Shown: in pieces, positions 1 to 64,000 of the stretch
How the letters are laid out: the number at the start of each line of letters is the position of its first letter
Position numbering within the stretch: the first letter of the stretch is position 1
Assembly: GCA_017525235.1 (NCBI GenBank)
Contig: JAFXTC010000018.1
Coordinates: 1,947 to 65,946, forward strand
DNA from: Bacteroidaceae bacterium
Lineage (GTDB): Bacteria > Bacteroidota > Bacteroidia > Bacteroidales > Bacteroidaceae
Direction: 5' to 3'
DNA: 64,000 nucleotides
Program-made: the position numbers and the translations under genes
The notes under the pieces: generated by a model
The model's database searches: none
What the model saw: only the letters and a program-made list of their open reading frames with translations
Told to the model about the DNA's origin: nothing

Positions 1-513
1 GAGGTCTGCTATATCAATCTTCTAAAATCGTGGTATAAGTCACCCATCAGAATCATTTCGCACATCGAAGGTACAAAGATCACGCCAACGTTGATTGAGA
101 AACGTACAAAGGAACTCAAAATCTCTCAATGGGATAAGGTGCACACATTCCTCATGTACGACATGGATGTACAGGCCATCAATGAGAAATTGCGTAAGTG
201 TAAGGCAGAAATGTTGCTGAGTAATCCTTGCTTTGAAATATGGTTGCTACTTCATGCTAAAGACCAAAAGGCTGCAATCGAAACGGATGCACTCATCAAA
301 GAGTTGAAGAAAAGCGCCCCCATGTGGAAGAATTACTCCAAGTCAGCCTTCACTGATACTCAAAAAGCATTTCTGAACGACAACACAGATGTTGCTGTTG
401 CGAGAGCAAAAGATTTGTGTGAATTCCAGAATCCATCAACAGGCATCTACAAATTGATTGAAATGCTTTCAAGTGATGCACGCCAATCGCTAGAAAGTGG
501 AAAGAGAGTTTAA
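1..513 (+). CDS. RloB-like protein, 5'-partial (enters from upstream of the window)
   Basis: Frame 1 is open from base 1 (EVCYINLLKSWYKSPIRI... precedes the listed Met). The C-terminal half carries NPCFEIWLLLH, the motif I associate with RloB-like (restriction-linked ORF) proteins, which usually follow an AAA ATPase gene. Confidence 0.65.
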   Translation, partial: EVCYINLLKSWYKSPIRIISHIEGTKITPTLIEKRTKELKISQWDKVHTFLMYDMDVQAINEKLRKCKAEMLLSNPCFEIWLLLHAKDQKAAIETDALIKELKKSAPMWKNYSKSAFTDTQKAFLNDNTDVAVARAKDLCEFQNPSTGIYKLIEMLSSDARQSLESGKRV

Positions 514-865
514 TAAAAGACCAAAATCCTAAACATGTTTGATAACAACATCGGCTTTAGAATTAAAGGTATAACGAGAAAGAAAATCTCGATGCTGAGT
601 CATTCCTCCAAACCCCATTTGGAGAATGGTTCACTGACAAGAAAAAGAACATCGCAAAGAACTGCTCCATGCTGCCTAAAGATTCATTGGTGTCGAAAAA
701 GGGCGTGGAAGCTGATTTGGCATACATCGAATTATAAAGGAATCACACACATCAACCTTGATTTAATATCATCACCTTGGTTGATCATGTCCCTAAAATG
801 ATGTGTAAGTAGATTTGTGAGAAATAGAATCATAAAATAAATATTTTAATAAAGTAACAACCAAA

Positions 866-3800
866 ATGGAAGCACTCGAAATATCATTAAGTTTCCTGAT
901 TTCGTATATAGTAGGAAATGTTCCATCTATTAAGGATTTGTTGGAAATAAACACTTCATTAGAAGAAAAGTTAGAAAAGTGTTTCAAGAAGGCCGTCAGT
1001 GATTGGGATGTTGATCCAGAGACAAAAAAAATGTTTGGGGATAATATGCCTCGATATTTGATTCACCTCAAGGAATTCCTTTCCCATACTCCCAAAGGAC
1101 ATCACCCAAAAGAGAATGAGCTTTTGAGGTTGTGGGCAGATTATATTATATCTGATGCTGACTGCAGTGCATTTATTCTGAAACATCAGCAGGATATAAT
1201 ACAAATGGATATACAACGAGGTTTCCAACGGGCAGAAGATATTTTATGCGATCTTAAATCTGCTATGGATGAGGAATTTCAACGTGTCCAGGAAAAATTG
1301 GATAGGTTGCTTAAGAGAGGAGTCTATTCATGTTCTGATTACTGGGATCGATATTCTACAATTGATACGGAAAAGAAACTTCCACAATCGATTATATTAT
1401 GTGGAAGAGAAGACATTTTCCCCAAAATCACTGGAGCCTGCAATAACCCTTCGTTGCTTAATATTGAATCAGAGACGCAAAAAGAGTCGCTTGCATTTGC
1501 TTGTGCTGTAGTTTTGTCATTAGGGAAAGACTATTCAGACAGAGCTTATGTTGTGGAAGACACAGGAGCCTACAAAGAACTATCCGTTATAGACAAACCA
1601 TTGATTATCATCACAAGTATCCTTGAAAACCATGCTATAGCTGTAAAAAATAGACATACCGTATTGTGTTGTGTTTCGCATCAAGATAGACTCCAAAACA
1701 CTATTAGGTTAGGAGAAATAGACAGAGATGGTTTTGTAGATGCCCTGAAGGATGCTGGATATGATGAGGCAAAAGCTAGGACAATGGCACGAGACACTTC
1801 AAGGGACATCAATAATTTTTGGCGCGCTGTGGGTATTGTAACAACAGCTCCCACTTGGGAAGACAACAAGAATATCAAGCTACTCATACCTGCTATGCTT
1901 TTAGGAGAATGGAGTGAATTGGTGAAGAACGATTGCGATATAGTATCGCAATTATCCAAGATGCCTTATGATGATTATATGCGCGAACTACACTTGATAA
2001 TAGCAGCTGAAGAATCGCCATTAACTAAAATCGGAGGAATATGGAAAATACGATCTCCTTATAACTTGATGCGACGTTTCTTCAGAGATATTACAGAAGA
2101 GGATATAAAAGCGTTTCTAAAATGTGCAGATTGGCTTATCGAAGACGATGATCCAGATGCTGTGGACAAAATGGATGCTGACTCCTTGAAATTTTGGAAG
2201 GACAAGCATGCTTTCTCTGATGCATTAAGAAGCGGTGTTTTCCAAGGAATTACTCTATTAGCATTGCTGCAAGAAGAAAACCTGGGTAGTTCAGAATTGA
2301 TTCGAAACTTTTTTCAGCAAAAACTTGATAGTTTCGGTCTGGTAAGATATTTATCGAACCGTAATTATCTTCAGTTGGTTGCAGAGGCTGTCCCTTCGGA
2401 GTTCTTATGCTATATTCAGTCAAATATGCGAGATGATAGTGAACTACTAAAAGAAATTTTTGAAGTAAGACAGCGAAAGTACGATATAGTTGGCACATCT
2501 ATCTATTACACAGATCTTCTTTTCTGTTTGGAGAATCTTGCATGGGATGAGCATTATCTATCATTAGTGACTGATATTCTACTCTATTTATGTAAATACC
2601 CGAATGAAAGCAATCGGGCAAATAAACCAATCAATTCGCTAATGGAAATATATCGATTCCGTCTACCTCAAACGTATGCCACATTTGACCAAAGGATGGA
2701 TATACTACATAATCTCTCTGGAAAATATCCAGACGAGGTAAGAATTTTGTGTTTCAAAGAATTGAAGGGGATATCTTCCATGGTATTCACTCATACAAGC
2801 CAATTCAAATGGAGATGGATGGAAAGGCAGTTTACTCCGAAATATATAGAATCGATTCCTGCGGAATATGTACAAAGAGTAGTAGACTTGATGTTACAAC
2901 TTACACAATGGACTAATGATGACATATGTGATTATTTGGAACTGTCGTCAAATGATTATATGCGTTTTTCGCGCGATTGTTTGCTCGCGGCTATTTCCGA
3001 ACACAAGGATCAAATGAAGGGTAATGACCTAATTGTAGAAACTTTACGAAAAGATATAAAAAGACATCGTTCTTGTAAAAAGGCAAAATGGGCACTGAAT
3101 GATGAGGAATTAAAGCCTTATGTAAATTTATTATCTGAAATTGAATCAGAAGATATTGTCATTCGAAACAAACATTGCTTTGATGAGCTATTACTTGAAG
3201 AACTGGATTTTGATAATGTGGGTTATGAGAAGAGGCATGAGGATACTCTCCAATATCGTGTATCTATAATTGATGAAATAATAGGAGAGAGAGGTATAGA
3301 AGGCGTGTTTCTGTTATCGAGATTGTCAAAGCAGAGTAGTACTATTGCGGAAGCTTTGGTAAAACTGAATGGCGGAAAGTATACAAATGAGATTTATAAA
3401 GGAGTTATTAAAACCTTACTACCAGAACAATTTGTACGCTCGTATTTCTTCCATCTTTATTTCGAGATTGGAAATGATACATATTTAACTATTTGCGATA
3501 CACTGCTCGCAGTTTCAGAGAATCATATTGCCGTCGTATTATATGCGCCTGAATTCAAACGTGAACTTGCAGACCGAGCAGAAAAACTAGGAGATAATGT
3601 GTCCTCTGAGTATTGGAAAAATGTAACACTGTGGAGACTTTCCGAAAGTGATATTCCATTGATACAGATGCGCCTAAAGAGTATTGGAAGATACGAAGAT
3701 CTCTTGACTCTTATGACTCATGGAAGTGTTGTAAGTGCATTCAGCTCGGAGGATAAAGTGTCGCTCCTCTTAGAGATGTTCCGTGCAGGTTTTATTGAGA

Positions 3801-4549
3801 ATATGATTCGAAATGCTTATCATATTGCGACATTACTCAAAACCATTGATTTGCCAACGGAAAAGGTTCAAAGAGATGGTATTCTCCAAATAGAGTTCTT
3901 AATGTACAATCATCTACGTCACTATATACATGGAGAATCTCTACATTTTGTAAAAGAGATTCAATCGTCTCCAGAACTGATGATAGAACTTGTAGAATTA
4001 CAGTATCTTCCAGACAAAGAATTCCGCCAAGAGGAAGATAGTAAAGCTGATAATCCCAATAAAGTAGCAATGGCTCGATTAGCATTTGATTTCTTTTATC
4101 ACTACCATTCGGTTCCTGGTCTTCAACCTGATGGAAAGTTAGACTATGCTATCCTAAATGAATATATTAATCATTTACAAGAACTGGCAATTTCTCATCA
4201 TAGAGTACATGTAATGCCCTTGGTCATAGGAAAAATGATAGGCGATATACCAGAAAGTGACAATTATCCATCTGATGAGATGTGTGAACTAGTTGAAAAA
4301 CTGGCTGATAACGAAATTGACAACCAAATAAGTTGTGCTATTTCCAACAGACGTGGCATGTCGAGCAGAAATCCATATGAAGGTGGTACCGTAGAAAGGA
4401 AACATATAGAAACGCTGAACAAATACAGAGAACGTGCATTAGGTAAGTCACAAAGAATGGTAAAAATATTGTCTGATGAAATTAGAAGTTTTGAAGCTAT
4501 GGCCAAACGAGAGGACGAGATGGCTGAAATGAGAAAATTGAAATACTAG
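866..4549 (+). CDS. 1227-aa orphan protein, function unknown (STAND-like layout with degenerate P-loop?)
   Basis: One uninterrupted 3.7-kb ORF in an AT-rich segment. No Walker A, nuclease or protease motif was recognised. Residues ~180-310 have the spacing of a STAND NTPase core (GRED...LLNIESETQKESLAFA / PLIIITS / RHTVLCCVSHQD / IRLGEIDRDGFVDAL) but no GxxxxGK[ST]. About 900 aa of helical-looking sequence follow. Confidence 0.75.
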   Translation: MEALEISLSFLISYIVGNVPSIKDLLEINTSLEEKLEKCFKKAVSDWDVDPETKKMFGDNMPRYLIHLKEFLSHTPKGHHPKENELLRLWADYIISDADCSAFILKHQQDIIQMDIQRGFQRAEDILCDLKSAMDEEFQRVQEKLDRLLKRGVYSCSDYWDRYSTIDTEKKLPQSIILCGREDIFPKITGACNNPSLLNIESETQKESLAFACAVVLSLGKDYSDRAYVVEDTGAYKELSVIDKPLIIITSILENHAIAVKNRHTVLCCVSHQDRLQNTIRLGEIDRDGFVDALKDAGYDEAKARTMARDTSRDINNFWRAVGIVTTAPTWEDNKNIKLLIPAMLLGEWSELVKNDCDIVSQLSKMPYDDYMRELHLIIAAEESPLTKIGGIWKIRSPYNLMRRFFRDITEEDIKAFLKCADWLIEDDDPDAVDKMDADSLKFWKDKHAFSDALRSGVFQGITLLALLQEENLGSSELIRNFFQQKLDSFGLVRYLSNRNYLQLVAEAVPSEFLCYIQSNMRDDSELLKEIFEVRQRKYDIVGTSIYYTDLLFCLENLAWDEHYLSLVTDILLYLCKYPNESNRANKPINSLMEIYRFRLPQTYATFDQRMDILHNLSGKYPDEVRILCFKELKGISSMVFTHTSQFKWRWMERQFTPKYIESIPAEYVQRVVDLMLQLTQWTNDDICDYLELSSNDYMRFSRDCLLAAISEHKDQMKGNDLIVETLRKDIKRHRSCKKAKWALNDEELKPYVNLLSEIESEDIVIRNKHCFDELLLEELDFDNVGYEKRHEDTLQYRVSIIDEIIGERGIEGVFLLSRLSKQSSTIAEALVKLNGGKYTNEIYKGVIKTLLPEQFVRSYFFHLYFEIGNDTYLTICDTLLAVSENHIAVVLYAPEFKRELADRAEKLGDNVSSEYWKNVTLWRLSESDIPLIQMRLKSIGRYEDLLTLMTHGSVVSAFSSEDKVSLLLEMFRAGFIENMIRNAYHIATLLKTIDLPTEKVQRDGILQIEFLMYNHLRHYIHGESLHFVKEIQSSPELMIELVELQYLPDKEFRQEEDSKADNPNKVAMARLAFDFFYHYHSVPGLQPDGKLDYAILNEYINHLQELAISHHRVHVMPLVIGKMIGDIPESDNYPSDEMCELVEKLADNEIDNQISCAISNRRGMSSRNPYEGGTVERKHIETLNKYRERALGKSQRMVKILSDEIRSFEAMAKREDEMAEMRKLKY

Positions 4550-4791
4550 TATAAACATTTTTTACGTCCAATACGTTCTACTATAATATTTTATTCTATT
4601 TATGATTGATAATATTGATTATTATTGGTGCCTGATAATTAGGAACAATCATTGAAAGAACTATGTAACATGACTCTTGCCACTTACCGTTTCATTGCCA
4701 TTTGAGCATTCTACACCCATCCAAATCAAGAAAAATCATCAAATTTGTGATTTTTTCTGTGTTTTCTTTTGGTTGTTTGGGGAGAAATCTG

Positions 4792-4799
4792 TACCTTTG
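4792..4799 (+). promoter_or_regulatory. Bacteroidota -7 box TACCTTTG (TAnnTTTG), TTTG candidates upstream at 4768-4779
   Basis: Exact match to the TAnnTTTG consensus. No long ORF follows on this strand before the terminator at 4941-4973. Confidence 0.4.
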
Positions 4800-4805
4800 C
4801 AGTGA

Positions 4806-4973
4806 TTTTGTAACATGTTGATTATCAATGGTTATTTCCGTTTTTGCGACATGTATGCAACATCCGGTGCTAACGCATTGATAGTCAGTTAAAGTCGTTT
4901 TCGAGGAGGTTAAGTAATTGTTATAAAAATGATATGAAAAGCGTGCAGTTCTATTGGGCTGCACGCTTTTTTT
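4806..4973 (+). ncRNA. Candidate small RNA (promoter-to-terminator unit without a convincing ORF)
   Basis: Bounded by the TACCTTTG box and a strong hairpin plus T-tract. The only ORF on this strand is a 25-codon ATG ORF (MLIINGYFRFCDMYATSGANALIVS). Confidence 0.3.
4941..4973 (+). terminator. Rho-independent terminator (GCGTGCAG-10 nt loop-CTGCACGC + T7)
   Basis: 8-bp GC-rich stem at 4941-4948 / 4959-4966, followed by TTTTTTT. An A-run upstream makes it potentially bidirectional. Confidence 0.65.
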
Positions 4974-5017
4974 CTGAAAAAAACAACCTCTTTGGTTGGG
5001 GCTTCAGAAAAAAAAGC

Positions 5018-5025
5018 TAATTTTG
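5018..5025 (+). promoter_or_regulatory. -7 box TAATTTTG for the metallopeptidase gene
   Basis: TAnnTTTG match about 34 nt upstream of the ATG at 5059. Confidence 0.4.
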
Positions 5026-5058
5026 TAGCCAGTAAAACTAACTAATATACATAAAACG

Positions 5059-5937
5059 ATGAAACTTACAGGACGAAGAGAAAGTACCAACGTTGACGAC
5101 CGACGTGGAATGTCGGGTGCTAAGATGGGCGGCATGGGTATTGTCGGCATCATCATAGTAGCGTTGATAACATTGCTTTCAGGCGGTAATTTGGGCGATG
5201 TGTTCAATAGTGTAATAAGCAACCCAGAGCTGTTGAATGTCAATGTCACAGAGCAGGCCGAGGGAGGTCGTGAGTTTACTCAGGAGGAACAGGAACTGGC
5301 CAAGTTCTCGAAGCAGATTCTGGCTGGAACAGAAGATGTGTGGACTGAGGAGTTCAAGAAGCTGGGACGTACCTACGAGCCTCCCAAAATGGTGCTATAC
5401 ACAGGAAGTGTGCAAACTGCATGTGGAAACGGACAGAGCAGCATGGGTCCCTTTTATTGCTCAGCCGACCAGTGCCTGTACATCGATCTTTCTTTCTTCT
5501 CTTCTATGAAGCAGCAGTTAGGTGCCGATGGTGATTTTGCCTATGCCTATGTGATTGCTCACGAGGTAGGACATCATGTGGAATACCTGTTGGGTTCGCT
5601 GGGTAAGGCACACGAGCAGATGTCCCGTATGAATCAGACGGACGCCAATAAGGTAAGCGTTCGTTTGGAGTTGCTGGCCGACTTCTATGCTGGTGTTTGG
5701 GCTTACCACGACAATGAGATGTTTGGCAGCCTGGAGGATGGTGACCTGGAGGAGGCAATCCGATGCGCACAAGTAATAGGCGATAACTACCTGCAAGAGA
5801 AAGCTCGTGGCTACTCACAGCCTGAAACCTTCACTCATGGCACCAGCAAGCAGCGTATGAAGTGGCTGAAGCTAGGCCTTACCACGGGTGATATCCGCCG
5901 AGGCAATACCTTTGAGTGCAGCGATGCAGAATTGTAA
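5059..5937 (+). CDS. YpfJ-family neutral zinc metallopeptidase (membrane-anchored)
   Basis: N-terminus MKLTGRRESTNVDDRRG followed by a TM helix; HEVGHH zinc motif; length typical of the YpfJ family. Confidence 0.85.
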   Translation: MKLTGRRESTNVDDRRGMSGAKMGGMGIVGIIIVALITLLSGGNLGDVFNSVISNPELLNVNVTEQAEGGREFTQEEQELAKFSKQILAGTEDVWTEEFKKLGRTYEPPKMVLYTGSVQTACGNGQSSMGPFYCSADQCLYIDLSFFSSMKQQLGADGDFAYAYVIAHEVGHHVEYLLGSLGKAHEQMSRMNQTDANKVSVRLELLADFYAGVWAYHDNEMFGSLEDGDLEEAIRCAQVIGDNYLQEKARGYSQPETFTHGTSKQRMKWLKLGLTTGDIRRGNTFECSDAEL

Positions 5938-5971
5938 CAGTATACAGCAAAGTTTATAAAAAATAACACAA

Positions 5972-6370
5972 ATGAAAAAAGGTATTATTATTAGTTTTTT
6001 GCTGGCTATGATGTCAGTAGTTGGATACGCTCAGAGCGTTGTAGGTAAATGGGTAACAGAAGGGGGTGACTCTCAGGTGGAGATTTACCAGAGTGGTGAC
6101 AAACTGAACGGTAAGATTATCTGGCTGAAATCAGGTGACGGAAAACTGGATACCAAGAACCCTGACAAAAAACTGCAAAGCCGTAAGCTGGTAGGGACCA
6201 ATATCCTGACTGGTCTTGCTAAGAAAGATGATAAGTGGGAGGGTGGCAAGATTTACAACCCCAAAAACGGAAAGACTTATAAGTGCTCTATGTGGCTTGA
6301 GGGTGATAAATTAAAGGTTCGTGGCTACGTAGCTATGTTCTATGAGACACAGACTTGGACAAGGAAGTAA
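5972..6370 (+). CDS. DUF2147 domain protein (secreted)
   Basis: Signal peptide. GKWVTE...GKIIWLK...NPDKKLQSRKLVG...GGKIYNPKNGKTYKC...LKVRGY pattern is typical of DUF2147. Confidence 0.75.
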   Translation: MKKGIIISFLLAMMSVVGYAQSVVGKWVTEGGDSQVEIYQSGDKLNGKIIWLKSGDGKLDTKNPDKKLQSRKLVGTNILTGLAKKDDKWEGGKIYNPKNGKTYKCSMWLEGDKLKVRGYVAMFYETQTWTRK

Positions 6371-6378
6371 GCATTATG

Positions 6379-7113
6379 CTAGAATGCGGCTCCAAGTGTT
6401 ATTGTGAGTTTGCGTTCATACGTCTTGAAACGTTCACCGTCTTTCCAATAGAAGCAATGGTTGGTGATACCGCGTGAATATGTCCCTCGCAGATAGAAAC
6501 CATGGATACGGACTGTAAGGCCAAATTCACAAGCGAAGTTCACACGCTTGGGCCATCCGTCCTCGCCATAATGTAGATATTCCATACGTTCGTAACGGTT
6601 ACGCAGGTAATACCCGTAATAGTTGCCGGATATATAATCCCATACCGAGGAAGTACCCCAGTTGGAATTGGATAGCTTGCCGTAGATAATGCAGTTCATA
6701 TTCACGCCGGCATGCAAGGAGATTTCGGCCCTGTCATCAGCAAACGGGAATGAAAAGGTTCCGTTGACGGGAATATAGAGGTCGCCCTCGCTGAATTTGT
6801 TGTAACCCAAAGGCCTTCCGCTAGCCCAATACTGCTCGTAAGCCAGACCTACTCGGCATCCTATACCAAAATGCTCTGCTAATTTGAATGTGGGATGATA
6901 AAATGCGCCTATTTGAAGGCCATGCAGGAATTTGTCTTCCTGACCGAATAGGTTCTCATGGAAGGTCTCACCGTTCCCGAATTTAGTTACAAACTGCTTG
7001 TTGACATAGCCAATTTCGGCAGAAAAGTTTCCCACATCCATAAATTCCTGAGCATTTATGGCGCCATTCAGACAGAAAACTGATAGCAGGGCTAATAATA
7101 AGTTTTTTCTCAT
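6379..7113 (-). CDS. Outer-membrane beta-barrel (porin-like) protein
   Basis: Signal peptide; alternating aromatic/Gly-rich strands; C-terminal ...ITLGAAF. Confidence 0.55.
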   Translation of the reverse strand: MRKNLLLALLSVFCLNGAINAQEFMDVGNFSAEIGYVNKQFVTKFGNGETFHENLFGQEDKFLHGLQIGAFYHPTFKLAEHFGIGCRVGLAYEQYWASGRPLGYNKFSEGDLYIPVNGTFSFPFADDRAEISLHAGVNMNCIIYGKLSNSNWGTSSVWDYISGNYYGYYLRNRYERMEYLHYGEDGWPKRVNFACEFGLTVRIHGFYLRGTYSRGITNHCFYWKDGERFKTYERKLTITLGAAF

Positions 7114-7134
7114 GGTTTTAATTATGGGATGTGA

Positions 7135-7470
7135 TTATTCGTCGCGTTCGTAGGTGGCAGTGTTGCCGCTGCTTTCCTGAACATCAACCTTATAGCAATG
7201 GGGAACACGGTCGCAAATCCAGCGTGCGATGTTTTCAGCTGTGGGATTAAAAGGCAGGATGCTGTTAAGATCCTGATGGTCGAGGGCTCCGTGAACCAGT
7301 CTTTTTACCTCGGTAAAATCTGTCACCATGCCGTCCTCATCCAATTCTTTGGCTTTGCAATATACGGTTATTATCCAATTGTGTCCATGCAGTCGTTCAC
7401 ACTTGCTTCCTCGTTCCAGTGTAATATAGTGACTGCCGGAAATCTCCATCTTCTTAGTTACGTAGTACAT
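7135..7470 (-). CDS. queD: 6-carboxy-5,6,7,8-tetrahydropterin synthase
   Basis: CERLHGHNW zinc/catalytic motif and ~110-aa size, as in QueD/PTPS. Confidence 0.85.
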   Translation of the reverse strand: MYYVTKKMEISGSHYITLERGSKCERLHGHNWIITVYCKAKELDEDGMVTDFTEVKRLVHGALDHQDLNSILPFNPTAENIARWICDRVPHCYKVDVQESSGNTATYERDE

Positions 7471-7605
7471 CTGTATTCTGTTTTGTTTGCGAAGATACGA
7501 AGAAATATCTTAATAAACCATAAAAGCATGCCTGCAATTTCCCTTATTAATAAAAAGATGCTAACTTTGCGTGTCAAAATCAACAAATAGCTTAAATTAA
7601 GGTAT

Positions 7606-8418
7606 ATGAAAAAGATTATTTTCTTGCTGCTCATAGCTGCAGTATCAATGAGTGCAAAGGCACAGTTGAAGGTTAACAAGTATCACGAGCCCATTAAGGT
7701 AGAAAAGCAATGGCTGAAGTATAATCCGGGAGAGGTTATCTTCCGAGATGAGGCTCCTCAGACTGAGGGTTCGAAGATTTATCATAATATTATTCCCAAT
7801 CCCACTCCATACATTCAGGAGAATGCACGTCGTGTGCTTCAGACATTGTATTATGGTCCTAAGGATAAGAACATTCCAAAATTGAAGACTATCAATTATA
7901 GTTTGGTTGATCAGGATGGTATCAGCTGGAAGTATGGTGGCGGAGATATGGTAGGCGTTTGCTACACAACCGGTTGGATTGAGAAAAGTTTCCAAAATAA
8001 TGATACCATGCGTCTTGACTACGAGACTCGTGGCGTGCTGTATCACGAGTTGACTCATGCCTATCAGTTGAATCCTCAGGGATGCGGCGATTATGGGGAT
8101 TATGGAGAGAACTGGTGCTTCATTGAGGGTACTGCTGATGCAGTACGTTTGGCATGTGGTTGTTTCGAGCAGGACTTCAAGAGCAAGGATCGCCCTCGTG
8201 CAGAATCATGGCGTAAGGGTTATCGTGTTGCTGGTTACTTCATTTATTGGTTGCAGTTAAATAAAGACAAGAACTTCATCCGTAAGTTCAATGCTTCTGC
8301 TGCTGAACTGAACCCTTGGTCATGGGATAAGGCCATGAAGCATATTTTGGGCGACAAGCCTGAGAATGGTGTCGAGGAACTTTGGAACGAGTACTTACAT
8401 GCGATTGGAGATAAATAA
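7606..8418 (+). CDS. Basic secretory protein-like (BSP family) putative metallopeptidase
   Basis: Signal peptide; HELTHAYQ motif; overall resemblance to the plant/bacterial BSP peptidase family. Confidence 0.65.
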   Translation: MKKIIFLLLIAAVSMSAKAQLKVNKYHEPIKVEKQWLKYNPGEVIFRDEAPQTEGSKIYHNIIPNPTPYIQENARRVLQTLYYGPKDKNIPKLKTINYSLVDQDGISWKYGGGDMVGVCYTTGWIEKSFQNNDTMRLDYETRGVLYHELTHAYQLNPQGCGDYGDYGENWCFIEGTADAVRLACGCFEQDFKSKDRPRAESWRKGYRVAGYFIYWLQLNKDKNFIRKFNASAAELNPWSWDKAMKHILGDKPENGVEELWNEYLHAIGDK

Positions 8419-8445
8419 AGTTTAGAGTTTAGAGATAAAAGAAAA

Positions 8446-8472
8446 GGCCTTGCGAATCCGCAGGGCTTTTTC
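8446..8472 (+). terminator. Rho-independent terminator
   Basis: GCCUUGCG-AAUC-CGCAGGGC (8 bp including one G-U pair) followed by TTTTT. Confidence 0.6.
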
Positions 8473-8497
8473 TTTAGGCTTTAGGCCTTAGAGCTGT

Positions 8498-8575
8498 CTA
8501 TAACCAATAACCTATAACCAATAACCTATAACCAATAACCTATAACCAATAACCTATAACCAATAACCTATAATC
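8498..8575. repeat. 14-bp tandem repeat CTATAACCAATAAC, about 5.5 copies, no G on the + strand
   Basis: Read directly. Units start at 8498, 8512, 8526, 8540 and 8554, with a partial unit at 8568. The unit at 8554-8567 encodes the last residues and stop (GYWL*) of the minus-strand DUF554 gene. Confidence 0.95.
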
Positions 8576-9276
8576 AAATAAAAAATGACGGGAACCAGGA
8601 GCGAGGGTAGGAGGTTGACCGTTTTGCAATCCTTAATACCTAAGATGCTGAGGCCGGAACTGATGATGAGCACACCTCCTACAATACTCAGTTCGCTGCG
8701 CATAGGTTCTGGCATAGCCTCGCCAAAGAAATAGGCAATGGCATAGAACATACCCTGCCAGCAGAAAAGAATGGGAGCCGCCAGCAGCATAATCCATCCG
8801 TAGGAAGCTGCCAGTACGGCAGATGTAACAAGGTCTAGGGTGGCATTTGTATAAAGGAATGTATTACCCTGCTCATTGAAAACCCAACCCTGAGAGGGGG
8901 AGAGACAAGATAGCACAGGACCAACTATAGAAAAGGTGCCTATGCAGAAAAGCAGACAGCCTGTAACAAGACCCTCCAGGCCGTTACTCTCTTTCTTTCG
9001 CTTAGCATTAATCTTTGCATTCAGTCGGTCTATGCGTCCTGCCAAATCCAGTTTGGTGCCAATAACTCCTCCTATTGCAAGGCTCAGAATGAATAACACG
9101 GGATATTCGCTCTTTTCCATGTTGGGCAACGAGGCATTCATTCCCAAAACCAGACAGGCTAAACCCAAAGCATCAAATAAAGCCTTTTTGTATTTTTCGC
9201 CAATTCCCTGACGTATGGTAGCACCGAATGTGGCACCTATTAATATGGTTGCGGTATTTACTATGGTTCCTAACAT
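8554..9276 (-). CDS. DUF554 family membrane protein
   Basis: MLGTIVNTATILIGATFG... is the typical DUF554 N-terminus, so the internal Met at 9276 is preferred over 9339. Multi-pass membrane protein. Confidence 0.8.
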   Translation of the reverse strand: MLGTIVNTATILIGATFGATIRQGIGEKYKKALFDALGLACLVLGMNASLPNMEKSEYPVLFILSLAIGGVIGTKLDLAGRIDRLNAKINAKRKKESNGLEGLVTGCLLFCIGTFSIVGPVLSCLSPSQGWVFNEQGNTFLYTNATLDLVTSAVLAASYGWIMLLAAPILFCWQGMFYAIAYFFGEAMPEPMRSELSIVGGVLIISSGLSILGIKDCKTVNLLPSLLVPVIFYLIIGYWL

Positions 9277-9351
9277 ACTTTTTTCCTTAACTGGTCGCAA
9301 AGTTAAAAAAAAATCTCTATATTTGCTGCACAAAAACAAAATAATGTAGCA

Positions 9352-10500
9352 ATGAACAGACCCCGATATGATATTTTGGATGGCCTTAGAGGTGTGGCAG
9401 CCCTAATGGTGCTTTTGTACCATGTGTTCAACGATGCCAAAAGTTTCTTTGTATGGCCTACTCCTGTTAACGAGTTCTATCACAGTTTCTTGGGGGTGGA
9501 TTTCTTTTTCATCCTCTCAGGCTTTGTCATGGGGTATGCTTATGATGAGAGACTAAACAGACCCGCCCCCGTCCCCTCCCGTGATGGAGGGGAGGCTTTG
9601 ACCTTTTGGGGATTTGTGAAAAGGCGTCTTATTCGTCTGCATCCTATGGTGGTGATGGGTGTGATTTTGGGAGCCATTGCCTTTGTTGTTCAGGGATGCA
9701 CCAGATGGGACGGCACCGAGGTAACCTTGCAGGCTGTGATGTGGGCTACGTTGCTGGGCCTCTTCTTGATTCCTTCGCCTCTTGGGATGGATGTACGGGG
9801 AAATACCGAGGCTTTCCCGTTGAACGGTCCGCATTGGTCGTTGTTCTTCGAGTACATAGGAAGCTTGCTTTATGGCTTGCTTCTGCACCGCCTTCCCACC
9901 AAATGGCTTCGCGTTTGGGCAGCTTGCGGCATCATCTCTTTGGCAGCCTACGCCTTGATGATGGAAGATGGGGGAGTGGCCTATGGTTGGTCTTCGGAGC
10001 CTATGAACCTTTTTGGTGGAGCCCTACGTATGCTTTATGCCTATCCCATGGGTTTGCTTATGGCTCGTATGTTCCGTAAGCGTAATCCCGAACCTCTGCA
10101 TGGACACGTGTTCTTGTTCTGTAGTGCGTCTTTAGTAGTGCTGTTAGGTCTTCCCATTGTTGGTGGAAAAGAAACAGAAACCATTTACCAATTAGCATGT
10201 CTTTTCTCTTTCTTCCCTGGTCTCATCTGGATTGGTGCACGTGGTTCGGTTGATGGCTGGCGTCAGCGGGCAGTCTCTTTTCTAGGCCGACTCTCTTATC
10301 CGCTATATGCTGTCCATTTCCCCCTTATATATCTTTATATCTCATGGGTGGGGCGCGATGGTGCTCCTTATAAGGGATACGACCAGCCTTGGACTGCAGC
10401 CATCATCACCATTGCAGCCTCACTGCTTATTGCTACCCTCTGTATGCTCTTCTATGATGAGCCGTTACGTAAATGGTTAAGTCGAACAAATAAGAAATAA
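9352..10500 (+). CDS. Acyltransferase family 3 (OafA-like) membrane protein
   Basis: N-terminal YDILDGLRGVAALMVLLYH motif; about 10 TM helices. Confidence 0.8.
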   Translation: MNRPRYDILDGLRGVAALMVLLYHVFNDAKSFFVWPTPVNEFYHSFLGVDFFFILSGFVMGYAYDERLNRPAPVPSRDGGEALTFWGFVKRRLIRLHPMVVMGVILGAIAFVVQGCTRWDGTEVTLQAVMWATLLGLFLIPSPLGMDVRGNTEAFPLNGPHWSLFFEYIGSLLYGLLLHRLPTKWLRVWAACGIISLAAYALMMEDGGVAYGWSSEPMNLFGGALRMLYAYPMGLLMARMFRKRNPEPLHGHVFLFCSASLVVLLGLPIVGGKETETIYQLACLFSFFPGLIWIGARGSVDGWRQRAVSFLGRLSYPLYAVHFPLIYLYISWVGRDGAPYKGYDQPWTAAIITIAASLLIATLCMLFYDEPLRKWLSRTNKK

Positions 10501-10504
10501 TAAT

Positions 10505-11947
10505 ATGAAACTACCAATTATTACAATGCTGTTCCTGCCCCTCATGGCTACAGCACAGAATTCTGAAAGTGATTCGCTGTTGTTACAGCAAGCCTTGAGA
10601 GGAGAGAAGACGGTGAACCTGCCCCTGTTTCAGACCAAGTTTACTGCCGATCCGTCTCCTCTTGTGGTTGGTGACACGCTATTCCTCTTTACCTCTCACG
10701 ATGCCTCTCCCGAGGATATTCCCGATGAAAACGAGCGCAGTTCTGCAGGCTTTTTTATGTATGACTGGCTACTATGGAGCACCACTGATATGGTCAATTG
10801 GACCGAGCACGGAGCTGTTGCCTCGCTGAAGGATTTCACTTGGCGAAGTCGTGAAAACGGTGCCTGGGCTATACAGACGGTGGAACGTAACGGTAAGTAC
10901 TACCTCTATGCACCGTTGCATGGACATGGCATAGGAGTGTTGGTAGCTGATTCTCCATACGGTCCCTTTCGTGATCCGTTAGGACAACCTTTGGTTTGGC
11001 AACGCGAACACTGGGAAGACATCGACCCCACGGTGTATACCGACACCGACGGTCAGGCTTATATGTACTGGGGCAATCCACACACTTACTATGCCCGTCT
11101 GAATGATGATATGATTTCTCTGCATGACAGTATCGTACGTCTTAATTACCACATAGAACACTATCAGGAAGGTCCTTGGTTCTATAAACGAAACAACAAA
11201 TACTACCTGGCTTTTGCCAGCACCTGCTGTCCCGAAGGTTTAGGCTATGCCATGAGTGACTCACCAACAGGCCCTTGGACTTCAATGGGTCACATTATGC
11301 GTCCTACACAGCGCGACCGCGGTAACCATCCTGGCATTTGCGATTTCAAGGGACGCACTTATGTGTTCGGACAGAACTACGACCTTATGCACATTCAGTC
11401 TTTTGTACATCACGAGCGTCGCAGCGTCTCGGCTGCTGAGTTGAAGTATCGCCCCGATGGTACTATAGAGGAAGTGCCTTATTGGTTGGATTTGAAGCCT
11501 TTAGAGCAACTGCACTGGCTGAATCCATATCACCGTGTAGAAGCTGAAACGATGGCATGGGGCTACGGGCTGAAGAGTGCAAAGATGGGTATCGAAAATA
11601 CTGGTGTGGTGGCTGATATGCCAAAGTCAACAGGTCGTCGTAACATGTATGTCTATGATGTTGATGAAGGTGAATATATCCGTTTGCGTGGTGTGGATTT
11701 TAGTGAAGGTGCCAAAGAGTTCCAACTGGTGGCCTCTGCCCTAGGTAAGTGTACGGTTACACTACGCTTGGACCGTTCAGACGGTCCTGTCATTGCCACC
11801 CTTGGTTTGAAGGGTACAGGCTCTTTGGAGCAATATAAGTCCTTCACAACTAAAGTACGCCGTGCTACAGGCATTCACGACCTTTATCTCTGTTTCAGTC
11901 ACATTACTGCTCCCGTACGTTTGGACTGGTGGCAGTTCAAGAAGTGA
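10505..11947 (+). CDS. Glycoside hydrolase family 43 with C-terminal CBM6-like module
   Basis: Signal peptide; FTADPSPLVVGDTLFLFTSHD and the later GH43 blades; C-terminal ~130 aa with a RLRGVDFSEGA...LDWWQF pattern typical of CBM6. Confidence 0.85.
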   Translation: MKLPIITMLFLPLMATAQNSESDSLLLQQALRGEKTVNLPLFQTKFTADPSPLVVGDTLFLFTSHDASPEDIPDENERSSAGFFMYDWLLWSTTDMVNWTEHGAVASLKDFTWRSRENGAWAIQTVERNGKYYLYAPLHGHGIGVLVADSPYGPFRDPLGQPLVWQREHWEDIDPTVYTDTDGQAYMYWGNPHTYYARLNDDMISLHDSIVRLNYHIEHYQEGPWFYKRNNKYYLAFASTCCPEGLGYAMSDSPTGPWTSMGHIMRPTQRDRGNHPGICDFKGRTYVFGQNYDLMHIQSFVHHERRSVSAAELKYRPDGTIEEVPYWLDLKPLEQLHWLNPYHRVEAETMAWGYGLKSAKMGIENTGVVADMPKSTGRRNMYVYDVDEGEYIRLRGVDFSEGAKEFQLVASALGKCTVTLRLDRSDGPVIATLGLKGTGSLEQYKSFTTKVRRATGIHDLYLCFSHITAPVRLDWWQFKK

Positions 11948-12066
11948 CACCTTGGTTAAAGCCGAGTTCTTACTCGGAAAAACTCAAATATATTTGCTTT
12001 TTCCCTCACTTATTTGTAACTTTGTCACCCAAGAAACAAATTTTGTAACATTATTATAATATAATT

Positions 12067-12939
12067 ATGAAGAAAACTCTGTTATTTGCAGCAACTTTGG
12101 CCTTGATGGCTTCTTGCTGCCAGAAGAATTGCAAGTGCGACTGCAATTGCGATGCTTGCAAGAATTGTGAGAACAAGACTGAGGCTGCTGCCGGCGAAGA
12201 GGCCGTAGCTGAGATTGTTGAGAACGAGCAGTACGACCTTGCCCAGTTGAAGCAGGACGAGGAGGGTTACTACATTCTGTTCGACGGCTCAAGTTTGGAC
12301 GGCTGGCGCGGTTATGGTCAGGATGCCGTTCCCACAAGTTGGGAGAACGATGGCGAGAGCATTCACTTGAAGGGTTCTGGTACCGGTGAGGCTCAGGCTG
12401 AAGGTGGTGGCGACCTGATGTTCGCTCACAAGTTCACTAACTTTACCCTTGAGTTGGAGTACAAGATTAGCAAGGGCGGTAACTCTGGTATCTTCTATCT
12501 GGCTCAGGAGGCTAAGGATGCCAACGGCGAGATGCTACCTATCTGGCAGAGCTGCTCAGAGTATCAGGTGTTGGATAATGCTAACCACGTAGATGCTCAG
12601 TTGGGTGTTGACGGTAACCATCAGGCTGCTTCGTTGTACGATATGGTTCCTGCCAATCCTCAGAACGCTAAGCCCTTCGGCGAGTGGAACAAGGCTAAGA
12701 TTGTTGTCTTCAAGGGTACTGTTATCCATTATCAGAACGATGAGAAGGTACTTGAGTATCATCTCTGGACTCCGAAGTGGAAGGAAATGCTCGACAACAG
12801 CAAGTTCTGCAAAGGCGGTGAGTTCCCCTATGCTTATGGCCTGATGATTGAGGAAGGTAAGGAAGGTGGTTACTTCGCTCTTCAGGATCATGGCGATGAC
12901 GTATGGTATCGCAATGTCCGCATTAAGGTGATGGATTAA
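12067..12939 (+). CDS. DUF1080 (3-keto-disaccharide hydrolase-like) lipoprotein with Cys-rich linker
   Basis: Lipobox LMASC; then CQKNCKCDCNCDACKNCENK; DUF1080 core with GWRGYG...GDLMF...NSGIFY...YQVLDN...QDHGDDVWYRNVRIK. Confidence 0.8.
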   Translation: MKKTLLFAATLALMASCCQKNCKCDCNCDACKNCENKTEAAAGEEAVAEIVENEQYDLAQLKQDEEGYYILFDGSSLDGWRGYGQDAVPTSWENDGESIHLKGSGTGEAQAEGGGDLMFAHKFTNFTLELEYKISKGGNSGIFYLAQEAKDANGEMLPIWQSCSEYQVLDNANHVDAQLGVDGNHQAASLYDMVPANPQNAKPFGEWNKAKIVVFKGTVIHYQNDEKVLEYHLWTPKWKEMLDNSKFCKGGEFPYAYGLMIEEGKEGGYFALQDHGDDVWYRNVRIKVMD

Positions 12940-12956
12940 GAGACTTTAAGTCTAAC

Positions 12957-12988
12957 AATAAAGCCTGCTCAATCGAGCAGGCTTTATT
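12957..12988. terminator. Bidirectional terminator between convergent genes
   Basis: 14-bp perfect stem AATAAAGCCTGCTC / GAGCAGGCTTTATT with a 4-nt loop. The A/T-rich stem ends give U-runs on both strands. Confidence 0.7.
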
Positions 12989-12989
12989 G

Positions 12990-13763
12990 TTACTGTATGT
13001 TCTTGCGAATCTTCATCAGATATTTGTTGAGCGCCTCTTCGTCGCGATCATCAATAATTTGGATGAGTTCTTTTAGCTCAGCACGGATGCCTTCAACGTG
13101 CGACTTTGTCTTGGGGTTGAAAAGGATTTCGCGCAGTAGGGTGTCGTCTTCCGAAAGCACACCTCGTGCAATCTTCAAATGACGCTTAAAGGTGGTGCCT
13201 GGCGAATCCTGGTGCTTCATAACGGCGCTGAACACAAAGGTGCTTACGAAGGGAACCGACAGAGAGTAGGCCATTGCCTCGTCATGCTCATCAAAGCTGT
13301 ACTCGTGAACGTTCAGACCCAGACGGCGATAGAGGTCGAGAAAGAAAATACGTCCCATATAGTCACCCTCGTTGATGACGATAGCATTCTCACTCGACAG
13401 CGCTCCCAAATTGGCAAAAGTAGGACCGAACATGGGGTGGGTGCTGACGTAGCGGAAGCTGGTACTGTCGTAGTACTCTTTGAAGCCCGTCTTCACGCTG
13501 CTGATGTCGCTGATGATGCAGTCTTTTGGCAGATAGGGGAGCACCTGCTTGAAAACCTCAATTGTGTACTTCAGCGTTACGGCATTGATGACCAGTTCAG
13601 GCTTAAAGTCCTCTATCTCTTGCATAGTGGTAAAGCGCTGCGTATTGTATAGGAAACGCATCCGCTTGGCATCTATCTCATATACGGCGCATTCATGATC
13701 AAAACTCAGTACGTCCGTAAAAAACGACCCCATCTTGCCGGCGCCAAGAATCAATATTCTCAT
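12990..13763 (-). CDS. tyrA: Prephenate dehydrogenase
   Basis: N-terminal Rossmann motif ILILGAGKMG; operon context with pheA and DAHP synthase/chorismate mutase. Confidence 0.8.
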   Translation of the reverse strand: MRILILGAGKMGSFFTDVLSFDHECAVYEIDAKRMRFLYNTQRFTTMQEIEDFKPELVINAVTLKYTIEVFKQVLPYLPKDCIISDISSVKTGFKEYYDSTSFRYVSTHPMFGPTFANLGALSSENAIVINEGDYMGRIFFLDLYRRLGLNVHEYSFDEHDEAMAYSLSVPFVSTFVFSAVMKHQDSPGTTFKRHLKIARGVLSEDDTLLREILFNPKTKSHVEGIRAELKELIQIIDDRDEEALNKYLMKIRKNIQ

Positions 13764-13764
13764 T

Positions 13765-14832
13765 TTACTGCCTGTTTATAATCTCCATTTGTTGACGAAC
13801 ACTCTCCTCGTGAATGTGCTCAAAGATGTTCTTGATACACTGTGTATCAATGCCGAGCAGGGAGCCCTGAGCACCGCGTTTATCTAGAATCTCGCTGTAA
13901 CGACGGGTCTGAACAATGGTCATACCGTTTTCCTTCTTGTATTCACCGATGTTACGGCATATCTTCATACGCTTGGCAAGCAGGTCTATCAAGTCATTGT
14001 CAATTTCGTCAATCTCCTTACGCAAATCCTTCAGTGTATCAGTGTGCTCGGTGGTGTCACGGAAGATAAGTCGTGATACAATGAAGTCCAGCACTTCGGG
14101 CGTTACCTGCTGAGAGGCATCGCTCCATGCCTTGTCGGGGTCGCAATGACTCTCTATTAAGAGACCGTCGAAGCCTAAATCCATAGCTTGTTGGCAGAGT
14201 GGGGCTATCAGGTCGCGCCTACCGCTGATGTGACTTGGGTCGCACACGACAGGCAGCTCCGGCAAACGACGTTTCAGCTCGATGGGAATCTGCCACATCG
14301 GTTCGTTGCGGTACAGTTTCTTTTCATAGCTGCTGAAGCCGCGATGTACGGCTCCCAATTTTTGGATGCCTGCGCCGTTGATACGCTGCAAGGCTCCAAT
14401 CCAGAGTTCCAGGTCAGGATTGACGGGGTTCTTCACCAATACGGTCGCGTCAGTGCCTTTGAGTGCATCAGCCAATGCCTGCACGGCAAAGGGGTTGGCT
14501 GTGGTACGAGCACCTACCCATAGAATATCAATGCCATACTTCAATGCCAGTTCCACGTGCTCGGGTGTAGCCACCTCGGTAGCCACAAGCATACCCGTTT
14601 CTTTCTTGACATTTGCCATCCAAGGGAGAGCAGGTTCACCATGTCCCTCAAAGCCGCCGGGCTTTGTGCGAGGCTTCCATACTCCTGCACGGAATAGGTG
14701 GCATCCTTTGCCCGCCAGTTGTTTAGCGGTGGTCATCACTTGTTCTTCTGTCTCTGCACTGCAAGGACCGGCGATGATGAAAGCACGCTCTTGGTCACTT
14801 GGCAAGTTTAATGGTTGTAATTGCAGTTCCAT
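13765..14832 (-). CDS. Bifunctional 3-deoxy-7-phosphoheptulonate synthase (type I-beta) / chorismate mutase
   Basis: KDO8P/DAHP-synthase-like N-terminal TIM barrel (IIAGPCS...LFRAGVWKPRT...CDPSH). C-terminal chorismate mutase type II helix (LRKEIDEIDNDLIDLLAKRMKI...). Confidence 0.85.
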   Translation of the reverse strand: MELQLQPLNLPSDQERAFIIAGPCSAETEEQVMTTAKQLAGKGCHLFRAGVWKPRTKPGGFEGHGEPALPWMANVKKETGMLVATEVATPEHVELALKYGIDILWVGARTTANPFAVQALADALKGTDATVLVKNPVNPDLELWIGALQRINGAGIQKLGAVHRGFSSYEKKLYRNEPMWQIPIELKRRLPELPVVCDPSHISGRRDLIAPLCQQAMDLGFDGLLIESHCDPDKAWSDASQQVTPEVLDFIVSRLIFRDTTEHTDTLKDLRKEIDEIDNDLIDLLAKRMKICRNIGEYKKENGMTIVQTRRYSEILDKRGAQGSLLGIDTQCIKNIFEHIHEESVRQQMEIINRQ

Positions 14833-14853
14833 ATTTTATAATTTTTCATTCTT

Positions 14854-16035
14854 TCATTCTTTCATTTTTTCAATTCTCTCAAGCGCTTCCTGCAGCTTTT
14901 CTTCTTTTGCACACAGGCTAATGCGGATGTAGCGTTTGCCATTTGAACCGAAGATAAAGCCTGGGGTGATGAAGACGCGTGCCTCATGCAAGATGCGCTC
15001 TGTGAGTTCCTCCACATCGGTGTAGCTCTCGGGGATGCGTCCCCATAGGAACATACCCACCTGTTTTGGATCATAGGTACAGCCCAGCGTCTTCATGATC
15101 TCTTCCGCTACAGCACGTCTACGGCCGTAAACCTCGCGATTGTACTCGGCGTGCCATTCTTCTGTATTATGCAACGCTTCGGCTGCTGCTAACTGCAGGG
15201 GGCGGAACATACCGCTGTCCACGTTGCTCTTCACTTTCAGAATCCATTAGATAAACTCTGCATTGGTTGAAATCCATCCCACGCGCCATCCAGGCATGTT
15301 TTGGCTCTTACTCATGGAGTTGAATTCTATACAGCACTCTTTAGCGCCTGCTATCTGTAGAATACTGTGGGGATGCTCATTGAGGATGAGGCTGTAAGGA
15401 TTGTCATTCACTACAACAATGTTATGACGACGGGCAAAGCTGACCAGTTTTTCGAACAGTTCCATCGAAGCATCTGCGCCTGTGGGCATGTTCGGGTAGT
15501 TGGTCCACATCAACTTCACGCCGCTCAGATCCATCTGCTCCAGCTGGTCGAAGTCGGGCTGCCAATTGTTGTCCTCCTTCAGGTCGTAGTTCACGATTTC
15601 AGCTCCCAGAAGTTTGCTTAGCGATGTATATGTGGGATAGCCAGGATTGGGAACCAACACCTTGTCGCCAGGGTTTACAAAAGCCAGCGTCACGTGCAGA
15701 ATACCTTCCTTGCTTCCTATCAAAGGCTGAATTTCTGTATTGGGATTCAGCTCTACGCCATACCAGCGTTGGTAGAAATCGGCCATAGCCTTACGCATTT
15801 CGGGTATTCCCACGTATGGCTGATAGCCGTGTGCCGTAGGGTTCGCAGCTTCTTTGCAGAGGGTTTCTATGGTTTGTTGTGAGGGTGGCATATCTGGACT
15901 TCCGATGCCCAGTGAGATAACGTCCAATCCTTGTGCATTCATCTGTGCCACCTCTTTCAGCTTGCGACTGAAGTAGTATTCCTGTACGCTTGCCAATCTG
16001 TTGGCTGGCTGTATGTTAAATTGTTTCTCTTCCAT
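14854..16035 (-). pseudogene. Class I/II (PLP) aminotransferase interrupted by one in-frame TAA
   Basis: The two listed ORFs (15247..16035 and 14854..15234) are in the same frame. They are separated only by TAA at 15247-15249: ...GWISTNAEFI*WILKVKSNVDSGMF. PLP motif NSMSKSQNMPGWRVG is upstream of the stop. Confidence 0.75.
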
Positions 16036-16858
16036 TTTTGTATTCTCCTAACAGTTTAAGTTCCCTTGTAAGTGGCGTTATGGCATTAATGGCCTGTTTG
16101 TATCGTTTGTAATCGTTAAAAGAAAGGTCGATGTAGAACATATACTGCCACTCCTTTCCGATGATGGGGAGTGATTGTATCTTTGTGAGGTTAAGTTTGT
16201 AAAACGAGAGCACGCTTAGGATGGCCGAAAGGCTTCCTTCCTCGTGGGGTAGGGTAAACACAAGACTGGATTTGTTCAGTTCTTCAAATTTACGCATCGC
16301 ATGTGCCTTTTCAGGATTGCAGACCACCAGGAAGCGTGTAAAGTTATGTTTGTTTGTCTCAATGCCTTCTTGCAGCACCTTCATGCCGTATATCTGAGCA
16401 GCATCCTTGTGGCAGATGGCAGCATGGCCGTGCAGTTGTTTCTTGCTGATGTCGGCAGCAGCTCCAGCCGTGTCGGCTACTTCCACAATCTTTAGGTCGT
16501 TGTGCCCCGACAGGAAATCTCTGCATTGCATCAAGGCTACAGGGTGCGAGTTAACCTCCGTGATATCTTTCCACTCATCGTCGGGCAGACACATAATACT
16601 GTGTTTGATGCGCAACTTATGTTCGCCTACGATGGTCATGCCGCTGTCGCGCAACAGTTCGTAGTTGTGCAGCAGGCTTCCTGCAATGGTGTTCTCTATG
16701 GCTACCAGAGCAACGGAATCCTTGTCTTCTTTCAGGTGTCGGAAGACCTGCTCGAAAGTGTCGCAGCAAACCAGCTCCAGTTCCTCGCCTTCGAAGTACC
16801 TGTGCGAGGCTATATCGTGGAAGCTTCCTTTAATACCTTGTATTGCTACTCTTTTCAT
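16016..16858 (-). CDS. pheA: Prephenate dehydratase
   Basis: PDT domain (IAIQGIKGSFH...) plus C-terminal ACT domain; first gene of the aromatic operon. Confidence 0.85.
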   Translation of the reverse strand: MKRVAIQGIKGSFHDIASHRYFEGEELELVCCDTFEQVFRHLKEDKDSVALVAIENTIAGSLLHNYELLRDSGMTIVGEHKLRIKHSIMCLPDDEWKDITEVNSHPVALMQCRDFLSGHNDLKIVEVADTAGAAADISKKQLHGHAAICHKDAAQIYGMKVLQEGIETNKHNFTRFLVVCNPEKAHAMRKFEELNKSSLVFTLPHEEGSLSAILSVLSFYKLNLTKIQSLPIIGKEWQYMFYIDLSFNDYKRYKQAINAITPLTRELKLLGEYKNGRETI

Positions 16859-16868
16859 CTTTTTCCTT

Positions 16869-16900
16869 AAAAAAAATCCCGCTCATTCTGGAGCGGGACC
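16869..16900 (-). terminator. Attenuator terminator immediately upstream of pheA
   Basis: The minus-strand RNA reads GG-UCCCGCUC-CAGAAU-GAGCGGGA-UUUUUUUU and ends 10 nt before the pheA ATG. Confidence 0.65.
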
Positions 16901-16965
16901 TTATTGTTTTCTTTTACCTTTGTATTTGTTCTTTAATCTTTGTTTGACACATATAACGACCCGCT

Positions 16966-17040
16966 CTACTTCAGTTTTCCAAAGTAAAAGTAATAATAAA
17001 AGCCGTTAAAAATGTTACTATTTTGTGCCATACAATGCAT
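16966..17040 (-). CDS. Phe/Tyr-rich leader peptide MHCMAQNSNIFNGFYYYFYFGKLK (alternative start at 17031 gives 21 aa)
   Basis: Hand translation of the minus strand. Seven consecutive F/Y codons (FYYYFYF) end 4 codons before the UAG. It lies between a TAnnTTTG box and the terminator hairpin. Confidence 0.55.
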   Translation of the reverse strand: MHCMAQNSNIFNGFYYYFYFGKLK

Positions 17041-17061
17041 CTTTACTTTTAATTTGCAATG

Positions 17062-17069
17062 CAAAGGTA
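17062..17069 (-). promoter_or_regulatory. -7 box TACCTTTG for the leader/pheA operon (TTTG at 17090-17093 as -33 candidate)
   Basis: TAnnTTTG match about 22 nt upstream of the leader ATG. Confidence 0.45.
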
Positions 17070-17152
17070 CGATATTTGTTTCAATCTGCCAAAGAAATCT
17101 ATAAGTTTTTTTGCCAAGTTTGATTATCCGTAACGCAAATGTTAAAAATGCC

Positions 17153-17240
17153 ACGTGTCGCATTGGCAAAGACGACGTGTCGCATTGGCAAAGACGACGT
17201 GTCGCGTTGGGCATTTCGACGTGTCGCATCTGCCTTTGTC
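17153..17240. repeat. Four tandem 22-bp units with conserved core ACGTGTCGC
   Basis: Units 1-2 are identical (ACGTGTCGCATTGGCAAAGACG). Units 3-4 are degenerate but keep ACGTGTCGC(A/G)T. Confidence 0.9.
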
Positions 17241-17260
17241 ACGCGTCGTCTTTAACGTTG

Positions 17261-18604
17261 TTAGTCTGAAACCTTTGTGCTCGTTTTCTCTAATTCAAAA
17301 CCGATTGACTCTACAGCTTGACGGATGTCCTCCTCGTGGAAATTGCCGGTGATGTGAGCCATGCCTTCCTCTAATGACACTGTTACTTGCTCTACACCCT
17401 CTACAGAGGCAATGGCTTTCTGGGCATTGGCGGCACAGTGATGGCAGGTCATTCCTTTGATTCTATAGTTGAAAGATGAAAGTTGAGAGTTGAGAATTGG
17501 GGCTGTGCATTGTTCGTTTTTTTGTGACTCATCGCAGTCGTGACAATGGCAGTGGTGATGACCGCTAAAGAGCTTGTGTGGACTTAGGGCATTTATGAGA
17601 AAGAATATCATGAGTTCGGTGCAGAAGATGTTGAACCATCCAGGCTGCTCGGCACAGCAGTCCTGCATGCAGGTTATGGGAGCGGTGAACCATTCGGCAG
17701 GCAACAGATAGTCGATGCCTAAGGCAAAAACGACGGCACCTGTGATGATGGAAAAAAGGTATATAGCCAAAGTCTTCCGTCCCAAAACCTTATTGATTAT
17801 CAGAATGCTAGCTACGTTGCTGGCGGGACCTGCCATCAATAAAACCAATGCAGCACCAGGGGTGAGACCCTTTATCATCAGCGCCAAGGCAATGGGTATG
17901 CTGCCTGTAGCACACAGATACATGGGTATGCTGAAAAGCAAGACAAAGAGGATGCTGTAGAGCGTGTTGTCTTGGAAGGCTGTGAACCAAGAGTCGGGAA
18001 CAGCAGCTGTTATGATGCCGGCAATGACAAGTCCTATTACCAACCATTTACCAATATCCTCCATCATCTCGACGAAAGCATAATTTAGTAATGAGCGGAC
18101 CCTCTCCCCGCTCCCCCGTAAGGGGGAGGGCTTTTCTTTGGATGAACAACAATTCCCCTCCATAATGGGAGGGGTTAGGGGTGGGTCTGCTTGTCTTTCT
18201 GTTCCGTTCACCAATGTCCCTCCTAAAATAGCTGTCAGGAAGGCTGCTATGGGACGGATGATAGCAAAGGGCAACCCCATAAGGCTGTAGGTGGCAATGA
18301 TACTGTCCACTCCTGTCTGTGGCGTAGCTATCAGAAAAGAAACGGTAGCTCCTTTGCTGGCACCTTCCCTGCGAAGGCCCATAGCTGTCGGGATAACACC
18401 ACAGGAGCAGAGAGGGAGGGGCACACCAAAGAGGGCGGATAGGAAGACCGACCGGAAATTGTTTTTACCCAGATGATTGGTGTACAGGGTGCTGGGGAGA
18501 AACTCGTGCATAAGTCCAGCCAAGAGGAAGCCCAGCAGCAGGTAGGGGGACATCTCGTTGGTCAGCACCCATACCTCTTTCAGAATGTCTAATAGTACGT
18601 TCAT
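17261..18604 (-). CDS. Permease (SO_0444/ArsP-like Cu/Zn efflux family) with C-terminal heavy-metal-associated domain
   Basis: Two permease halves each with conserved Cys motifs (PLCSCGVIP); His/Cys-rich HHHCHCHDCDE; C-terminal HMA fold with GMTCHHC. Confidence 0.75.
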   Translation of the reverse strand: MNVLLDILKEVWVLTNEMSPYLLLGFLLAGLMHEFLPSTLYTNHLGKNNFRSVFLSALFGVPLPLCSCGVIPTAMGLRREGASKGATVSFLIATPQTGVDSIIATYSLMGLPFAIIRPIAAFLTAILGGTLVNGTERQADPPLTPPIMEGNCCSSKEKPSPLRGSGERVRSLLNYAFVEMMEDIGKWLVIGLVIAGIITAAVPDSWFTAFQDNTLYSILFVLLFSIPMYLCATGSIPIALALMIKGLTPGAALVLLMAGPASNVASILIINKVLGRKTLAIYLFSIITGAVVFALGIDYLLPAEWFTAPITCMQDCCAEQPGWFNIFCTELMIFFLINALSPHKLFSGHHHCHCHDCDESQKNEQCTAPILNSQLSSFNYRIKGMTCHHCAANAQKAIASVEGVEQVTVSLEEGMAHITGNFHEEDIRQAVESIGFELEKTSTKVSD

Positions 18605-18720
18605 AACCTTGTTGTTTTATCTTTCTGGATGCAAAAGTACATGGTATTTTTTGCAAATGGGTTGCAAAAGTTGGATTGATGAAAAAAAAGATGTACTTTT
18701 GTAGTCAAAATAGAAGAATC

Positions 18721-19410
18721 ATGGGAAAAACAATAGGTGTCCTCACCGCCATGAACGTTGAGTTCAAGCAGATTGCCTCCATCCTTACGGAGACGAAAAC
18801 AGAGAGGATTGGTCCTCAGGATTTTCTGGTGGGAAAATTAGGCGACAAGACAATTGTCTTACTGCAGTGTGGCATAGGTAAGGTAAATGCTGCTTCGGGT
18901 GTCACGAATCTGATTATTAACTTCAAGCCCGATAGTGTGGTCAGCACAGGTGTTGCTGGCGGCATAGATACCTGTTTAAAGATCATGGATGTAGTGGTCA
19001 GTACTCAGACTTGTTACCATGATGTAATATGCGGTGACGATGTAGACCCTGGACAAATACAGGGACTGCCCCGCTTCTTCGAGAGTGATAAGGCTATGGC
19101 TGAAACAGCGGCAAGGCTACCCTCTGATGTCCGCATCGTTCCTGGTCTGATTTGCACAGGCGATCAGTTTATCACCAACCGTGAACAGCTCAATGTTATA
19201 AAGGCTACTTATCCCGAGGGGCTTGCCGTAGATATGGAGTCGGCAGCTATCGCTCACGTCTGTCATCTGTATGGTGTACCCTTTGTTAGTTTCCGCATTA
19301 TCAGCGATACGCCGGGAGCAGAGGCCCACTTCGAGGAGTACCTCAACTTCTGGCAGACAATGGCCGACAAGAGTTTCTCGGTTACACGTCTTTTCCTAAA
19401 TAGTCTTTGA
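18721..19410 (+). CDS. mtnN: 5'-methylthioadenosine/S-adenosylhomocysteine nucleosidase
   Basis: MGKTIGVLTAMNVEF... N-terminus, so the internal Met at 18721 is preferred; AVDMESAAIA motif. Confidence 0.85.
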   Translation: MGKTIGVLTAMNVEFKQIASILTETKTERIGPQDFLVGKLGDKTIVLLQCGIGKVNAASGVTNLIINFKPDSVVSTGVAGGIDTCLKIMDVVVSTQTCYHDVICGDDVDPGQIQGLPRFFESDKAMAETAARLPSDVRIVPGLICTGDQFITNREQLNVIKATYPEGLAVDMESAAIAHVCHLYGVPFVSFRIISDTPGAEAHFEEYLNFWQTMADKSFSVTRLFLNSL

Positions 19411-19416
19411 TAATAG

Positions 19417-20778
19417 ATGTTAGACGTACTGAATCAGTGGATTTCAACGGCCAACGAATATCTTTGGGGTTGGCCAATGATTCTCCTGTTATTGGGAACT
19501 CATGTCTATATGACCTTTAGACTGCGTTTCCCTCAACGTTTTGTTAGCAAAGCCATTCGTTTGAGTCTGACAAAGGACAAGGACGGTAATGGCGATGTGA
19601 GTCAGTTTGGAGCCCTTGCCACTTCGTTGGCAGCTACTATTGGCACGGGAAATATTGTGGGTGTTGCTACGGCTGTTGCCTTGGGTGGTCCCGGTGCTGT
19701 ATTCTGGTGCTGGCTGACAGGTCTCTTTGGTATCAGTACCAAGTATGCAGAGGGGCTTCTGGCGGTCAAATACCGCATACGTACCGAGGACGGGCATATA
19801 GCAGGAGGTCCCATGTATGCCTTGGAACGCGGTTTGGGATGGCGTTGGGCAGGTGTTCTCTTTGCTTTTTTTACGGCTGTTGCCTCCTTTGGTATTGGCA
19901 ACATGGTACAAGGAAATGCCATCAGTACGCTGTGTTATAACACGTACGAGATTCCCACGTATATTACTGCATTAGGAATTTCTGCCGTAACGGCACTGGT
20001 GCTATTGTTTGGACTAAAAGGCATTTCCCGTGTTTGCAGTATGTTTGTCCCTTTTATGGCTTTGCTTTATGTTTTAGGCTGTCTCTATATTTTGTTCTTA
20101 AACGGGGCTTATGTCTGGGATGCATTTTGTCTTATTCTCAAAAGTGCTTTCTCGCCGCAGGCTGCTGGAGGTGGCTTTGTTGGAACATCTATTATCATGA
20201 CGGCCCGTTATGGTATAGCCCGAGGCTTGTTTAGTAATGAAAGCGGAATGGGGTCTGCCCCCATTGTTGCTGCTGCAGCTCAGACGCGTAACCCTGTAAG
20301 ACAGGCTTTGGTAAGCAGTAGCGCTACGTTCTGGGACACCGTAGTGATATGTGCACTGACGGGTTTAGTGATTGTGAGTAGCATCTTGGCTTATCCCGAG
20401 ATTTCGGATGCAGATGGTGGCGCACTTACTCAAGTTGCTTTTGGAAAGATTCCCTATGTTGGTGCTCCCTTGTTAACGTTCGGTATTATAACGTTTGCCT
20501 TCAGCACTATTATCGGATGGAGCTATTATGGTGAGAAGGGTGCGGAGTATCTGGGAGGTCGTCGTATACGTTTGCCGTATAGGGTTGTGTATGTGGTGAT
20601 GGTTTTTGTGGGTGCTATGGTGAAACTAGACTTTGTGTGGAATTTGTCTGATATGCTGAACGCCTTCATGGCTATTCCCAACCTGCTTTCCGTTCTTTTG
20701 CTCAGTGCTGTGGTAACAAGCGAGACAAAGCGTTATCTTTGGTCTGACCGTTTGGATGATTATCCTAACAACGAGTGA
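19417..20778 (+). CDS. Alanine/glycine:cation symporter (AGCS family)
   Basis: GAVSQFGALATSLAATIGTGNIVGVATAV..GGPGAVFWCW signature; about 11 TM helices. Confidence 0.85.
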   Translation: MLDVLNQWISTANEYLWGWPMILLLLGTHVYMTFRLRFPQRFVSKAIRLSLTKDKDGNGDVSQFGALATSLAATIGTGNIVGVATAVALGGPGAVFWCWLTGLFGISTKYAEGLLAVKYRIRTEDGHIAGGPMYALERGLGWRWAGVLFAFFTAVASFGIGNMVQGNAISTLCYNTYEIPTYITALGISAVTALVLLFGLKGISRVCSMFVPFMALLYVLGCLYILFLNGAYVWDAFCLILKSAFSPQAAGGGFVGTSIIMTARYGIARGLFSNESGMGSAPIVAAAAQTRNPVRQALVSSSATFWDTVVICALTGLVIVSSILAYPEISDADGGALTQVAFGKIPYVGAPLLTFGIITFAFSTIIGWSYYGEKGAEYLGGRRIRLPYRVVYVVMVFVGAMVKLDFVWNLSDMLNAFMAIPNLLSVLLLSAVVTSETKRYLWSDRLDDYPNNE

Positions 20779-20848
20779 TAATTGCTATTAACCGCAGGTA
20801 ATTTGGGATTTTCTTCATGTTTTTCTTTGTCGTTTGCTGCAAAAGCCG

Positions 20849-20856
20849 TAATTTTG
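20849..20856 (+). promoter_or_regulatory. -7 box TAATTTTG upstream of tRNA-Ser
   Basis: TAnnTTTG match 16 nt before the mature tRNA 5' end. Confidence 0.4.
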
Positions 20857-20871
20857 CAGCCGCTTAGATAT

Positions 20872-20958
20872 GGAGAGATGCCAGAGTGGTCGAATGGACC
20901 GCACTCGAAATGCGGCGTACTCTTACGGGTACCCAGGGTTCGAATCCCTGTCTCTCCG
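20872..20958 (+). tRNA. tRNA-Ser (anticodon CGA)
   Basis: Cloverleaf folded by hand. Acceptor GGAGAGA/UCUCUCC; 3-bp D stem; anticodon stem CCGCA/UGCGG with loop CU-CGA-AA; long variable arm (GUAC...GUAC); T arm CAGGG-UUCGAAU-CCCUG; discriminator G. Confidence 0.95.
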
Positions 20959-20974
20959 CCCAATTAAATACACA

Positions 20975-21012
20975 AAGAGTGCTTGGTAACCTCTTTTAAA
21001 ACAAAACAAGAA
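20975..21012 (+). promoter_or_regulatory. preQ1 class I-like riboswitch aptamer
   Basis: AAGAG-UGCUUGGUAAC-CUCUU-UUAAAACAAAACAAGAAC. It has a 5-bp P1, a loop ending in ...GUAAC with a C just before the 3' strand of P1, and an A-rich ...AACAAAACAAG tail. It ends 2 nt before the yhhQ ATG of a queuosine operon. Confidence 0.6.
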
Positions 21013-21014
21013 CA

Positions 21015-21704
21015 ATGACAGAAAGAAAAACCGTTTCAGCATCCTTCATGTACATGGGGATACTGTTTAGTACTTGCCTTATAACAAGTAATCTATTAGA
21101 GTCAAAAATCCTACAGTTTGGCAGTTTCACAATGACGGCAGGCGTCTTGTGCTTCCCTATTTCTTATATTCTGAACGACTGCATTGCCGAGGTGTGGGGG
21201 TACCGCAAGGCGAGGTTCGTAATTTGGATGGCGTTCCTGATGAACTTCTTGGTTGTAACCCTTGGGCAGTTGGCTATGATGTTGCCGGCTGCAGATTTCT
21301 GGATGGAGCATGAGGAACACTTCAACTTCGTATTCGGCCTGACGCCTCGTATCACCGTTGCTTCTTTTGTGGCATTCCTGACGGGAAGTCTGGTCAATGC
21401 GTATGTCATGAGCAAGATGAAGCTATCAGCAGAAGGCCGGCACTTTTCACGTCGTGCTGTTGTCAGTACACTTTGGGGCGAAGGCATTGACAGTCTGATA
21501 TTCTTCCCATTGGCTTTCGGAGGTATGATTCCTCCTCATGATTTGGGAAAACTGATGATTCTTCAGGTTATAACCAAAACGCTGTACGAGATAATTGCAC
21601 TTCCATTGACTATCAGAGTGGTGAAGTGGGTAAAGCGTCGTGAGGGCGTAGATGTGTATGACAGGGATGAAACGTACAATCCCATAAATATATTCCAACT
21701 ATGA
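21015..21704 (+). CDS. yhhQ: Queuosine precursor transporter (YhhQ/VUT family)
   Basis: [21 protein letters not shown] motif; 6 TM helices; translationally coupled to queC. Confidence 0.8.
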
Positions 21705-22360
21705 TAGGCGAGTCTGCTCTGGTGGTTTTTTCCGGTGGTCAGGACAGCACCACTTGTCTATATTGGGCAAAAAAGAACTTCAGTCGTGTGGTGGCCCTAA
21801 GCTTTATCTATGGGCAAAAGCATGTGAAAGAGGTAGAACTGGCAAAAGAACTGGCAAAGGAAGCTAACGTGGAATGGGACTGCATGGATGTATCTTTCAT
21901 CTCAGGACTCAGTACGGGTTGCAGCCTTACAGATACCTCGTTGCAGATAGAGGAGGAGAAACCTGCTGATGGTGTTCCTTCTACATTCGTTCCAGGTCGC
22001 AATATGTTCTTCCTCTCAATAGCAGCTGTATATGCTCGGAATAAAGGCATATTTGATTTGGTGACAGGCGTCAGTCAGACCGATTTCAGCGGTTATCCCG
22101 ATTGCAGGGATAGTTTCATCAAGAGTTTAAATGTGACGCTCAATCTGGCTGTGGATGAGCAGTTTAGGATTCACACCCCTCTGATGTGGCTCGACAAGGC
22201 TCAGACTTGGCAGATGGCTGATGAGATGGGTGTGATGAATATAATAAGGTATAAGACATTGACGTGCTACAATGGCATTCAGGGTGATGGATGCGGACAT
22301 TGTCCGTCCTGTCAGTTACGCAGAAAAGGTTTAGAGAAATATGAGCAACAGAGAAAATGA
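21701..22360 (+). CDS. queC: 7-cyano-7-deazaguanine synthase
   Basis: PP-loop [12 protein letters not shown]; C-terminal zinc cluster [11 protein letters not shown]. Confidence 0.9.
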
Positions 22361-22802
22361 GGGTTTAACGGCTTTGGGCCGCAAGACGGAGTACAAGAGT
22401 GACTATGCTCCTGAGGTGTTAGAGGCTTTTCAGAACAAACATCCCGAGAACGACTATTGGGTAAGGTTTAACTGCCCCGAATTCACAAGCCTTTGTCCCA
22501 TTACAGGGCAGCCCGACTTTGCTGAGATTAGAATCAGCTATCTGCCCGACCAGAAGATGGTGGAGAGCAAGAGTCTGAAACTATACCTTTTCAGTTTCCG
22601 CAATCATGGCGATTTCCATGAGGATTGTGTGAACAAGATTATGAAGGACCTTATCAAACTTATGGATCCCAAGTATATTGAGGTAACGGGAATCTTTACG
22701 CCAAGAGGCGGAATAAGCATCTATCCGTATGCGAACTACGGACGGCCAGGAACCAAGTATGCAGAGATGGCAGAGTACCGTCTGCTACATCACGACCTTT
22801 AG
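22341..22802 (+). CDS. queF: NADPH-dependent 7-cyano-7-deazaguanine reductase (unimodular type)
   Basis: [14 protein letters not shown] catalytic Cys motif and the E(S)KSLKLY QueF motif. Confidence 0.9.
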
Positions 22803-24556
22803 TCGAACTCCAATTCCAAATCCTTTATCAGGCTGGTAAGCGAAGGGTTCATCTTCTCCAGTGCAAGAAGATGTTCCTGTTTGCTGTAGCTGCGCTTAAC
22901 GACTTCTTGTTCAGCCAGACGGAAGGTGAAGCTTAACTGACTGTTCTTTAAGCGTGGACGAAGGAAGCCCTCCAAATCAGCCTTCAAATCATTCAGTTCG
23001 CTAATAATCTGTGGACTATTAACGGTAACCTCTATGGTGGACGGGAATGTGATAATTGGCTGTAACAATCGCATACGCTGTGCTATGGCCATTTGTTCTC
23101 GTGGAAGACTGTTTATGTAGGCAAACCATCCTTCCTTCATAGAGTTCTCTTCAAGGGGCTGTATAAGTTCAATTTCTTCTGCGGGACTTTCCTGGATGTT
23201 TGTTTCTGTGTTTTCTGTAGCCTTGTTGCCAAAGTGCTTGAAGCTAACCTTCCGCAAGATGACTTTAGGCTCATTAACGTTTGCCTTTGGAACAGATGGG
23301 ACGGGAACGCTGGTTTCCTTTTTCTGTAACTGAGGTGCTGCTGTTGCTGCTGGATTTTGTGCGACAACAGAAGAACTGGCTGCTGTCTGAGACTTTGCAG
23401 CCGGTTGAGTGAAAATGGGTTTTAAGATCTTTGCAGGGCGGCGCCCCGCGCCAGGCACATCTTCTTCTGTTAATTGAGATGCTTGGATAAGGCATATCTC
23501 AACCTGCAAACGTTTGTTCCGACTGGTTCTGTAAGCCTGATCGCAGTCGTTGCATAGCTTAATGGCCTGATAAAGGAACTTAGTCTTGCATTTCTGTGCC
23601 TGTTCCTGATATTTATTGCGCATCTTATCGCTCATCTCCAGCAAAGGCAGTGTTACGGCATCTTGGCTAACCAAGAGATTGCGCAAGTGTGTGGCTAGTC
23701 CGTTGATGAAGTTGCCGCCGTCGAAACCTTTGTTCAGCACATCGTTGAACAACATGAGGCTGGACTGAACATTGCCAGCCAAGAAGTAATCTACCAACTG
23801 GAAATAGTATTCAGTACTCAGTACGTTTAGGTTCTTGGCAACCTGCTCGTATGTAATGTTGCCGCCAGTGAAGCTGACCATCTGGTCGAAGATGCTCAGG
23901 GCATCACGCATACCGCCGTCAGCCTTCTCAGCTATAAGGCCTAATGCTTCAGGCTCTGCCGTGTAGCCTTCCTTCTGTGCCACATACATCAGGTGATCAA
24001 CAGTCAACTGCGTAGTCATCCTTTGGAAGTCGTATACCTGACAACGACTCAGAATCGTGGGCAGAATCTTGTGCTTCTCGGTGGTGGCAAGAATAAAGAT
24101 AACGTACGAGGACGGCTCTTCCAGTGTCTTTAGGAAAGCATTAAAGGCAGAGGCGCTAAGCATGTGCACCTCATCAATGATGAAAACCTTATATTTGCCT
24201 ATTTGTGGCGGAATCTGAACCTGTTTTGTCAGTTCGCGGATATCCTCTACTGAGTTGTTGCTGGCAGCGTCTAACTCGTGAATATTCATAGAGCGCTGCT
24301 GGTCGAAAGCTAAGCAGCTTTCACATTGACCGCAAGCATCGCCTCCGTCCTTTGGCGAAAGGCAGTTGATGGCTTTGGCAAAAATACGGGCACAGGTTGT
24401 TTTACCAACGCCTCGTGGCCCGCAGAACAAATAGGCGTGTGCCAGCTTTCCTGAAGCAATGGCATTCTTGAGTGTTGCGGTGAGTGCACGCTGACCGACT
24501 ACTGCGTCAAAGTTCAGTGGTCTGTATTTCCGTGCAGATACAATGTATTCTTCCAT
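22799..24556 (-). CDS. dnaX: DNA polymerase III subunits gamma/tau
   Basis: [13 protein letters not shown]... start, so the Met at 24556 is preferred; GPRGVGKTT Walker A; zinc module CGQCESC; SRC motif. Confidence 0.9.
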
Positions 24557-24629
24557 TCTGTTTTTTGTAGTTTTGTGCAAAAATATGAAAAAAAAGTGGC
24601 TTCTTGTTATAAGTGACCATATTTTTTTC

Positions 24630-24637
24630 TACCTTTG
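24630..24637 (+). promoter_or_regulatory. -7 box TACCTTTG for the FtsB-like gene
   Basis: TAnnTTTG match 23 nt before the ATG at 24660. Confidence 0.4.
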
Positions 24638-24659
24638 CTCAAAATTAGCACAAGACATT

Positions 24660-25004
24660 ATGAGCCGATTAAATTCTGTGTTCCTATTTATATGCCGTCA
24701 TAAGTATATGGTGGTTATCTTTTTTATTGTTCTTATTGTGGGTTTTATCGATGATAACAGTTTCATGCACCGCTTCGACCGTCGTAGCAGGATGAGTCAG
24801 TTAAGGAACGAGATAGAAACATATAAGGCTCAGTATGAGACAGCTGACCGCCAGTTGCTTGAGATGGATTCCAACCCCAAGTCGATAGAAAAGATGGCCC
24901 GCGAGAAATACTTTATGAAACGTCCGGGCGAGGATGTATTTGTGATTAGAGATTCGGAAAGTGATGCTTCAGATGAGGCAAATACAGATTCTTTCGCAAG
25001 ATAA
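24660..25004 (+). CDS. Septum formation initiator (FtsB/DivIC-like) protein
   Basis: Single TM helix followed by a coiled coil and the REKYFMKRPGEDVFVI motif. The internal Met is preferred because the upstream extension overlaps the dnaX start and the promoter box. Confidence 0.7.
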   Translation: MSRLNSVFLFICRHKYMVVIFFIVLIVGFIDDNSFMHRFDRRSRMSQLRNEIETYKAQYETADRQLLEMDSNPKSIEKMAREKYFMKRPGEDVFVIRDSESDASDEANTDSFAR

Positions 25005-25009
25005 GGACA

Positions 25010-25387
25010 ATGATACGCGAGCTTTCGTTTCTTGAGAATCTTCTTTTTCGCACGGGTGCCATTTTGATGCTTATTGGCGTTGCGCTTCATATTTACAGCG
25101 CTGAAGTTTCTCTTTACGTGTATGGTATAGGTGCCATGCTTTTTTGTTTGATGCAGCTGAGGGCCGTATATGAAGGGAACGACCTGAATGTTATCAGGTT
25201 ACGTCGTCAGCAGTTGTTTGCCTGCCTGATGTTTCTGGGAACAGTGATGTGTATGAGCATGCAGGTTTATCAGTATGGTTTTGCTCGCAGAAACGAATGG
25301 GTTGTGGCATTGGCAATAGGCTGCGTGCTGGAGTTGTACACAGCGTGGCGTATTCCTAATGCATTACAAAAGGCAAAAAAGTCTTAA
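25010..25387 (+). CDS. Small membrane protein, unknown function
   Basis: Four predicted TM helices; 5 nt downstream of the FtsB-like gene. Confidence 0.5.
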   Translation: MIRELSFLENLLFRTGAILMLIGVALHIYSAEVSLYVYGIGAMLFCLMQLRAVYEGNDLNVIRLRRQQLFACLMFLGTVMCMSMQVYQYGFARRNEWVVALAIGCVLELYTAWRIPNALQKAKKS

Positions 25388-25457
25388 TAAGTACTAAAAG
25401 TTCATCCTTGTACTTTCTTTTTTGACTATCTTTGTATGATGGAATGAATGGCATGGT

Positions 25458-26156
25458 ATGAAGAAGTTATTTACTTCATTAATCTTTGGGGCCGTTGCGC
25501 TTGCCTCTTGCTCAGATCAATATCTTGTTTCTGGGTCGTCCAATGTTGAAGCATTGGAGGGTAAGATGCTATATCTGAGGGTGTTCAAGGATGATGATAT
25601 GTGTGCCATTGATTCTTCTCGGGTTGTGCACGGACGCTTTAAGTTCCGAGGAATGATGGATTCTGTGGTGATGGCAAACGTTTTTCTGGAAGATAACAGT
25701 GTAATGCCTGTTGTTTTGGAAGATGGCGATGTTCGTGTGCGAATTGACGAAACCACCCAAAGTGCGACAGGAACTCCGTTGAATGACAGCCTCACGAATT
25801 TCATTCAGAAGAAGCTGCAGATAGATGCCCGCATGGCTGAGCTTCCACATCTGGAGTCGCAGATGATAATGAACGGTATTGACCACGACCAGATTCTCAT
25901 GGAACTTGGTCAGCAGGCCCAAGAGTTGGAGATCGAGAATGACAGGCTGATAACGCGGTTCATCCGTAGTAATTATAATAATGTATTGGGGCCGGGGGTG
26001 TTTATGATTTTGACCAGCGGTCTCGAATATCCTGTCATGAATCCGCAAATAGAGGAGATAATCTCTCAGGCGCCTCCATATTTCAGGAATCATCCATACG
26101 TCAGAGAATATATAAAGAAGGCTGAAAGCAATATGGAAAAGTTGCGTCAGTATTAA
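25458..26156 (+). CDS. DUF4369-like lipoprotein
   Basis: Lipobox LASCS. N-terminal GKMLYLRVF...VVHGRFKFRG pattern resembles DUF4369. Confidence 0.5.
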   Translation: MKKLFTSLIFGAVALASCSDQYLVSGSSNVEALEGKMLYLRVFKDDDMCAIDSSRVVHGRFKFRGMMDSVVMANVFLEDNSVMPVVLEDGDVRVRIDETTQSATGTPLNDSLTNFIQKKLQIDARMAELPHLESQMIMNGIDHDQILMELGQQAQELEIENDRLITRFIRSNYNNVLGPGVFMILTSGLEYPVMNPQIEEIISQAPPYFRNHPYVREYIKKAESNMEKLRQY

Positions 26157-26183
26157 TTTGTAGTTGAAAGAGGTTTCTTCTGT

Positions 26184-26939
26184 ATGAAATATCTATATTG
26201 GCTTTACCAGTTGCTTATAGCAGGTCCAATACTTCTGATTGCCACCATTCTTTGTGCAGTAATTGTAATCATCTTCGGTCCTATCTGGCCCGCATGGATG
26301 GGTTACTATCCTCCTATGGTGTGGAGCCGTCTGATGTGTTGGGTCTGTCTGCTTCCGGTTAAAGTGGAGGGTAGGGAACATCTGAGCAAGCATCAGTCAT
26401 ATATCTTTGTAAGCAATCATCAAGGCGCGTATGATATTTATCTTGTTTATGGATTCTTAGGAAGGAACTTCAGGTGGATGATGAAGAAATCCTTGCGTAA
26501 GATTCCCCTGATAGGAAAGGCATGCGAGAGAGCCGGACATGTGATGGTGGATAAGAGCGGGCCCAAGGCCATTAATGCCACTTGTGAACAGGGACGCAAA
26601 GTCTTGCGTGGCGGTATCAGCCTGATGGTTTTCCCAGAGGGAGCACGCACCTTCACTGGTCACATGGGTAAGTTCCGCAGGGGAGCTTTCCAAATGGCTC
26701 ATCAGTTGCAGTTGCCTGTTGTGCCTGTCACTATCGACGGTTCCTTTGATGTCTTGCCGCGCCAAAAGGGCTTTAACTTTGTAACATGGCATCCGCTACG
26801 ATTGGTTATTCATGAACCTATCCTTCCCAATCCTCTTGATCAAGAAGAGATAAAGGACGTAATGGAGCAGAGTTATAAGACAATCATGTCGGCGTTGCCA
26901 GAGAAATATCAAGGCTTTATTGAGAATCCCGACCAATGA
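26184..26939 (+). CDS. plsC: 1-acyl-sn-glycerol-3-phosphate acyltransferase
   Basis: NHQGAYD (HX4D) and FPEGART acyltransferase motifs; N-terminal TM helix. Confidence 0.8.
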   Translation: MKYLYWLYQLLIAGPILLIATILCAVIVIIFGPIWPAWMGYYPPMVWSRLMCWVCLLPVKVEGREHLSKHQSYIFVSNHQGAYDIYLVYGFLGRNFRWMMKKSLRKIPLIGKACERAGHVMVDKSGPKAINATCEQGRKVLRGGISLMVFPEGARTFTGHMGKFRRGAFQMAHQLQLPVVPVTIDGSFDVLPRQKGFNFVTWHPLRLVIHEPILPNPLDQEEIKDVMEQSYKTIMSALPEKYQGFIENPDQ

Positions 26940-27805
26940 CCTTTACCCACCATTATACTATTCACGAGGCAGCCAGTTACATAAACTGGCTTTATTTCTT
27001 TCATGCCTGGGGTTTCCCCGCCCGTTACAGCAGTATCGCCAAGGTTCACGGCTGTGTTGCTTGTCGGCAGAACTGGCTGCAAGCTTTTCCTGCCGAGGAG
27101 AGAGAGCGGGCAGAACAAGCCATGAAGCTTTTTGATGAAACCGGGCAACTTTTGCGTCAGTGGGATGAGGCCGGCTATTGCACCACCTTTAGCGTACGAC
27201 TTCTTGAAGCCAACTCCGATGGTGAAGATATCATCCTTTTGGAATCTGGTCAGCGTATCCCTTTCCTTCGTCAACAGTATGCTGATGAGGGGAAGCCTTG
27301 CCTTAGTCTTGCCGATTTTATTCGTCCGTTATCTTCTGGTGTTCCTGATAAGATAGGAGTGTTTGCCAGTACTGTTCCTAATACTGTCCCCATTAAGGGA
27401 CTTGAGGAGAGTCTTGTTGCCGATCGTCTGGCTGAGGCAACAGCTGAGTTGGGTCATTTGCAGACAAGACGTGAATGGTGGGGCTATGCTCCTGATGAAC
27501 AACTTACCATAGAAGAGCTGTTTGCCGAGAAATATCAAGGCAAGCGTCCTGCTGTTGGTTATCCTTCTTTGCCCGACCAGAGCATTTGTTTCCTGCTTTC
27601 CGATTTGTTGGATTTCCCCTCTTTGGGCATTTCCTTAACAGAGAATGGAGCCATGATTCCACATGCCAGCACCTGTGGCTTCATGTTCTCGCATCCTGCC
27701 ACCTGCCATTTCTCTGTTGGCAAAGTAGGGGAGGACCAGCTTAAGGATTATGCCCATCGCAGAGGAGTTCCTGCCGATTCACTCCGCAAGTTCCTCAGAA
27801 CATAA
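26936..27805 (+). CDS. Methionine synthase activation (AdoMet-binding) domain protein
   Basis: Stand-alone ~290-aa protein resembling the MetH C-terminal reactivation domain (...RPAVGYPSLPDQS...). Overlaps plsC by 4 nt. Confidence 0.7.
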   Translation: MTFTHHYTIHEAASYINWLYFFHAWGFPARYSSIAKVHGCVACRQNWLQAFPAEERERAEQAMKLFDETGQLLRQWDEAGYCTTFSVRLLEANSDGEDIILLESGQRIPFLRQQYADEGKPCLSLADFIRPLSSGVPDKIGVFASTVPNTVPIKGLEESLVADRLAEATAELGHLQTRREWWGYAPDEQLTIEELFAEKYQGKRPAVGYPSLPDQSICFLLSDLLDFPSLGISLTENGAMIPHASTCGFMFSHPATCHFSVGKVGEDQLKDYAHRRGVPADSLRKFLRT

Positions 27806-27817
27806 AGAGATAACACA

Positions 27818-27976
27818 TCAAGATTGTTTGCGGCATAAATCATGTGGGTAGAGTGAATCAATATAATGGCTCCACGTCAATTGTCCAGACACTGTTTGGA
27901 TTTTTGGGAATCGCACATATAACAGTCTCATATTGAACAAATTAGACAGAGAGTGGCCTTTCCCTCTTACAGCCAT
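27818..27976 (-). pseudogene. Internal fragment of a YhcG/DUF1016-type (PDDEXK nuclease) gene
   Basis: Hand translation MAVRGKGHSLSNLFNMRLLYVRFPKIQTVSGQLTWSHYIDSL... aligns by eye with the YhcG segment ...KGFSRTNLFYMRKFYLAYP...VQQAVGQLPWGH... Only ~50 codons remain, with stops on both sides. Confidence 0.5.
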
Positions 27977-28058
27977 CTCAAATCATTAACCATCAATCGT
28001 GAACCATGAACCATAATTGACCTCATACATTCAACATCTTTCAACCATATTTCATTTG

Positions 28059-28066
28059 CAAAGATA
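28059..28066 (-). promoter_or_regulatory. Orphan -7 box TATCTTTG upstream of the YhcG-like remnant
   Basis: TAnnTTTG match on the minus strand with no intact gene downstream. Confidence 0.3.
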
Positions 28067-28112
28067 CAAATCTAAAGACTTTCCTCTTAGAAGTAGAATC
28101 AAAGAACTTAAT

Positions 28113-29516
28113 TTAACTATTTAAGTTGAACAACAAATGAATCTTATCAGCATAGTTATCTAAAGAAGGACACCCGTCAAACCGATTATCCCAAAATTGA
28201 ATAATTCTAGAAAGTTCAGATCTGTCCAATTGTTTTGGATCAAAGTTTAAGTTGATTTCTTTTGCCGAGTCATTATATGTATACAATTTGTTACTATCTG
28301 TGCCATATTCATTCTGATTATATCCAACTATCAACATTCCTATAATGAGATAGAAAGGATGGCTTGTATCAGAATATTTTATTAATTCATGCGGGAATAT
28401 CTCTATAATAATATCAATGAGATTCTGGATGGAAAATTTTCTCTTGCATATCTGTTCAAACAATTCCGAATGACAAACATGTAAATATATTAAAACAAAA
28501 AGGTAATCACAACGCACATTACTATATGTAGGAAACATTCGTAGGGCGAGGCGTGTATTAGAAAACAATCTATCAATACTTCGTAAGGGAAGATTAGAAT
28601 ATTGAGAAATTGTTGTAGTCATATCTGTAAATGTTTTAGCCTCACTATTGCTTTGATTTCTTCTGGGTCGTTCTATGCTATCAAAAAACTCACTAAATGA
28701 ATAATATTCAAAGAGATAACTACAAAACGATTGAATATTTGTTTGTGGTAGCGTAAATTCCAAGTCGACAAACCTTCTAAGATATTCTTGTGCGTTAATA
28801 CTTTCACTTCCATAATAGCCACAAATCGAATGACAAAGATGTTTTTTATCTACAGACAATACAAAAACAACATTACGAACAGAAAATAAATGCTTAATAC
28901 GTTCAAGAACTTTCACAGCATATTTTGGATTGCATCTATCTAATTCGTCAACAATAAATACCAAAGGCTTATTGGGAGTCATCCCCAAAACGTATTCTTC
29001 CAAAGCGTTTTGAAAGGCTTCTATTGATTTCTTTTGCTCAATATATTTATCCAGACTTTGCTCCAAAGTGTTTGAAAGTACTTCTAGTCCTTCTTTTGAT
29101 ATTTTTTCAAGGTCAACCCCAAATGAATATTTTGCGATTAACGATAATATTGTTGGAACCATAGCAAGAGACATCTTGCTAAATGTCCTCGTCATCTTCT
29201 TAGTTGCCTCTTGCAATTTGTCTGTTGATAATTTCTTGAATTCTGCAATTAGTGCAATTAAAGGGTCTTCGATATAGTCAGTTTCCCAAGCATTAAAATA
29301 AATAGTTTTATAAGTATGATCATCAAGTTGTTGTTTCCACATTTTGATGAAAGTGGTCTTTCCTGTTCCCCATTCTCCGTTTAATGAAATCACACAGCCT
29401 CCATTATATGTAGAAATGATTTGTTCTAATACGTCGCCATATTGTTTCCTTCCAAGTTTGTCATTCCGATAGGGATCCATAGGTGGAATAACGATATCAC
29501 TATGTCGTGCTAACAT
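28113..29516 (-). CDS. KAP family P-loop NTPase
   Basis: DKLGRKQYGDVLEQII...ISLNGEWGTGKTTF (Walker A); FNAWETDY; Walker B/KAP motif VFIVDELDRCNP; hydrophobic insert SLAMVPTILSLIAKYSFGV between Walker A and B. Confidence 0.85.
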   Translation of the reverse strand: MLARHSDIVIPPMDPYRNDKLGRKQYGDVLEQIISTYNGGCVISLNGEWGTGKTTFIKMWKQQLDDHTYKTIYFNAWETDYIEDPLIALIAEFKKLSTDKLQEATKKMTRTFSKMSLAMVPTILSLIAKYSFGVDLEKISKEGLEVLSNTLEQSLDKYIEQKKSIEAFQNALEEYVLGMTPNKPLVFIVDELDRCNPKYAVKVLERIKHLFSVRNVVFVLSVDKKHLCHSICGYYGSESINAQEYLRRFVDLEFTLPQTNIQSFCSYLFEYYSFSEFFDSIERPRRNQSNSEAKTFTDMTTTISQYSNLPLRSIDRLFSNTRLALRMFPTYSNVRCDYLFVLIYLHVCHSELFEQICKRKFSIQNLIDIIIEIFPHELIKYSDTSHPFYLIIGMLIVGYNQNEYGTDSNKLYTYNDSAKEINLNFDPKQLDRSELSRIIQFWDNRFDGCPSLDNYADKIHLLFNLNS

Positions 29517-29592
29517 GTTAATGTTTTATTATTCGTGATTTAGACTACACCGTAACATTTTATAGTTATCAACAGTCTCCATGAATTAACTC

Positions 29593-29997
29593 TTAAATCA
29601 CACTTTTGTCAATTTCGAAAAACACAAAAAAGGCAACAATTAGGATATAACCTATTATCAAAGTCCAGAGTTTACCTTTATAAAGAATCCAGCCCCATTT
29701 GTTTTTTTCTTCTGGTTCCTTCACATCCTCATTTTCTTCCTTGCCGAATTTATCTTTCATCATAGTATAATAATCATACCATGTAATTGAAAGGTGATAA
29801 TTTTGAATTAAATCTGCAAATAACGTGATAATGAATAAAGATAATGCACCTATCAAAAGCAAGGGAAGATTCTCTGGTTCTGCTTTAGTCATAAACAACC
29901 AGGCAATCGCAATGCCAGATATAGCTAAGTTTCTTACGGTGCTGCTAAATGTGCCAGAGGTTTCTTCGTATCCCTTCCTAATATCTTCTAACTTCAT
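29593..29997 (-). CDS. 134-aa three-TM membrane protein, unknown function
   Basis: Three hydrophobic helices (ISGIAIAWLF; LLLIGALSLFIITLFADLI; LWTLIIGYILIVAFFVFF) with an acidic/lysine-rich loop. Same strand as the KAP NTPase gene and 76 nt upstream of it. Confidence 0.65.
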   Translation of the reverse strand: MKLEDIRKGYEETSGTFSSTVRNLAISGIAIAWLFMTKAEPENLPLLLIGALSLFIITLFADLIQNYHLSITWYDYYTMMKDKFGKEENEDVKEPEEKNKWGWILYKGKLWTLIIGYILIVAFFVFFEIDKSVI

Positions 29998-30110
29998 TAT
30001 CTTTGATTTGCTGGAGTTCTTGGGCCTGTTCCTCTACTACTGCCTGTGCTAGGCTTTGGTGATGTTGTTGTTCTTGGAGTCCCTTGCGGACGTTGTACTG
30101 TATTATTCAT
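29997..30110 (-). CDS. Candidate 37-aa micro-ORF MNNTVQRPQGTPRTTTSPKPSTGSSRGTGPRTPANQR
   Basis: Hand translation. Its TAA stop overlaps the ATG of the 3-TM gene (TAATG). It is the first ORF after the TATCTTTG box at 30169-30176 and is too short for the ORF track. Confidence 0.3.
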   Translation of the reverse strand: MNNTVQRPQGTPRTTTSPKPSTGSSRGTGPRTPANQR

Positions 30111-30168
30111 GTGATTAGAATTATATGTTTAACTTCTTATTTATTTCGTTTGGCGTATTCTTGGTTAG

Positions 30169-30176
30169 CAAAGATA
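30169..30176 (-). promoter_or_regulatory. -7 box TATCTTTG for the micro-ORF/3-TM/KAP operon
   Basis: TAnnTTTG match about 59 nt upstream of the micro-ORF ATG at 30110. Confidence 0.4.
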
Positions 30177-30188
30177 CGTTTTGATGTT

Positions 30189-30305
30189 TTATCCCTGTGT
30201 TATCCGCTCAACTCTTGCACTAGCACCAGTATCAAAATCTTCGTATCTGGTCTTGAGTCCATGAGCCAAGTCAAATCCGTTTCCTATGAGAACAAGCCGA
30301 TTCAT
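30189..30305 (-). pseudogene. AbiH-like abortive-infection gene remnant (first ~25 codons conserved, 38-codon ORF)
   Basis: Hand translation MNRLVLIGNGFDLAHGLKTRYEDFDTGASARVERITQG*. IGNGFDLAHGL.T.Y.DF is the N-terminal signature of AbiH-family proteins. The ATG overlaps the hsdM stop (TAATG). Confidence 0.5.
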
Positions 30306-31891
30306 TATACCAATGGGGGCAAACCAAGTTCTTTCAAAAATTCATTATGCTTATCACGAGCTTTGATGATTTCTGCTTCTATCTCTACCAACTTATCATG
30401 TACTTCTTGAAGGTCAATAGGCTTTTCTTCTTGTGCCAGACTAACATAGCGGGTAATGTTCAGATTGTAGTCATTATCCCTAATCTCTTGCAGTGTGACT
30501 TGACGGGAATAACGTAATATTTCCTTGCGGAACTGGTATGTATCTACAATATCGTCTACATCTTTATCTCGAAGATAATTCTGGCGTTTGCCCTTTTCGT
30601 AATGCTCATCGGAACTGGCATTGATGAAAAGTATTTTGTCATTCTTACGACACTTCTTTAATACAATGATGCATACAGGAATACCTGTTGAATAGAACAG
30701 ATTGCCTGGCAAACCAATAACAGCATCGATATTGTCATCTTCGAGCAGTTTCTTTCTGATAGCCAACTCCTTGCCTCCACGGAACAACACACCATGAGGC
30801 AGAATGATAGCCATTGTCCCGTCTTCACTTAGAAAGTGGAAACCATGCAAAAGGAAAGCAAAGTCAGCGGCAGAACGTGGTGCTACTCCATAGCGATTAA
30901 AACGGAAGTCATTGATGGTGTCTTCCGTTGGATCCCAACGCAGAGAGAAAGGCGGATTGGCTACGACTGCATCGAAATCTATCTTGTTAGCAGGATTTTC
31001 CTCCTGCAAGATATCCCAATCATTAGCAAGTGAATCACCATGATGAATTTCAAAAGCAGAGTCTTTTACCCCATGCAGCAACATATTCATTCGGCAAAGG
31101 TTATAGGTCGTGATATTCTTCTCCTGACCATAAATCTTGCCTATTCCGCTTTCGCCCATCTGGTTGCGAACATTCAGCAACAACGATCCTGAACCACAAG
31201 CAAAGTCAAGCACACGGTTAATCCTGTTCTTCTTGCCAGATGCAGAGTCTTGACAATCCAAAGTAACAATACGAGAAAGAATTGTTGAGATCATCTGTGG
31301 GGTATAGAACTCACCTGCCTTTTGACCTGAACCTGCTGCAAACTGACCAATCAGATATTCATAAGCATCACCTAACGAATCGTTATCGGCAGAGAATTCT
31401 TTCAGTCCATTCGCAATCGTCGTAATGACCTTTGTCAACAAGTCATTTCGCTCTGTATAGTTCTTTCCTAACTTCTCAGAACTCAAATTGATTTCAGAGA
31501 ACAAACCTTTAAACGAACTGTCAAAGGAATCATTCTCTATATATTTAAAACCATCTTCTAATGTTTGAAGCAGTTCTTTGCTTTGAATTCTGGCCAATTC
31601 GACAATATTATTCCATAGATATTTTGGTTCAATTACATAATGAACTTTACGTTTCATCTGCTTCTCAAACAGCTCCGTATCGTTGGGGTTCTCAATGTAC
31701 CAAGTCTGTAGTGTAGTGTAATCAGCCCCCAGTTCCTTTTTTGCGGCATCGACGTAGTTATCCGACAAGTATTTCCAGAACAAGAACGACAGCATATAAT
31801 CACGGAAATCATCTGCCATCATAGCCCCACGTAGATTGTCGGCTATTCCCCAGAGGACCTTACCTAATTCATGTTGCTTGTTTGTAATCAT
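30305..31891 (-). CDS. hsdM: Type I restriction-modification system methyltransferase subunit
   Basis: HsdM N-terminal domain (LWGIADNLRG); AdoMet motif LDFACGSGSLL; catalytic VVANPPFS. Confidence 0.9.
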   Translation of the reverse strand: MITNKQHELGKVLWGIADNLRGAMMADDFRDYMLSFLFWKYLSDNYVDAAKKELGADYTTLQTWYIENPNDTELFEKQMKRKVHYVIEPKYLWNNIVELARIQSKELLQTLEDGFKYIENDSFDSSFKGLFSEINLSSEKLGKNYTERNDLLTKVITTIANGLKEFSADNDSLGDAYEYLIGQFAAGSGQKAGEFYTPQMISTILSRIVTLDCQDSASGKKNRINRVLDFACGSGSLLLNVRNQMGESGIGKIYGQEKNITTYNLCRMNMLLHGVKDSAFEIHHGDSLANDWDILQEENPANKIDFDAVVANPPFSLRWDPTEDTINDFRFNRYGVAPRSAADFAFLLHGFHFLSEDGTMAIILPHGVLFRGGKELAIRKKLLEDDNIDAVIGLPGNLFYSTGIPVCIIVLKKCRKNDKILFINASSDEHYEKGKRQNYLRDKDVDDIVDTYQFRKEILRYSRQVTLQEIRDNDYNLNITRYVSLAQEEKPIDLQEVHDKLVEIEAEIIKARDKHNEFLKELGLPPLV

Positions 31892-33018
31892 ATATAAAAC
31901 TGAAATTTCGTTTCGATTCTTTCAAAAATGTCCATAAACAACTTTTGCTGTTCAGGTGACATCAAGTGTGTTTGATAATAATAAACATCTTTATGAGATT
32001 GCTCATTAACAACCTCTGCAGTATTTGAATCGTCAATCCCAAGTCTGCTTAATGCAAATCCAAAGTTGCCACTTCTACCAAGGAAAGATGCTATATTTTC
32101 TAATAATTGTCGAAGCAATACGAAATTGAAACAATCTAAGTACCCATTTTGTGTTTTGTCAATGTTTTCCTTAATCATTTTATAAAGATGTAAATGATAT
32201 AAGAACACATCATTTCCATAAGAAGATAGCAGTAATTTTCCATTAGGATCTTTTCCCAATATAAATGTTTTTGTTATATTTTTAAATCTTTCACTTCCAC
32301 TGGCTTTTCTAAGTCTATCAATAAGAATAGAGTACAATTCTACATGATGAGTTGTAATAATAATCTTTTTCCTTTTATAATTATTTATAATAACATCCAT
32401 AATTGCAGATGCCGTAATATGGATATTATGCTCGTCTAAACTCGAAACTGGATCATCTATAAAGATATGAGCATCTTGCTCTTCAATCCATGCTTCAACT
32501 TCGAAAAGAGCCAAGAAAAAACACCAGATAAAAATACGTTCCTCTCCTCTTGAGATTTTGATTGGATGAGCCTGTTCGACGTCGTCTAAGGTGTAAAAGG
32601 AAAAAGAATCAATGCCCTTCTCTATATCATCAAAGCCATTTGTTTGATAAACATTTATTTTAAAAGTAAAATTTGGATTATATCTATTCAATTTTTCTTG
32701 AATCCTTGTAAATACGATTCTACCATCTTCTAACTTTTCTGTACCTTCTATCAAATAAGAATGGTATTGATTCAAACTACTTTCCAGTACAGACAATTTC
32801 ATATTTTGATTGCTATGTTCTTCATCATTATCCCAAAAGAACAAGTCTTCACTATAAGCATTAAAATATACACCAGCATGATTTCCTCCATTATGCTGCT
32901 TGGTCGTATCTTTGTATGAAACGGATAATCTTGTTTTGCCTACAGCGTTAAAGGCATAAATTAAAACAATTTTTGATGTTTCAACTCGTATCTGTTCTGC
33001 AATTTCTTTTAAATCCAT
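31888..33018 (-). CDS. PrrC-like ABC-type ATPase / putative anticodon nuclease embedded in the hsd operon
   Basis: Variant P-loop IYAFNAVGKT; signature-like ISRGEERIF; Walker B HIFIDDPVSSLD; H-loop IITTHH. The C-terminal region has RQLLE (R-x3-E) and NEQSH 39 residues later, like the PrrC Arg/Glu/His triad. Sits between hsdS and hsdM with 4-nt gaps/overlaps. Confidence 0.55.
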   Translation of the reverse strand: MDLKEIAEQIRVETSKIVLIYAFNAVGKTRLSVSYKDTTKQHNGGNHAGVYFNAYSEDLFFWDNDEEHSNQNMKLSVLESSLNQYHSYLIEGTEKLEDGRIVFTRIQEKLNRYNPNFTFKINVYQTNGFDDIEKGIDSFSFYTLDDVEQAHPIKISRGEERIFIWCFFLALFEVEAWIEEQDAHIFIDDPVSSLDEHNIHITASAIMDVIINNYKRKKIIITTHHVELYSILIDRLRKASGSERFKNITKTFILGKDPNGKLLLSSYGNDVFLYHLHLYKMIKENIDKTQNGYLDCFNFVLLRQLLENIASFLGRSGNFGFALSRLGIDDSNTAEVVNEQSHKDVYYYQTHLMSPEQQKLFMDIFERIETKFQFYI

Positions 33019-33022
33019 ATTG

Positions 33023-34291
33023 TTAACTATTTATTGGGAATAATTGCTGAATTAATCCTTTTTTATAATCTTCTATATATATAAGTTTGTTTTTATATGC
33101 ATCAATTAAATCATCTATAGTTGATAAGCAAGATGCAATTTTCATTTGCTCTTTCATATTTTGAGGATGCTGCCATAATAAAGATTCAATATCATTGGAA
33201 GATATATTAGGTTGGGCTCCTGCAGCTAACATCTTTTTAATTTGATTGGCAAAATGATCCGTTCTTATCCATTGACAAATGAAAGGATAATAAATTGAAT
33301 TATCAACCAGTTTAAATATACCTACACGTTGATTGACATATACAGGTTTCTTTCCACGGTAAATGGCAGTCTTTCCTGTTGTTGCTCCAGACATTGCAAT
33401 TAATAAGTCTCCGTCATTTGCAGTATAATTATGCATATTTGGAAGTTCTTCATAAAAAACACAATTCTGAAGATTTACAACTAATGAATCTGATGGAATA
33501 TTTGATATTCTAATAACTGGAATTTCTGTAGTTTTGAATTTGTTACTCTTGAAAGCATATCCACCTTGCAGCTTAAATGATTCTCCCACTCTATTTGTTG
33601 TCCAATCTTCATTCGTTTTAAACTCTGGTAAACGATACTCAGGAACTGTTTGCCCCTTTTGAGGGAACAACTTTTGTAAAAGGCTTGTTTTATGTGCCTT
33701 TAATTGCTCCACTTTTTCGCTAATAGAAGAAATGTATGAATCAATAGAGGACAAACACTCTGCTATCTTTTGCTGTTCTTCAATAGATTTTGGTATAATC
33801 AGAGGACAACTTAAAACTTCATCTTTTTTAAGATTTGTTTGCTTTACCCCATCATCAAAGGATAAGAAATAGGGATTCCTATTTAATATGTAATACAATA
33901 ATTTACTGTTTGCTCCTTTAGATCGAAGCTTGCAAATCCGTTGGTTTACAGTGTATTTGTTTGAAGCATCTACATAAAAACATTTTGCAATTGCTTTTCC
34001 ATTTGGCAAATCACTCAACACCATTAAAATATCATCTTCTTTAGCCAAACAATGAGCATTGTTTGTTCGCTTCTCAATTTGACCTTCTGTTGATATAAAT
34101 TTTGAGTTTACAACTATATACTTTCCTAATGAGTCAATATCGTTTTCATGAGCCACCCCATTTTCATAATCCATTTCTGCTCGTAATGTGGTACAAGCCC
34201 ATTCTGTATCCCTCACAAATTTAGGGAAACGGAGTAATGGGATAAGTTTCTTCTCTGTATTCATAATATTAACCCTCCCATTAATCTTCAT
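33023..34291 (-). CDS. hsdS: Type I R-M specificity subunit
   Basis: Two target-recognition halves separated by conserved helices (...QQKIAECLSSIDSYI... and ...QMKIASCLSTIDDLI...). An alternative start at 34264 (MNTEKKLIP) is possible. Confidence 0.85.
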   Translation of the reverse strand: MKINGRVNIMNTEKKLIPLLRFPKFVRDTEWACTTLRAEMDYENGVAHENDIDSLGKYIVVNSKFISTEGQIEKRTNNAHCLAKEDDILMVLSDLPNGKAIAKCFYVDASNKYTVNQRICKLRSKGANSKLLYYILNRNPYFLSFDDGVKQTNLKKDEVLSCPLIIPKSIEEQQKIAECLSSIDSYISSISEKVEQLKAHKTSLLQKLFPQKGQTVPEYRLPEFKTNEDWTTNRVGESFKLQGGYAFKSNKFKTTEIPVIRISNIPSDSLVVNLQNCVFYEELPNMHNYTANDGDLLIAMSGATTGKTAIYRGKKPVYVNQRVGIFKLVDNSIYYPFICQWIRTDHFANQIKKMLAAGAQPNISSNDIESLLWQHPQNMKEQMKIASCLSTIDDLIDAYKNKLIYIEDYKKGLIQQLFPINS

Positions 34292-37274
34292 ACGCTGAAA
34301 GTCCGGAAATTTTCTGACCTCCTGTCATTCGTTTGAGCAAAGGAATTAGGTCCTTCATCAGTTCCTCTTCTTTTCTGGCACGGTCTTTCCAACCTAATTC
34401 TGAAGGAGCAATTAGGTCAAACAGTTTTTCTCCATCAAAGATTCTTCGCTCTATGATTTCATTGACAAATGTCTGAACGGCTTCAATATCCAAATGATGT
34501 TTCTCAGCAATGGAAGATATCGCCTTGGTAAACTTGTCTTTCTTGAAAAGTTCGTAGCCCTGTTCTATTTCCTTCTCTGTCTTGCCGTTCACACCTTTGG
34601 CATCCAAGTCGTCAATATAGTCGATGATGTCTTCGCGCTCGTCTATAAGGTTGGCACTGGAACAAATCAGACTTACTAATTGCTCCTTTGTCATCTTGTG
34701 CACAGAAGGCGCACCAACGTAACGACTGATGAGCCCCATGATATAATCATAGTCTATTAATGCCGATGCAAACAAGACAAATTCAAAATCTAAATCCTCG
34801 ATTTGTACTGAAACTGTTGGGTCATTATTTTCACGTTTTGTTTTCAATTGTTTAGCTACATCAAGGTATGCACCACGAAATGCACGCATTGTGTCATCTG
34901 TGAAACCATAAGCAACGGTAGGCTCTGCTACGCCATCACCCTTGTCGTCATTGGTTTCAATAAGGTCGGTATATTGATCCAATTGGGTTTTGTATCGCTG
35001 CACTTCCTTGAAATAGTTGATGAAACATGCCTTTGCATCGTCACCTTTTAAGTTAGCAACCTCTTCGGCTTTGAACTCAAGATTTTGAAGATGCATGAAA
35101 TTACGTAAGTCGTTTATGGCCTTGCAATATTTCTGGTTGATAACATTTGCCGGCTCGACTAACCATACTTGACGGGCCTTTTCTTCATCCTTAATGCCAG
35201 AGAATAATGCAATTGCTTCATCAACAGCTTCTTGTTGACCTCGGAAATCAAGGATATTTCCGTATGGTTTAGTATCGTTTAAGATTCTGTTGGTACGAGA
35301 GAACGCCTGCACAAGTCCGTGATACTTCAAGTTCTTATCCACATAAAGCGTATTCAGATACTTGGAGTCAAAGCCCGTCAGCAACATATCCACCACAATC
35401 GTAATGTCTATCTTGTTCTTATGTGGATAATCCTGATTGGTGTATTTCTGGCTCTTAATGCGTTTTTGTACATCCTGATAGTATGTGTCAAACTCATCAG
35501 CAGAAAGGTTGGTGTCATATTGTTTGTTGTAGTCATCAATAATTTCCTTGAGAGCCGCTTTCTTCTGATCTGGATCTTGCTCATTGTCTATGCGCTCTTG
35601 CTGTAAATCTTCTTGAATTTGTATAATGTCTCTGTTTCCCTCTGCTGGCGGAGTAAAAACACAAGCAATATTCAGTGGCTCGAATGTATCATCCAGATGT
35701 TGGCAATCAGATTGCATTCGTTTGAACAACTGGTAATACTCAATAGCCTCGTTGATGGAGCTTGTGGCAAAAATGGCATTGAAACGACGTTCATTAGTAG
35801 CATGGTCATGCTTCTGCAAGATGGTTCTGACAATAGATTGTTTCTTAGCACTACCTATGGTATAGGCATCCTCATCAGGTCTGAAATAATCCACATGGAA
35901 GCGTAATACATTTCTATCATCAATAGCATTGGTGATAGTATAGGCGTGTAGTTTTTTCTCGAACACATCTTCTGTAGTTTTGTATTGTGCCTCTTCACCT
36001 GTTATCTGTGTATAGGTTGCATTCTGTTCAAAAATAGGCGTGCCAGTAAAACCAAACAATTGTGAATTTGGGAAGAATTCTTTAATGGCCTTGTGGTTCT
36101 CCCCAAACTGTGAGCGATGGCATTCGTCAAAGATAAATATCATTCGCATACCCTTTATCGGAAGTAAACGTTCCTGATAGTTACGACGATTCTGCGGATC
36201 TAAGGCAATGCCCAACTTCTGAATGGTAGTCACGATGATTTTGTCGGAATAATCCTCGGACAACATTCTGCGAACCAGTGCATCTGTATTAGTGTTTTCC
36301 TCCACACAGCCCTCTTGGAATTTGTTGAATTCCTCGCGTGTTTGTCTGTCAAGGTCTTTTCGATCTACCACAAACAGGCATTTGTCTATTTCGGGATTGT
36401 CCTTCAATAGTGTTGCAGCCTTGAATGAAGTTAACGTCTTTCCGCTGCCCGTGGTATGCCAAATATAGCCATTACCACGGTTTTCTTTGATGCAGTTCAT
36501 GATGGCCTTTACAGCATAAATCTGATAAGGACGCATCATTAGTATCTTTTGTTCACCTGCCACAAGAACCATATATCGGCTAATCATTTCACCTAACTTG
36601 CACTTTGCCAAGAATGCATCAGAGAATTCATCAAGGTTGGTTATTTTTTTGTTCTCCTCATCTGCCCATTGATAGACAGGCAAATAATTCTCGGCAGCAT
36701 TGAAATTAAAATGATTTCTGTTGTTGTTAGCAAAATAATAGGTATTCGTCTGGTTACTGACAATAAACATCTGCATGAAACAGAGAAGAGAATTGGTATA
36801 TCCATTACCGACATCATTCTTGTAGTCTACAATTTGTTGCATAGCACGACGAGGGCTCACATCGAGTGTCTTCAGTTCGATCTGAACAAGGGGTAAACCA
36901 TTAACCAATAGAATTACGTCATAGCGATGTGAGCTATAGCGAGTATTCATTCTTAACTGATTAATGACCTCATAGTCGTTTTTACACCACTCTTTGATAT
37001 TGACAAGTGTATATTGAAGCGGCGTACCGTCTTCACGCATAAACGTATTACGTTCACGCAATTTTTTGGAAGAGACATAGACATCCGAATTGGTAAGTTC
37101 TTCCATCAATCGGGTAAACTCTGCATCTGTAAGATGTACCTTATTTAATGTCTGAAACTTCTCCCTAAAATTACGCTCAAGACTCTGTCTGTCGTGAATG
37201 TCATCACGATAGATATACTTTAAATCCGTTACTAGTTTCTTTACGAAACCATTCTCTATTTGACTTTCTAACAC
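34281..37274 (-). CDS. hsdR: Type I restriction endonuclease subunit R (EcoR124/type IC-like by N-terminus)
   Basis: N-terminal nuclease region; helicase motifs HTTGSGKT, FDECHRSQ, TGTPIF; about 1000 aa. Confidence 0.9.
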   Translation of the reverse strand: MLESQIENGFVKKLVTDLKYIYRDDIHDRQSLERNFREKFQTLNKVHLTDAEFTRLMEELTNSDVYVSSKKLRERNTFMREDGTPLQYTLVNIKEWCKNDYEVINQLRMNTRYSSHRYDVILLVNGLPLVQIELKTLDVSPRRAMQQIVDYKNDVGNGYTNSLLCFMQMFIVSNQTNTYYFANNNRNHFNFNAAENYLPVYQWADEENKKITNLDEFSDAFLAKCKLGEMISRYMVLVAGEQKILMMRPYQIYAVKAIMNCIKENRGNGYIWHTTGSGKTLTSFKAATLLKDNPEIDKCLFVVDRKDLDRQTREEFNKFQEGCVEENTNTDALVRRMLSEDYSDKIIVTTIQKLGIALDPQNRRNYQERLLPIKGMRMIFIFDECHRSQFGENHKAIKEFFPNSQLFGFTGTPIFEQNATYTQITGEEAQYKTTEDVFEKKLHAYTITNAIDDRNVLRFHVDYFRPDEDAYTIGSAKKQSIVRTILQKHDHATNERRFNAIFATSSINEAIEYYQLFKRMQSDCQHLDDTFEPLNIACVFTPPAEGNRDIIQIQEDLQQERIDNEQDPDQKKAALKEIIDDYNKQYDTNLSADEFDTYYQDVQKRIKSQKYTNQDYPHKNKIDITIVVDMLLTGFDSKYLNTLYVDKNLKYHGLVQAFSRTNRILNDTKPYGNILDFRGQQEAVDEAIALFSGIKDEEKARQVWLVEPANVINQKYCKAINDLRNFMHLQNLEFKAEEVANLKGDDAKACFINYFKEVQRYKTQLDQYTDLIETNDDKGDGVAEPTVAYGFTDDTMRAFRGAYLDVAKQLKTKRENNDPTVSVQIEDLDFEFVLFASALIDYDYIMGLISRYVGAPSVHKMTKEQLVSLICSSANLIDEREDIIDYIDDLDAKGVNGKTEKEIEQGYELFKKDKFTKAISSIAEKHHLDIEAVQTFVNEIIERRIFDGEKLFDLIAPSELGWKDRARKEEELMKDLIPLLKRMTGGQKISGLSAYED

Positions 37275-37408
37275 TCTTTCTAGTACTTTTATGGTGCAAA
37301 TATAGTATTTAATTCGTAAGAATACAAGTGTTCAGAACATTTCTAAATAAAAATCAAGTTAAATGATGATTTCTTTCTCTTTTTCTTACCTCACCAAACA
37401 TCAATGCT

Positions 37409-37786
37409 TCACTTAATTACACTCGCAAACGACCTTTTATCTGCATCAATCCATGCGGTGGTGCCTTGCATGGCCGTACCTGTACAGAAACTGGCAGCTG
37501 CTGAAGGTGAGTTAACAAGTAACTCTACATCCATCTTAAGGGTGTAGAAATCGCCTTCGGGATGCATGATGGAAGGAATAGCGAAAAGTTCGTCACGACG
37601 TTTACGAATGGCAACGGGAATACTCTTTGCGGCTTTGGCACGAATTCGACTCCCAGCCTTAATAACATACCTATTATCTGTGGGATAATAGTCTAACGCT
37701 GCCTTACGTGTGCTGCCCATGTCTATGATACGGGCTCCAGTTAGAGACTTATCCAGCAATTTTGTATAAACGGTTAGTATTGCCAT
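37409..37786 (-). CDS. DUF4357 domain protein (lacks the usual N-terminal GIY-YIG half)
   Basis: YVIKAGSRI...VNSPSAAASFCTGTAMQGTTAWID matches the DUF4357 pattern (...SPSAAA..v.G...NG...W). Confidence 0.6.
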   Translation of the reverse strand: MAILTVYTKLLDKSLTGARIIDMGSTRKAALDYYPTDNRYVIKAGSRIRAKAAKSIPVAIRKRRDELFAIPSIMHPEGDFYTLKMDVELLVNSPSAAASFCTGTAMQGTTAWIDADKRSFASVIK

Positions 37787-37809
37787 AGGTTTTCTTTTGT
37801 TTTCAGCTA

Positions 37810-37817
37810 CAAATATA
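37810..37817 (-). promoter_or_regulatory. -7 box TATATTTG for the DUF4357/hsd operon
   Basis: TAnnTTTG match 24 nt upstream of the ATG at 37786. Confidence 0.4.
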
Positions 37818-37992
37818 CAAAAAAAACTCTAATGGCTTTCGATTGAGCTAAGAAAATCTTTATTTGGCGGTAGGGAGATGTTGTTTGGATTGTTCAGTAT
37901 ATAAGCGTACCCAGCTTCTTTGCTGCTCATGATTAATTACTGGTTAATTTCTTGAACCTATGTTCTGAGTTCTGGCCTGACTGCTGTCTAAA

Positions 37993-38010
37993 CCCATCGA
38001 ATTCGATGGG
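37993..38010. repeat. Perfect 18-bp palindrome CCCATCGAATTCGATGGG
   Basis: Read directly; no loop; centred on GAATTC. Confidence 0.95.
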
Positions 38011-38056
38011 ATTATACCTGGGGTTACAAAGTTTTCGTTTTGGTTTTCGTTAATCA

Positions 38057-38157
38057 GCCTACATGCCTACATGATTTTGCCCATGAGGACCGATGGTTAT
38101 CGTGTTTTCTTTTGCTTCGAGCCTACATAAAGCCTACATAGAGCCTACATGATTTTG
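38057..38157. repeat. Five copies of GCCTACAT in two clusters, each cluster ending GCCTACATGATTTTG
   Basis: Copies at 38057, 38065, 38121, 38132 and 38143, read directly. Confidence 0.9.
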
Positions 38158-38225
38158 GGGCATTTTTGCTGTTGAACGGCATCGAAGCACGTGATAAGCA
38201 AGATTTATCGATGTTACAAGCCGTG

Positions 38226-38308
38226 AAATTCTCTAGAGAATTTTGTCGTATTCACGCGTCATCCTAACCGAAACTAAGCGTCATTCTGAAAAATTCTCTA
38301 GAGAATTT
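38226..38308. repeat. Two identical perfect 18-bp palindromes AAATTCTCTAGAGAATTT, 65 bp apart
   Basis: 38226-38243 and 38291-38308. The spacer also holds a GCGTCAT direct repeat. Confidence 0.95.
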
Positions 38309-38354
38309 ATAAACAGTCAAGTGAAGTGTTGTTCATAAGCAGGCATTAAAACTG

Positions 38355-39683
38355 CTAGAAACGCGTCAAAGTGTTGAACTTTGCTGCTTGACCTAAAACT
38401 GCTGGGTAGATTTGCTCGCCATCCCAGACAAGCTGGCCGTTTACGTAAGTACGCTCAACACGCCAACGGAAAGTCTTGCCTTCTAAAGGACTCCAGCCAC
38501 AACGACTTTGTATAATGTCCTTGTTAACTTGCCAAGGACTGTTGGCGCGAATCAGAACTAAGTCGGCATGATAACCTTCGCGAATGAACCCGCGCCTTTC
38601 TATACCGAAGAGACGGGCAGGATTGTGGCACATGAGTTCCACCATACGTTCGATGCTCAGCACACCTTCGTCGACAAGGCTTAACATAGCAGGCAAGCTG
38701 AACTGCACCATTGGCATACCGCTTACGGCTTTGCAGCATCCGCCTTCTTTTTCGCTGAGAAGATGAGGGGCATGATCTGTACCGATTACTGTGATTCGAC
38801 CATCTGTGAGTGCTTGCCTAAGTGCCTGTCTGTCTTCTTTGCTTTTGACGGCAGGGTTGCACTTGATATGTGTGCCAAGTGTGGCGTAATCCTGATCTGT
38901 AAAAAGGAGGTGAGCTACGCAGGCTTCGGCTGTAATCTGTTTGTCGTTGGGCGAAAAGAGATCCAGTTCGCGTGCAGTAGTCAAGTGAGCTACATGCAGA
39001 CGGGCTCCCGTCTCTTTGGCAAGCTGGACAGCCAACGCTGTGCTTTGGTAGCATGCTTCTGCATCGCGAATCTCAGGATGGTGAATAACATCGGGGTCAT
39101 TGCCATACAGGGCCTTTGCTTCTGCCATTCGTTGGTTGATGCGATTGGTGTCCTCGCAATGTGTCATCAGCAGAGTGGGGCATTGACGGAAGATTCCTCT
39201 GAGCGCCTCTTCTTTATCAACTAGCATATTGCCTGTGCTGCTTCCCATGAAGAGTTTCACGCCTGGTACACGATGAACGTCTACGTTGCTGATTTCCTGA
39301 AGATTATCATTTGTGGCACCAAGGAAGAAACCATAGTTGACATGACACTTTTGGGCAGCTATCATATAGCGCTCTTCAAGAAGAGGTAGGGTAGTGGTCT
39401 GGGGTGAGACATTGGGCATGTCGAGTACTGTGGTTACCCCTCCGGATGCTGCTGCACGAGTTTCGGTGTCCATATCAGCCTTGTGGGTAAGGCCTGGATC
39501 ACGCATGTGAACGTGGTCGTCGATAACCCCAGGAAGCAGAAAAGGCAAATTGTCTTTGTCGCTTTCGCATATAGAGGAAGACGACTTTGTTACCTTTGTA
39601 ATAAAGCCATCTTCAATGCAGACGGAGCCAATGAACTGTTCTCCCTCGTTAACGATAATGACGTCCTTAAACTCGCAGTTCAT
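38355..39683 (-). CDS. Dihydroorotase-like cyclic amidohydrolase
   Basis: DDHVHMRDPG metal-binding motif; GGVTTVLDMPN; later HAPH and D residues of the amidohydrolase fold. Confidence 0.8.
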   Translation of the reverse strand: MNCEFKDVIIVNEGEQFIGSVCIEDGFITKVTKSSSSICESDKDNLPFLLPGVIDDHVHMRDPGLTHKADMDTETRAAASGGVTTVLDMPNVSPQTTTLPLLEERYMIAAQKCHVNYGFFLGATNDNLQEISNVDVHRVPGVKLFMGSSTGNMLVDKEEALRGIFRQCPTLLMTHCEDTNRINQRMAEAKALYGNDPDVIHHPEIRDAEACYQSTALAVQLAKETGARLHVAHLTTARELDLFSPNDKQITAEACVAHLLFTDQDYATLGTHIKCNPAVKSKEDRQALRQALTDGRITVIGTDHAPHLLSEKEGGCCKAVSGMPMVQFSLPAMLSLVDEGVLSIERMVELMCHNPARLFGIERRGFIREGYHADLVLIRANSPWQVNKDIIQSRCGWSPLEGKTFRWRVERTYVNGQLVWDGEQIYPAVLGQAAKFNTLTRF

Positions 39684-39684
39684 T

Positions 39685-40428
39685 TCATGCTTTCCGTTTG
39701 ATTTTTCCCAATCTTAATTTAATGACGCCAATGAGTGCTTCGCTAAAGATTCCGCCACTCATCTTGCTGGTTCCCAGTTCGCGGTTCACAAAAACAACAG
39801 GCACCTCTTTCACCTTGAATCCCAAGCGAACTGCGCTATACTTCATCTCAATCTGGAAAGCATAACCTTTGAAGCGGATGTTGTCGAGGTCGATAGTTTC
39901 AAGTACCTGACGTTTATAGCAGACAAACCCTGCTGTGGTGTCTCGCAACGAAATGCCCAAGACCGTACGAACGTAAGCCGAAGCATAATAGCTCATCAGC
40001 ACACGTCCTATGGGCCAGTTTACAACATTAACACCAGTAACGTATCGGCTACCCACAGAAACATCGTATCCCTCGTCATGACAAGCGGCATAGAGTCGGG
40101 GCAGGTCGTTTGGGTTGTGGCTGAAGTCGGCATCCATTTCAATGATGTAATCGTATTGCTCCTCTATCGCCCATTTGAAGCCACAAATGTAGGCTGTTCC
40201 AAGACCGAGTTTGCCACTACGTTCTATAAGAAACAGACGGTCTTGAAATTCGGAGTTCATCAGATTCTTGACAATCTGAGCTGTCCCATCGGGGCTGCCA
40301 TCGTCAATGACAAGTACGTCGAATCCTTTCTCAAGGCTTGTAACTGCTCTGATGATAGCCTCTATGTTCTCCTTCTCGTTGTATGTGGGGATGATAACTA
40401 TGCTGTCGTTTATGTGTTTTAAGTTCAT
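39685..40428 (-). CDS. Polyprenol-phosphate mannosyltransferase (GT2, DPM1-like)
   Basis: IVIIPTYNEKENI...LVIDDGSPDGT...EMDADFSH motifs. Confidence 0.85.
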   Translation of the reverse strand: MNLKHINDSIVIIPTYNEKENIEAIIRAVTSLEKGFDVLVIDDGSPDGTAQIVKNLMNSEFQDRLFLIERSGKLGLGTAYICGFKWAIEEQYDYIIEMDADFSHNPNDLPRLYAACHDEGYDVSVGSRYVTGVNVVNWPIGRVLMSYYASAYVRTVLGISLRDTTAGFVCYKRQVLETIDLDNIRFKGYAFQIEMKYSAVRLGFKVKEVPVVFVNRELGTSKMSGGIFSEALIGVIKLRLGKIKRKA

Positions 40429-40556
40429 TTGTGTTAAGTTTTATCTCTATTCAGCAAAGATAGTGATTTTTGTTCAGTAAAAGTGACAAATTGGGGAAAA
40501 AATGTACTTTTGATGAAAAATTGCAGGTTTTTTAACACTGATTAGAATATATTTCA

Positions 40557-40564
40557 TATCTTTG
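40557..40564 (+). promoter_or_regulatory. -7 box TATCTTTG for guaA
   Basis: TAnnTTTG match 31 nt upstream of the ATG at 40595. Confidence 0.4.
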
Positions 40565-40594
40565 CAAAAATTAAGAATGAAAATTGGCCGCATT

Positions 40595-42220
40595 ATGCAG
40601 CAACAAAAAGTAATAATTTTAGACTTTGGATCCCAGACAACCCAGCTTATCGCAAGACGATTGCGTGAGCTGGATACATTCTGTGAAATACTTCCCTATA
40701 ATAAATTCCCTGTTGGTGACCCTGATGTAATAGGTGTTATTTTGGCCGGCAGTCCGTTTAGCGTGTATGACCCTGAGGCGTTTAAGGTTGACCTGACCCA
40801 ATTCATAGGTAAACTTCCCGTCTTGGGAATCTGTTACGGTGCTCAGTATATTGCCTACAACAATGGCGGAAATGTTGAGCCTGCCGGCAGTTGTGAGTAC
40901 GGACGCCAGAATCTGACAACTATAGATAAGGTATGTCCGCTGTTCAAGGGCTTCGATGATAACAGCCAGGTGTGGATGTCGCACGGCGATACCATTACAG
41001 CAATCCCCACAGGAGCGCAGGTTGCGGCAAGTACTCCGCAGGTAAAGAATGCAGCCTATTACATTCCATCCTTTAATGGGGGAAAGCCTGTCTTTGGCGT
41101 TCAGTTCCATCCGGAAGTGTTCCATAGTGTACAAGGAACTCTCTTGCTGAAGAACTTCGTTGTGGATGTTTGTGGTGGCAGACAAGATTGGTCGGCAGCC
41201 AACTATATAGAGACAACAGTACGTGAGTTGCGTGAGCAGATAGGAACCGACAGGGTGATATTGGGTCTCTCTGGTGGCGTTGACAGCAGCGTTTGTGCTG
41301 TGTTGCTGAACAGGGCTATCGGTAGCCAGTTGACTTGTATCTTTGTGGATCATGGTATGCTTCGTAAGAACGAGTTCACCGATGTAATGCGTGATTACGA
41401 GTGCTTAGGGCTTAATGTTATAGGCGTGGATGCCAGCGAGAAGTTCCTCACAGACCTTGACGGTGTAACGGAGCCTGAGAAGAAGCGCAAAATAATTGGT
41501 CGTGACTTTATAGAAGTCTTTAATGAGCAGGCAAGAAAGATTACCGATGCCAAGTGGTTGGCACAGGGAACCATCTATCCTGACCGTATAGAGAGCCTGA
41601 ACATCACAGGCAAGGTTATAAAGAGTCATCATAATGTGGGTGGACTCCCAGAAGAAATGCATCTTTCGCTCTGTGAGCCATTAAAGTGGCTGTTCAAGGA
41701 CGAGGTACGTAGGGTAGGGCGTGAATTGGGAATGCCAGAGCATCTTATCACACGTCATCCTTTCCCCGGTCCAGGTTTGGCTGTCCGAATCCTTGGAGCT
41801 ATTACACGTGAGAAAGTACGTGTTCTGCAAGATGCCGATGATATCTATATCCGTGGTCTTCGCGAATATAAGGTTAAGTTAAGCGGCGAGGAAGCACGTC
41901 GTGTCTTGGCTGCCGGAGTGCCTGCCAATATGGAGAATGGCGAGATTGAGGTCAGCTTGTATGATCAGATCTGGCAGGCTGGTACGATACTGCTTTCTGA
42001 TGTTCGTAGCGTTGGCGTCATGGGTGATGAACGTACATACGAGAATCCTGTTGCATTGCGTGCAGTAACCAGCACCGATGCCATGACAGCCGACTGGGCA
42101 CATCTGCCTTACGACTTCATGGCCAAGGTAAGTACAGAGATAATAAATAAGGTAAAGGGCGTGAATAGAGTATGCTATGACATATCTTCAAAACCGCCTT
42201 CGACAATAGAGTGGGAGTGA
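40595..42220 (+). CDS. guaA: GMP synthase (glutamine-hydrolysing)
   Basis: [14 protein letters not shown] start; GATase Cys (LGICYG); PP-loop GLSGGVDSS; C-terminal ...PPSTIEWE. Confidence 0.95.
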
Positions 42221-42247
42221 TAAAATCAATTCTGCCTTTTCCGTTCA

Positions 42248-42260
42248 GGGGGGGGGGGGG
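42248..42260. repeat. Homopolymeric G13 tract
   Basis: Counted directly. It lies 28 nt after the guaA stop and 48 nt before the capD-like ATG. Confidence 0.95.
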
Positions 42261-42308
42261 TAACGTGCTAAGAATCAGTACAATAGAACCGTTTAATTAG
42301 AAAAAGAG

Positions 42309-44261
42309 ATGAAATGGTTATCTTCCTTAACTAACTGGTATTTCTCGAAGAAGGCATTGCCTTATTGGGGATTATTGTTTTTGGATTGCTTCATAGTATT
42401 ATTTTCTGGATATGTAGTATATCTCCTGCAACTTGATGGCTTGTCTTTCCTAAATGAATTTTGGTCTGTGACCTTCAGGCTTATTAATCTGTTGCCATTC
42501 TTTATTATAGGTTTCAGAATATTCCATACCTATTCTGGAATCGTCAGGTTCTCTTCTTTTGTGGATATATTGCATATTGTGTATGCAAACTTGCTGGCAG
42601 CTTTCTTGTCATATTGGGCATGCTACATTGTCGATAGGACAGATTTTGCAAGTGAAACCATCGCTTTGTCTGTTCCTGAAACCATAGGCTTGTTCATCGT
42701 GACAACGTTGTTCATGGCAATCTTACGTGTTAGTGTAAAGAGTCTTTATGATCTTTTCCGTCAGGATTCCTTTACAAAACGTGTATTCATCTATGGCGTT
42801 CATGCCGGTGGTGTAAGTCTGGCCAAGAGTATTCAGAACCAGAATCCTATGCAGTACAAGGTTGCAGGATTTGTCACACCTGATGAATACAAGTATTCTG
42901 AGTATTTGATGGGTGCACTTGTGTATCATGATAATTCCCGCTTGGTTCAGCACATGAAAGATAAAGGTGCTGAAATACTTATTGTCAGTCCTTTGGTGGT
43001 TGAACACTTCCGTACCCGTGAAGATTTAATCAACGACCTGATAGCAAATGACATTAAGATAATGATGATGCCGCAGGCAGAAGAGTGGAACGGACAAACC
43101 GATTTGCAGCATCAACATCTGCAGGAAGTTGATATTGAGGACCTATTGCCTCGTAATAAGATACAGGTGAACATGGATGCCATAGGCAAACTGCTTACAG
43201 GGAAGGTTATTTTGATAACAGGAGCAGCAGGGTCTATAGGCAGTGAGATGGTAAAACAAATTGCTATCTATAATCCTTCAGAAATGGTGCTGATAGATCA
43301 GGCTGAAACGCCGATGCACGAGATACGTCTGATGATGGAACGTGAGTTCCCAAGCATTAAAGCCCTAACTATTGTTACAAGTATTACCGACGAAAAGCAC
43401 ATGGAGAAGATTTTTGCGGATCATCGTCCTGACTATGTCTTCCATGCTGCTGCTTACAAACATGTGCCGATGATGGAGGATAATCCAGGTCAGGCCGTAC
43501 ATAATAATATTTATGGCACACATGTTATTGCCGACCTTGCGGTAAAATATGGTACAAAGAAGTTCGTGATGATATCCACAGATAAAGCAGTGAATCCAAC
43601 TAATGTGATGGGTTGCTCTAAGCGTATTTGTGAAATCTATTGTCAGTCTCTGAATAAGACCATCGCGGAAGGAACCTGTCCTATTGCTGTTGCTGATGGG
43701 GTGGAGAAACCTGTTACACAGTTTGTAACAACACGTTTCGGAAATGTTCTTGGCTCTAATGGTTCTGTTATTCCCATCTTTAAGGAACAAATCAAGAAGG
43801 GAGGCCCGGTAACTGTTACACATCCTGATATTATCCGTTACTTTATGCTTATTCCTGAGGCATGTAAGCTTGTGCTTGAAGCAGGTACAATGGGTAAGGG
43901 TGGAGAAATCTTTGTCTTCGACATGGGCAAACCTGTGCGTATAGCAGATTTGGCACAGCGAATGATAAACCTATCAGGCGCAAAGAATGTTGAAATCAAG
44001 TTCACAGGACTGCGAGACGGCGAGAAGCTTTATGAAGAGGTGTTGTCTGATATGGAAAGTACCAAGCCGACCATACATCCAAAGATTATGATTGCTTCTG
44101 TCCGCGAATACGACTACAAGACTGTTTGTGCTGATGAAAACCGATTGATAAAAGCGGCTGAGTCGTTTGATGATATGAATATCGTAAAGATAATGAAGGA
44201 AATTGTCCCAGAGTACAAGAGCAACAGTTCCAAGTATTGTGTTCTTGATAAAGAGGAATAA
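42309..44261 (+). CDS. Polysaccharide biosynthesis protein, CapD/WbpM/PglF-like NDP-sugar 4,6-dehydratase
   Basis: Four N-terminal TM helices; Rossmann ITGAAGSIGSE; catalytic YKHVPMME region; ISTDKAVNPTNVMG. Confidence 0.85.
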   Translation: MKWLSSLTNWYFSKKALPYWGLLFLDCFIVLFSGYVVYLLQLDGLSFLNEFWSVTFRLINLLPFFIIGFRIFHTYSGIVRFSSFVDILHIVYANLLAAFLSYWACYIVDRTDFASETIALSVPETIGLFIVTTLFMAILRVSVKSLYDLFRQDSFTKRVFIYGVHAGGVSLAKSIQNQNPMQYKVAGFVTPDEYKYSEYLMGALVYHDNSRLVQHMKDKGAEILIVSPLVVEHFRTREDLINDLIANDIKIMMMPQAEEWNGQTDLQHQHLQEVDIEDLLPRNKIQVNMDAIGKLLTGKVILITGAAGSIGSEMVKQIAIYNPSEMVLIDQAETPMHEIRLMMEREFPSIKALTIVTSITDEKHMEKIFADHRPDYVFHAAAYKHVPMMEDNPGQAVHNNIYGTHVIADLAVKYGTKKFVMISTDKAVNPTNVMGCSKRICEIYCQSLNKTIAEGTCPIAVADGVEKPVTQFVTTRFGNVLGSNGSVIPIFKEQIKKGGPVTVTHPDIIRYFMLIPEACKLVLEAGTMGKGGEIFVFDMGKPVRIADLAQRMINLSGAKNVEIKFTGLRDGEKLYEEVLSDMESTKPTIHPKIMIASVREYDYKTVCADENRLIKAAESFDDMNIVKIMKEIVPEYKSNSSKYCVLDKEE

Positions 44262-44322
44262 TGTACTACAGATAATCAAAAAAAAGGGTTTGAGAAGTTC
44301 TCAAGCCCTTTTTCATGTTATA

Positions 44323-44754
44323 TTATTTGAAAGGAATCTTATCAACGCGTCTTTGATGACGCCCGCCTTCAAAGGGCGTAGTAAGGAATTCTTCCATAAT
44401 AGCATCTGCTTCAGCGTTATTAATGAAACGCCCAGGCATCACCAGCACATTAGCATCGTTATGCTGACGAATAAGATGTGCAATTTCTGGAATCCAACAC
44501 AGACCAGCCCTTACACCCTGATGCTTGTTAAGTGTCATGCTAATGCCCTCACCACTACCGCATACAGCTATGCCTGGGTATACAGAACCTGCTTCGATGG
44601 CATTGCCTAAGGCATGGCCGAAATCTGGGTAGTCACAACTTTCTTCATTATAGGTCCCGAAGTCTTCGAACTCCAGACCTTTGGTTGTCAGGTACTCCTT
44701 TACATGCTCTTTGAGGGCAAAACCTGCATGATCGCTGGCTAATCCTATTTTCAT
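44323..44754 (-). CDS. rpiB: Ribose-5-phosphate isomerase B
   Basis: MKIGLASDHAGF... start, so the Met at 44754 is preferred because the longer ORF overlaps tkt; CGSGEGIS motif. Confidence 0.85.
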   Translation of the reverse strand: MKIGLASDHAGFALKEHVKEYLTTKGLEFEDFGTYNEESCDYPDFGHALGNAIEAGSVYPGIAVCGSGEGISMTLNKHQGVRAGLCWIPEIAHLIRQHNDANVLVMPGRFINNAEADAIMEEFLTTPFEGGRHQRRVDKIPFK

Positions 44755-44764
44755 AAAGACTCTT

Positions 44765-46795
44765 TTATGCCTGAAGCATTTCTTTAACTTGGTTGTATAC
44801 GTTCTCTGCCGTGAATCCAAGTTCTTGGTCAAGAACCTTGTAGGGTGCAGAGAAGCCAAAACTCTCAAGACCCCATACACGGCTGCTTGGATGTGCACCA
44901 ACTAAGAAGCCTTGCAGGTTGACAGGCAAGCCTGCGGTAAGGCCAAATACTTTGCTTCCTGCTGGAATGAGTTTTTGCTGGTATTCCTGTGACTGCTCGC
45001 GGAAGAGGCCTTCGCTAGGTACGCTTACTATACGAACTTTTATTCCGTCCTGACGAAGCAGACGTGCACCGGCAACCAGTGTGCTGACTTCTGAGCCGTT
45101 ACCCACAAGGATTACGTCATATGATTCATCGCTTTCAGCAGTGATGTACGCTCCGAGTTGTTCATCGTAGCTCGTTCCCTCAGGCAAATCTTCTATGTTC
45201 TGGCGACTGAGAATGAGTGCTGATGGAGTTTTGGTATTCTCCATAGCCAGTTTCCAGCATATTGTTGTTGCTTTACTGTCGGCAGGACGCAGAACAAGCA
45301 TAGAGTTGCGACCACTATGGTTCTTCAGTTTCTCCATGAGACGGATTTGTGCTTCCTGTTCAACAGGTTCATGTGTAGGACCGTCTTCACCAACGCGGAA
45401 TGCATCGTGCGTCCAGATAAACTTGACAGGAAGTTCCATGAGTGCAGCCATGCGGACAGCAGGTTTCATGTAATCGCTGAATACAAAGAAGGTACCGCAT
45501 GCAGTAATCACACCACCATGCAAAGCCATACCTATGCAGCAGCATGCCATAGTAAGTTCGGCAACACCAGCCTGGAAGAATCCTCCTGCATAGTTATCTT
45601 TTGTAATTGAAGTTGCTCCACCCTTGAGGAAACCATCGGTCTTGTCGGAATTACTCAGGTCGGCTGAACCAACAATCATGTTGGGAACCTGCTTAGCCAA
45701 AGCAATCAAACATGCGCTTGAAGCATTACGTGTAGCATCGTTGGGCTTCTGCTGAATCTCGCTCCAGTTTACGGCAGGAGTTTTCTTGGCGAACCAGTCT
45801 TTCAACTGGGCAGCTTTCTCTATATTCTTTTCTGCCCAATTATTTTCTTCCTCATAGCGTTTGGCAACAATATTCTCGAGTTCCTTTTTACGGGTTTCGT
45901 ACATTGCCTGTACTTCAGGGTAGATTACGAATGGGTTGTCCGGGTCTCCTCCAAGGTTCTTTACGGTGTTGCGAAAAGCGTCCCCGCCAAGAGGTGCGCC
46001 ATGTGTGCTGCAATTGCACTCGTAGCTTGTGCCGTCTCCCTTGAGGGCTCCCTTGCCCATGATACATTTACCGATGATAAGTGTTGGCTTGCCTTTAACA
46101 GCTTTAGCTTTCTCGATAGCGGAACGAATCTGAGTAACATCGTTTCCGTTAATCTCAATAACTTCCCATTGCAGAGCACGATATTTGGCAGCTGTATCTT
46201 CGTTCATTACCACTTTGGTTTCTGTTGACAACTGAATGTCGTTAGAATCGTAGAACATGATGAGGTTGTCCAGTGCCAGATTACCTGCAATGCGGGCAGC
46301 ACCTTGGCTAATCTCCTCCTGAATGCCGCCATCGCTGATGTATGCATAGATGGTTTCTTTCTCGAATGTTGGGTTGCCAGTCTTTGCGGCAAGGAATTTT
46401 GCTGCAATGGCAGCGCCTACAGCATAGGCATGTCCCTGTCCCAAAGGACCGGAACTGTTCTCAATACCGCGTTGGTAGCATACCTCGGGATGACCGGGGG
46501 TGGGAGAGCCCCATTGTCTCAGTTGCTGTACTTCTTCCAAGGAATATTTGCCAATGAGTGCCAATTCGGCATACAGCATTGGAGCCATGTGGCCTGGGTC
46601 AAGGAAGAAACGGTCACGTCCAATCCATGTGGGATTCTTCGGATCGTACTGTAGGAATTCGCTGTAAAGCACGTTTATAAAGTCTGCTCCTCCCATTGCA
46701 CCGCCGGGATGGCCACTCTTTGCCTTTTCTACCATAGCTGCAGCCAGAACACGAATATTGTCGGCTGCTCGGTTCATTGTTTGAATGCTATTCAT
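44765..46795 (-). CDS. tkt: Transketolase
   Basis: TPP-binding GHPGG..G motif; GDG...EG; about 676 aa. Confidence 0.9.
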   Translation of the reverse strand: MNSIQTMNRAADNIRVLAAAMVEKAKSGHPGGAMGGADFINVLYSEFLQYDPKNPTWIGRDRFFLDPGHMAPMLYAELALIGKYSLEEVQQLRQWGSPTPGHPEVCYQRGIENSSGPLGQGHAYAVGAAIAAKFLAAKTGNPTFEKETIYAYISDGGIQEEISQGAARIAGNLALDNLIMFYDSNDIQLSTETKVVMNEDTAAKYRALQWEVIEINGNDVTQIRSAIEKAKAVKGKPTLIIGKCIMGKGALKGDGTSYECNCSTHGAPLGGDAFRNTVKNLGGDPDNPFVIYPEVQAMYETRKKELENIVAKRYEEENNWAEKNIEKAAQLKDWFAKKTPAVNWSEIQQKPNDATRNASSACLIALAKQVPNMIVGSADLSNSDKTDGFLKGGATSITKDNYAGGFFQAGVAELTMACCCIGMALHGGVITACGTFFVFSDYMKPAVRMAALMELPVKFIWTHDAFRVGEDGPTHEPVEQEAQIRLMEKLKNHSGRNSMLVLRPADSKATTICWKLAMENTKTPSALILSRQNIEDLPEGTSYDEQLGAYITAESDESYDVILVGNGSEVSTLVAGARLLRQDGIKVRIVSVPSEGLFREQSQEYQQKLIPAGSKVFGLTAGLPVNLQGFLVGAHPSSRVWGLESFGFSAPYKVLDQELGFTAENVYNQVKEMLQA

Positions 46796-46828
46796 ATTAT
46801 GTTTATCTAAAGTTATTTATTCTGATTG

Positions 46829-46836
46829 CAAAATTA
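46829..46836 (-). promoter_or_regulatory. -7 box TAATTTTG for tkt-rpiB
   Basis: TAnnTTTG match about 34 nt upstream of the tkt ATG. Confidence 0.4.
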
Positions 46837-46946
46837 TGAAATATCGGGCAGATATTCAACTTTCTGTAGCGCTTTATTACCTTATATTATAAAATATGTG
46901 TATAGAGTTGTGCTCAGATACTTTTGCCGTTTCAGGATTAGTCACA

Positions 46947-46977
46947 AGGAAAAGCCCCCAGGAGTATCCTGAGGGCT
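46947..46977 (-). terminator. Terminator after the SGLT gene
   Basis: Minus-strand AGCCCUCAGGA-UAC-UCCUGGGGGCU (11 bp, one mismatch) followed by UUUUCC. Confidence 0.5.
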
Positions 46978-46991
46978 GTATAAATGCTATT

Positions 46992-48686
46992 TTACCAGAA
47001 GTAAGCGTAGAATGCTATTGTGATGCCAAGTATGATGACTGTATGGATAACATCCCAATAGTTCCAACTGGCACGGGTGGCGGCAATCTGCTCGGGAGTA
47101 GACGTGCCAAATACCAGACCCTGGATTTTCTCCTTGCTGGGAGCCTCGGTGAAGAGTGATACCAGGATGACTACCAGACAGCAGACAATCAGCATCACAC
47201 CGCAGAAGAACAGCCAGTTGAAGTCGTAGAACACAGCCTTGAACCAGTTGTCGGCAGCATCAGTGACGTTGCTGTAATAGACCTTTGCACCTAAGCGTGT
47301 CAGACCGATGATGATACCGGATAGCAATCCCCACTGACCGCCCTTGGCAGTAGCACGCTTCCAGGTAATGCCAAGCAGGAAGGCAGCAGCAATGCCGGGA
47401 GCCAGTACAGACTGAACGTCTTGCAAATAATTGTATAGCACGTTACCTACGCTGCGCATGATGGGAATCCACAAGATGCCAAGAATTACGATAACTACTG
47501 TTGCAGTCTGTCCGATGCGAACCAGACTCTTCTCGGAAGTCTGAGGTCTCAGGCGCTTCCAGAAGTCAATGGTAAACAACATGGCAGAGCTGTTGAACAG
47601 TGAGGCCAATGATGACATGAGGGCTGCCAGAATACCGCAGACAACCAATCCCTTTACACCAGCAGGCAGAATCTTGGCCACGAGGGTGGGGAAGGCTGCA
47701 TCGGCATTCGGTGTTCCGTCTGGGAGCAAGGGAAGGAAAGCTGCACCAGCACCCATACTCTTCTGATGTAGTGCAAAGGCAATCATGCCAGGAATGAGGA
47801 ACAGGAATACGGGCAGCAATTTCAGGTAAGCACCAAAGATAGTACCACGACGACTCTCTCGTTCGTTCTTACCAGACAATACACGCTGTACGATATATTG
47901 GTCGGTACACCAGTACCAGAAACCAATGACGGCAGAACCTATCAGAGCACCCAGCCAGGGATACTGCGGGTCGCTGTTCGAGCGCATTAAGTGTATCATT
48001 GAGCCTGTAGCACCTTCGTAGCTAGGCTTTACGTCGCAGTATTGGAGCATCTGATCCCAACTTCCAAGGGCCTTCAGACCTAGAACAAGGATGATGAGCG
48101 AGCCGAGCAACAAGATGGGTGTCTGGAGTACAGAAGTGTAAAGCACAGACTTCATACCACCGAAAATAGTGTAAATGGCTGTGATGAGCACTAAGCCGAT
48201 AGCTGCTATCCAGAAGAAATCTATACCCCACAATTCATTGATGCCGAACACCTGCTGGAACACCAATCCGCCGGCATATACCGTTACTGCTACTTTTGTC
48301 AGCACATAAGAAATCAATGATATGACGCTGAGGATGGTGCGACTCTGCGTGTTGTAACGACGTTCCAGAAACTCTGGCATCGTGTAAACCATAGAACGAG
48401 TGTAAAATGGAACGAAAACCCAACCCAGAATCAGAATCATCCAACCCTGAATCTCCCAGTGAGCCATAGCCATACCTGATGAAGCACCGGCGCCAGCAAG
48501 GCCGATAAGGTGTTCAGAACCAATATTTGAAGCAAAGATTGATGCACCGATGGCAATCCATGTTGCATCTTTACCACCAAGGAAATAATCTGCCGAGTTG
48601 TCGTTTTTCTGAGAAACGACCCATAATACAATGCCGATTAGCGCACAGCAGAAGACGCCAATGACAATCCAATCTAATAATGCCAT
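46992..48686 (-). CDS. Sodium:solute symporter (SGLT-type sugar transporter)
   Basis: SSS family signature (DYFLGGK...; GASIFASNIGSEHLIGLAG); about 14 TM helices; galactose-locus context. Confidence 0.85.
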   Translation of the reverse strand: MALLDWIVIGVFCCALIGIVLWVVSQKNDNSADYFLGGKDATWIAIGASIFASNIGSEHLIGLAGAGASSGMAMAHWEIQGWMILILGWVFVPFYTRSMVYTMPEFLERRYNTQSRTILSVISLISYVLTKVAVTVYAGGLVFQQVFGINELWGIDFFWIAAIGLVLITAIYTIFGGMKSVLYTSVLQTPILLLGSLIILVLGLKALGSWDQMLQYCDVKPSYEGATGSMIHLMRSNSDPQYPWLGALIGSAVIGFWYWCTDQYIVQRVLSGKNERESRRGTIFGAYLKLLPVFLFLIPGMIAFALHQKSMGAGAAFLPLLPDGTPNADAAFPTLVAKILPAGVKGLVVCGILAALMSSLASLFNSSAMLFTIDFWKRLRPQTSEKSLVRIGQTATVVIVILGILWIPIMRSVGNVLYNYLQDVQSVLAPGIAAAFLLGITWKRATAKGGQWGLLSGIIIGLTRLGAKVYYSNVTDAADNWFKAVFYDFNWLFFCGVMLIVCCLVVILVSLFTEAPSKEKIQGLVFGTSTPEQIAATRASWNYWDVIHTVIILGITIAFYAYFW

Positions 48687-48760
48687 GTGTTATTAATTCA
48701 AGATTAAAGGAGCCCTGAACAGGTGCTCAGGGCTCCAAAAATGGTATAAATCGTCCGTTA

Positions 48761-49921
48761 TTAACAGAGCTTGCGGGCACCGTCGCCAATAACTACGTCG
48801 ATAACGATTGGCTTCTTGCCGTACTTAGCCTTGAACTTCTCCACAACAACCTTCTTGAAATTGGGTGCCAGTTCGTTTGCAACAAGGTTGATGGTGCATC
48901 CACCAAAGCCGCCGCCCATGATACGTGAACCGGTAACGCCTTCTTCCTTGGCAATCTCGTTCAGATAGTCAAGTTCTTCGCAGCTTACCTCATACTCCTG
49001 AGACAGACCATAGTGGGTGTCGTACATCATCTGACCAACCTTCTCGTAATCGTCAGCCTCGAGAGCCTTACATACGGCAAGTACTCGAACTACTTCTCCG
49101 ATGACGTAACGTGCACGCTTGTATTCTGCACCTGTAATCTCATCCTTTACTTCATCAAGCATTTCCATTGTAGCATCGCGCAGACTTTTAACTTCGGGGT
49201 GCTTCTTGCTGATGATCTCTGCTACATGCTCGCACTGCAGACGACGCTCGTTGTAGGGAGAACCCTTTAGTTCGTGCTTCACGCAGCTGTTAACAAGTAC
49301 AAGCTGATAGCCTTTCGGATGCCAGGGGAAGTACTCAATCTCACCGCTGCGGCAGTCCATACGCATCAGGTTGCCGGCTTTGCCAAGACAGCTGATAGCC
49401 TGATCCATGATACCGCAGTTTACACCGATGTACTTATGCTCTGTGCGCTGACCTACGCGAGCGAGCTCCATACGCTCAATCTTGTTATCGCCAAAGAGGT
49501 CGTTCAGACCGAAAGCGTACGTACTTTCAAGAGCTGCACTTGAACTCATACCTGCACCAAGAGGTACATCGCCAGCAAAGGCAGTATTGAAGCCTTCAAC
49601 GGGAACACCCAAAGCCATCATCTCGCGGCATACACCATAGATGTAACGAGCCCAAGTTGCGCTAGGACCCTTCTCGTCATCAATAGAGAACTGTACGCGA
49701 TCCTTGAGGTCGATACTGTAAGCATCTACCATACGAGTACCGTTGGGCTTAATTTCTGCAATCATACCCTGCTCAACAGCACCGGGGAATACATAACCGT
49801 TGTTATAGTCGGTGTGCTCACCAATAAGGTTGATACGACCGGGAGATGCATATACTGAACCTGTTGTTCCGTCGAAGTGCTTGATGAAGCGACTTCTTAC
49901 GTCGTCGATTGTCAATTTCAT
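48761..49921 (-). CDS. galK: Galactokinase
   Basis: GRINLIGEHTDYN signature and GHMP kinase motif PLGAGMSSSAA. Confidence 0.9.
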   Translation of the reverse strand: MKLTIDDVRSRFIKHFDGTTGSVYASPGRINLIGEHTDYNNGYVFPGAVEQGMIAEIKPNGTRMVDAYSIDLKDRVQFSIDDEKGPSATWARYIYGVCREMMALGVPVEGFNTAFAGDVPLGAGMSSSAALESTYAFGLNDLFGDNKIERMELARVGQRTEHKYIGVNCGIMDQAISCLGKAGNLMRMDCRSGEIEYFPWHPKGYQLVLVNSCVKHELKGSPYNERRLQCEHVAEIISKKHPEVKSLRDATMEMLDEVKDEITGAEYKRARYVIGEVVRVLAVCKALEADDYEKVGQMMYDTHYGLSQEYEVSCEELDYLNEIAKEEGVTGSRIMGGGFGGCTINLVANELAPNFKKVVVEKFKAKYGKKPIVIDVVIGDGARKLC

Positions 49922-49961
49922 AGTGTTATTGTGTTTATGAGTTTGTATGTTTATAAGTTAA

Positions 49962-51245
49962 TTAATCAACCTTGATATCCTTGTTAACGTTCTTACATCC
50001 AATAACAGCGAAGAACAGGATGTAGGCAACCATAGCAACCTGGAGCCAGTAAGAGGTGATTGTGTCTGTGTTCTTTGCAATGACGTCTTGCAGCCAAGGC
50101 ATCAAACCACCACCAACAACCATCATCATGAAGATACCAGAAGCAGCTTCGGTGTATTTACCCAGACCTTCAACAGAGAGGTTGAAGATACCGCCCCACA
50201 TGATGGAGGTGCAGAGACCGCAGGCAGCCAGACAGAACACCTTGACGGGAATTTGGTGACCCTTGAATTCTGTAGCGATACTCTCAGGCAGGAAGATGGC
50301 AGCCAAAAGAAGGCAGAGGGCAACGGTGGCAACAACGGTCATCTGTGCCTTTGTGCTAACTTTACCGCTGATGAATGTTGAACTGAAACGACCAATCAGC
50401 ATCATGAACCAGTAGCTGGCAGCTAATGTACCACCAATGGCAGCAGAGCCCTCGAAGCCCATATTTGTTACGTAGAAGTTCAGGTGCATAGGAATACCAA
50501 TCTCAATACCTACATAGAAGAAGATGGCGATTACGCCGAGTACGAGGTGACGGAAACGCAAAGCACCCTTCATAGAATCAGCCAGCGAACCGCTATCGCC
50601 GAAGTTAGGCTCGGGAATAGCAACGAAAAGGATAATGAAGAAAGAGATGGCGAATACTGCCATACCGATGAACAGCAAAGGTGCAACATCACTCATGCTG
50701 GTGTTAGCTGTAACAGTACCAACGAGGATACCAGCCAACATAGGAGTCAACGTGGCGGTCAGAGAGTTCAGCGTACCACCAATCTGAATCAGCTGGTTTC
50801 CTTTGTTGCCACCACCGCCCAGCATGTTCAGCATGGGGTTCACAACAGTGTTCAGCATACATACGCAGAAACCGCAAACTAATGCACCAAGCAGGTAGAT
50901 GTAGAGGTTTAGCGCAATGGGTTGACCATTCATCTCATTTACCAAAACATCATCACCGTAGCGGCTGGAAAGGTACTGCAGGGCCAAGCCGATAATACCA
51001 ACAACAAGTGCGGCAAGTGCAGTCTTCTTGTAACCAATTTTCTTCAGAAGCATACCAGAAGGAATACCCATGAACAGATAAGCTGTAAAGTTCATTAAGT
51101 TACCCCATGAAGCGGCAAAGTCATACTTAAAGCCCCAAATGTTGCCAAAGGGAGCTCCCATGTTGGTTACGAAACTAATCATCGCGAAGATGAAACACAT
51201 CGTGATAATAGCGATAACGTTGCTATTAGATTTTGTTTGTGTCAT
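49962..51245 (-). CDS. MFS sugar transporter (glucose/galactose GluP/FucP-like)
   Basis: 12 TM helices; FucP/GluP-like N-terminus. Confidence 0.8.
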   Translation of the reverse strand: MTQTKSNSNVIAIITMCFIFAMISFVTNMGAPFGNIWGFKYDFAASWGNLMNFTAYLFMGIPSGMLLKKIGYKKTALAALVVGIIGLALQYLSSRYGDDVLVNEMNGQPIALNLYIYLLGALVCGFCVCMLNTVVNPMLNMLGGGGNKGNQLIQIGGTLNSLTATLTPMLAGILVGTVTANTSMSDVAPLLFIGMAVFAISFFIILFVAIPEPNFGDSGSLADSMKGALRFRHLVLGVIAIFFYVGIEIGIPMHLNFYVTNMGFEGSAAIGGTLAASYWFMMLIGRFSSTFISGKVSTKAQMTVVATVALCLLLAAIFLPESIATEFKGHQIPVKVFCLAACGLCTSIMWGGIFNLSVEGLGKYTEAASGIFMMMVVGGGLMPWLQDVIAKNTDTITSYWLQVAMVAYILFFAVIGCKNVNKDIKVD

Positions 51246-51286
51246 AATTTTGTTTTAATTATAATTGTTAATGTTGTTTTTTCGTC

Positions 51287-52369
51287 TTATTCTTCTACAC
51301 TGAATTTGTAAACAGTCTTCTGCTTGTATACTTCTCCAGGCTTAAGTATGCAACTGGGGAAATATGCACGGTTGGGGCTGTCGGGGAAATGCTGTGCCTC
51401 AAAACAGAGGGCACTGTATTTGCCGTAGACTGTTCCGTGTGTACCTACAAGTCCACTGTGCCAGTTGCTACTATAGAACTGAACGCCAGGCTCTGTTGTC
51501 CACATCTCCAGGCAACGACCGCTCTTGGGCTCTACGCATTTAACTGCGTATGAAAGTTCGCCTGGTTCGCGCTTGTTCAGTACAAAACAATGGTCGTAGC
51601 CGGTTCCGTTCACAATCTGCTGGTTGCTAGTGTCACCAATGCGCTCACCAACAGTGTGAGGTGTGCGGAAGTCGAAAGGTGTACCTTCAACCTTCAGGAT
51701 TTCACCGGTTGGGATGCTTGTCTCGTCAATGGGAATAAAAAAGTCGGCGTTGATGGTAAGAATATTGTTCAACGCATCTGGGGTGGGGTTGGCAATGCCT
51801 GCCAAGGAGAAGAATCCGTGGCTTGTCATGTTTACAACGGTCTTTTTGTTTGTCATACCGCGATAGTCAATGATAAGCTCATCATCTTCACTAAGACTAT
51901 ATTTGACAGTCATGTTCAGTTCACCAGGGAACCCTTCCTCGTAATAAGCCGAAATATAGCGTAGAACCAACTCGCTATCATTTATCTGCTCTGCATCCCA
52001 AACACGTGCATGGAATCCTGTAGGACCTCCATGCAGATGGTTAGGCCCATTGTTGACTGCAAGGTTATAATCCTTACCGTTCATTACAAACTTACCTTTG
52101 CAGATACGGTTGCCATAACGGCCAATAAGCGTACTAAGGAATGGTTCTGGGCTTTCGATTACGCCTTTAATGCTGTCATGTCCTTGAATAATATTGGCCA
52201 TCTTGCCTTCCTTATCAGGAACCATGATGGCCACTATAGCACCACCGTAATTGGTTATGCTTACTTCTATTCCGTTGCTATTGGTCAGTGTATACAAATC
52301 TGTTTGCTTTCCCTGAACAACAGCCTGGAAGTTGTCTCTTTTTAATCCGGAAATTAGTTCTTTGTCCAT
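51287..52369 (-). CDS. galM: Aldose 1-epimerase (galactose mutarotase)
   Basis: GRYGNRI...NNGPNHLHGG...FCFEAQHFPDSPN motifs. Confidence 0.85.
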   Translation of the reverse strand: MDKELISGLKRDNFQAVVQGKQTDLYTLTNSNGIEVSITNYGGAIVAIMVPDKEGKMANIIQGHDSIKGVIESPEPFLSTLIGRYGNRICKGKFVMNGKDYNLAVNNGPNHLHGGPTGFHARVWDAEQINDSELVLRYISAYYEEGFPGELNMTVKYSLSEDDELIIDYRGMTNKKTVVNMTSHGFFSLAGIANPTPDALNNILTINADFFIPIDETSIPTGEILKVEGTPFDFRTPHTVGERIGDTSNQQIVNGTGYDHCFVLNKREPGELSYAVKCVEPKSGRCLEMWTTEPGVQFYSSNWHSGLVGTHGTVYGKYSALCFEAQHFPDSPNRAYFPSCILKPGEVYKQKTVYKFSVEE

Positions 52370-52402
52370 TGGTTATGAAAAGTTTTTTGTTAAATGTATT
52401 TG

Positions 52403-52410
52403 CAAACTTA
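52403..52410 (-). promoter_or_regulatory. -7 box TAAGTTTG for the gal locus
   Basis: TAnnTTTG match about 34 nt upstream of the galM ATG. Confidence 0.4.
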
Positions 52411-52475
52411 CAAATAATTTGGCAAAACCCCAAGCCTATGGACGAAAATTAATTCACATTAACAACGAAAAAACA

Positions 52476-53765
52476 TCAAAGTATGTTATTTAACATATCG
52501 GCAACAATAAAAGTACTGCCTCCAACGAAAATAATGTCGTTTTTTTCTGCGTTTTGCTTAGCTGCACTATATGCCAATCCAACACTTGCGTAACAACCAC
52601 CGTGAAGATTGTGTTTTGCTGCAATTTCGGAAAACTCTTTTGCAGGCATGGCCCTTTTAACGGATGCCTGTGTGAAATAGTAAATGGCATCCTTGGGCAG
52701 CATGGACAGGACGGTGTTGACATCCTTGTCGTTCACCATACCTATTATAATATGTAACCTCTCATGTGGCGTTTCCTGTAATTGCTTTGTTATGTACTGC
52801 ATGCCTCCCACATTATGACCAGTATCGCAAATAGTAAGGGGATTTGTGCTTATGGTTTGCCATCTTCCCATCAGCCCTGTAAGCTGACAAACATTAGCTA
52901 CGCCTTCTTTTACCGCTTCTGTTCCTATGCTATACCCAACCTTGTTAAGGACTTTAATGGCTGCCAGAATGGTTCTGATGTTTTTCTCCTGACAATAGCC
53001 GCTAAGCTGCCCGTGTAGTTTACCGTATGATTTTGTTTGGTAGGTATATCCGTTGATAGGCGACAGGCTAAAGTCGGTCAATTCGTCTTCTTCCTCGGCA
53101 AAGATAAGTTCTGTTTCAACAATTTCTGCTTGTTTCTCAAAGACTTCTCTAACCTCCTTGTCTCCTGCCTCACCAATAATGGCTGGAACGTTATACTTTA
53201 TTATTCCTGCTTTCTCATGGGCAATTTTGGGAAGTGTGTTGCCAAGAAACTGGATGTGGTCGAAACTAATATTTGTAATGATGGAAAGATCGGGCTGTAT
53301 AATGTTGGTGCAGTCAAGTCGTCCGCCTAACCCCACTTCAATTACAGCAACATCTACTTTCTCCTCCGCAAAATATTGAAATGCCAATGCTGTTGCCAAT
53401 TCAAAGAAAGATGGATGCAGGGGTTCGAAGAAGGAACGTTCCTGCTCTACAAAATCAATGACCCTTTGTTCTGGAATCATCTCTCCGTTAACACGAATCC
53501 TTTCGCGGAAGTCCACGAGGTGTGGGCTTGTATAAAGTCCAACTTTGTAGCCTTGCGACTGAAGGATTGCCGCCAATGTGTGGCTGGTACTTCCTTTTCC
53601 ATTTGTTCCACCCACATGGATTGTACGGAAATTATTATGAGGATGGTTAAAGTGCTCATCCAACAGGTGAGTATTGCTTAACCCTTCCTTATATGCACCC
53701 GCCCCGATATTCTGAAATAGCGGGGCGGCAGTGAACAGATATGTTGTTGCTTCTTGATATGTCAT
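52476..53765 (-). CDS. folC: Folylpolyglutamate synthase / dihydrofolate synthase
   Basis: Mur ligase P-loop [10 protein letters not shown]; FolC-like length; 4-nt overlap with dnaJ. Confidence 0.85.
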
Positions 53766-54931
53766 TCAAATATTTTCTTGAATTTCTTGAAGAAACTGTC
53801 TTTCTCGTCGGCTTTCGGTTTCATATTCTCACTACCAGACATCTTCTCGAACATTTCACGTTCCTCTTTACTTAAACTGCGTGGAACATATACACCGATA
53901 TTTACAATCAAGTCTCCTGTGCCATAACCATAGCCAGATACAGCAGGCAGACCTTTTCCGCGTAGTCGCATAACCTTTCCAGGCTGTGTGCCTGGTTCGA
54001 TCTTTAACTTAACTTTACCATCGATGGTCGGTACTTCTGCAGAGCCGCCAAGAACGGCTGTTGGAACGTCGAGCAAAAGGTTGTACTCAAGATTTTGTCC
54101 GTTGCGAATCAGCTCCTTGTGTGGTTCAACCTCAATGAAGACTTGAATGTCACCGGGTATGCCGTTCTGCTTTCCTGCATGTCCCTTTCCACTTGCTGTA
54201 ACAACCATTCCGTCATCCACGCCGGCAGGGATAGCAACCTCTATAATCTCTTCTCCATTAACAACACCTTCTCCGCCACATTTTGGACATTTGTTCTTTA
54301 TGATGCTACCGGTTCCATTGCAAGAAGGACAAATGGTTTGAGTCTGCATGCGCCCGAACATGGAGTTAATGGTTTTGTAAACGCTTCCGGAACCTTTACA
54401 CTGAGAACAGGTTTCTTTCTTTCCGTCGGCACTTCCTGTACCGTTACAAGCAGAACAAGTAACATGCTTGCGTACTTTAAACTTCTTGGTAACACCAGTA
54501 GCCACTTCCTCAAGTGTCAGACGAACCTTCAGGCGAAGATCTGCACCTTTATATGTCTTATGTCCGGCACCTCCTCCACCAAATCCGCCAAATCCGCTAA
54601 ACCCTTCAAATCCGCCAAATCCGCCTCGGCCTCCGAAGATGTCTCCGAACATCGAGAATATGTCATCCATGTTCATGCTGGCACCTCCGAAACCACCTTG
54701 TCCGCCCATTCCGGCAAACCCGAACTGGTCGTATTGCTGGCGTTTCTGCGGATCGCGCAGCACATCGTATGCTTCGGCAGCCTCCTTGAACTTTTCTTCG
54801 GCCTCTTTATTACCCGGATTACGATCAGGGTGATATTTGATGGCCATCTTCTTATAAGCGGCTTTTATTTCAGCATCAGAGGCGTTTTTCGATACGCCAA
54901 GTACTTCGTAATAATCTCTTTTCTCTGCCAT
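53762..54931 (-). CDS. dnaJ: Molecular chaperone DnaJ
   Basis: J domain with HPD; G/F-rich region; four CxxCxGxG zinc motifs. Confidence 0.95.
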
Positions 54932-54934
54932 AGC

Positions 54935-55513
54935 TTAGACTCCTACTACCACTTGGGCGTGGCGGATTACCTTTTCATTTAGTTTATAGCCTGTAAGTGT
55001 GCAGTCCATTACCTTGCCTTTAAGTTCCTCGACGGGAGCCGGCAATTGTGCAATGGCTTCATGTACATCTACATCAAAGTCAGCGTCTTTTGTTTCAATA
55101 ACGCTAACGCCTTGCTTGCCTAGGATGTCCATAAACTTCTTGTAGATAAGTTCAACGCCCTCAAGCACGGCAGCCACATTGTCGGCATTCTGCATGTTTT
55201 TAAGGGCTCGTTCCATATCGTCAATAACGGGAAGAACAGCCACAATGGTTTTCTCTCCGCCATTCAGAATCAGTTCAGTCTTTTCCTTGAGTGTGCGTTT
55301 GCGGTAATTGTCAAACTCGGCAATCTTACGTAGAAGTTTGTCATTCAGTTCTTCAATTTCCTTTTTTGCAGCATCCAACTGCTCCTCAACAGTAAGTTCC
55401 TTCTCTGTTTCCTGATCAACCTCTTTTTCTGTATCTGTTTCAGCTTGAGCATTTGCAGTTTCCTGAGGCTCCTGCTGCTCTTTTTGTTCTTCGTTCTTCA
55501 ATTCTTCGCTCAT
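54935..55513 (-). CDS. grpE: Nucleotide exchange factor GrpE
   Basis: Acidic N-terminus, coiled coil, AEFDNYRKR motif, C-terminal beta domain. Confidence 0.9.
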   Translation of the reverse strand: MSEELKNEEQKEQQEPQETANAQAETDTEKEVDQETEKELTVEEQLDAAKKEIEELNDKLLRKIAEFDNYRKRTLKEKTELILNGGEKTIVAVLPVIDDMERALKNMQNADNVAAVLEGVELIYKKFMDILGKQGVSVIETKDADFDVDVHEAIAQLPAPVEELKGKVMDCTLTGYKLNEKVIRHAQVVVGV

Positions 55514-55576
55514 TGTGTTTATATGTTTGTTCTGACAAAAGTTTTACAAAAAGTGTGCCAATCGTTCCTTTGTCAG

Positions 55577-57211
<1,635 letters not shown>

Positions 57212-58159
57212 TTATCTGATTCTGAGAATATCTCCGGGCTTAATCTCGTGCGAGGGGTCGAAGTTATTCATTTTATAAAGGTACTTCAGACGGATACCGT
57301 AAAGCTGTGAGATGTCAAACAGACTCTGATTATGCTCTACAATATGTATAGGATTCTTCTTGAATTGCTTGCTGGCGCACTTCTGTTTCTTCTTCAGGTA
57401 AATCAGGTCGCCTTGTGTGGGAGCATAATCACGTGGAAGGTCGTTGTACTGATACAACTTCCTTAGGCTGATACCCGTTTCTTTGCTAATGGTAGCCATA
57501 TTGTCGCCAATCTCCACAATGATGAAGTAATTCTTGTTGTGTGAGTATATGGTGTGTGTGTCGAAGAATCCGGTTTTTGTGTTATTAACCGGGGCAACAA
57601 CAGTTTTCTTTTCATGTTTATAACTTCCGTTGTCAAACTTGTACAGGTCGTACATCTCAATGATTCTGATTAACGACTCGGCGTATGTAGGTGCTGTGGC
57701 GTACCCAGCAGCCTTCAGTCCTCTTGCCCATCCCTTATAATCAGTAATCTTCAGTTTAAACAGGCCCTGGTAGCGTTTTCCTTGCAAAAATCTGGAATGG
57801 TCTTCGTAACTTTCCCTGGCATTCTTGTATTTGCGGAATTTCTCGTTTGGTGCATCATCGTTCTTCAAGACGTATGGTCCTGTCCAGTAACCGCTCACCT
57901 TAATGCCAAAATGGTTGTTGGCTTTCGTGGCTAACGAACTCCGTCCTGCTCCACTCTCCAACAGGCCTTGTGCCAAAGTGATGCTGGCTGGTATGTGGTA
58001 CTTGTGCATCTGTTCAATAGCCAGACCTTTGTATTGGTCGATGTACGACCAGTAGGCTTGGTTTGTTCTTTGCGCAAAAATGCTCAAATGCAGGAACAAT
58101 ATGAACGCAAATATAGAGGATAGTCTCAATTTCATCTCCAGTTTTTCAAATTTGGGCAC
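57212..58159 (-). CDS. N-acetylglucosaminidase domain protein with two LysM repeats
   Basis: Glucosaminidase motif (AQGLLESGAGRS...NHFGIK); two C-terminal LysM-like repeats (GDNMATISKETGISLRKLYQYN; NQSLFDISQLYGIRLKYLYKMN). Confidence 0.8.
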   Translation of the reverse strand: MPKFEKLEMKLRLSSIFAFILFLHLSIFAQRTNQAYWSYIDQYKGLAIEQMHKYHIPASITLAQGLLESGAGRSSLATKANNHFGIKVSGYWTGPYVLKNDDAPNEKFRKYKNARESYEDHSRFLQGKRYQGLFKLKITDYKGWARGLKAAGYATAPTYAESLIRIIEMYDLYKFDNGSYKHEKKTVVAPVNNTKTGFFDTHTIYSHNKNYFIIVEIGDNMATISKETGISLRKLYQYNDLPRDYAPTQGDLIYLKKKQKCASKQFKKNPIHIVEHNQSLFDISQLYGIRLKYLYKMNNFDPSHEIKPGDILRIR

Positions 58160-58228
58160 AAAATTAGCTAAAAATTACCGCTTTATGAAGAAAACTTATA
58201 TATTTGTGCAGAAAAAGTGAAGTAAACG

Positions 58229-58711
58229 ATGAAAGAATACACTATTCAGAGCACAATATGTGTTTATGGCTGGGATGAATTATCAGAGGATGATCGTAAT
58301 TTAATCTCGGCTGCAAAGGATGCAACCAAAGGCAGTTACGCACCTTATTCAGGGTTTTGTGTTGGTGCGGCAGTCCGTTTGGAGGATGGAACAGTCGTTA
58401 TTGGCTGTAATCAGGAGAATGTTGCGTTTCCTTCGGGATTGTGTGCCGAACGCACAGCACTTTTTGCTGCAAATGCACAGCATCCCGACCAGCCGGTTCT
58501 TTCGTTGGCCATTGCCGCCAGAAACGCAGATGGTTTTCTTCCTCAGCCAATTCCCCCATGTGGTGCTTGCCGTCAGGTAATATCTGGGGTGGAGCAGAGG
58601 TATAATCAACCCATCCGTATCCTGTTGTATGGAACAGCCGGCACTCACGTTACCGATGGTATAGATGCCCTCCTACCTCTCCAGTTCTCCGATGAGTATC
58701 TGGGCCATTAA
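58229..58711 (+). CDS. cdd: Cytidine deaminase
   Basis: Zinc motifs CAERTA and PCGACRQ. Confidence 0.85.
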   Translation: MKEYTIQSTICVYGWDELSEDDRNLISAAKDATKGSYAPYSGFCVGAAVRLEDGTVVIGCNQENVAFPSGLCAERTALFAANAQHPDQPVLSLAIAARNADGFLPQPIPPCGACRQVISGVEQRYNQPIRILLYGTAGTHVTDGIDALLPLQFSDEYLGH

Positions 58712-58722
58712 GGCTTTAACCC

Positions 58723-58817
58723 CTTAAACTCTTAAACTCTTAAACTCTTGAACCCTTAAACTCTTGAACCCTTAAACTCTTGAACCCTTAAACTCTTGAA
58801 CCCTTAAACTCTTGAAC
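58723..58817. repeat. 8/16-bp tandem repeat (CTTAAACT)x3 then (CTTGAACC-CTTAAACT)x4 plus a partial unit
   Basis: Read directly; begins 12 nt after the cdd stop; only one G per 16-nt unit on the + strand. Confidence 0.95.
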
Positions 58818-58863
58818 TTTTATACCGCCAATTACGCAAATAAAAATCAATACCAATACCAAT

Positions 58864-61800
58864 ATGAAAAGAATCCTACAATTATTAACCATGTTTTGTG
58901 CTCTCACAGTACAGGCACAAACTTATTGGGACGGCACAGCCGACAAGAACTTCCCCGGTGAGGGAACTGAGACAAGTCCGTATCTCATTTCTACGCCCGA
59001 ACAGCTGGCCGGCTTGGCTGAGCGAACAAACGTCGATAAGGAGGACTTTGCCGGCAAGTACATCAAACTGACGGCAGATATCTACCTAACCAACTTTGAT
59101 GACCCCGATAAGGAGAATTGGCATGAGTGGGAGCCAATCGGTCATCACGACTATGGAAAAGGAGTTCTCGACGCAGCTCGCGATACCTGTTTTTTCCGCG
59201 GTCACTTCGATGGCGACGGTCACACCATTTATAATATGTATTATGGTGGCGGTCTTGATTGGGCAAGTGACATCACACTCGATCCTGTTGAATGGTTGGA
59301 GAACTGGATGGCAGGAGAAGACCCGAAGGATTTGGATGACCTTGAGTTCACCCCATGGTTCCGCGGCCTGTTCGGCTTCGTGAAAGGAAGTGTGGCAAAT
59401 GTGACTGTGGCAGATGCCAGACTGAGCGGTGTCAACGTGGCACCAGTGGTGGTTTGGGTAGCAAAAGATGCTGTGGTGCGCAATTGCCATGCAAAAAACA
59501 ACACAATATTGACTACCGATGGAGTACCTTCCTTCTTCGCCTGCGATAATCTGGGACTTATTGAAAACTGTACGTCTCAAGGCAAAGGTGTAAGTCCGGC
59601 AGCCGGCTTGGTGGTTACAAATACTGCGAGCGGCGTTATCAGAGGATGTTCTGTGGATGTCGTATCAACAGGCGGATGGTTCGGTGGCGTAACCTATGCT
59701 AACGAAGGACTGATAGAACAAACTTCTGCCCAAGTGGACATCACAACAGACGGATATGCCAATGGCGGTGGATTTACATATACGAACGGTGGTACAATCC
59801 GTGAATGTTACTCTACAGGTAGCGTAAAGGGCGAAGAAGTCATATCACCGGTACAAAGAGGTTGGCTTACTGGAAAGATAGCTGGCTTCTGTGTGATGAA
59901 CACGGGTTATATCGAATCATGCTATTCCACCTGTGACATGACAGACTTAAGCACGACGCCGTACTATGATGGTCATGTGGATATGGCATGTTTCGTTATC
60001 ACGAATGGTATTGAAGCGCAAAGACAGGACGAGCGTCCCATACCTGGATATTGTGTGAACTGTTTTGCTACAGGTTCTCTCAACTATACGGCTTACAACG
60101 ACAGATTGTCAGTCTGTCCTTTCTTGCGCATATATGCCGGATCACATGTTAATGCCCTGGCAGAATATGGAGAACCCGCTCGACAGATAGGTTGCTATTG
60201 GAATCTGGACGGTATGCCAACTGTATCAGACAAGAAGAATCAAGAATGGGCAGGTGAACCGGTTACATTGGCATATATGAAGAGCGAGGCATTTGTAAAC
60301 GATCTCAACAAGATGGCTTATTTTACTGGTACCAGTCAATGGGAATACCGTGCAGGACAATTGCCTGTCGCTACAGGGGTACGCACTAAAGACCAGACAA
60401 AATGTTTCTCGCAAGGTGACGGTTCAAAAGACAATCCTTTCCAAGTTGCTACTAAGACCGAATTGGAGAATCTGGCTTGGCTCACGAACCACGGCTATGA
60501 CTTCCGTAACGAGTATCTGAAGCAAACGGCAAATATCGCTCTGAATGCTCCGCAGAGCGAGTGGGGCGAGACGGCTCCTGCTAAGTGGGAGTCAATTGGT
60601 ATCGACCACACCTCACCATATCATGAAACTGTTAATGCTGATTGGTTCCGTGGCAACTACGATGGCGATTTCCACGAGGTTCAGAATATGTACATCAATT
60701 CCACCTTGGCTCATCAGGGCCTGTTCGGCCACGTGGGAGGACATTTTGCAAAGGCTGGTGGAGAGGATGCGTGGATTGAACCCTCAACAATCCGCAATCT
60801 GGGAGTTACGGATGCCTTTATACGAGGCGGCACTGCAGGTGCCGTAGTCGGAGATTTGGCCTATTACTCAAACCTTATCCAATGCTGGAGCTTGGGCAAG
60901 GTGTATGGCGTAGGTCAGTATTCACGTATCGGTGGACTTGCTGGACTGATTGACCGTCAGTCGTGTGTCCTCAACTGCCAGACCTCCGTTGAACTAATAC
61001 CCTATGACAGTTCGACCGAGTGCGAATCTCTTGTCGGGGAAGCTGCTTACAGTTTTGCCGACACGATAGCGAATGCCTTCTTCACAGGAAAGGTGAATTA
61101 CCTGTATCAGCCAGTCATCGGAGGTGCTTTCCACCCCACCAATAGCGGATATACAGAGAATGTATTCTTCGACAACACCGTCGCTCAAATGCCCTATCCA
61201 GGTACGGGGGTACAAGCCTATTCTACAGAGCAGCTACAGTCGAAAGAGTTTGTCAATTTGCTGAACACGGCTGTGACCAAGTGGAACAACTGTCACGGTG
61301 AAGACTTGCAATTGGACTACTGGGAGTGGCGAGAAGGTGACTATCCGCGGGTAAATCCGGAGATTATCTCTTCATTGGCTACAGTTACATTCCAAAGCAA
61401 CGGAGGTTCGGAGGTTCTGCCAATGACTGTTGTGCAGGAAAGTCAGATTGAGGCACCCGCGCGTCCTACCAAAGAAGGATATGTGTTCGCTGCATGGTAT
61501 CGCGATGAGGCTTTCACCGATTTCTTTGATTTCAAGAACGATGAGGTGACTGGCGATATGACTCTGTATGCCAAATGGCTTGTTGATGATCGTAACGACA
61601 TCGACCTGACACCTTTCCAGAACGAGTTTGCAACTACCTATCATATCAAGACTGCTGCTCAGTTGCGCGGTCTGGTGGCTGTCATTGCTGGTCAGTATGA
61701 CTACAATAATCGTGCAGACATACCGCCTACGATTGTGATGACTCCGCTAGATATCAGCGGCAAGACGGTAGTGCTGGACAACGACATTTTCCTCAACGAT

Positions 61801-63873
61801 ACGACTGATTGGAAACATTGGGGCAATCATTGCTATGCTGTGCCTTGGACTCCAATCGGCTATGGTCCGTACAATGTTGACAATGGCGCCCTTCAGTTTA
61901 CGGGAACATTCGATGGTAAAGGCCATACCATATACGGCATGTACATTGAGATGAATGCCCAGATGGTGGACATGTATTGGTGCAATGCCCATGGACTGTT
62001 CTCAAGGGTCAATGGTGGCACTATACGTAATTTAGGTATAGAAGCTTCCGTCATCGACATGCGAAACCATGAAGATACACCTTGCCAAGTTGATTACGGC
62101 TATTCATACAGCTCTGGTATCACAGCAGGTATGCTTGCTGGTATTTTTAACGAAGGCACGATAGAACAGACCTACGCCAAAGGAAAGGTTATACCCGAAG
62201 AATTACGTAACGATGGATTAGAAGCCTATGATTATCATATAGGTGGTTTGGTGGGAGACATTGTAGGTGCGTCCGAGAGGGCTATCTCTAACAGCTTCGC
62301 ATGTGTTGACATTATCCGCGAGAAGAACGGCGACACGAAGGGTTATGGTTTGTGCGGAAAGGATAAGAACCTCTACAACTGGTTCACAAACTGCTACAGC
62401 GCTGGTATAACCCAGCAGGGAAACAACCAGTCAGGCACTTATTACAATAATGAGCTGGTTGCATTTGCATCAACAGAGTTGTCTGCCAAGATTACCGCCG
62501 AGATGAAGCAGAAGTCCACCTACGAGGGCTGGGACTTCGAAACCGTCTGGGGCATCAGCAGCACCATCAACGACGGCTATCCCTTCCTTCGCCAGTTCCA
62601 TCCCGACGCACCAGCCATAACGATTAATGCCAAGAGCTATACCCGCGAGTATGGCGAGGAGAATCCGACGTTCGAGTTCACTACGGAGGGTGAGGATCTG
62701 CAAGGCACACCCGAGATTGTCTGCGAGGCAACAGCCACATCACCCGTCGGCGAATATCCCATCGTCATCAGGAAAGGTAGCGTAACGAACGACAACGACA
62801 CGTACGTGAACGGCGTGCTGACCATCACCAAGGCTCCGCTGTGCATTACCGCCAAGAGCTACAGCGTCAGACAGGGCGACCCCCTGCCGCAGTACGAACT
62901 GGAGTACAGCGGATTCAAGAACGACGAAACCGAAACCGTGCTCACCAGGCAGCCGGTAGTTACGTGCGAGGCAAGTGCTGCCAGCCTGCCCGGAACGTAC
63001 GATATCGTAGCCAGTGACGCAGAGGCGGCAAACTATGAGATAAGCTATGAGAAGGGAACGCTCACCATTACCCCGTTCAGGAGAGGCGACGTAAACAACG
63101 ACGGACATGTGGATGTGGCAGACTTGACAGGCGTGGTACACTTCATCCTTAATGAGTCAACGACGGGCCTTAACTTCGAATCGGCAGATATGGACGAAAG
63201 CGGCGCGGTGGAGATAAACGACTATGCCGCCCTGGTGAAGCTGATTCTCAACAGCCCGAAGACCGATACCCCAACACCCAGAAGAAGCCCAGCCATCCTC
63301 AGGAACCTGATCAGCCTGAGCTCGGACGGCAGGGGAGAGATACTCGTAAGCCTGCTTGAGGAAAGCCGGTTCACAGGCCTGCAGTTCGACCTGATCCTGC
63401 CCGACGGCGTTACCTTGGCAGAGAACGGTGCCAGAAGCGAGAGCTCCCGCCACGGATGCTGGTATGTACGCCATGAGGACGGAAGCTACGGCATCCTGTG
63501 TTCTTCGATGTCCAATGCGGAACTTCACGAAGGTCCCGTACTTCGCCTGAGGACGGATGCCAAGGCAGACGGCACGGCTTCCGTCTGCAATGTGGTGCTT
63601 TCCGACATTTATTCAACCAGACACGAGGCAGCTCCCGCAGAAACGTATATGGACGATGCCACGTCAATCGCAGGCGTGAGCGGTGACGGCCTGACCGTCA
63701 GGACAGGAAACGGAACGCTGTACCTGTTGTCTGATCAGGACCAAACGATAACGGTCTATGGCGTAAGCGGTGCCAAGATTACTGAGACGAATCTGGTTGC
63801 AGGAAAGACAAATACCGTCAAACTTCCCGCAGGCGTTTATATCGTAAATAACAGAAAGGTGACTGTCCGATAA
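58864..63873 (+). CDS. 1669-aa T9SS-sorted surface protein (GLUG-type modules, Listeria-Bacteroides repeat, MBG repeats, dockerin-like and cohesin-like modules)
   Basis: Signal peptide. Three paralogous ~400-aa modules (…F.G.FDG.GHTIYNMY… at aa ~115, ~600 and ~1000) with GLFG / IGGLAG / IGGLVG GLUG-like motifs. TVTFQSNGG...GYVFAAWY...LYAKW repeat. Two MBG-like repeats (YGEENPTFEF.., QGDPLPQYELEY..). GDVNNDGHVDVAD / DMDESGAVEIND calcium loops. C-terminal ...ITVYGVSGAKI...LPAGVYIVNNRKVTVR T9SS type A sorting domain. Confidence 0.85.
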   Translation: MKRILQLLTMFCALTVQAQTYWDGTADKNFPGEGTETSPYLISTPEQLAGLAERTNVDKEDFAGKYIKLTADIYLTNFDDPDKENWHEWEPIGHHDYGKGVLDAARDTCFFRGHFDGDGHTIYNMYYGGGLDWASDITLDPVEWLENWMAGEDPKDLDDLEFTPWFRGLFGFVKGSVANVTVADARLSGVNVAPVVVWVAKDAVVRNCHAKNNTILTTDGVPSFFACDNLGLIENCTSQGKGVSPAAGLVVTNTASGVIRGCSVDVVSTGGWFGGVTYANEGLIEQTSAQVDITTDGYANGGGFTYTNGGTIRECYSTGSVKGEEVISPVQRGWLTGKIAGFCVMNTGYIESCYSTCDMTDLSTTPYYDGHVDMACFVITNGIEAQRQDERPIPGYCVNCFATGSLNYTAYNDRLSVCPFLRIYAGSHVNALAEYGEPARQIGCYWNLDGMPTVSDKKNQEWAGEPVTLAYMKSEAFVNDLNKMAYFTGTSQWEYRAGQLPVATGVRTKDQTKCFSQGDGSKDNPFQVATKTELENLAWLTNHGYDFRNEYLKQTANIALNAPQSEWGETAPAKWESIGIDHTSPYHETVNADWFRGNYDGDFHEVQNMYINSTLAHQGLFGHVGGHFAKAGGEDAWIEPSTIRNLGVTDAFIRGGTAGAVVGDLAYYSNLIQCWSLGKVYGVGQYSRIGGLAGLIDRQSCVLNCQTSVELIPYDSSTECESLVGEAAYSFADTIANAFFTGKVNYLYQPVIGGAFHPTNSGYTENVFFDNTVAQMPYPGTGVQAYSTEQLQSKEFVNLLNTAVTKWNNCHGEDLQLDYWEWREGDYPRVNPEIISSLATVTFQSNGGSEVLPMTVVQESQIEAPARPTKEGYVFAAWYRDEAFTDFFDFKNDEVTGDMTLYAKWLVDDRNDIDLTPFQNEFATTYHIKTAAQLRGLVAVIAGQYDYNNRADIPPTIVMTPLDISGKTVVLDNDIFLNDTTDWKHWGNHCYAVPWTPIGYGPYNVDNGALQFTGTFDGKGHTIYGMYIEMNAQMVDMYWCNAHGLFSRVNGGTIRNLGIEASVIDMRNHEDTPCQVDYGYSYSSGITAGMLAGIFNEGTIEQTYAKGKVIPEELRNDGLEAYDYHIGGLVGDIVGASERAISNSFACVDIIREKNGDTKGYGLCGKDKNLYNWFTNCYSAGITQQGNNQSGTYYNNELVAFASTELSAKITAEMKQKSTYEGWDFETVWGISSTINDGYPFLRQFHPDAPAITINAKSYTREYGEENPTFEFTTEGEDLQGTPEIVCEATATSPVGEYPIVIRKGSVTNDNDTYVNGVLTITKAPLCITAKSYSVRQGDPLPQYELEYSGFKNDETETVLTRQPVVTCEASAASLPGTYDIVASDAEAANYEISYEKGTLTITPFRRGDVNNDGHVDVADLTGVVHFILNESTTGLNFESADMDESGAVEINDYAALVKLILNSPKTDTPTPRRSPAILRNLISLSSDGRGEILVSLLEESRFTGLQFDLILPDGVTLAENGARSESSRHGCWYVRHEDGSYGILCSSMSNAELHEGPVLRLRTDAKADGTASVCNVVLSDIYSTRHEAAPAETYMDDATSIAGVSGDGLTVRTGNGTLYLLSDQDQTITVYGVSGAKITETNLVAGKTNTVKLPAGVYIVNNRKVTVR

Positions 63874-63893
63874 CCCTATAAATGATTGAAGAA

Positions 63894-64000
63894 ATGAAAC
63901 GTAGAAGGTTTTATATATTCATGGCAGCCATTGTCGTGGGCCTTTTGTCCCACATTCCTGCCGTTGCGGACACAAACAGGCTGCTGCTTCAGGACGTAAC
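63894..64000 (+). CDS. Start of a secreted protein (3'-partial, runs off the window)
   Basis: ATG at 63894 gives MKRRRFYIFMAAIVVGLLSHIPAVADTNRLLLQDV, a signal-peptide-like N-terminus, open to the end of the window. Confidence 0.35.
   Translation, partial: MKRRRFYIFMAAIVVGLLSHIPAVADTNRLLLQDV

Follow-up and report, generated by a model that had tools for sequence, protein, structure and literature searches.

A putative P-loop-less, STAND-derived sensor related to Avs8 in a Bacteroidaceae genome

Closest described systems and the locus

Avs8A, or PD-lambda-4A, has been described in the literature as a STAND sensor of HK97-fold major capsid proteins, and KpAvs8 as a natural homologue without nucleotide-binding residues, i.e., P-loop-less. 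We studied a 1,227-codon gene near the start of a 64,000-nucleotide stretch of a Bacteroidaceae bacterium genome (the window). Its product shares the tripartite plan of Avs1-5, bNACHT, Apaf-1, the NLRPs and SAMD9, with interchangeable N-termini and a repeat sensor; Avs/AVAST and NLR-type receptors are structural neighbours of its models (see below) and are likewise single-gene systems of defence islands. EcAvs8A (WP_096096413-type, 1,283 aa) is of similar length and collinear with the window protein in its N-terminal module, NBD-HD-WHD and helical sensor, and the N-terminal domains of most superfamily members end, in the alignment, where the Avs8A Mrr domain ends. The two differ in that the N-terminus of Avs8A is an Mrr nuclease whereas that of the window protein is helical, and in that Avs8A has intact Walker A (GLSGVGKT) and Walker B (IMILDN) motifs, neither of which is present in the window-protein family. 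An Avs8B-like partner is absent beside the window gene and its relatives, and the capsid sensing of Avs8 is not transferable to the window protein.

The open reading frame, the RloB-like gene upstream and the spacer between them were all found where the initial annotation had placed them (Table 1). The large ORF had no internal stops, and its dN/dS was 0.16-0.25 (about 0.2), with 0.21-0.24 in the core and the lowest values, 0.09-0.15, in the C-terminal region (residues 1101-1227); the gene is under purifying selection. The G+C content was 0.35-0.39 across window positions 1-5000 versus 0.45-0.51 in the flanking core genes. Locus L029 matched window positions 8-4622 at 97.4% and diverged thereafter, and the similarity to L009 stopped near position 4601. 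Low G+C together with the same cassette in differing flanks agrees with the horizontal acquisition proposed earlier from the AT-rich composition.

Table 1 Features of the locus (all coordinates are window positions)
Feature	Residues	Position	Strand	Basis
RloB/AbiLii, 3' part, 170 codons, cut by the window edge		1..513	+	Pfam PF13707, PADLOC
Truncated pseudogene, last ~58 codons of a ~320-aa two-TM and coiled-coil protein		567..740	+	tblastn
Putative phage sensor gene, 1,227 aa, P-loop-less, STAND-derived (Avs8-related)		866..4549	+	ORF, homologues, models
Helical N-terminal module	1-165	866..1360	+	model DSSP, alignment
Nucleotide-binding-like alpha/beta core, degenerate	166-285	1361..1720	+	fold order, Foldseek, HHalign
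GRE motif	180-182		+	within core
beta1-ESETQKES-alpha1, Walker A position	197-214	1454-1507	+	HHalign
PLIIITS, Walker B position	245-251	1598-1618	+	HHalign
Helical domain and winged-helix-like unit	286-410	1721..2095	+	both models, HHalign
Alpha-solenoid (HEAT/TPR-like)	411-1100	2096..4165	+	all-helical model, Foldseek
Central block, significantly homologous to Avs8A	480-700	2303-2965	+	HHalign
Conserved C-terminal region	1101-1227	4166..4546	+	superfamily-sample conservation
3' flank common to other cassette copies		4550..4622	+	copies' flanks differ past about 4622

The protein had been called an orphan, which holds for curated family libraries only: it matched nothing in Pfam, PADLOC or NCBIfam, nor any PDB entry by sequence. 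Against this, 47 close homologues were found, and an exhaustive profile search placed it in a superfamily that comprises 6,422 clusters (50% identity) from several to many phyla, throughout which the family body has no Pfam, NCBIfam or PADLOC model. The window's clade is patchy (6 loci among about 185,000 species genomes), superfamily members are also carried on plasmids and conjugative elements, and the gene moves among Bacteroidales defence islands.

Domain architecture and the degenerate core

AlphaFold2 models (pLDDT 85.6 and 89.2) matched the predicted layout of helical N-terminus, core and helical-repeat body, and were divided into four parts: a helical N-terminal module (helices at residues 1-150), a five-stranded beta/alpha core, a helical and winged-helix unit, and an alpha-solenoid of ~800 aa. 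The core strands lay at residues 197-202, 227-230, 247-250, 265-271 and 279-281 in a beta-alpha-beta arrangement, followed by a helical and beta-hairpin unit to ~410 and by a purely helical solenoid that reaches the C-terminus. Helices 287-380 and the hairpin 386-395 were present in both models with pLDDT > 90, and the HHalign alignment to Avs8A passed through residues 286-410, the equivalent of the STAND HD-WHD. The solenoid at 411-1100 is the presumed ligand sensor. Near the C-terminus, G1122, D1152, NRRG (1161-1164), GGxxER (1173-1178) and D1217 were invariant or at least 90% conserved in the superfamily sample.

The best Foldseek matches of the N-terminal half were NLRP14, Apaf-1 (four entries), the Drosophila apoptosome, RFC and TRIP13, together with ORC/Cdc6, SSO1545 (2fna), NLRP2 and NRC2, all with marginal scores (top E 8e-3 to 0.1, none at or below 1e-3). 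The body matched karyopherins, CAND1 and condensin at E 1e-4, and also the AVAST5 (Avs5) filament 9nc9 (probability 1.0, 567 columns) and SAMD9, these two likewise with marginal scores.

Comparison of the family with the Avs8A profile gave HHalign 94.3%, E 9.6e-8, over 589 collinear columns, and the central block by itself gave 97.1%, E 7.1e-11. The window protein matched EcAvs8A in BLASTP at E 4e-4; the PADLOC PD-Lambda-4_A models did not match the window protein itself but did match its relatives, at fixed positions that are those of the central block. In a database-scale search the family and Avs8A profiles missed each other (best E 0.038), and the similarity between the two C-terminal regions was insignificant (HHalign E 0.14). 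By these profile alignments, the central block is remotely homologous to Avs8A/PD-lambda-4A.

A STAND-like core without a P-loop had been proposed from motif spacing. The fold, the remote Avs8A homology and the missing P-loop speak for it, but HMM-HMM similarity of the core by itself to Avs8A was insignificant (HHalign E 0.49), and the family matches none of NB-ARC, NACHT, AAA_16 or the other Pfam STAND models. Since the Foldseek scores were marginal and the core alone insignificant, the assignment is based on fold topology and on collinearity with one significant block. In the collinear extension of the HHalign alignment, ESETQKES falls on GLSGVGKT of Avs8A and IIIT on IMILDN. The pattern GxxxxGK[ST] was absent from the window protein and occurred in one of 194 family proteins, at a non-equivalent position, versus 119 of 120 Avs8A relatives. 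The motifs singled out by the initial annotation proved to be the family's most conserved positions: R181 (GRE), A210/F211 (LAFA), I247/I249/T250 (IIIT) and L282/F290 are invariant or nearly so, and E207, A210, F211 and T250 are conserved replacement residues in the core. As the family has no nucleotide-binding motifs, its activation cannot depend on the ADP/ATP switching that is the hallmark of STAND signalling.

In the N-terminal module the hydrophobic first helix (ALSFLISYIVGNVP) is conserved; according to DSSP of the model it covers, with five short helices, residues 1 to ~105, next to a long helix at 98-150. Its hydropathy, 1.1-1.9, is borderline for the membrane-targeting role that the initial annotation considered possible. 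P0337, a separate protein of 213 aa, is homologous to residues 4-105 (HHalign 98.9%, E 1.7e-17), and this stand-alone form adjoins giant TIR proteins, a setting that suits an adaptor or regulatory role no less than an effector role. Other clades have in the same position either a nuclease-like domain of the GWDG...WExG type, with or without an HTH, or a metallophosphoesterase (P0045, Metallophos E 5.2e-15). The latter module is common to P0045, P0046 and the single-gene PADLOC candidate PDC-S60 (E 1.4e-49 to profile positions 1-301), so the N-terminal position accepts modules of other candidate defence proteins. The likeness to PDC-S60 is limited to this module: the body is unmatched, and the window protein has no metallophosphoesterase.

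Genomic neighbourhoods and alternative explanations

The product of window positions 1-513 matched Pfam RloB (PF13707, E 1.1e-20) and PADLOC AbiLii (E 5.7e-14), which confirms that the window opens inside an RloB-like gene, of which it holds the C-terminal 170 aa. The 99%-identical locus L029 has a full 195-aa AbiLii preceded by AbiLi (E 5.3e-57). The ~350-bp spacer had been taken for decayed sequence, and indeed contains a 174-nt remnant of a two-TM gene that is intact upstream in relatives. The remnant lies in frame 3 without a start codon and with stop codons upstream; it is 75% identical to residues 260-322 of the intact 326-aa L009 gene (tblastn E 1.5e-26), and its DNA has 79% nucleotide identity to both L009 and L014, whose intact two-TM genes share 59% identity. 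Note that this gene is conserved upstream in the closest relatives and destroyed here, so that the window copy might be missing a needed partner.

Tabulation of the neighbours of homologues revealed defence-island contexts in varied loci, as had been anticipated. In three divergent-clade loci the gene lies inside type I restriction-modification operons, beside PD-T4-4 or GmrSD; others adjoin ThsB-TIR, a KAP NTPase, a patatin-domain gene, PDC-M29, Pycsar or PvuRts1I. No partner gene was universally conserved across the loci compared: the neighbours are variable, yet they are defence genes.

Several other explanations were weighed. In a two-gene system the large protein would do the sensing and the ~320-aa two-TM coiled-coil protein would act as effector, and the window copy would be a stranded sensor, inactive or rewired, because its partner has been reduced to the 174-nt remnant. 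The two-TM gene immediately precedes the large gene in the 93% and 79% relatives (as two tandem paralogues in L014), its 3' end persists in the window, and Avs8 is likewise described in the literature as two genes, A and B. We nevertheless consider this arrangement rather unlikely: relatives at 73%, 48% and ~39%, like the divergent clade, lack the gene, and window-type arrangements that do without it are common (P0001 represents 80 member sequences, with an intact ORF). The two-TM protein has no Pfam or PADLOC match and is unrelated to Avs8B, for which tblastn gave no match in the window or any of the loci. The initial annotation had suggested instead that the protein works alongside the ATPase/RloB pair, and a role as third component of AbiL (AbiLi and AbiLii/RloB), or as partner of AAA_15-type ATPase pairs in general, would account for the AbiLi and AbiLii genes immediately upstream in window-type loci and for the AAA_15 ATPase and small-protein pairs beside the gene in L001, L008 and L022. 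Those pairs, however, are three independently defined systems (AbiL, PDC-M29 and PD-T4-4, the last two beside distant relatives), gene order varies from locus to locus, and in L001 the 201-aa partner bears no likeness to RloB. Adjacency of the AbiL pair is confined to the window and its 99%-identical copies; relatives at 93%, 79%, 73% and 48% identity have other neighbours and no such ATPase pair. The AbiL adjacency is secondary, since what lies between RloB and the large ORF is the remnant of a different upstream gene. AbiL, an RloA/RloB-type ATPase and TOPRIM-like pair that is defence-island cargo like the window gene, is a separate two-gene system brought adjacent by the rearrangement that destroyed that gene. 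The third-component reading, largely refuted by the locus contexts, is very improbable.

RloB-family genes are classically hsd-linked, and the gene might be no autonomous sensor but a "restriction-linked ORF" that assists or regulates type I restriction-modification loci. It sits between hsdS and hsdR in the three divergent-clade loci, and L009 has hsdR and hsdS within 8 kb; such a function is still quite improbable, given that most loci have no hsd genes near the gene and that hsd operons are known to receive unrelated defence genes, here also PD-T4-4, GmrSD, Fic and DUF2971. A non-immune protein, whether a large scaffold of helices or a regulator linked to transcription, would fit the generic HEAT/ARM scaffolds that dominate the fold search of the body and the RefSeq names (transcriptional regulator, HigA antitoxin) of HTH-bearing members, but these names derive from an HTH of ~55 aa in proteins of ~1,370 aa. 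This too appears improbable in view of the patchy spread, low G+C, variable flanks and mobile carriage described above, the enzymatic modules swapped into the N-terminus and the defence genes consistently nearby.

Proposed mode of action

The product of the 1,227-residue gene is probably an immune sensor of the Avs kind that acts as a single, self-contained protein and whose switch has lost nucleotide binding. The fold, the Avs8A homology, the swappable N-termini and the defence-island contexts all favour the Avs/NLR-like sensor with an inactivated switch that had been suggested at the outset, and we infer an anti-phage function. The C-terminal solenoid would wrap a conserved phage protein; this binding would lift autoinhibition and drive core-mediated oligomerisation without the canonical Avs ATP-binding step, and clustering of the N-terminal modules would then lead to growth arrest or cell death. 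In the nuclease-type and phosphoesterase-type relatives the output would be enzymatic activity. In the window clade the helical module of ~105 residues would provide it, either by acting on the membrane or by recruiting another protein as an adaptor. The gene belongs to a very large candidate sensor family that annotation libraries do not recognise.

Genomic neighbourhoods of the 1,227-aa gene and its relatives

The window opens inside an RloB/AbiLii gene, which is followed by a spacer and a single long ORF (hereafter the big gene). The G+C content of the first 5 kb was 0.35-0.39, against 0.45-0.51 in the genes beyond. The 1,227-aa product had no significant match in Pfam, PADLOC or NCBIfam, so that the initial annotation was correct in its physical description (an RloB opening, a 1,227-codon ORF, low G+C and no library match). 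Neither sequence nor profile searches of the PDB returned anything meaningful, whether the query was the protein, its first 170 aa or the family alignment, and a scan for promoters and terminators gave a site count no higher than that in shuffled sequence. A second low-GC (0.31-0.40) defence island lies on the negative strand at window positions 28113-37274. The sole tRNA gene of the window, tRNA-Ser(CGA), adjoins neither low-GC island, so neither of them is obviously tRNA-integrated.

Coordinates of the big gene, its neighbours and related features (window positions unless a locus is named)
Feature	Location	Strand	Remarks
RloB/AbiLii gene, part	1-510 (translation); 511-513 (stop codon)		Pfam RloB E 1.1e-20; PADLOC AbiLii E 5.7e-14
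TM-protein gene remnant	567-740		frame 3
Big gene	866-4549	+	single ORF, 1,227 codons
Zn_peptidase family gene	5059-5937		first gene after the low-GC segment
tRNA-Ser(CGA)	20871-20962
KAP-family P-loop NTPase	28113-29516	-	second island
hsdM	30305-31891	-	type I R-M operon, second island
AAA_13 protein	31888-33018	-	embedded between hsdS and hsdM
hsdS	33023-34291	-	type I R-M operon, second island
hsdR	34281-37274	-	type I R-M operon, second island
Intact TM-protein genes	L009:8933-9913; L014:6465-7310 and 7649-8596		directly upstream of the big gene; tandem paralogues in L014
AlbA_2 protein genes	L009:7402-8928; L017:7021-8601; L018:3221-4825; L020:13245-14717
Stand-alone module and TIR gene pair	L032:4058-8668; L034:188-4807		213-224-aa protein, then ~1,313-aa TIR_2-domain protein

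About 15 distinct contexts of the family were inspected, and most of them had known defence genes within a few kb: AbiL (AbiLi ATPase plus AbiLii/RloB), PD-T4-4, PDC-M29, type I R-M, GmrSD, ThsB-TIR, KAP NTPase and Pycsar. The locus of a 99% identical copy (L029) presented AbiLi (E 5.3e-57), AbiLii (E 3.4e-22), the same 353-nt spacer and then the gene; past window position ~4622 the two no longer have DNA in common, and the downstream genes differ. In the 93% relative (L009) the order was an HTH gene, an AlbA_2/HATPase_c_4 protein, a 326-aa protein of the two-TM, coiled-coil type (TM protein) and then the gene, with hsdR, ThsB-TIR and hsdS nearby. The 79% relative (L014) had two TM-protein paralogues and a patatin-domain gene upstream, and DUF559, KAP NTPase and metallo-beta-lactamase-fold genes downstream; the 73% and 48% relatives had none of these partner genes. 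PDC-M29A and a 201-aa protein follow the gene of the 39% relative (L001); the 201-aa protein, next to an ATPase, was considered as an RloB-like candidate and rejected because it did not prove RloB-like on test. At three loci of the divergent clade the gene is located inside a type I R-M operon, between hsdS and hsdR, next to PD-T4-4 A and B or to GmrSD and an AlbA_2 protein. A distant member (P0112), carried by a conjugative element, lies between a PvuRts1I/SRA enzyme, a RelA_SpoT gene and a Pycsar pair. No neighbour was universal across the family loci, and tblastn with the Avs8B partner found nothing in the window or in any of them, i.e., the pattern is that of an autonomous defence-island gene.

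The R-M operons of these three divergent loci (L008, L020 and L022) serve as landing pads: their cargo between hsdM and hsdR comprised the big gene, PD-T4-4 A/B, GmrSD, Fic, a YhcG-type nuclease, DUF2971 and AlbA_2/HATPase_c_4. In L008 the gene call of 1,039 aa (P0041) is too short: the actual ORF begins at 9410 and encodes 1,236 aa. Of 13 loci, four have the big gene beside a ~490-530-aa AlbA_2 (Schlafen-like) protein with HATPase_c_4 and Fic-like_C domains, whose gene precedes the big gene in three of them and directly follows it in L020. A small divergent HTH gene is often present too, and the AlbA_2 protein weakly matches pAgo-associated PADLOC models.

Two partnerships of the big gene were considered. 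The initial annotation had suggested that it may work with the RloB/ATPase pair; this adjacency was seen only in window-type loci and is absent at 93%, 79%, 73% and 48% identity, and the AbiL pairing holds for window positions 1-513 but not for the big gene. Moreover, the spacer between them encodes a C-terminal stub of ~58 residues, left over from the ~320-aa TM protein that the 93% and 79% relatives possess (75% identity, E 1.5e-26); it has no start codon, and stop codons lie upstream. The adjacency to AbiL therefore arose by a rearrangement in which the TM-protein gene lost its first ~260 codons, which argues against a functional unit of AbiL plus the ORF. This same remnant beside the window gene raises the idea of a lost partner: the TM protein, which has two N-terminal TM helices, a coiled coil and a conserved C-terminal domain and matched nothing in Pfam or PADLOC, may be a clade-specific partner that the window copy has lost.

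Predicted fold and the missing nucleotide switch

Family alignments served to build two AlphaFold2 models that overlap, one for residues 1-600 (pLDDT 85.6) and one for residues 150-1227 (pLDDT 89.2, pTM 0.75). Residues 1-150 were predicted as all helices, with a long helix at 98-150 and low confidence in the first ~27 residues. They are followed by an alternating beta/alpha core at 197-281 (strands 197-202, 227-230, 247-250, 265-271 and 279-281), a helical bundle and then a helix plus beta-hairpin unit at 287-410, and an unbroken alpha-solenoid from residue 411 to the C-terminus. The top Foldseek matches in the PDB for residues 1-600 were NLRP14, Apaf-1 (several entries), the Drosophila apoptosome, RFC, TRIP13, ORC/Cdc6, the archaeal STAND-like SSO1545, NLRP2 and the NRC2 resistosome, with E values of 8e-3 to 0.2 and none at or below 1e-3; the predicted fold is consistent with a STAND/AAA+-type core, though the score is not strong. 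Generic alpha-solenoids (karyopherins, CAND1, condensin; E ~1e-4) dominated the matches of the body, which also included the AVAST5 (Avs5) filament 9nc9 (prob 1.0, 567 columns) and human SAMD9.

The invariant or near-invariant positions of the family were R181 (GRE), E207/A210/F211 (xESLAFA), I247/I249/T250 (IIIT), H264 and L282/F290, exactly the motifs that had been picked out from the single sequence. A GRE about 20 residues ahead of the first strand is typical of AAA_16-type STAND NTPases and offers a lead. A further conserved block, LExLAWD...NKPxNSL...LPQT, spans residues 555-603, and a C-terminal cluster (G1122, D1152, NRRG 1161-1164, GGxxER 1173-1178 and D1217) was invariant or nearly so across the superfamily sample. 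Constraint was strongest over residues 1101-1227 (window 4166-4546; dN/dS 0.09-0.15); the C-terminal ~125 residues matched no known family or structure, and their invariant residues suggest a binding or catalytic site.

The defining trait of STAND/NLR receptors is control of oligomerisation by an ADP/ATP switch. In the alignment, ESETQKES and IIIT stand at the Walker A and Walker B positions, respectively, and the motif GxxxxGK[ST] was present anywhere in just 1 of 194 family proteins, at a non-equivalent position, versus 119 of 120 Avs8A relatives, which bears out the absence of a P-loop first noticed in the window protein. Pairwise dN/dS of the window gene against its 93%, 79% and 73% relatives was 0.16-0.24 overall and 0.21-0.24 in the core. 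As judged from these sequences, the missing switch is a family trait and not decay, and the core is kept for a role that does not involve nucleotide binding, most plausibly in structure or in oligomerisation. The only precedent found was KpAvs8, one homologue to which a figure legend refers. Conservation of residues unlike a P-loop at the switch, together with purifying selection, makes NLR-like assembly and signalling without nucleotide directly testable.

Remote relationship to Avs8A

Avs8 is the new name of PD-lambda-4A, a STAND NTPase that carries an Mrr nuclease at its N-terminus and has HK97-fold major capsid proteins as its trigger (bioRxiv 10.1101/2025.07.02.662641; Nature 2026, PMC13581612 / 10.64898/2026.01.04.697583). 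EcAvs8A, a protein of 1,283 aa with Walker A GLSGVGKT and Walker B IMILDN, was retrieved from an annotated E. coli genome with the help of part of the cloned insert as published. The PADLOC PD-Lambda-4_A models did not match the window protein at E<=1; divergent members matched them weakly and partially (~90 residues), always at the same positions, with E values of 5.6e-6 to 1e-2 in one set and 1.4e-6 to 2e-4 in another, and 10 of the 38 members spread over the family ranking matched them with a best E of 5.6e-8. BLASTP of the window protein against EcAvs8A gave E 4e-4 over window-protein residues 502-679. HHalign of the 38-member family alignment gave 90.5% (E 1.4e-6) with EcAvs8A alone, and the family alignment against a 16-member Avs8A profile gave 94.3% (E 9.6e-8) over 589 collinear columns; in the latter alignment ITGLSGVGKTRIVQAL fell opposite LNIESETQKESLAFACA, AIMILDN opposite PLIIITS, and the end of the superfamily's common N-terminal domain aligned with the end of the Avs8A Mrr domain.

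As a control, both alignments were cut into segments and HHalign was rerun on each. The central block (window protein 480-700 against Avs8A 530-760; 97.1%, E 7.1e-11) was the only segment significant by itself, with E values of 0.49 for the NBD alone, 0.16 for NBD-HD-WHD, 0.43 for the second half of the sensor and 0.14 for the C-terminus. The proposed correspondence of the motifs to a STAND core was thus recovered in the 589-column alignment but not with the core alone. With plain HMMER in a library of 1.84 billion proteins, the family profile reached Avs8A relatives only at E>=0.038, and the reverse search was equally weak. The family is a distinct sister of Avs8A, with remote homology proven for one block within a collinear architecture; the comparisons support a remote relationship to Avs8A and do not support membership in Avs8. 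A P-loop origin of the core would rest on predicted fold and collinearity, not on independent sequence similarity, and since neither the NBD nor the C-terminus is independently similar to Avs8A, we claim no sequence-level proof of it. Neither can the Avs8 ligand be transferred to the window family, as the two sensor halves share no detectable similarity past the central block.

Like Avs/AVAST proteins, the window family has a predicted tripartite organization (N-terminal module, NBD-HD-WHD-like core and C-terminal repeat sensor), N-terminal modules that differ between clades, and a location in defence islands or on mobile elements. It differs from them in having no functional Walker A GxxxxGK[ST] and Walker B hhhhD/E, and in that the homology of its NBD to STAND NTPases is not detectable by sequence; neither the window protein nor the 38 spread members matched any Pfam STAND model. 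The N-terminus of the window protein is a helical module, whereas that of Avs8A is an Mrr nuclease. Lacking the NTPase motifs and a sequence-detectable NBD, and not being captured by PD-Lambda-4_A, the family is set apart from the defined Avs and Avs8 proteins.

N-terminal modules, distribution and proposed mode of action

The protein had been taken for an orphan; a word-indexed search retrieved 47 homologues, mostly of 1,205-1,244 aa and from metagenome assemblies, and an exhaustive HMMER search with a body profile from an N-terminally trimmed alignment (A6) retrieved 6,422 clusters at 50% identity (E<=1e-3), 3,325 of them at E<=1e-30. Among the best 150 of the 6,422 clusters, nearly all were proteins of 1,200-1,390 aa with an end-to-end match to A6. 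The close clade was limited to six loci in ~185,000 species-representative genomes, all Bacteroidales (Prevotella, Muribaculaceae, and rumen or gut MAGs). A protein-level plasmid search found members in Rhizobium, Shewanella, Cupriavidus, Ralstonia, Adhaeribacter and others, 11 of the 24 plasmid-borne members being on conjugative plasmids; the phage genomes searched had no homologue. The 38 spread members had no Pfam domain except an N-terminal HTH. RefSeq labels of plasmid members were 'hypothetical protein', 'helix-turn-helix transcriptional regulator' and 'HigA family antitoxin', and members of ~1,370 aa, e.g., that of Shewanella baltica pS19502 (L027, 152-4264), appear as 'HigA family addiction module antitoxin' or HTH regulator; these names rest on an N-terminal HTH of ~55 aa and are therefore likely to mislead. 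Although abundant, the family goes unseen by Pfam, NCBIfam and PADLOC v2 and is therefore likely to be undercounted when defence systems are surveyed, above all in gut and rumen Bacteroidales.

Most of the superfamily carries a ~180-aa N-terminal domain with the motifs GWDG...WExGT...FVFVTPRxW, sometimes preceded by an XRE-type HTH. Two members (P0045 and P0046) have instead a calcineurin-like metallophosphoesterase (E 5.2e-15), and this module matches the N-terminal part of PDC-S60, a PADLOC candidate (E 1.4e-49). The window clade has the helical module, whose first helix (ALSF-ISYIAGN-P) is conserved and hydrophobic, although only borderline as a TM segment (Kyte-Doolittle 1.1-1.9 over 19 residues). 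A profile search with this module found no fusion to other protein bodies, only fragments and two stand-alone genes. These two divergent relatives (213 and 224 aa) are encoded immediately upstream of TIR-domain proteins of 1,313 and 1,314 aa, respectively, and the homology, as measured for the 213-aa protein, spans module residues 4-105 (98.9%, E 1.7e-17). The TIR_2-domain proteins have no P-loop; the 1,313-aa protein was compared with the body family and rejected as a member. A 589-aa AAA_15 ATPase and a DUF2971 protein precede the L032 pair, and a 320-aa gene of the TIR operon, considered as a relative of the TM-protein remnant, gave no match and was discarded. Being found both fused and stand-alone beside TIR, the module is a discrete unit shared by two or more types of putative defence system, in which it may be an effector, a membrane anchor or an adaptor, and the module/TIR pair looks like an undescribed defence operon. 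The swappable modules (nuclease-like, metallophosphoesterase, and the new helical module common to TIR-protein operons) provide natural handles for assays.

The architecture, the remote homology to a capsid-sensing Avs, the family-wide absence of a P-loop, purifying selection, module swapping, mobility and residence in defence islands were established here. This is an Avs8-related family devoid of a nucleotide switch, with a new N-terminal module. By analogy with the Avs proteins of the cited papers, its way of working would be Avs-like: the solenoid would bind a conserved phage protein, ligand binding would free the core to oligomerise without nucleotide exchange, and the clustered N-terminal modules would cause abortive infection. 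We advance tentatively, as a possibility that we do not favour over its contrary, the broader proposal that the window protein stands for a multi-phylum superfamily of more than 6,000 clusters of STAND-derived immune receptors, all of which signal without a nucleotide switch, that ligand binding alone drives their assembly, and that the helical module of ~105 residues is an undescribed signalling or death module, used either in fused form, as in the window protein, or as an independent subunit of giant TIR proteins. If this were true, current defence-finder tools would be missing a major branch of bacterial NLR-like immunity.

Follow-up and report, generated by a model that had tools for sequence, protein, structure and literature searches.

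The region behind a type I restriction-modification (R-M) operon in the 64,000-nt stretch of DNA analyzed here (the window) holds, as comparison with related loci shows, two evolutionarily independent, ORF-sized cassettes and the stub of an abiH gene, stacked at the 3′ tail of the type I R-M/PrrC operon. Cassette A consists of a micro-ORF and the gene of a small membrane protein with three transmembrane segments (3-TM); cassette B is the gene of a KAP-family P-loop NTPase. Our full account, to which we assign a probability of roughly 65%, is that the two cassettes are independent of one another, A being a peptide-gated membrane effector and B an NTP-driven sensor or switch.

The R-M operon was identified by matches to Pfam and PADLOC models and occupies positions 30305 to 37274 of the minus strand. 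It comprises hsdR (34281 to 37274), hsdS (33023 to 34291), the anticodon-nuclease-like gene prrC, which lies inside the operon (31888 to 33018), and hsdM (30305 to 31891); the same gene order is found at the identical loci L002 to L007. Both cassettes trail this operon on the same strand. The same Pfam and PADLOC matches uphold the view of the first-pass annotation that this DNA belongs to a defence island and immediately follows a type I R-M operon (with prrC), and all ORFs and features that it had described were confirmed in position and in minus-strand orientation.

The start of a 38-amino acid (aa) ORF (30189 to 30305, minus strand) overlaps the hsdM stop. This ORF matches Pfam AbiH with an E value of 5e-9, over profile positions 1 to 22 of 260, and PADLOC AbiH as well; in a tblastn search, it resembled the N termini of annotated AbiH proteins, with up to 62% identity over 34 aa. 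No further abiH remnant was visible downstream of the KAP gene. These matches agree with the earlier description of an abiH gene cut down to a 38-aa stub beside an insertion, and they indicate that the ORF is a truncated pseudogene rather than a full AbiH domain.

The extent of cassette A was defined by an alignment of 13 loci, in which homology runs from ~15 to 20 nt 5′ of the micro-ORF ATG to the stop codon of the 3-TM gene and covers these two ORFs only. By this alignment, the conserved unit is a previously undescribed bicistron. In the window, it is made up of the micro-ORF (29997 to 30110, minus strand; 37 codons, sequence MNNTVQRPQGTPRTTTSPKPSTGSSRGTGPRTPANQR) and its conserved partner, the 3-TM gene (29593 to 29997, minus strand; 134 aa), the ATG of which is overlapped by the micro-ORF TAA (TAATG). 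The KAP gene (28113 to 29516, minus strand; 467 aa) starts 76 nt after the 3-TM stop. This spacer (29517 to 29592, minus strand) is a window-specific junction, conserved neither with other TM loci nor with the closest KAP relative, and homology to relatives breaks off where the micro-ORF/TM pair ends on either side and, likewise, at both limits of the KAP ORF. When distinct genomic contexts of the TM gene were compared, a KAP gene adjoined it in 1 of 17, namely, in the window’s own lineage (L002 to L009), and was absent from the other 16. The two families also differ ~50-fold in size (at least 3,675 clusters of KAP homologues versus 77 TM clusters).

The KAP protein scores 149.1 bits against the Pfam KAP_NTPase model (PF07693; cut-off of 20), with residues 24 to 320 covering profile positions 2 to 285 of 293. 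The Walker A and KAP Walker B motifs, which had been reported as intact, are indeed so: GEWGTGKT (residues 47 to 54) and VFIVDELDR (residues 186 to 194) are both invariant across 38 homologues. The protein also matches the PADLOC PDC-S20 model PDLC04959 end to end (E = 4.4e-147; residues 1 to 465, profile positions 1 to 462 of 464), which identifies the gene as an already catalogued single-gene candidate. PDC-S20 is a “guilt-by-embedding” defence candidate (Payne et al. 2024, bioRxiv 10.1101/2024.01.29.577857), and the 145 PDCs of that study are candidates found embedded in R-M, BREX, and DISARM systems. The string PDC-S20 does not occur in those supplement tables of Payne et al. that are in text form, and a literature search on PDC-S20 returned nothing relevant. 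At the sequence level, we see no difference between the window KAP and PDC-S20. The window gene and its relatives are found in or behind type I R-M operons like the PDC set; the placement of the window gene differs in that it follows hsdM, outside the R-M gene set, from which it is separated by the abiH stub and the micro-ORF/TM pair.

The three closest KAP relatives (80, 61, and 42% identity) are located directly after type I Methylase_S genes, and the micro-ORF/TM pair is absent from all three lineages. At L043, the locus of the 80% relative, DNA homology spans the KAP ORF exactly. The upstream genes of the KAP relatives are R-M subunits. The downstream genes at L044 and L045 encode proteins of 362 and 364 aa that are unrelated to each other (blastp E = 5.5), which led us to reject a conserved downstream partner; no remnant of either gene was found in the window. 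The ORF-only homology at L043 and the lack of a common downstream partner bear out the single-gene unit defined for PDC-S20. Cassette B moves alone, its habitual site being behind type I M/S genes.

Taken together, these observations argue against the model put forward in the first-pass annotation, in which the micro-ORF, 3-TM, and KAP genes form a single, so far unnamed three-gene defence system, with the KAP protein sensing infection and the small membrane protein killing the cell. Several features would fit that model. The genes are co-oriented, with 76 nt and neither a terminator-like site nor a TAnnTTTG box between TM and KAP; the arrangement is stable over eight metagenomic contigs of the same lineage; and the window KAP, in which no clear TM insertion like that of Tmn-type KAPs is seen, might rely on another protein for its link to the membrane. 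However, the eight contigs all carry nearly the same copy of a single locus and do not count as independent observations, and co-occurrence of TM and KAP genes in other genomes, as the model called for, was not seen outside the window lineage. With a KAP gene in a single one of the 17 TM contexts, the pair at none of the three close KAP lineages, breakpoints setting each unit apart, and the KAP gene already named in PADLOC as a single-gene candidate, we regard the three-gene model as very improbable.

The 76-nt spacer contains no terminator-like site and no TAnnTTTG box, and because of this the micro-ORF, TM, and KAP genes are probably co-transcribed in the window. The sole terminator-like site in the region is a hairpin with a weak consensus match at 27948 to 27967 (minus strand), ~150 nt 3′ of the KAP stop. 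We consider the window arrangement an accidental operon rather than a conserved system; given the probable co-transcription, a local functional interaction of the three genes is possible. The −7 box noted earlier upstream of the micro-ORF, TATCTTTG, is present at positions 30176 to 30169 of the minus strand and fits the Bacteroidota −7 consensus TAnnTTTG, so that it may be a local promoter. As promoter evidence, a single match in this spacer is weak, since 76 copies of the pattern are present in the window, where 50.6 would be expected. The box also falls outside the sequence conserved between loci, and we rejected it as a conserved promoter of the module. Given that cassette A is without a conserved promoter and nearly always lies a few nucleotides behind the last R-M gene, it would most likely be expressed by read-through from the R-M operon.

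The micro-ORF had been described with a stop that overlaps the 3-TM start. Comparison of TM-homologue loci indicates that it is a real gene, translationally coupled to the 3-TM gene: 41 of 42 keep an in-frame ORF of 34 to 43 codons with an invariant RGTGPR motif, the distance from its stop to the TM ATG being −4 to +3 nt. Because frame and motif are kept in nearly every locus, the micro-ORF is far beyond chance. In the window, the RGTGPR codons occupy positions 30018 to 30035 of the minus strand (residues 26 to 31, 7 residues before the stop). The motif is invariant as amino acids, and the wobble positions of its codons vary synonymously. The micro-ORF has a dN/dS ratio (omega) of 0.04 to 0.38, and within the close subfamily, selection is purifying over its first 25 codons too (omega of 0.07 to 0.44). 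No consensus RNA fold was found over the motif (two invariant pairs, −0.01 kcal/mol) and no Rfam family matched; together with the variable wobble positions, this led us to reject an RNA explanation, and the constraint acts on the peptide. A programmed frameshift or read-through fusing the peptide to the TM protein was rejected as well, since the relative frame differs among loci (junctions TAATG, ATGA, TAA-AA-ATG, and TAG-TAG-ATG) and the TM N terminus MKLxEIR begins at the ATG in every case. The upstream gene, of 35 to 40 codons, is routinely overlooked by gene callers, and a literature search on the GTGPR motif gave nothing relevant.

The micro-ORF peptides form a family of their own (59 clusters, 31 to 58 aa, E values down to 1e-13). 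The window peptide is basic (pI of 12.0, charge of +5.5) and rich in Pro, Thr, Ser, Gly, and Arg. Conservation is concentrated in the last ~12 residues, whereas neither the sequence nor the length of the N-terminal part is constant. Across the wider set, the upstream ORF has 34 to 52 codons (34 to 52 aa) or forms the tail of 88- to 155-aa proteins; 5 to 9 residues separate the motif from the stop, which in turn is −4 to +12 nt away from the ATG of the TM gene. Among distant clades, a tail of the RGTGPR type is carried by two tandem, duplicated micro-ORFs at L049, by a 46-codon ORF at L053, and by an HU-like protein at L055. The related tail R-x-x-G-P-[RK] (R-[GS]-[TG]-G-P-[RK]), again 5 to 9 residues before the stop, is found in distant Bacteroidota clades, in a Vibrio prophage, and on a Vibrio plasmid, the peptides of the last two ending in ...TRSGGPK... 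The protein encoded upstream in the distant clades is otherwise unlike the micro-ORF peptide and has the tail alone in common with it.

The 134-aa membrane protein has hydrophobic segments at residues ~23 to 38, 43 to 66, and 108 to 130, with a Lys/Glu-rich loop at 78 to 104. Its pI is 5.0, and a conserved acidic EPE..N loop (E88/E94/P95/E96/N99) is accompanied by the conserved polar residues R22, D62 (within TM2), Y67, K109, and Y117. The family counts 77 close clusters and, by profile search, ~1,250 representatives at 50% identity. A scan of species-representative genomes with the TM alignment returned one locus, and the close subfamily is therefore rare in reference genomes; an IMG/VR scan for the family and a tblastn search of plasmids with the window protein gave no match. 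The window protein matched no Pfam, PADLOC, PHROG, or NCBIfam model. The AF2 model (pLDDT of 76.6) resembled only generic helical bundles when compared to the PDB with Foldseek (best E = 0.38), with no fold match. Among 64 members of the broad family, none matched Pfam SLATT, and scattered matches at E values of 1e-3 or weaker were seen to SAVED_TM (2 of 64), RT-SLATT (1 of 64), and DUF7420 (7 of 64); those to SAVED_TM and RT-SLATT are at chance level. Like the SLATT, SAVED-TM, Cap15, and PycTM proteins, the protein is small, helical, and found in defence neighborhoods; unlike them, it comes without an associated signalling enzyme, and its partner is the micro-ORF rather than a sensor protein. 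Two fusion proteins, P0203 (430 aa) and P0223 (229 aa), were discarded as clues to function, their extensions being without a Pfam domain. No literature on the micro-ORF/TM family was found.

The genomic position of the pair is highly regular. In 14 of 16 contexts, an R-M operon lies directly upstream on the same strand, and the operons are of types I, II (Dcm+HNH or Dcm+MvaI/BcnI), IIG/MmeI-like, and ISP. The distance between the R-M operon and the pair ranges from an overlap to 73 nt, except at L016 (349 nt) and in the window, where the pair begins 194 nt after hsdM and 78 nt after the abiH stub. Defence-type neighbors of the pair loci include PrrC, AbiP/AbiC-like, AriA/OLD-like, GajB-like, NERD, and WYL genes; downstream of the pair, contexts other than the window have UvrD/GajB-like, WYL, NERD, or unknown genes. 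The Vibrio prophage copy, beside a CI-like repressor, also has a setting of defence type. The pair is found on mobile elements as well as in defence islands. Some loci have common backbone genes (Peptidase_M15_3, WYL, and a BT4734-like primase), and the adjacency to R-M genes could thus in part be a matter of how one mobile-element family is built and not of functional coupling. Both cassettes ride on R-M operons in the manner of the back-up defences embedded in type I R-M loci (“guilt-by-embedding”) exemplified by PrrC, a homologue of which is in the same operon of the window. The pair differs from PrrC in trailing R-M operons of all types at their 3′ end instead of lying between R-M genes, and it shares no sequence or domain with it.

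A fixed location behind R-M operons, whatever their type, would also be expected if the pair had no defence or addiction role and instead served as an R-M accessory (a membrane tether or a regulator, for example) or, as a product of mobile elements, excluded entry or superinfection. The Vibrio copies, one on a plasmid next to ssb/traD and one as the last gene of a temperate prophage, adjoining its CI-like repressor, occupy typical exclusion-gene sites. It is, however, hard to picture one accessory serving R-M systems as different in mechanism as types I, II, IIG, and ISP; R-M neighbors are missing from distant family members (in four or five contexts of distant clades, the gene does not trail an R-M operon); and the profile libraries revealed no homology of the TM protein to known exclusion proteins. 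We consider a non-defence role quite unlikely. For cassette A, the likeliest reading is an effector of defence, exclusion, or addiction that acts at the membrane and whose production or activity the upstream peptide gates. For both cassettes, the proposed defence role draws on their genomic association.

The gate could operate in cis or in trans. In the cis version, the micro-ORF is a regulatory leader whose conserved tail acts in the ribosome at or near termination, pausing or slowing it, and thereby governs how often ribosomes re-initiate at the adjoining ATG of the TM gene; production of the membrane protein would then follow the state of translation. The concentration of conservation in the last ~12 residues over a variable N-terminal part, the fixed distance of 5 to 9 residues between motif and stop, the stop abutting the ATG, the tandem duplication at L049, and the constraint on peptide rather than RNA are all in line with this version. 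One recognized class of arrest peptides is encoded by small ORFs that precede diverse genes and have Arg/Gly/Pro motifs at the C terminus, and the RAPP-like members have a C-terminal RAPP, RGPP, RAGP, or RAPG core (PMC12992588). Like SecM (RAGP), ApdA/ApdP/ApcA (RAPP/RAPG), TnaC, and SpeFL, the micro-ORF is small, has an Arg/Gly/Pro motif near its C terminus behind a variable N-terminal part, and is located just upstream of its putative target. Its motif, RGTGPR (RSGGPK in Vibrio), is not among these cores, however, and it lies 5 to 9 residues before the stop, not at the arrest point, in a peptide with no hydrophobic monitoring segment. Moreover, the N-terminal 25 codons are under purifying selection too, and stop-start overlaps are common in ordinary operons. 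We hold the cis version only tentatively.

In the trans version, the pair is a toxin-antitoxin (TA)–like module, in which the labile, basic, disordered peptide, as an antitoxin or regulator, binds and neutralizes the acidic loop that a membrane toxin exposes to the cytoplasm; the toxin would be set free once expression ceases, whether because of phage shut-off or because the R-M cassette is lost. In the TA pairs SpoIISA/SpoIISB and CptA(YgfX)/CptB, the toxin is a small membrane protein and the antitoxin is small and hydrophilic. The pair described here is similarly composed of a small multi-TM protein and a short, charged, probably disordered partner, and it resembles them in its translational linkage and its presence on mobile DNA; it is not known to share sequence similarity with either, its peptide is much smaller (~37 aa), and its gene order is unlike that of SpoIISAB. 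As in type II TA operons, two small co-oriented genes overlap by TAATG or ATGA, the putative antitoxin comes first, and pairing is obligate in 41 of 42 loci. The charges are complementary (peptide pI of 12.0 and +5.5 versus TM pI of 5.0 with the E88/E94/P95/E96/N99 loop), and the purifying selection over the whole peptide and the occurrence of the module on mobile elements and in defence islands also fit this version. On the other hand, the specific conservation of the polar residues R22, D62, and K109 is unusual for simple pore-forming toxins, and the exchange of the upstream partner in distant clades for a different protein that shares just the tail speaks against this version. The trans version is possible but falls short of being probable.

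In our preferred account of two independent cassettes, cassette B would be an oligomeric NTP-driven sensor or switch of the RdrA, PifA, or Tmn type, acting independently of cassette A. The nearest solved fold to its AF2 model (pLDDT of 82.7) is the ring-forming RdrA of RADAR (Foldseek E = 1e-6, TM-score of 0.37 to 0.48); a PDB sequence search returned nothing, and partial HMM matches extend to the NTPase domains of PifA and QatA (E ~1e-22). RdrA, PifA (of the F plasmid), Tmn, and QatA, all from validated defence systems, share with the window KAP the P-loop KAP fold and both Walker motifs. The window protein is similar to RdrA in fold only, and no RdrB adenosine deaminase gene is adjacent; it scores 67.7 bits against NCBIfam QatA, for which the cut-off is 600, and no QatB/C/D genes lie nearby; and its match to PifA is confined to the N-terminal NTPase. 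Tmn is described as having a two-TM insertion, and TM helices between Walker A and B are described for many other KAPs as well, of which the window KAP has no clear counterpart: its single, weak hydrophobic stretch [residues 116 to 134, KD(19) of 1.41] lies within a low-confidence loop of the model (residues 119 to 144, pLDDT of <50). Of the earlier description of the protein as a member of a membrane-associated family, the assignment to KAP stands, and the membrane insertion is not apparent.

A bolder extension of these ideas, which we consider unlikely, is that cassette A represents a new phylum-spanning class of mobile cassettes, in which the nascent tail R-x-x-G-P-[R/K] ties synthesis of a membrane effector to the state of translation, and which rides without a promoter on R-M operons of all types as a second-line abortive or exclusion device for when restriction fails. 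In this tail, 5 to 9 residues would precede a stop codon that adjoins the next start. If true, the known peptide motifs of arrest or termination type would gain a member, and defence would be coupled to translation by a new logic.

For annotation, our results remove a false three-gene system and label the KAP gene as PDC-S20. They leave a sharper lead, a compact and previously unannotated two-gene cassette with a peptide motif conserved from rumen Prevotella to marine Vibrio, whose fixed motif/stop/start geometry makes the bicistron experimentally tractable. The pair habitually comes last in R-M operons whose types are unrelated, which points to a general role as a companion of restriction systems. 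Should the peptide act in trans, it would be among the smallest antitoxin-like partners known; if it acts in the ribosome, it would be a new regulatory nascent-chain motif in Bacteroidota, a phylum with unusual translation initiation.

All features that the first-pass annotation placed on the minus strand between 28113 and 30305 are present as described. They follow a type I R-M operon, hsdR-hsdS-prrC-hsdM, on the same strand. Directly after hsdM lies a 38-aa ORF with a Pfam AbiH match (30305-30189), then a TATCTTTG box (30176-30169) and a 37-codon micro-ORF (30110-29997) whose TAA overlaps the ATG of a gene for a 134-aa protein with three hydrophobic segments (the TM protein; 29997-29593). 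A 76-nt spacer separates the TM gene from the gene for a 467-aa KAP NTPase (29516-28113; Pfam KAP_NTPase). In the AlphaFold model (pLDDT 76.6), the TM protein has four helices, three of which bear the hydrophobic segments. Two further features of the island were noted. In this rumen Bacteroidales genome, the R-M operon has the classic prr-locus arrangement: hsdS and hsdM enclose a gene for a PrrC-like ABC-ATPase/anticodon-nuclease homologue (31888-33018, minus strand; PADLOC PrrC E 1.4e-86; Pfam AAA_13, C-terminal part). The KAP side of the island is flanked by a gene on the plus strand (26936-27805), kept in L002-L005 of the window's own lineage, for a stand-alone 289-aa protein equivalent to just the activation domain found at the C terminus of methionine synthase (Met_synt_B12; about positions 940-1226 of MetH).

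It had been proposed that the micro-ORF, the TM gene and the KAP gene form one defence module, which should then co-occur in other genomes. In a collection of 5.8 billion proteins, we found 77 close relatives of the TM protein, 54 to 100% identical over at least 84% of the query except for a few truncated entries. Most are 122 to 144 aa long and unnamed save for a few spurious automatic labels. The TM gene was recovered at 42 loci representing 17 distinct contexts. A tblastn search of these 42 loci placed KAP beside the TM gene only in L002-L009, all near-identical to the window locus. Elsewhere, the TM gene is followed by a 998-aa UvrD/GajB-like helicase, a WYL-WCX regulator, a NERD and zinc-ribbon protein, a Peptidase_S24 or unknowns of 134 to 587 aa. 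Since co-occurrence is limited to copies of the window locus, the proposal is refuted by its own co-occurrence criterion, and these comparisons do not support micro-ORF, TM and KAP as one three-gene system. The island varies even within the window's lineage: in one metagenomic copy, a RhuM-family gene is inserted after KAP (L003:4246-4680), and HsdM is 542 aa versus 528 aa (L003:257-1885).

The KAP protein scores 149 bits against a Pfam cut-off of 20, and both its Walker A (GEWGTGKT, residues 47-54) and Walker B (VFIVDELDR, residues 186-194) motifs are intact. A PADLOC-DB search matched it over its full length to PDC-S20 (E 4.4e-147). The PDCs are 145 “phage defence candidates” that were proposed from their embedding in type I R-M, BREX or DISARM systems and have candidate status only (Payne et al., bioRxiv 10.1101/2024.01.29.577857). 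Judged by this match, the KAP gene is an already known defence candidate. Its family includes at least 3,675 clusters at E ≤1e-20, nearly all about 470 aa. Neighborhoods were examined for the three closest lineages (P0079, P0081 and P0095; 80, 61 and 42% identity, respectively), and neither the micro-ORF nor the TM gene is present at any of these loci. P0079 follows a 476-aa Methylase_S gene after a 4-nt gap, and its blastn similarity to the window (81% identity over 1,410 nt) covers exactly the KAP ORF. Both P0081 and P0095 follow genes for a 603-aa N6_Mtase and a 183-aa Methylase_S and precede genes for proteins of 362 and 364 aa, respectively, that are unrelated to each other. The 183-aa Methylase_S (L044:5353-5904 and L045:5366-5917) is unusually short, about half an S subunit, and its combination with N6_Mtase and KAP may be a distinct architecture.

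The structure closest to the KAP AlphaFold model (pLDDT 82.7) is that of RADAR's ring-forming ATPase, RdrA (Foldseek E 1e-6); the window KAP gene has no RdrB neighbor. A clear two-helix membrane insertion has been described for Tmn. In contrast, the segment between Walker A and Walker B of KAP (residues 119-144) is modeled with low confidence and is weakly hydrophobic and therefore does not constitute a clear insertion of this type. Identity with QatA was rejected, as KAP scores 68 bits against a cut-off of 600 and lacks QatBCD neighbors.

DNA alignment of 13 distinct loci revealed similarity that starts about 15 to 20 nt before the micro-ORF ATG and stops at the TM stop codon. The mobile unit therefore consists of the two ORFs without a conserved promoter. 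The TATCTTTG box, a match to the TAnnTTTG consensus, lies outside this similarity, in window-specific sequence. The window contains 76 TAnnTTTG sites compared to 50.6 ± 7.9 expected from shuffles (0 of 100 shuffles reached 76), an excess consistent with a Bacteroidota genome using this −7 promoter element. Because the motif is so common, a single match, while present as annotated, is weak evidence for a promoter. Two adjacent TAnnTTTG boxes just past the KAP stop codon (28059-28074, minus strand) face a stretch of roughly 250 nt that lacks a substantial ORF and is bounded at its end by the only terminator-like hairpin (27948-27967); a small transcript or mere chance may explain the arrangement.

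Upstream sequence is long enough for comparison in 16 contexts; in 14 of them, the micro-ORF/TM pair comes after an R-M operon of the same orientation. The upstream genes encode type I HsdM (in the window), N6_Mtase with Methylase_S, two Dcm proteins with HNH, Dcm with MvaI/BcnI, a lone Dcm, 800- to 1,100-aa type IIG/MmeI-like enzymes or a type ISP enzyme; another upstream neighbor is a 1,505-aa MTase-S fusion followed by a DUF4062 gene. The micro-ORF ATG overlaps or lies 0 to 20 nt from the upstream stop codon in eight contexts, 47 to 73 nt from it in five, and 349 nt from it in L016; in the window, it is 78 nt from the end of the 38-aa ORF. Most simply, the pair would be expressed as the last part of the R-M transcript. 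R-M operons with micro-ORF/TM or KAP tails are repeatedly preceded, at a short distance, by small DUF4357 or T5orf172/GIY-YIG-like genes (window 37409-37786, minus strand; L021:1100-1972; L026:1201-2076; L029:378-1190; L045:2903-3550), which may represent a conserved “head” gene of these cassettes.

The 38-aa ORF aligns to positions 1-22 of the 260-position AbiH profile and is up to 62% identical over 34 aa to annotated AbiH proteins, which identifies it, at the sequence level, as a genuine AbiH N terminus. No C-terminal abiH remnant was seen downstream of KAP. An abiH gene after hsdM has therefore been truncated beside the inserted cassettes, and either insertion may be responsible. The earlier idea of abiH loss holds in this respect.

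In 41 of the 42 loci, the TM start codon marks the end of an ORF of 34 to 43 codons; the sole locus without it, L042, consists of no more than a 36-residue fragment. RGTGPR is present in every one of the 41 peptides, for example those of the window (MNNTVQRPQGTPRTTTSPKPSTGSSRGTGPRTPANQR), L010 (MDKTEQRPQESSSTTRLPDTNHGNSRGTGPRSPGYKGK), L022 (MANESEQQQQNQSGESRDPNIGTQRGTGPRTSGNQR) and L026 (MAEQQTTKKPNTSSSPTPQTGQQRGTGPRKPNTESK). The six codons of this motif vary synonymously, with GGC, GGA, GGT and GGG in about equal use for the second Gly. In unambiguously alignable pairs, dN/dS is 0.04 to 0.38 for the whole micro-ORF and 0.07 to 0.44 for its first 25 codons (0.01 to 0.10 for the TM gene). The Gly-Pro is 6 to 8 residues from the stop codon, which ends −4 to +3 nt from the TM ATG. 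No conserved RNA structure was found in the vicinity of the motif and start codon, and there was no Rfam match. Frameshift fusion of the two ORFs is excluded, since their relative reading frame differs between loci. A peptide profile search retrieved 59 clusters of called proteins (31 to 58 aa; E down to 1e-13), all unnamed and all with the GTGPR tail. The synonymous variation, low dN/dS, fixed spacing, lack of RNA structure or Rfam matches, differing frames and peptide-family matches show that evolutionary constraint acts at the level of the peptide.

A TM-family profile search of 1.84 billion representatives yielded 1,250 proteins at E ≤1e-3 and 249 at E ≤1e-10, almost all 120 to 140 aa and aligned over their full length. 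None belongs to a Pfam family, and PADLOC and PHROG searches returned chance-level matches only. Residues S18, R22, G28, W33, D62 (inside TM2), Y67, K109 and Y117 are conserved across this broad family. Rare members P0203 (430 aa) and P0223 (229 aa) carry long C-terminal extensions without a Pfam domain; P0203 appears to contain further hydrophobic segments.

In all five distant contexts sampled, the TM gene is preceded by an ORF with a similar tail, R-[GS]-[TG]-G-P-[RK], 5 to 9 residues before a stop codon abutting the TM start. L049, near AbiP/AbiC-like and AriA/OLD-like genes, has two tandem same-frame micro-ORFs (3330-3600) ending in NYGTGPRMPQKEK and in SAGTGPRNNHK, the tail here lacking the leading Arg; a third called ORF of 43 aa (2900-3031) contains a KPGPKR-like sequence. 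In L053, a 46-codon ORF ending in ESRGTGPRADKPQPKK overlaps the TM ATG behind genes for an integrase, a DEAD-like protein and an unknown. In temperate Vibrio phage PQ189331 (L057), an unannotated 88-codon ORF ending in DTRSGGPKSPKVVKL lies 9 nt before the TM gene, which is the last gene and adjoins a CI-like repressor. On a Vibrio breoganii plasmid (L058), near ssb/traD, an annotated 108-aa hypothetical protein ending in KKGTRSGGPKTKIGKAL overlaps the TM gene. L055 represents the most distant of the sampled clades. Its upstream ORF, beside an HTH gene, encodes a 155-aa HU-family DNA-binding protein (1449-1916) whose C-terminal tail, DNTGPNIKIKK, overlaps the TM start and is only a degenerate version (NTGPN). 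This is a hint that unrelated proteins can acquire the tail.

Given these features, the micro-ORF/TM pair looks like a gated membrane effector, and two modes of gating fit the data. The conserved tail could act in cis as a nascent chain that pauses or slows termination and would thereby set the rate of reinitiation at the abutting TM start codon. This agrees with the concentration of conservation at the peptide C terminus, the fixed distance from motif to stop, the variable, even unrelated N-terminal bodies of the upstream ORFs and their occasional tandem duplication. There is also a precedent: small ORFs with C-terminal Arg/Gly/Pro arrest motifs precede diverse genes (PMC12992588). However, RGTGPR is not among the known motifs RAPP, RGPP, RAGP and RAPG. 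Alternatively, the basic peptide (pI 12, charge +5.5) could act in trans, like a small labile antitoxin, by binding the conserved acidic cytoplasmic loop of the TM protein (pI 5.0). Such binding is in line with the overlapping gene order with the antitoxin first, the obligate pairing and purifying selection along the whole peptide.

Overall, comparison across loci shows the micro-ORF/TM bicistron to be a genuine cassette, conserved and so far uncatalogued. Its position at R-M tails, its defense-gene neighbors and its accessory positions in a prophage and a plasmid suggest, by association only, a role in defense, exclusion or addiction. The bicistron is the part of the locus worth following up; KAP is a candidate already catalogued.
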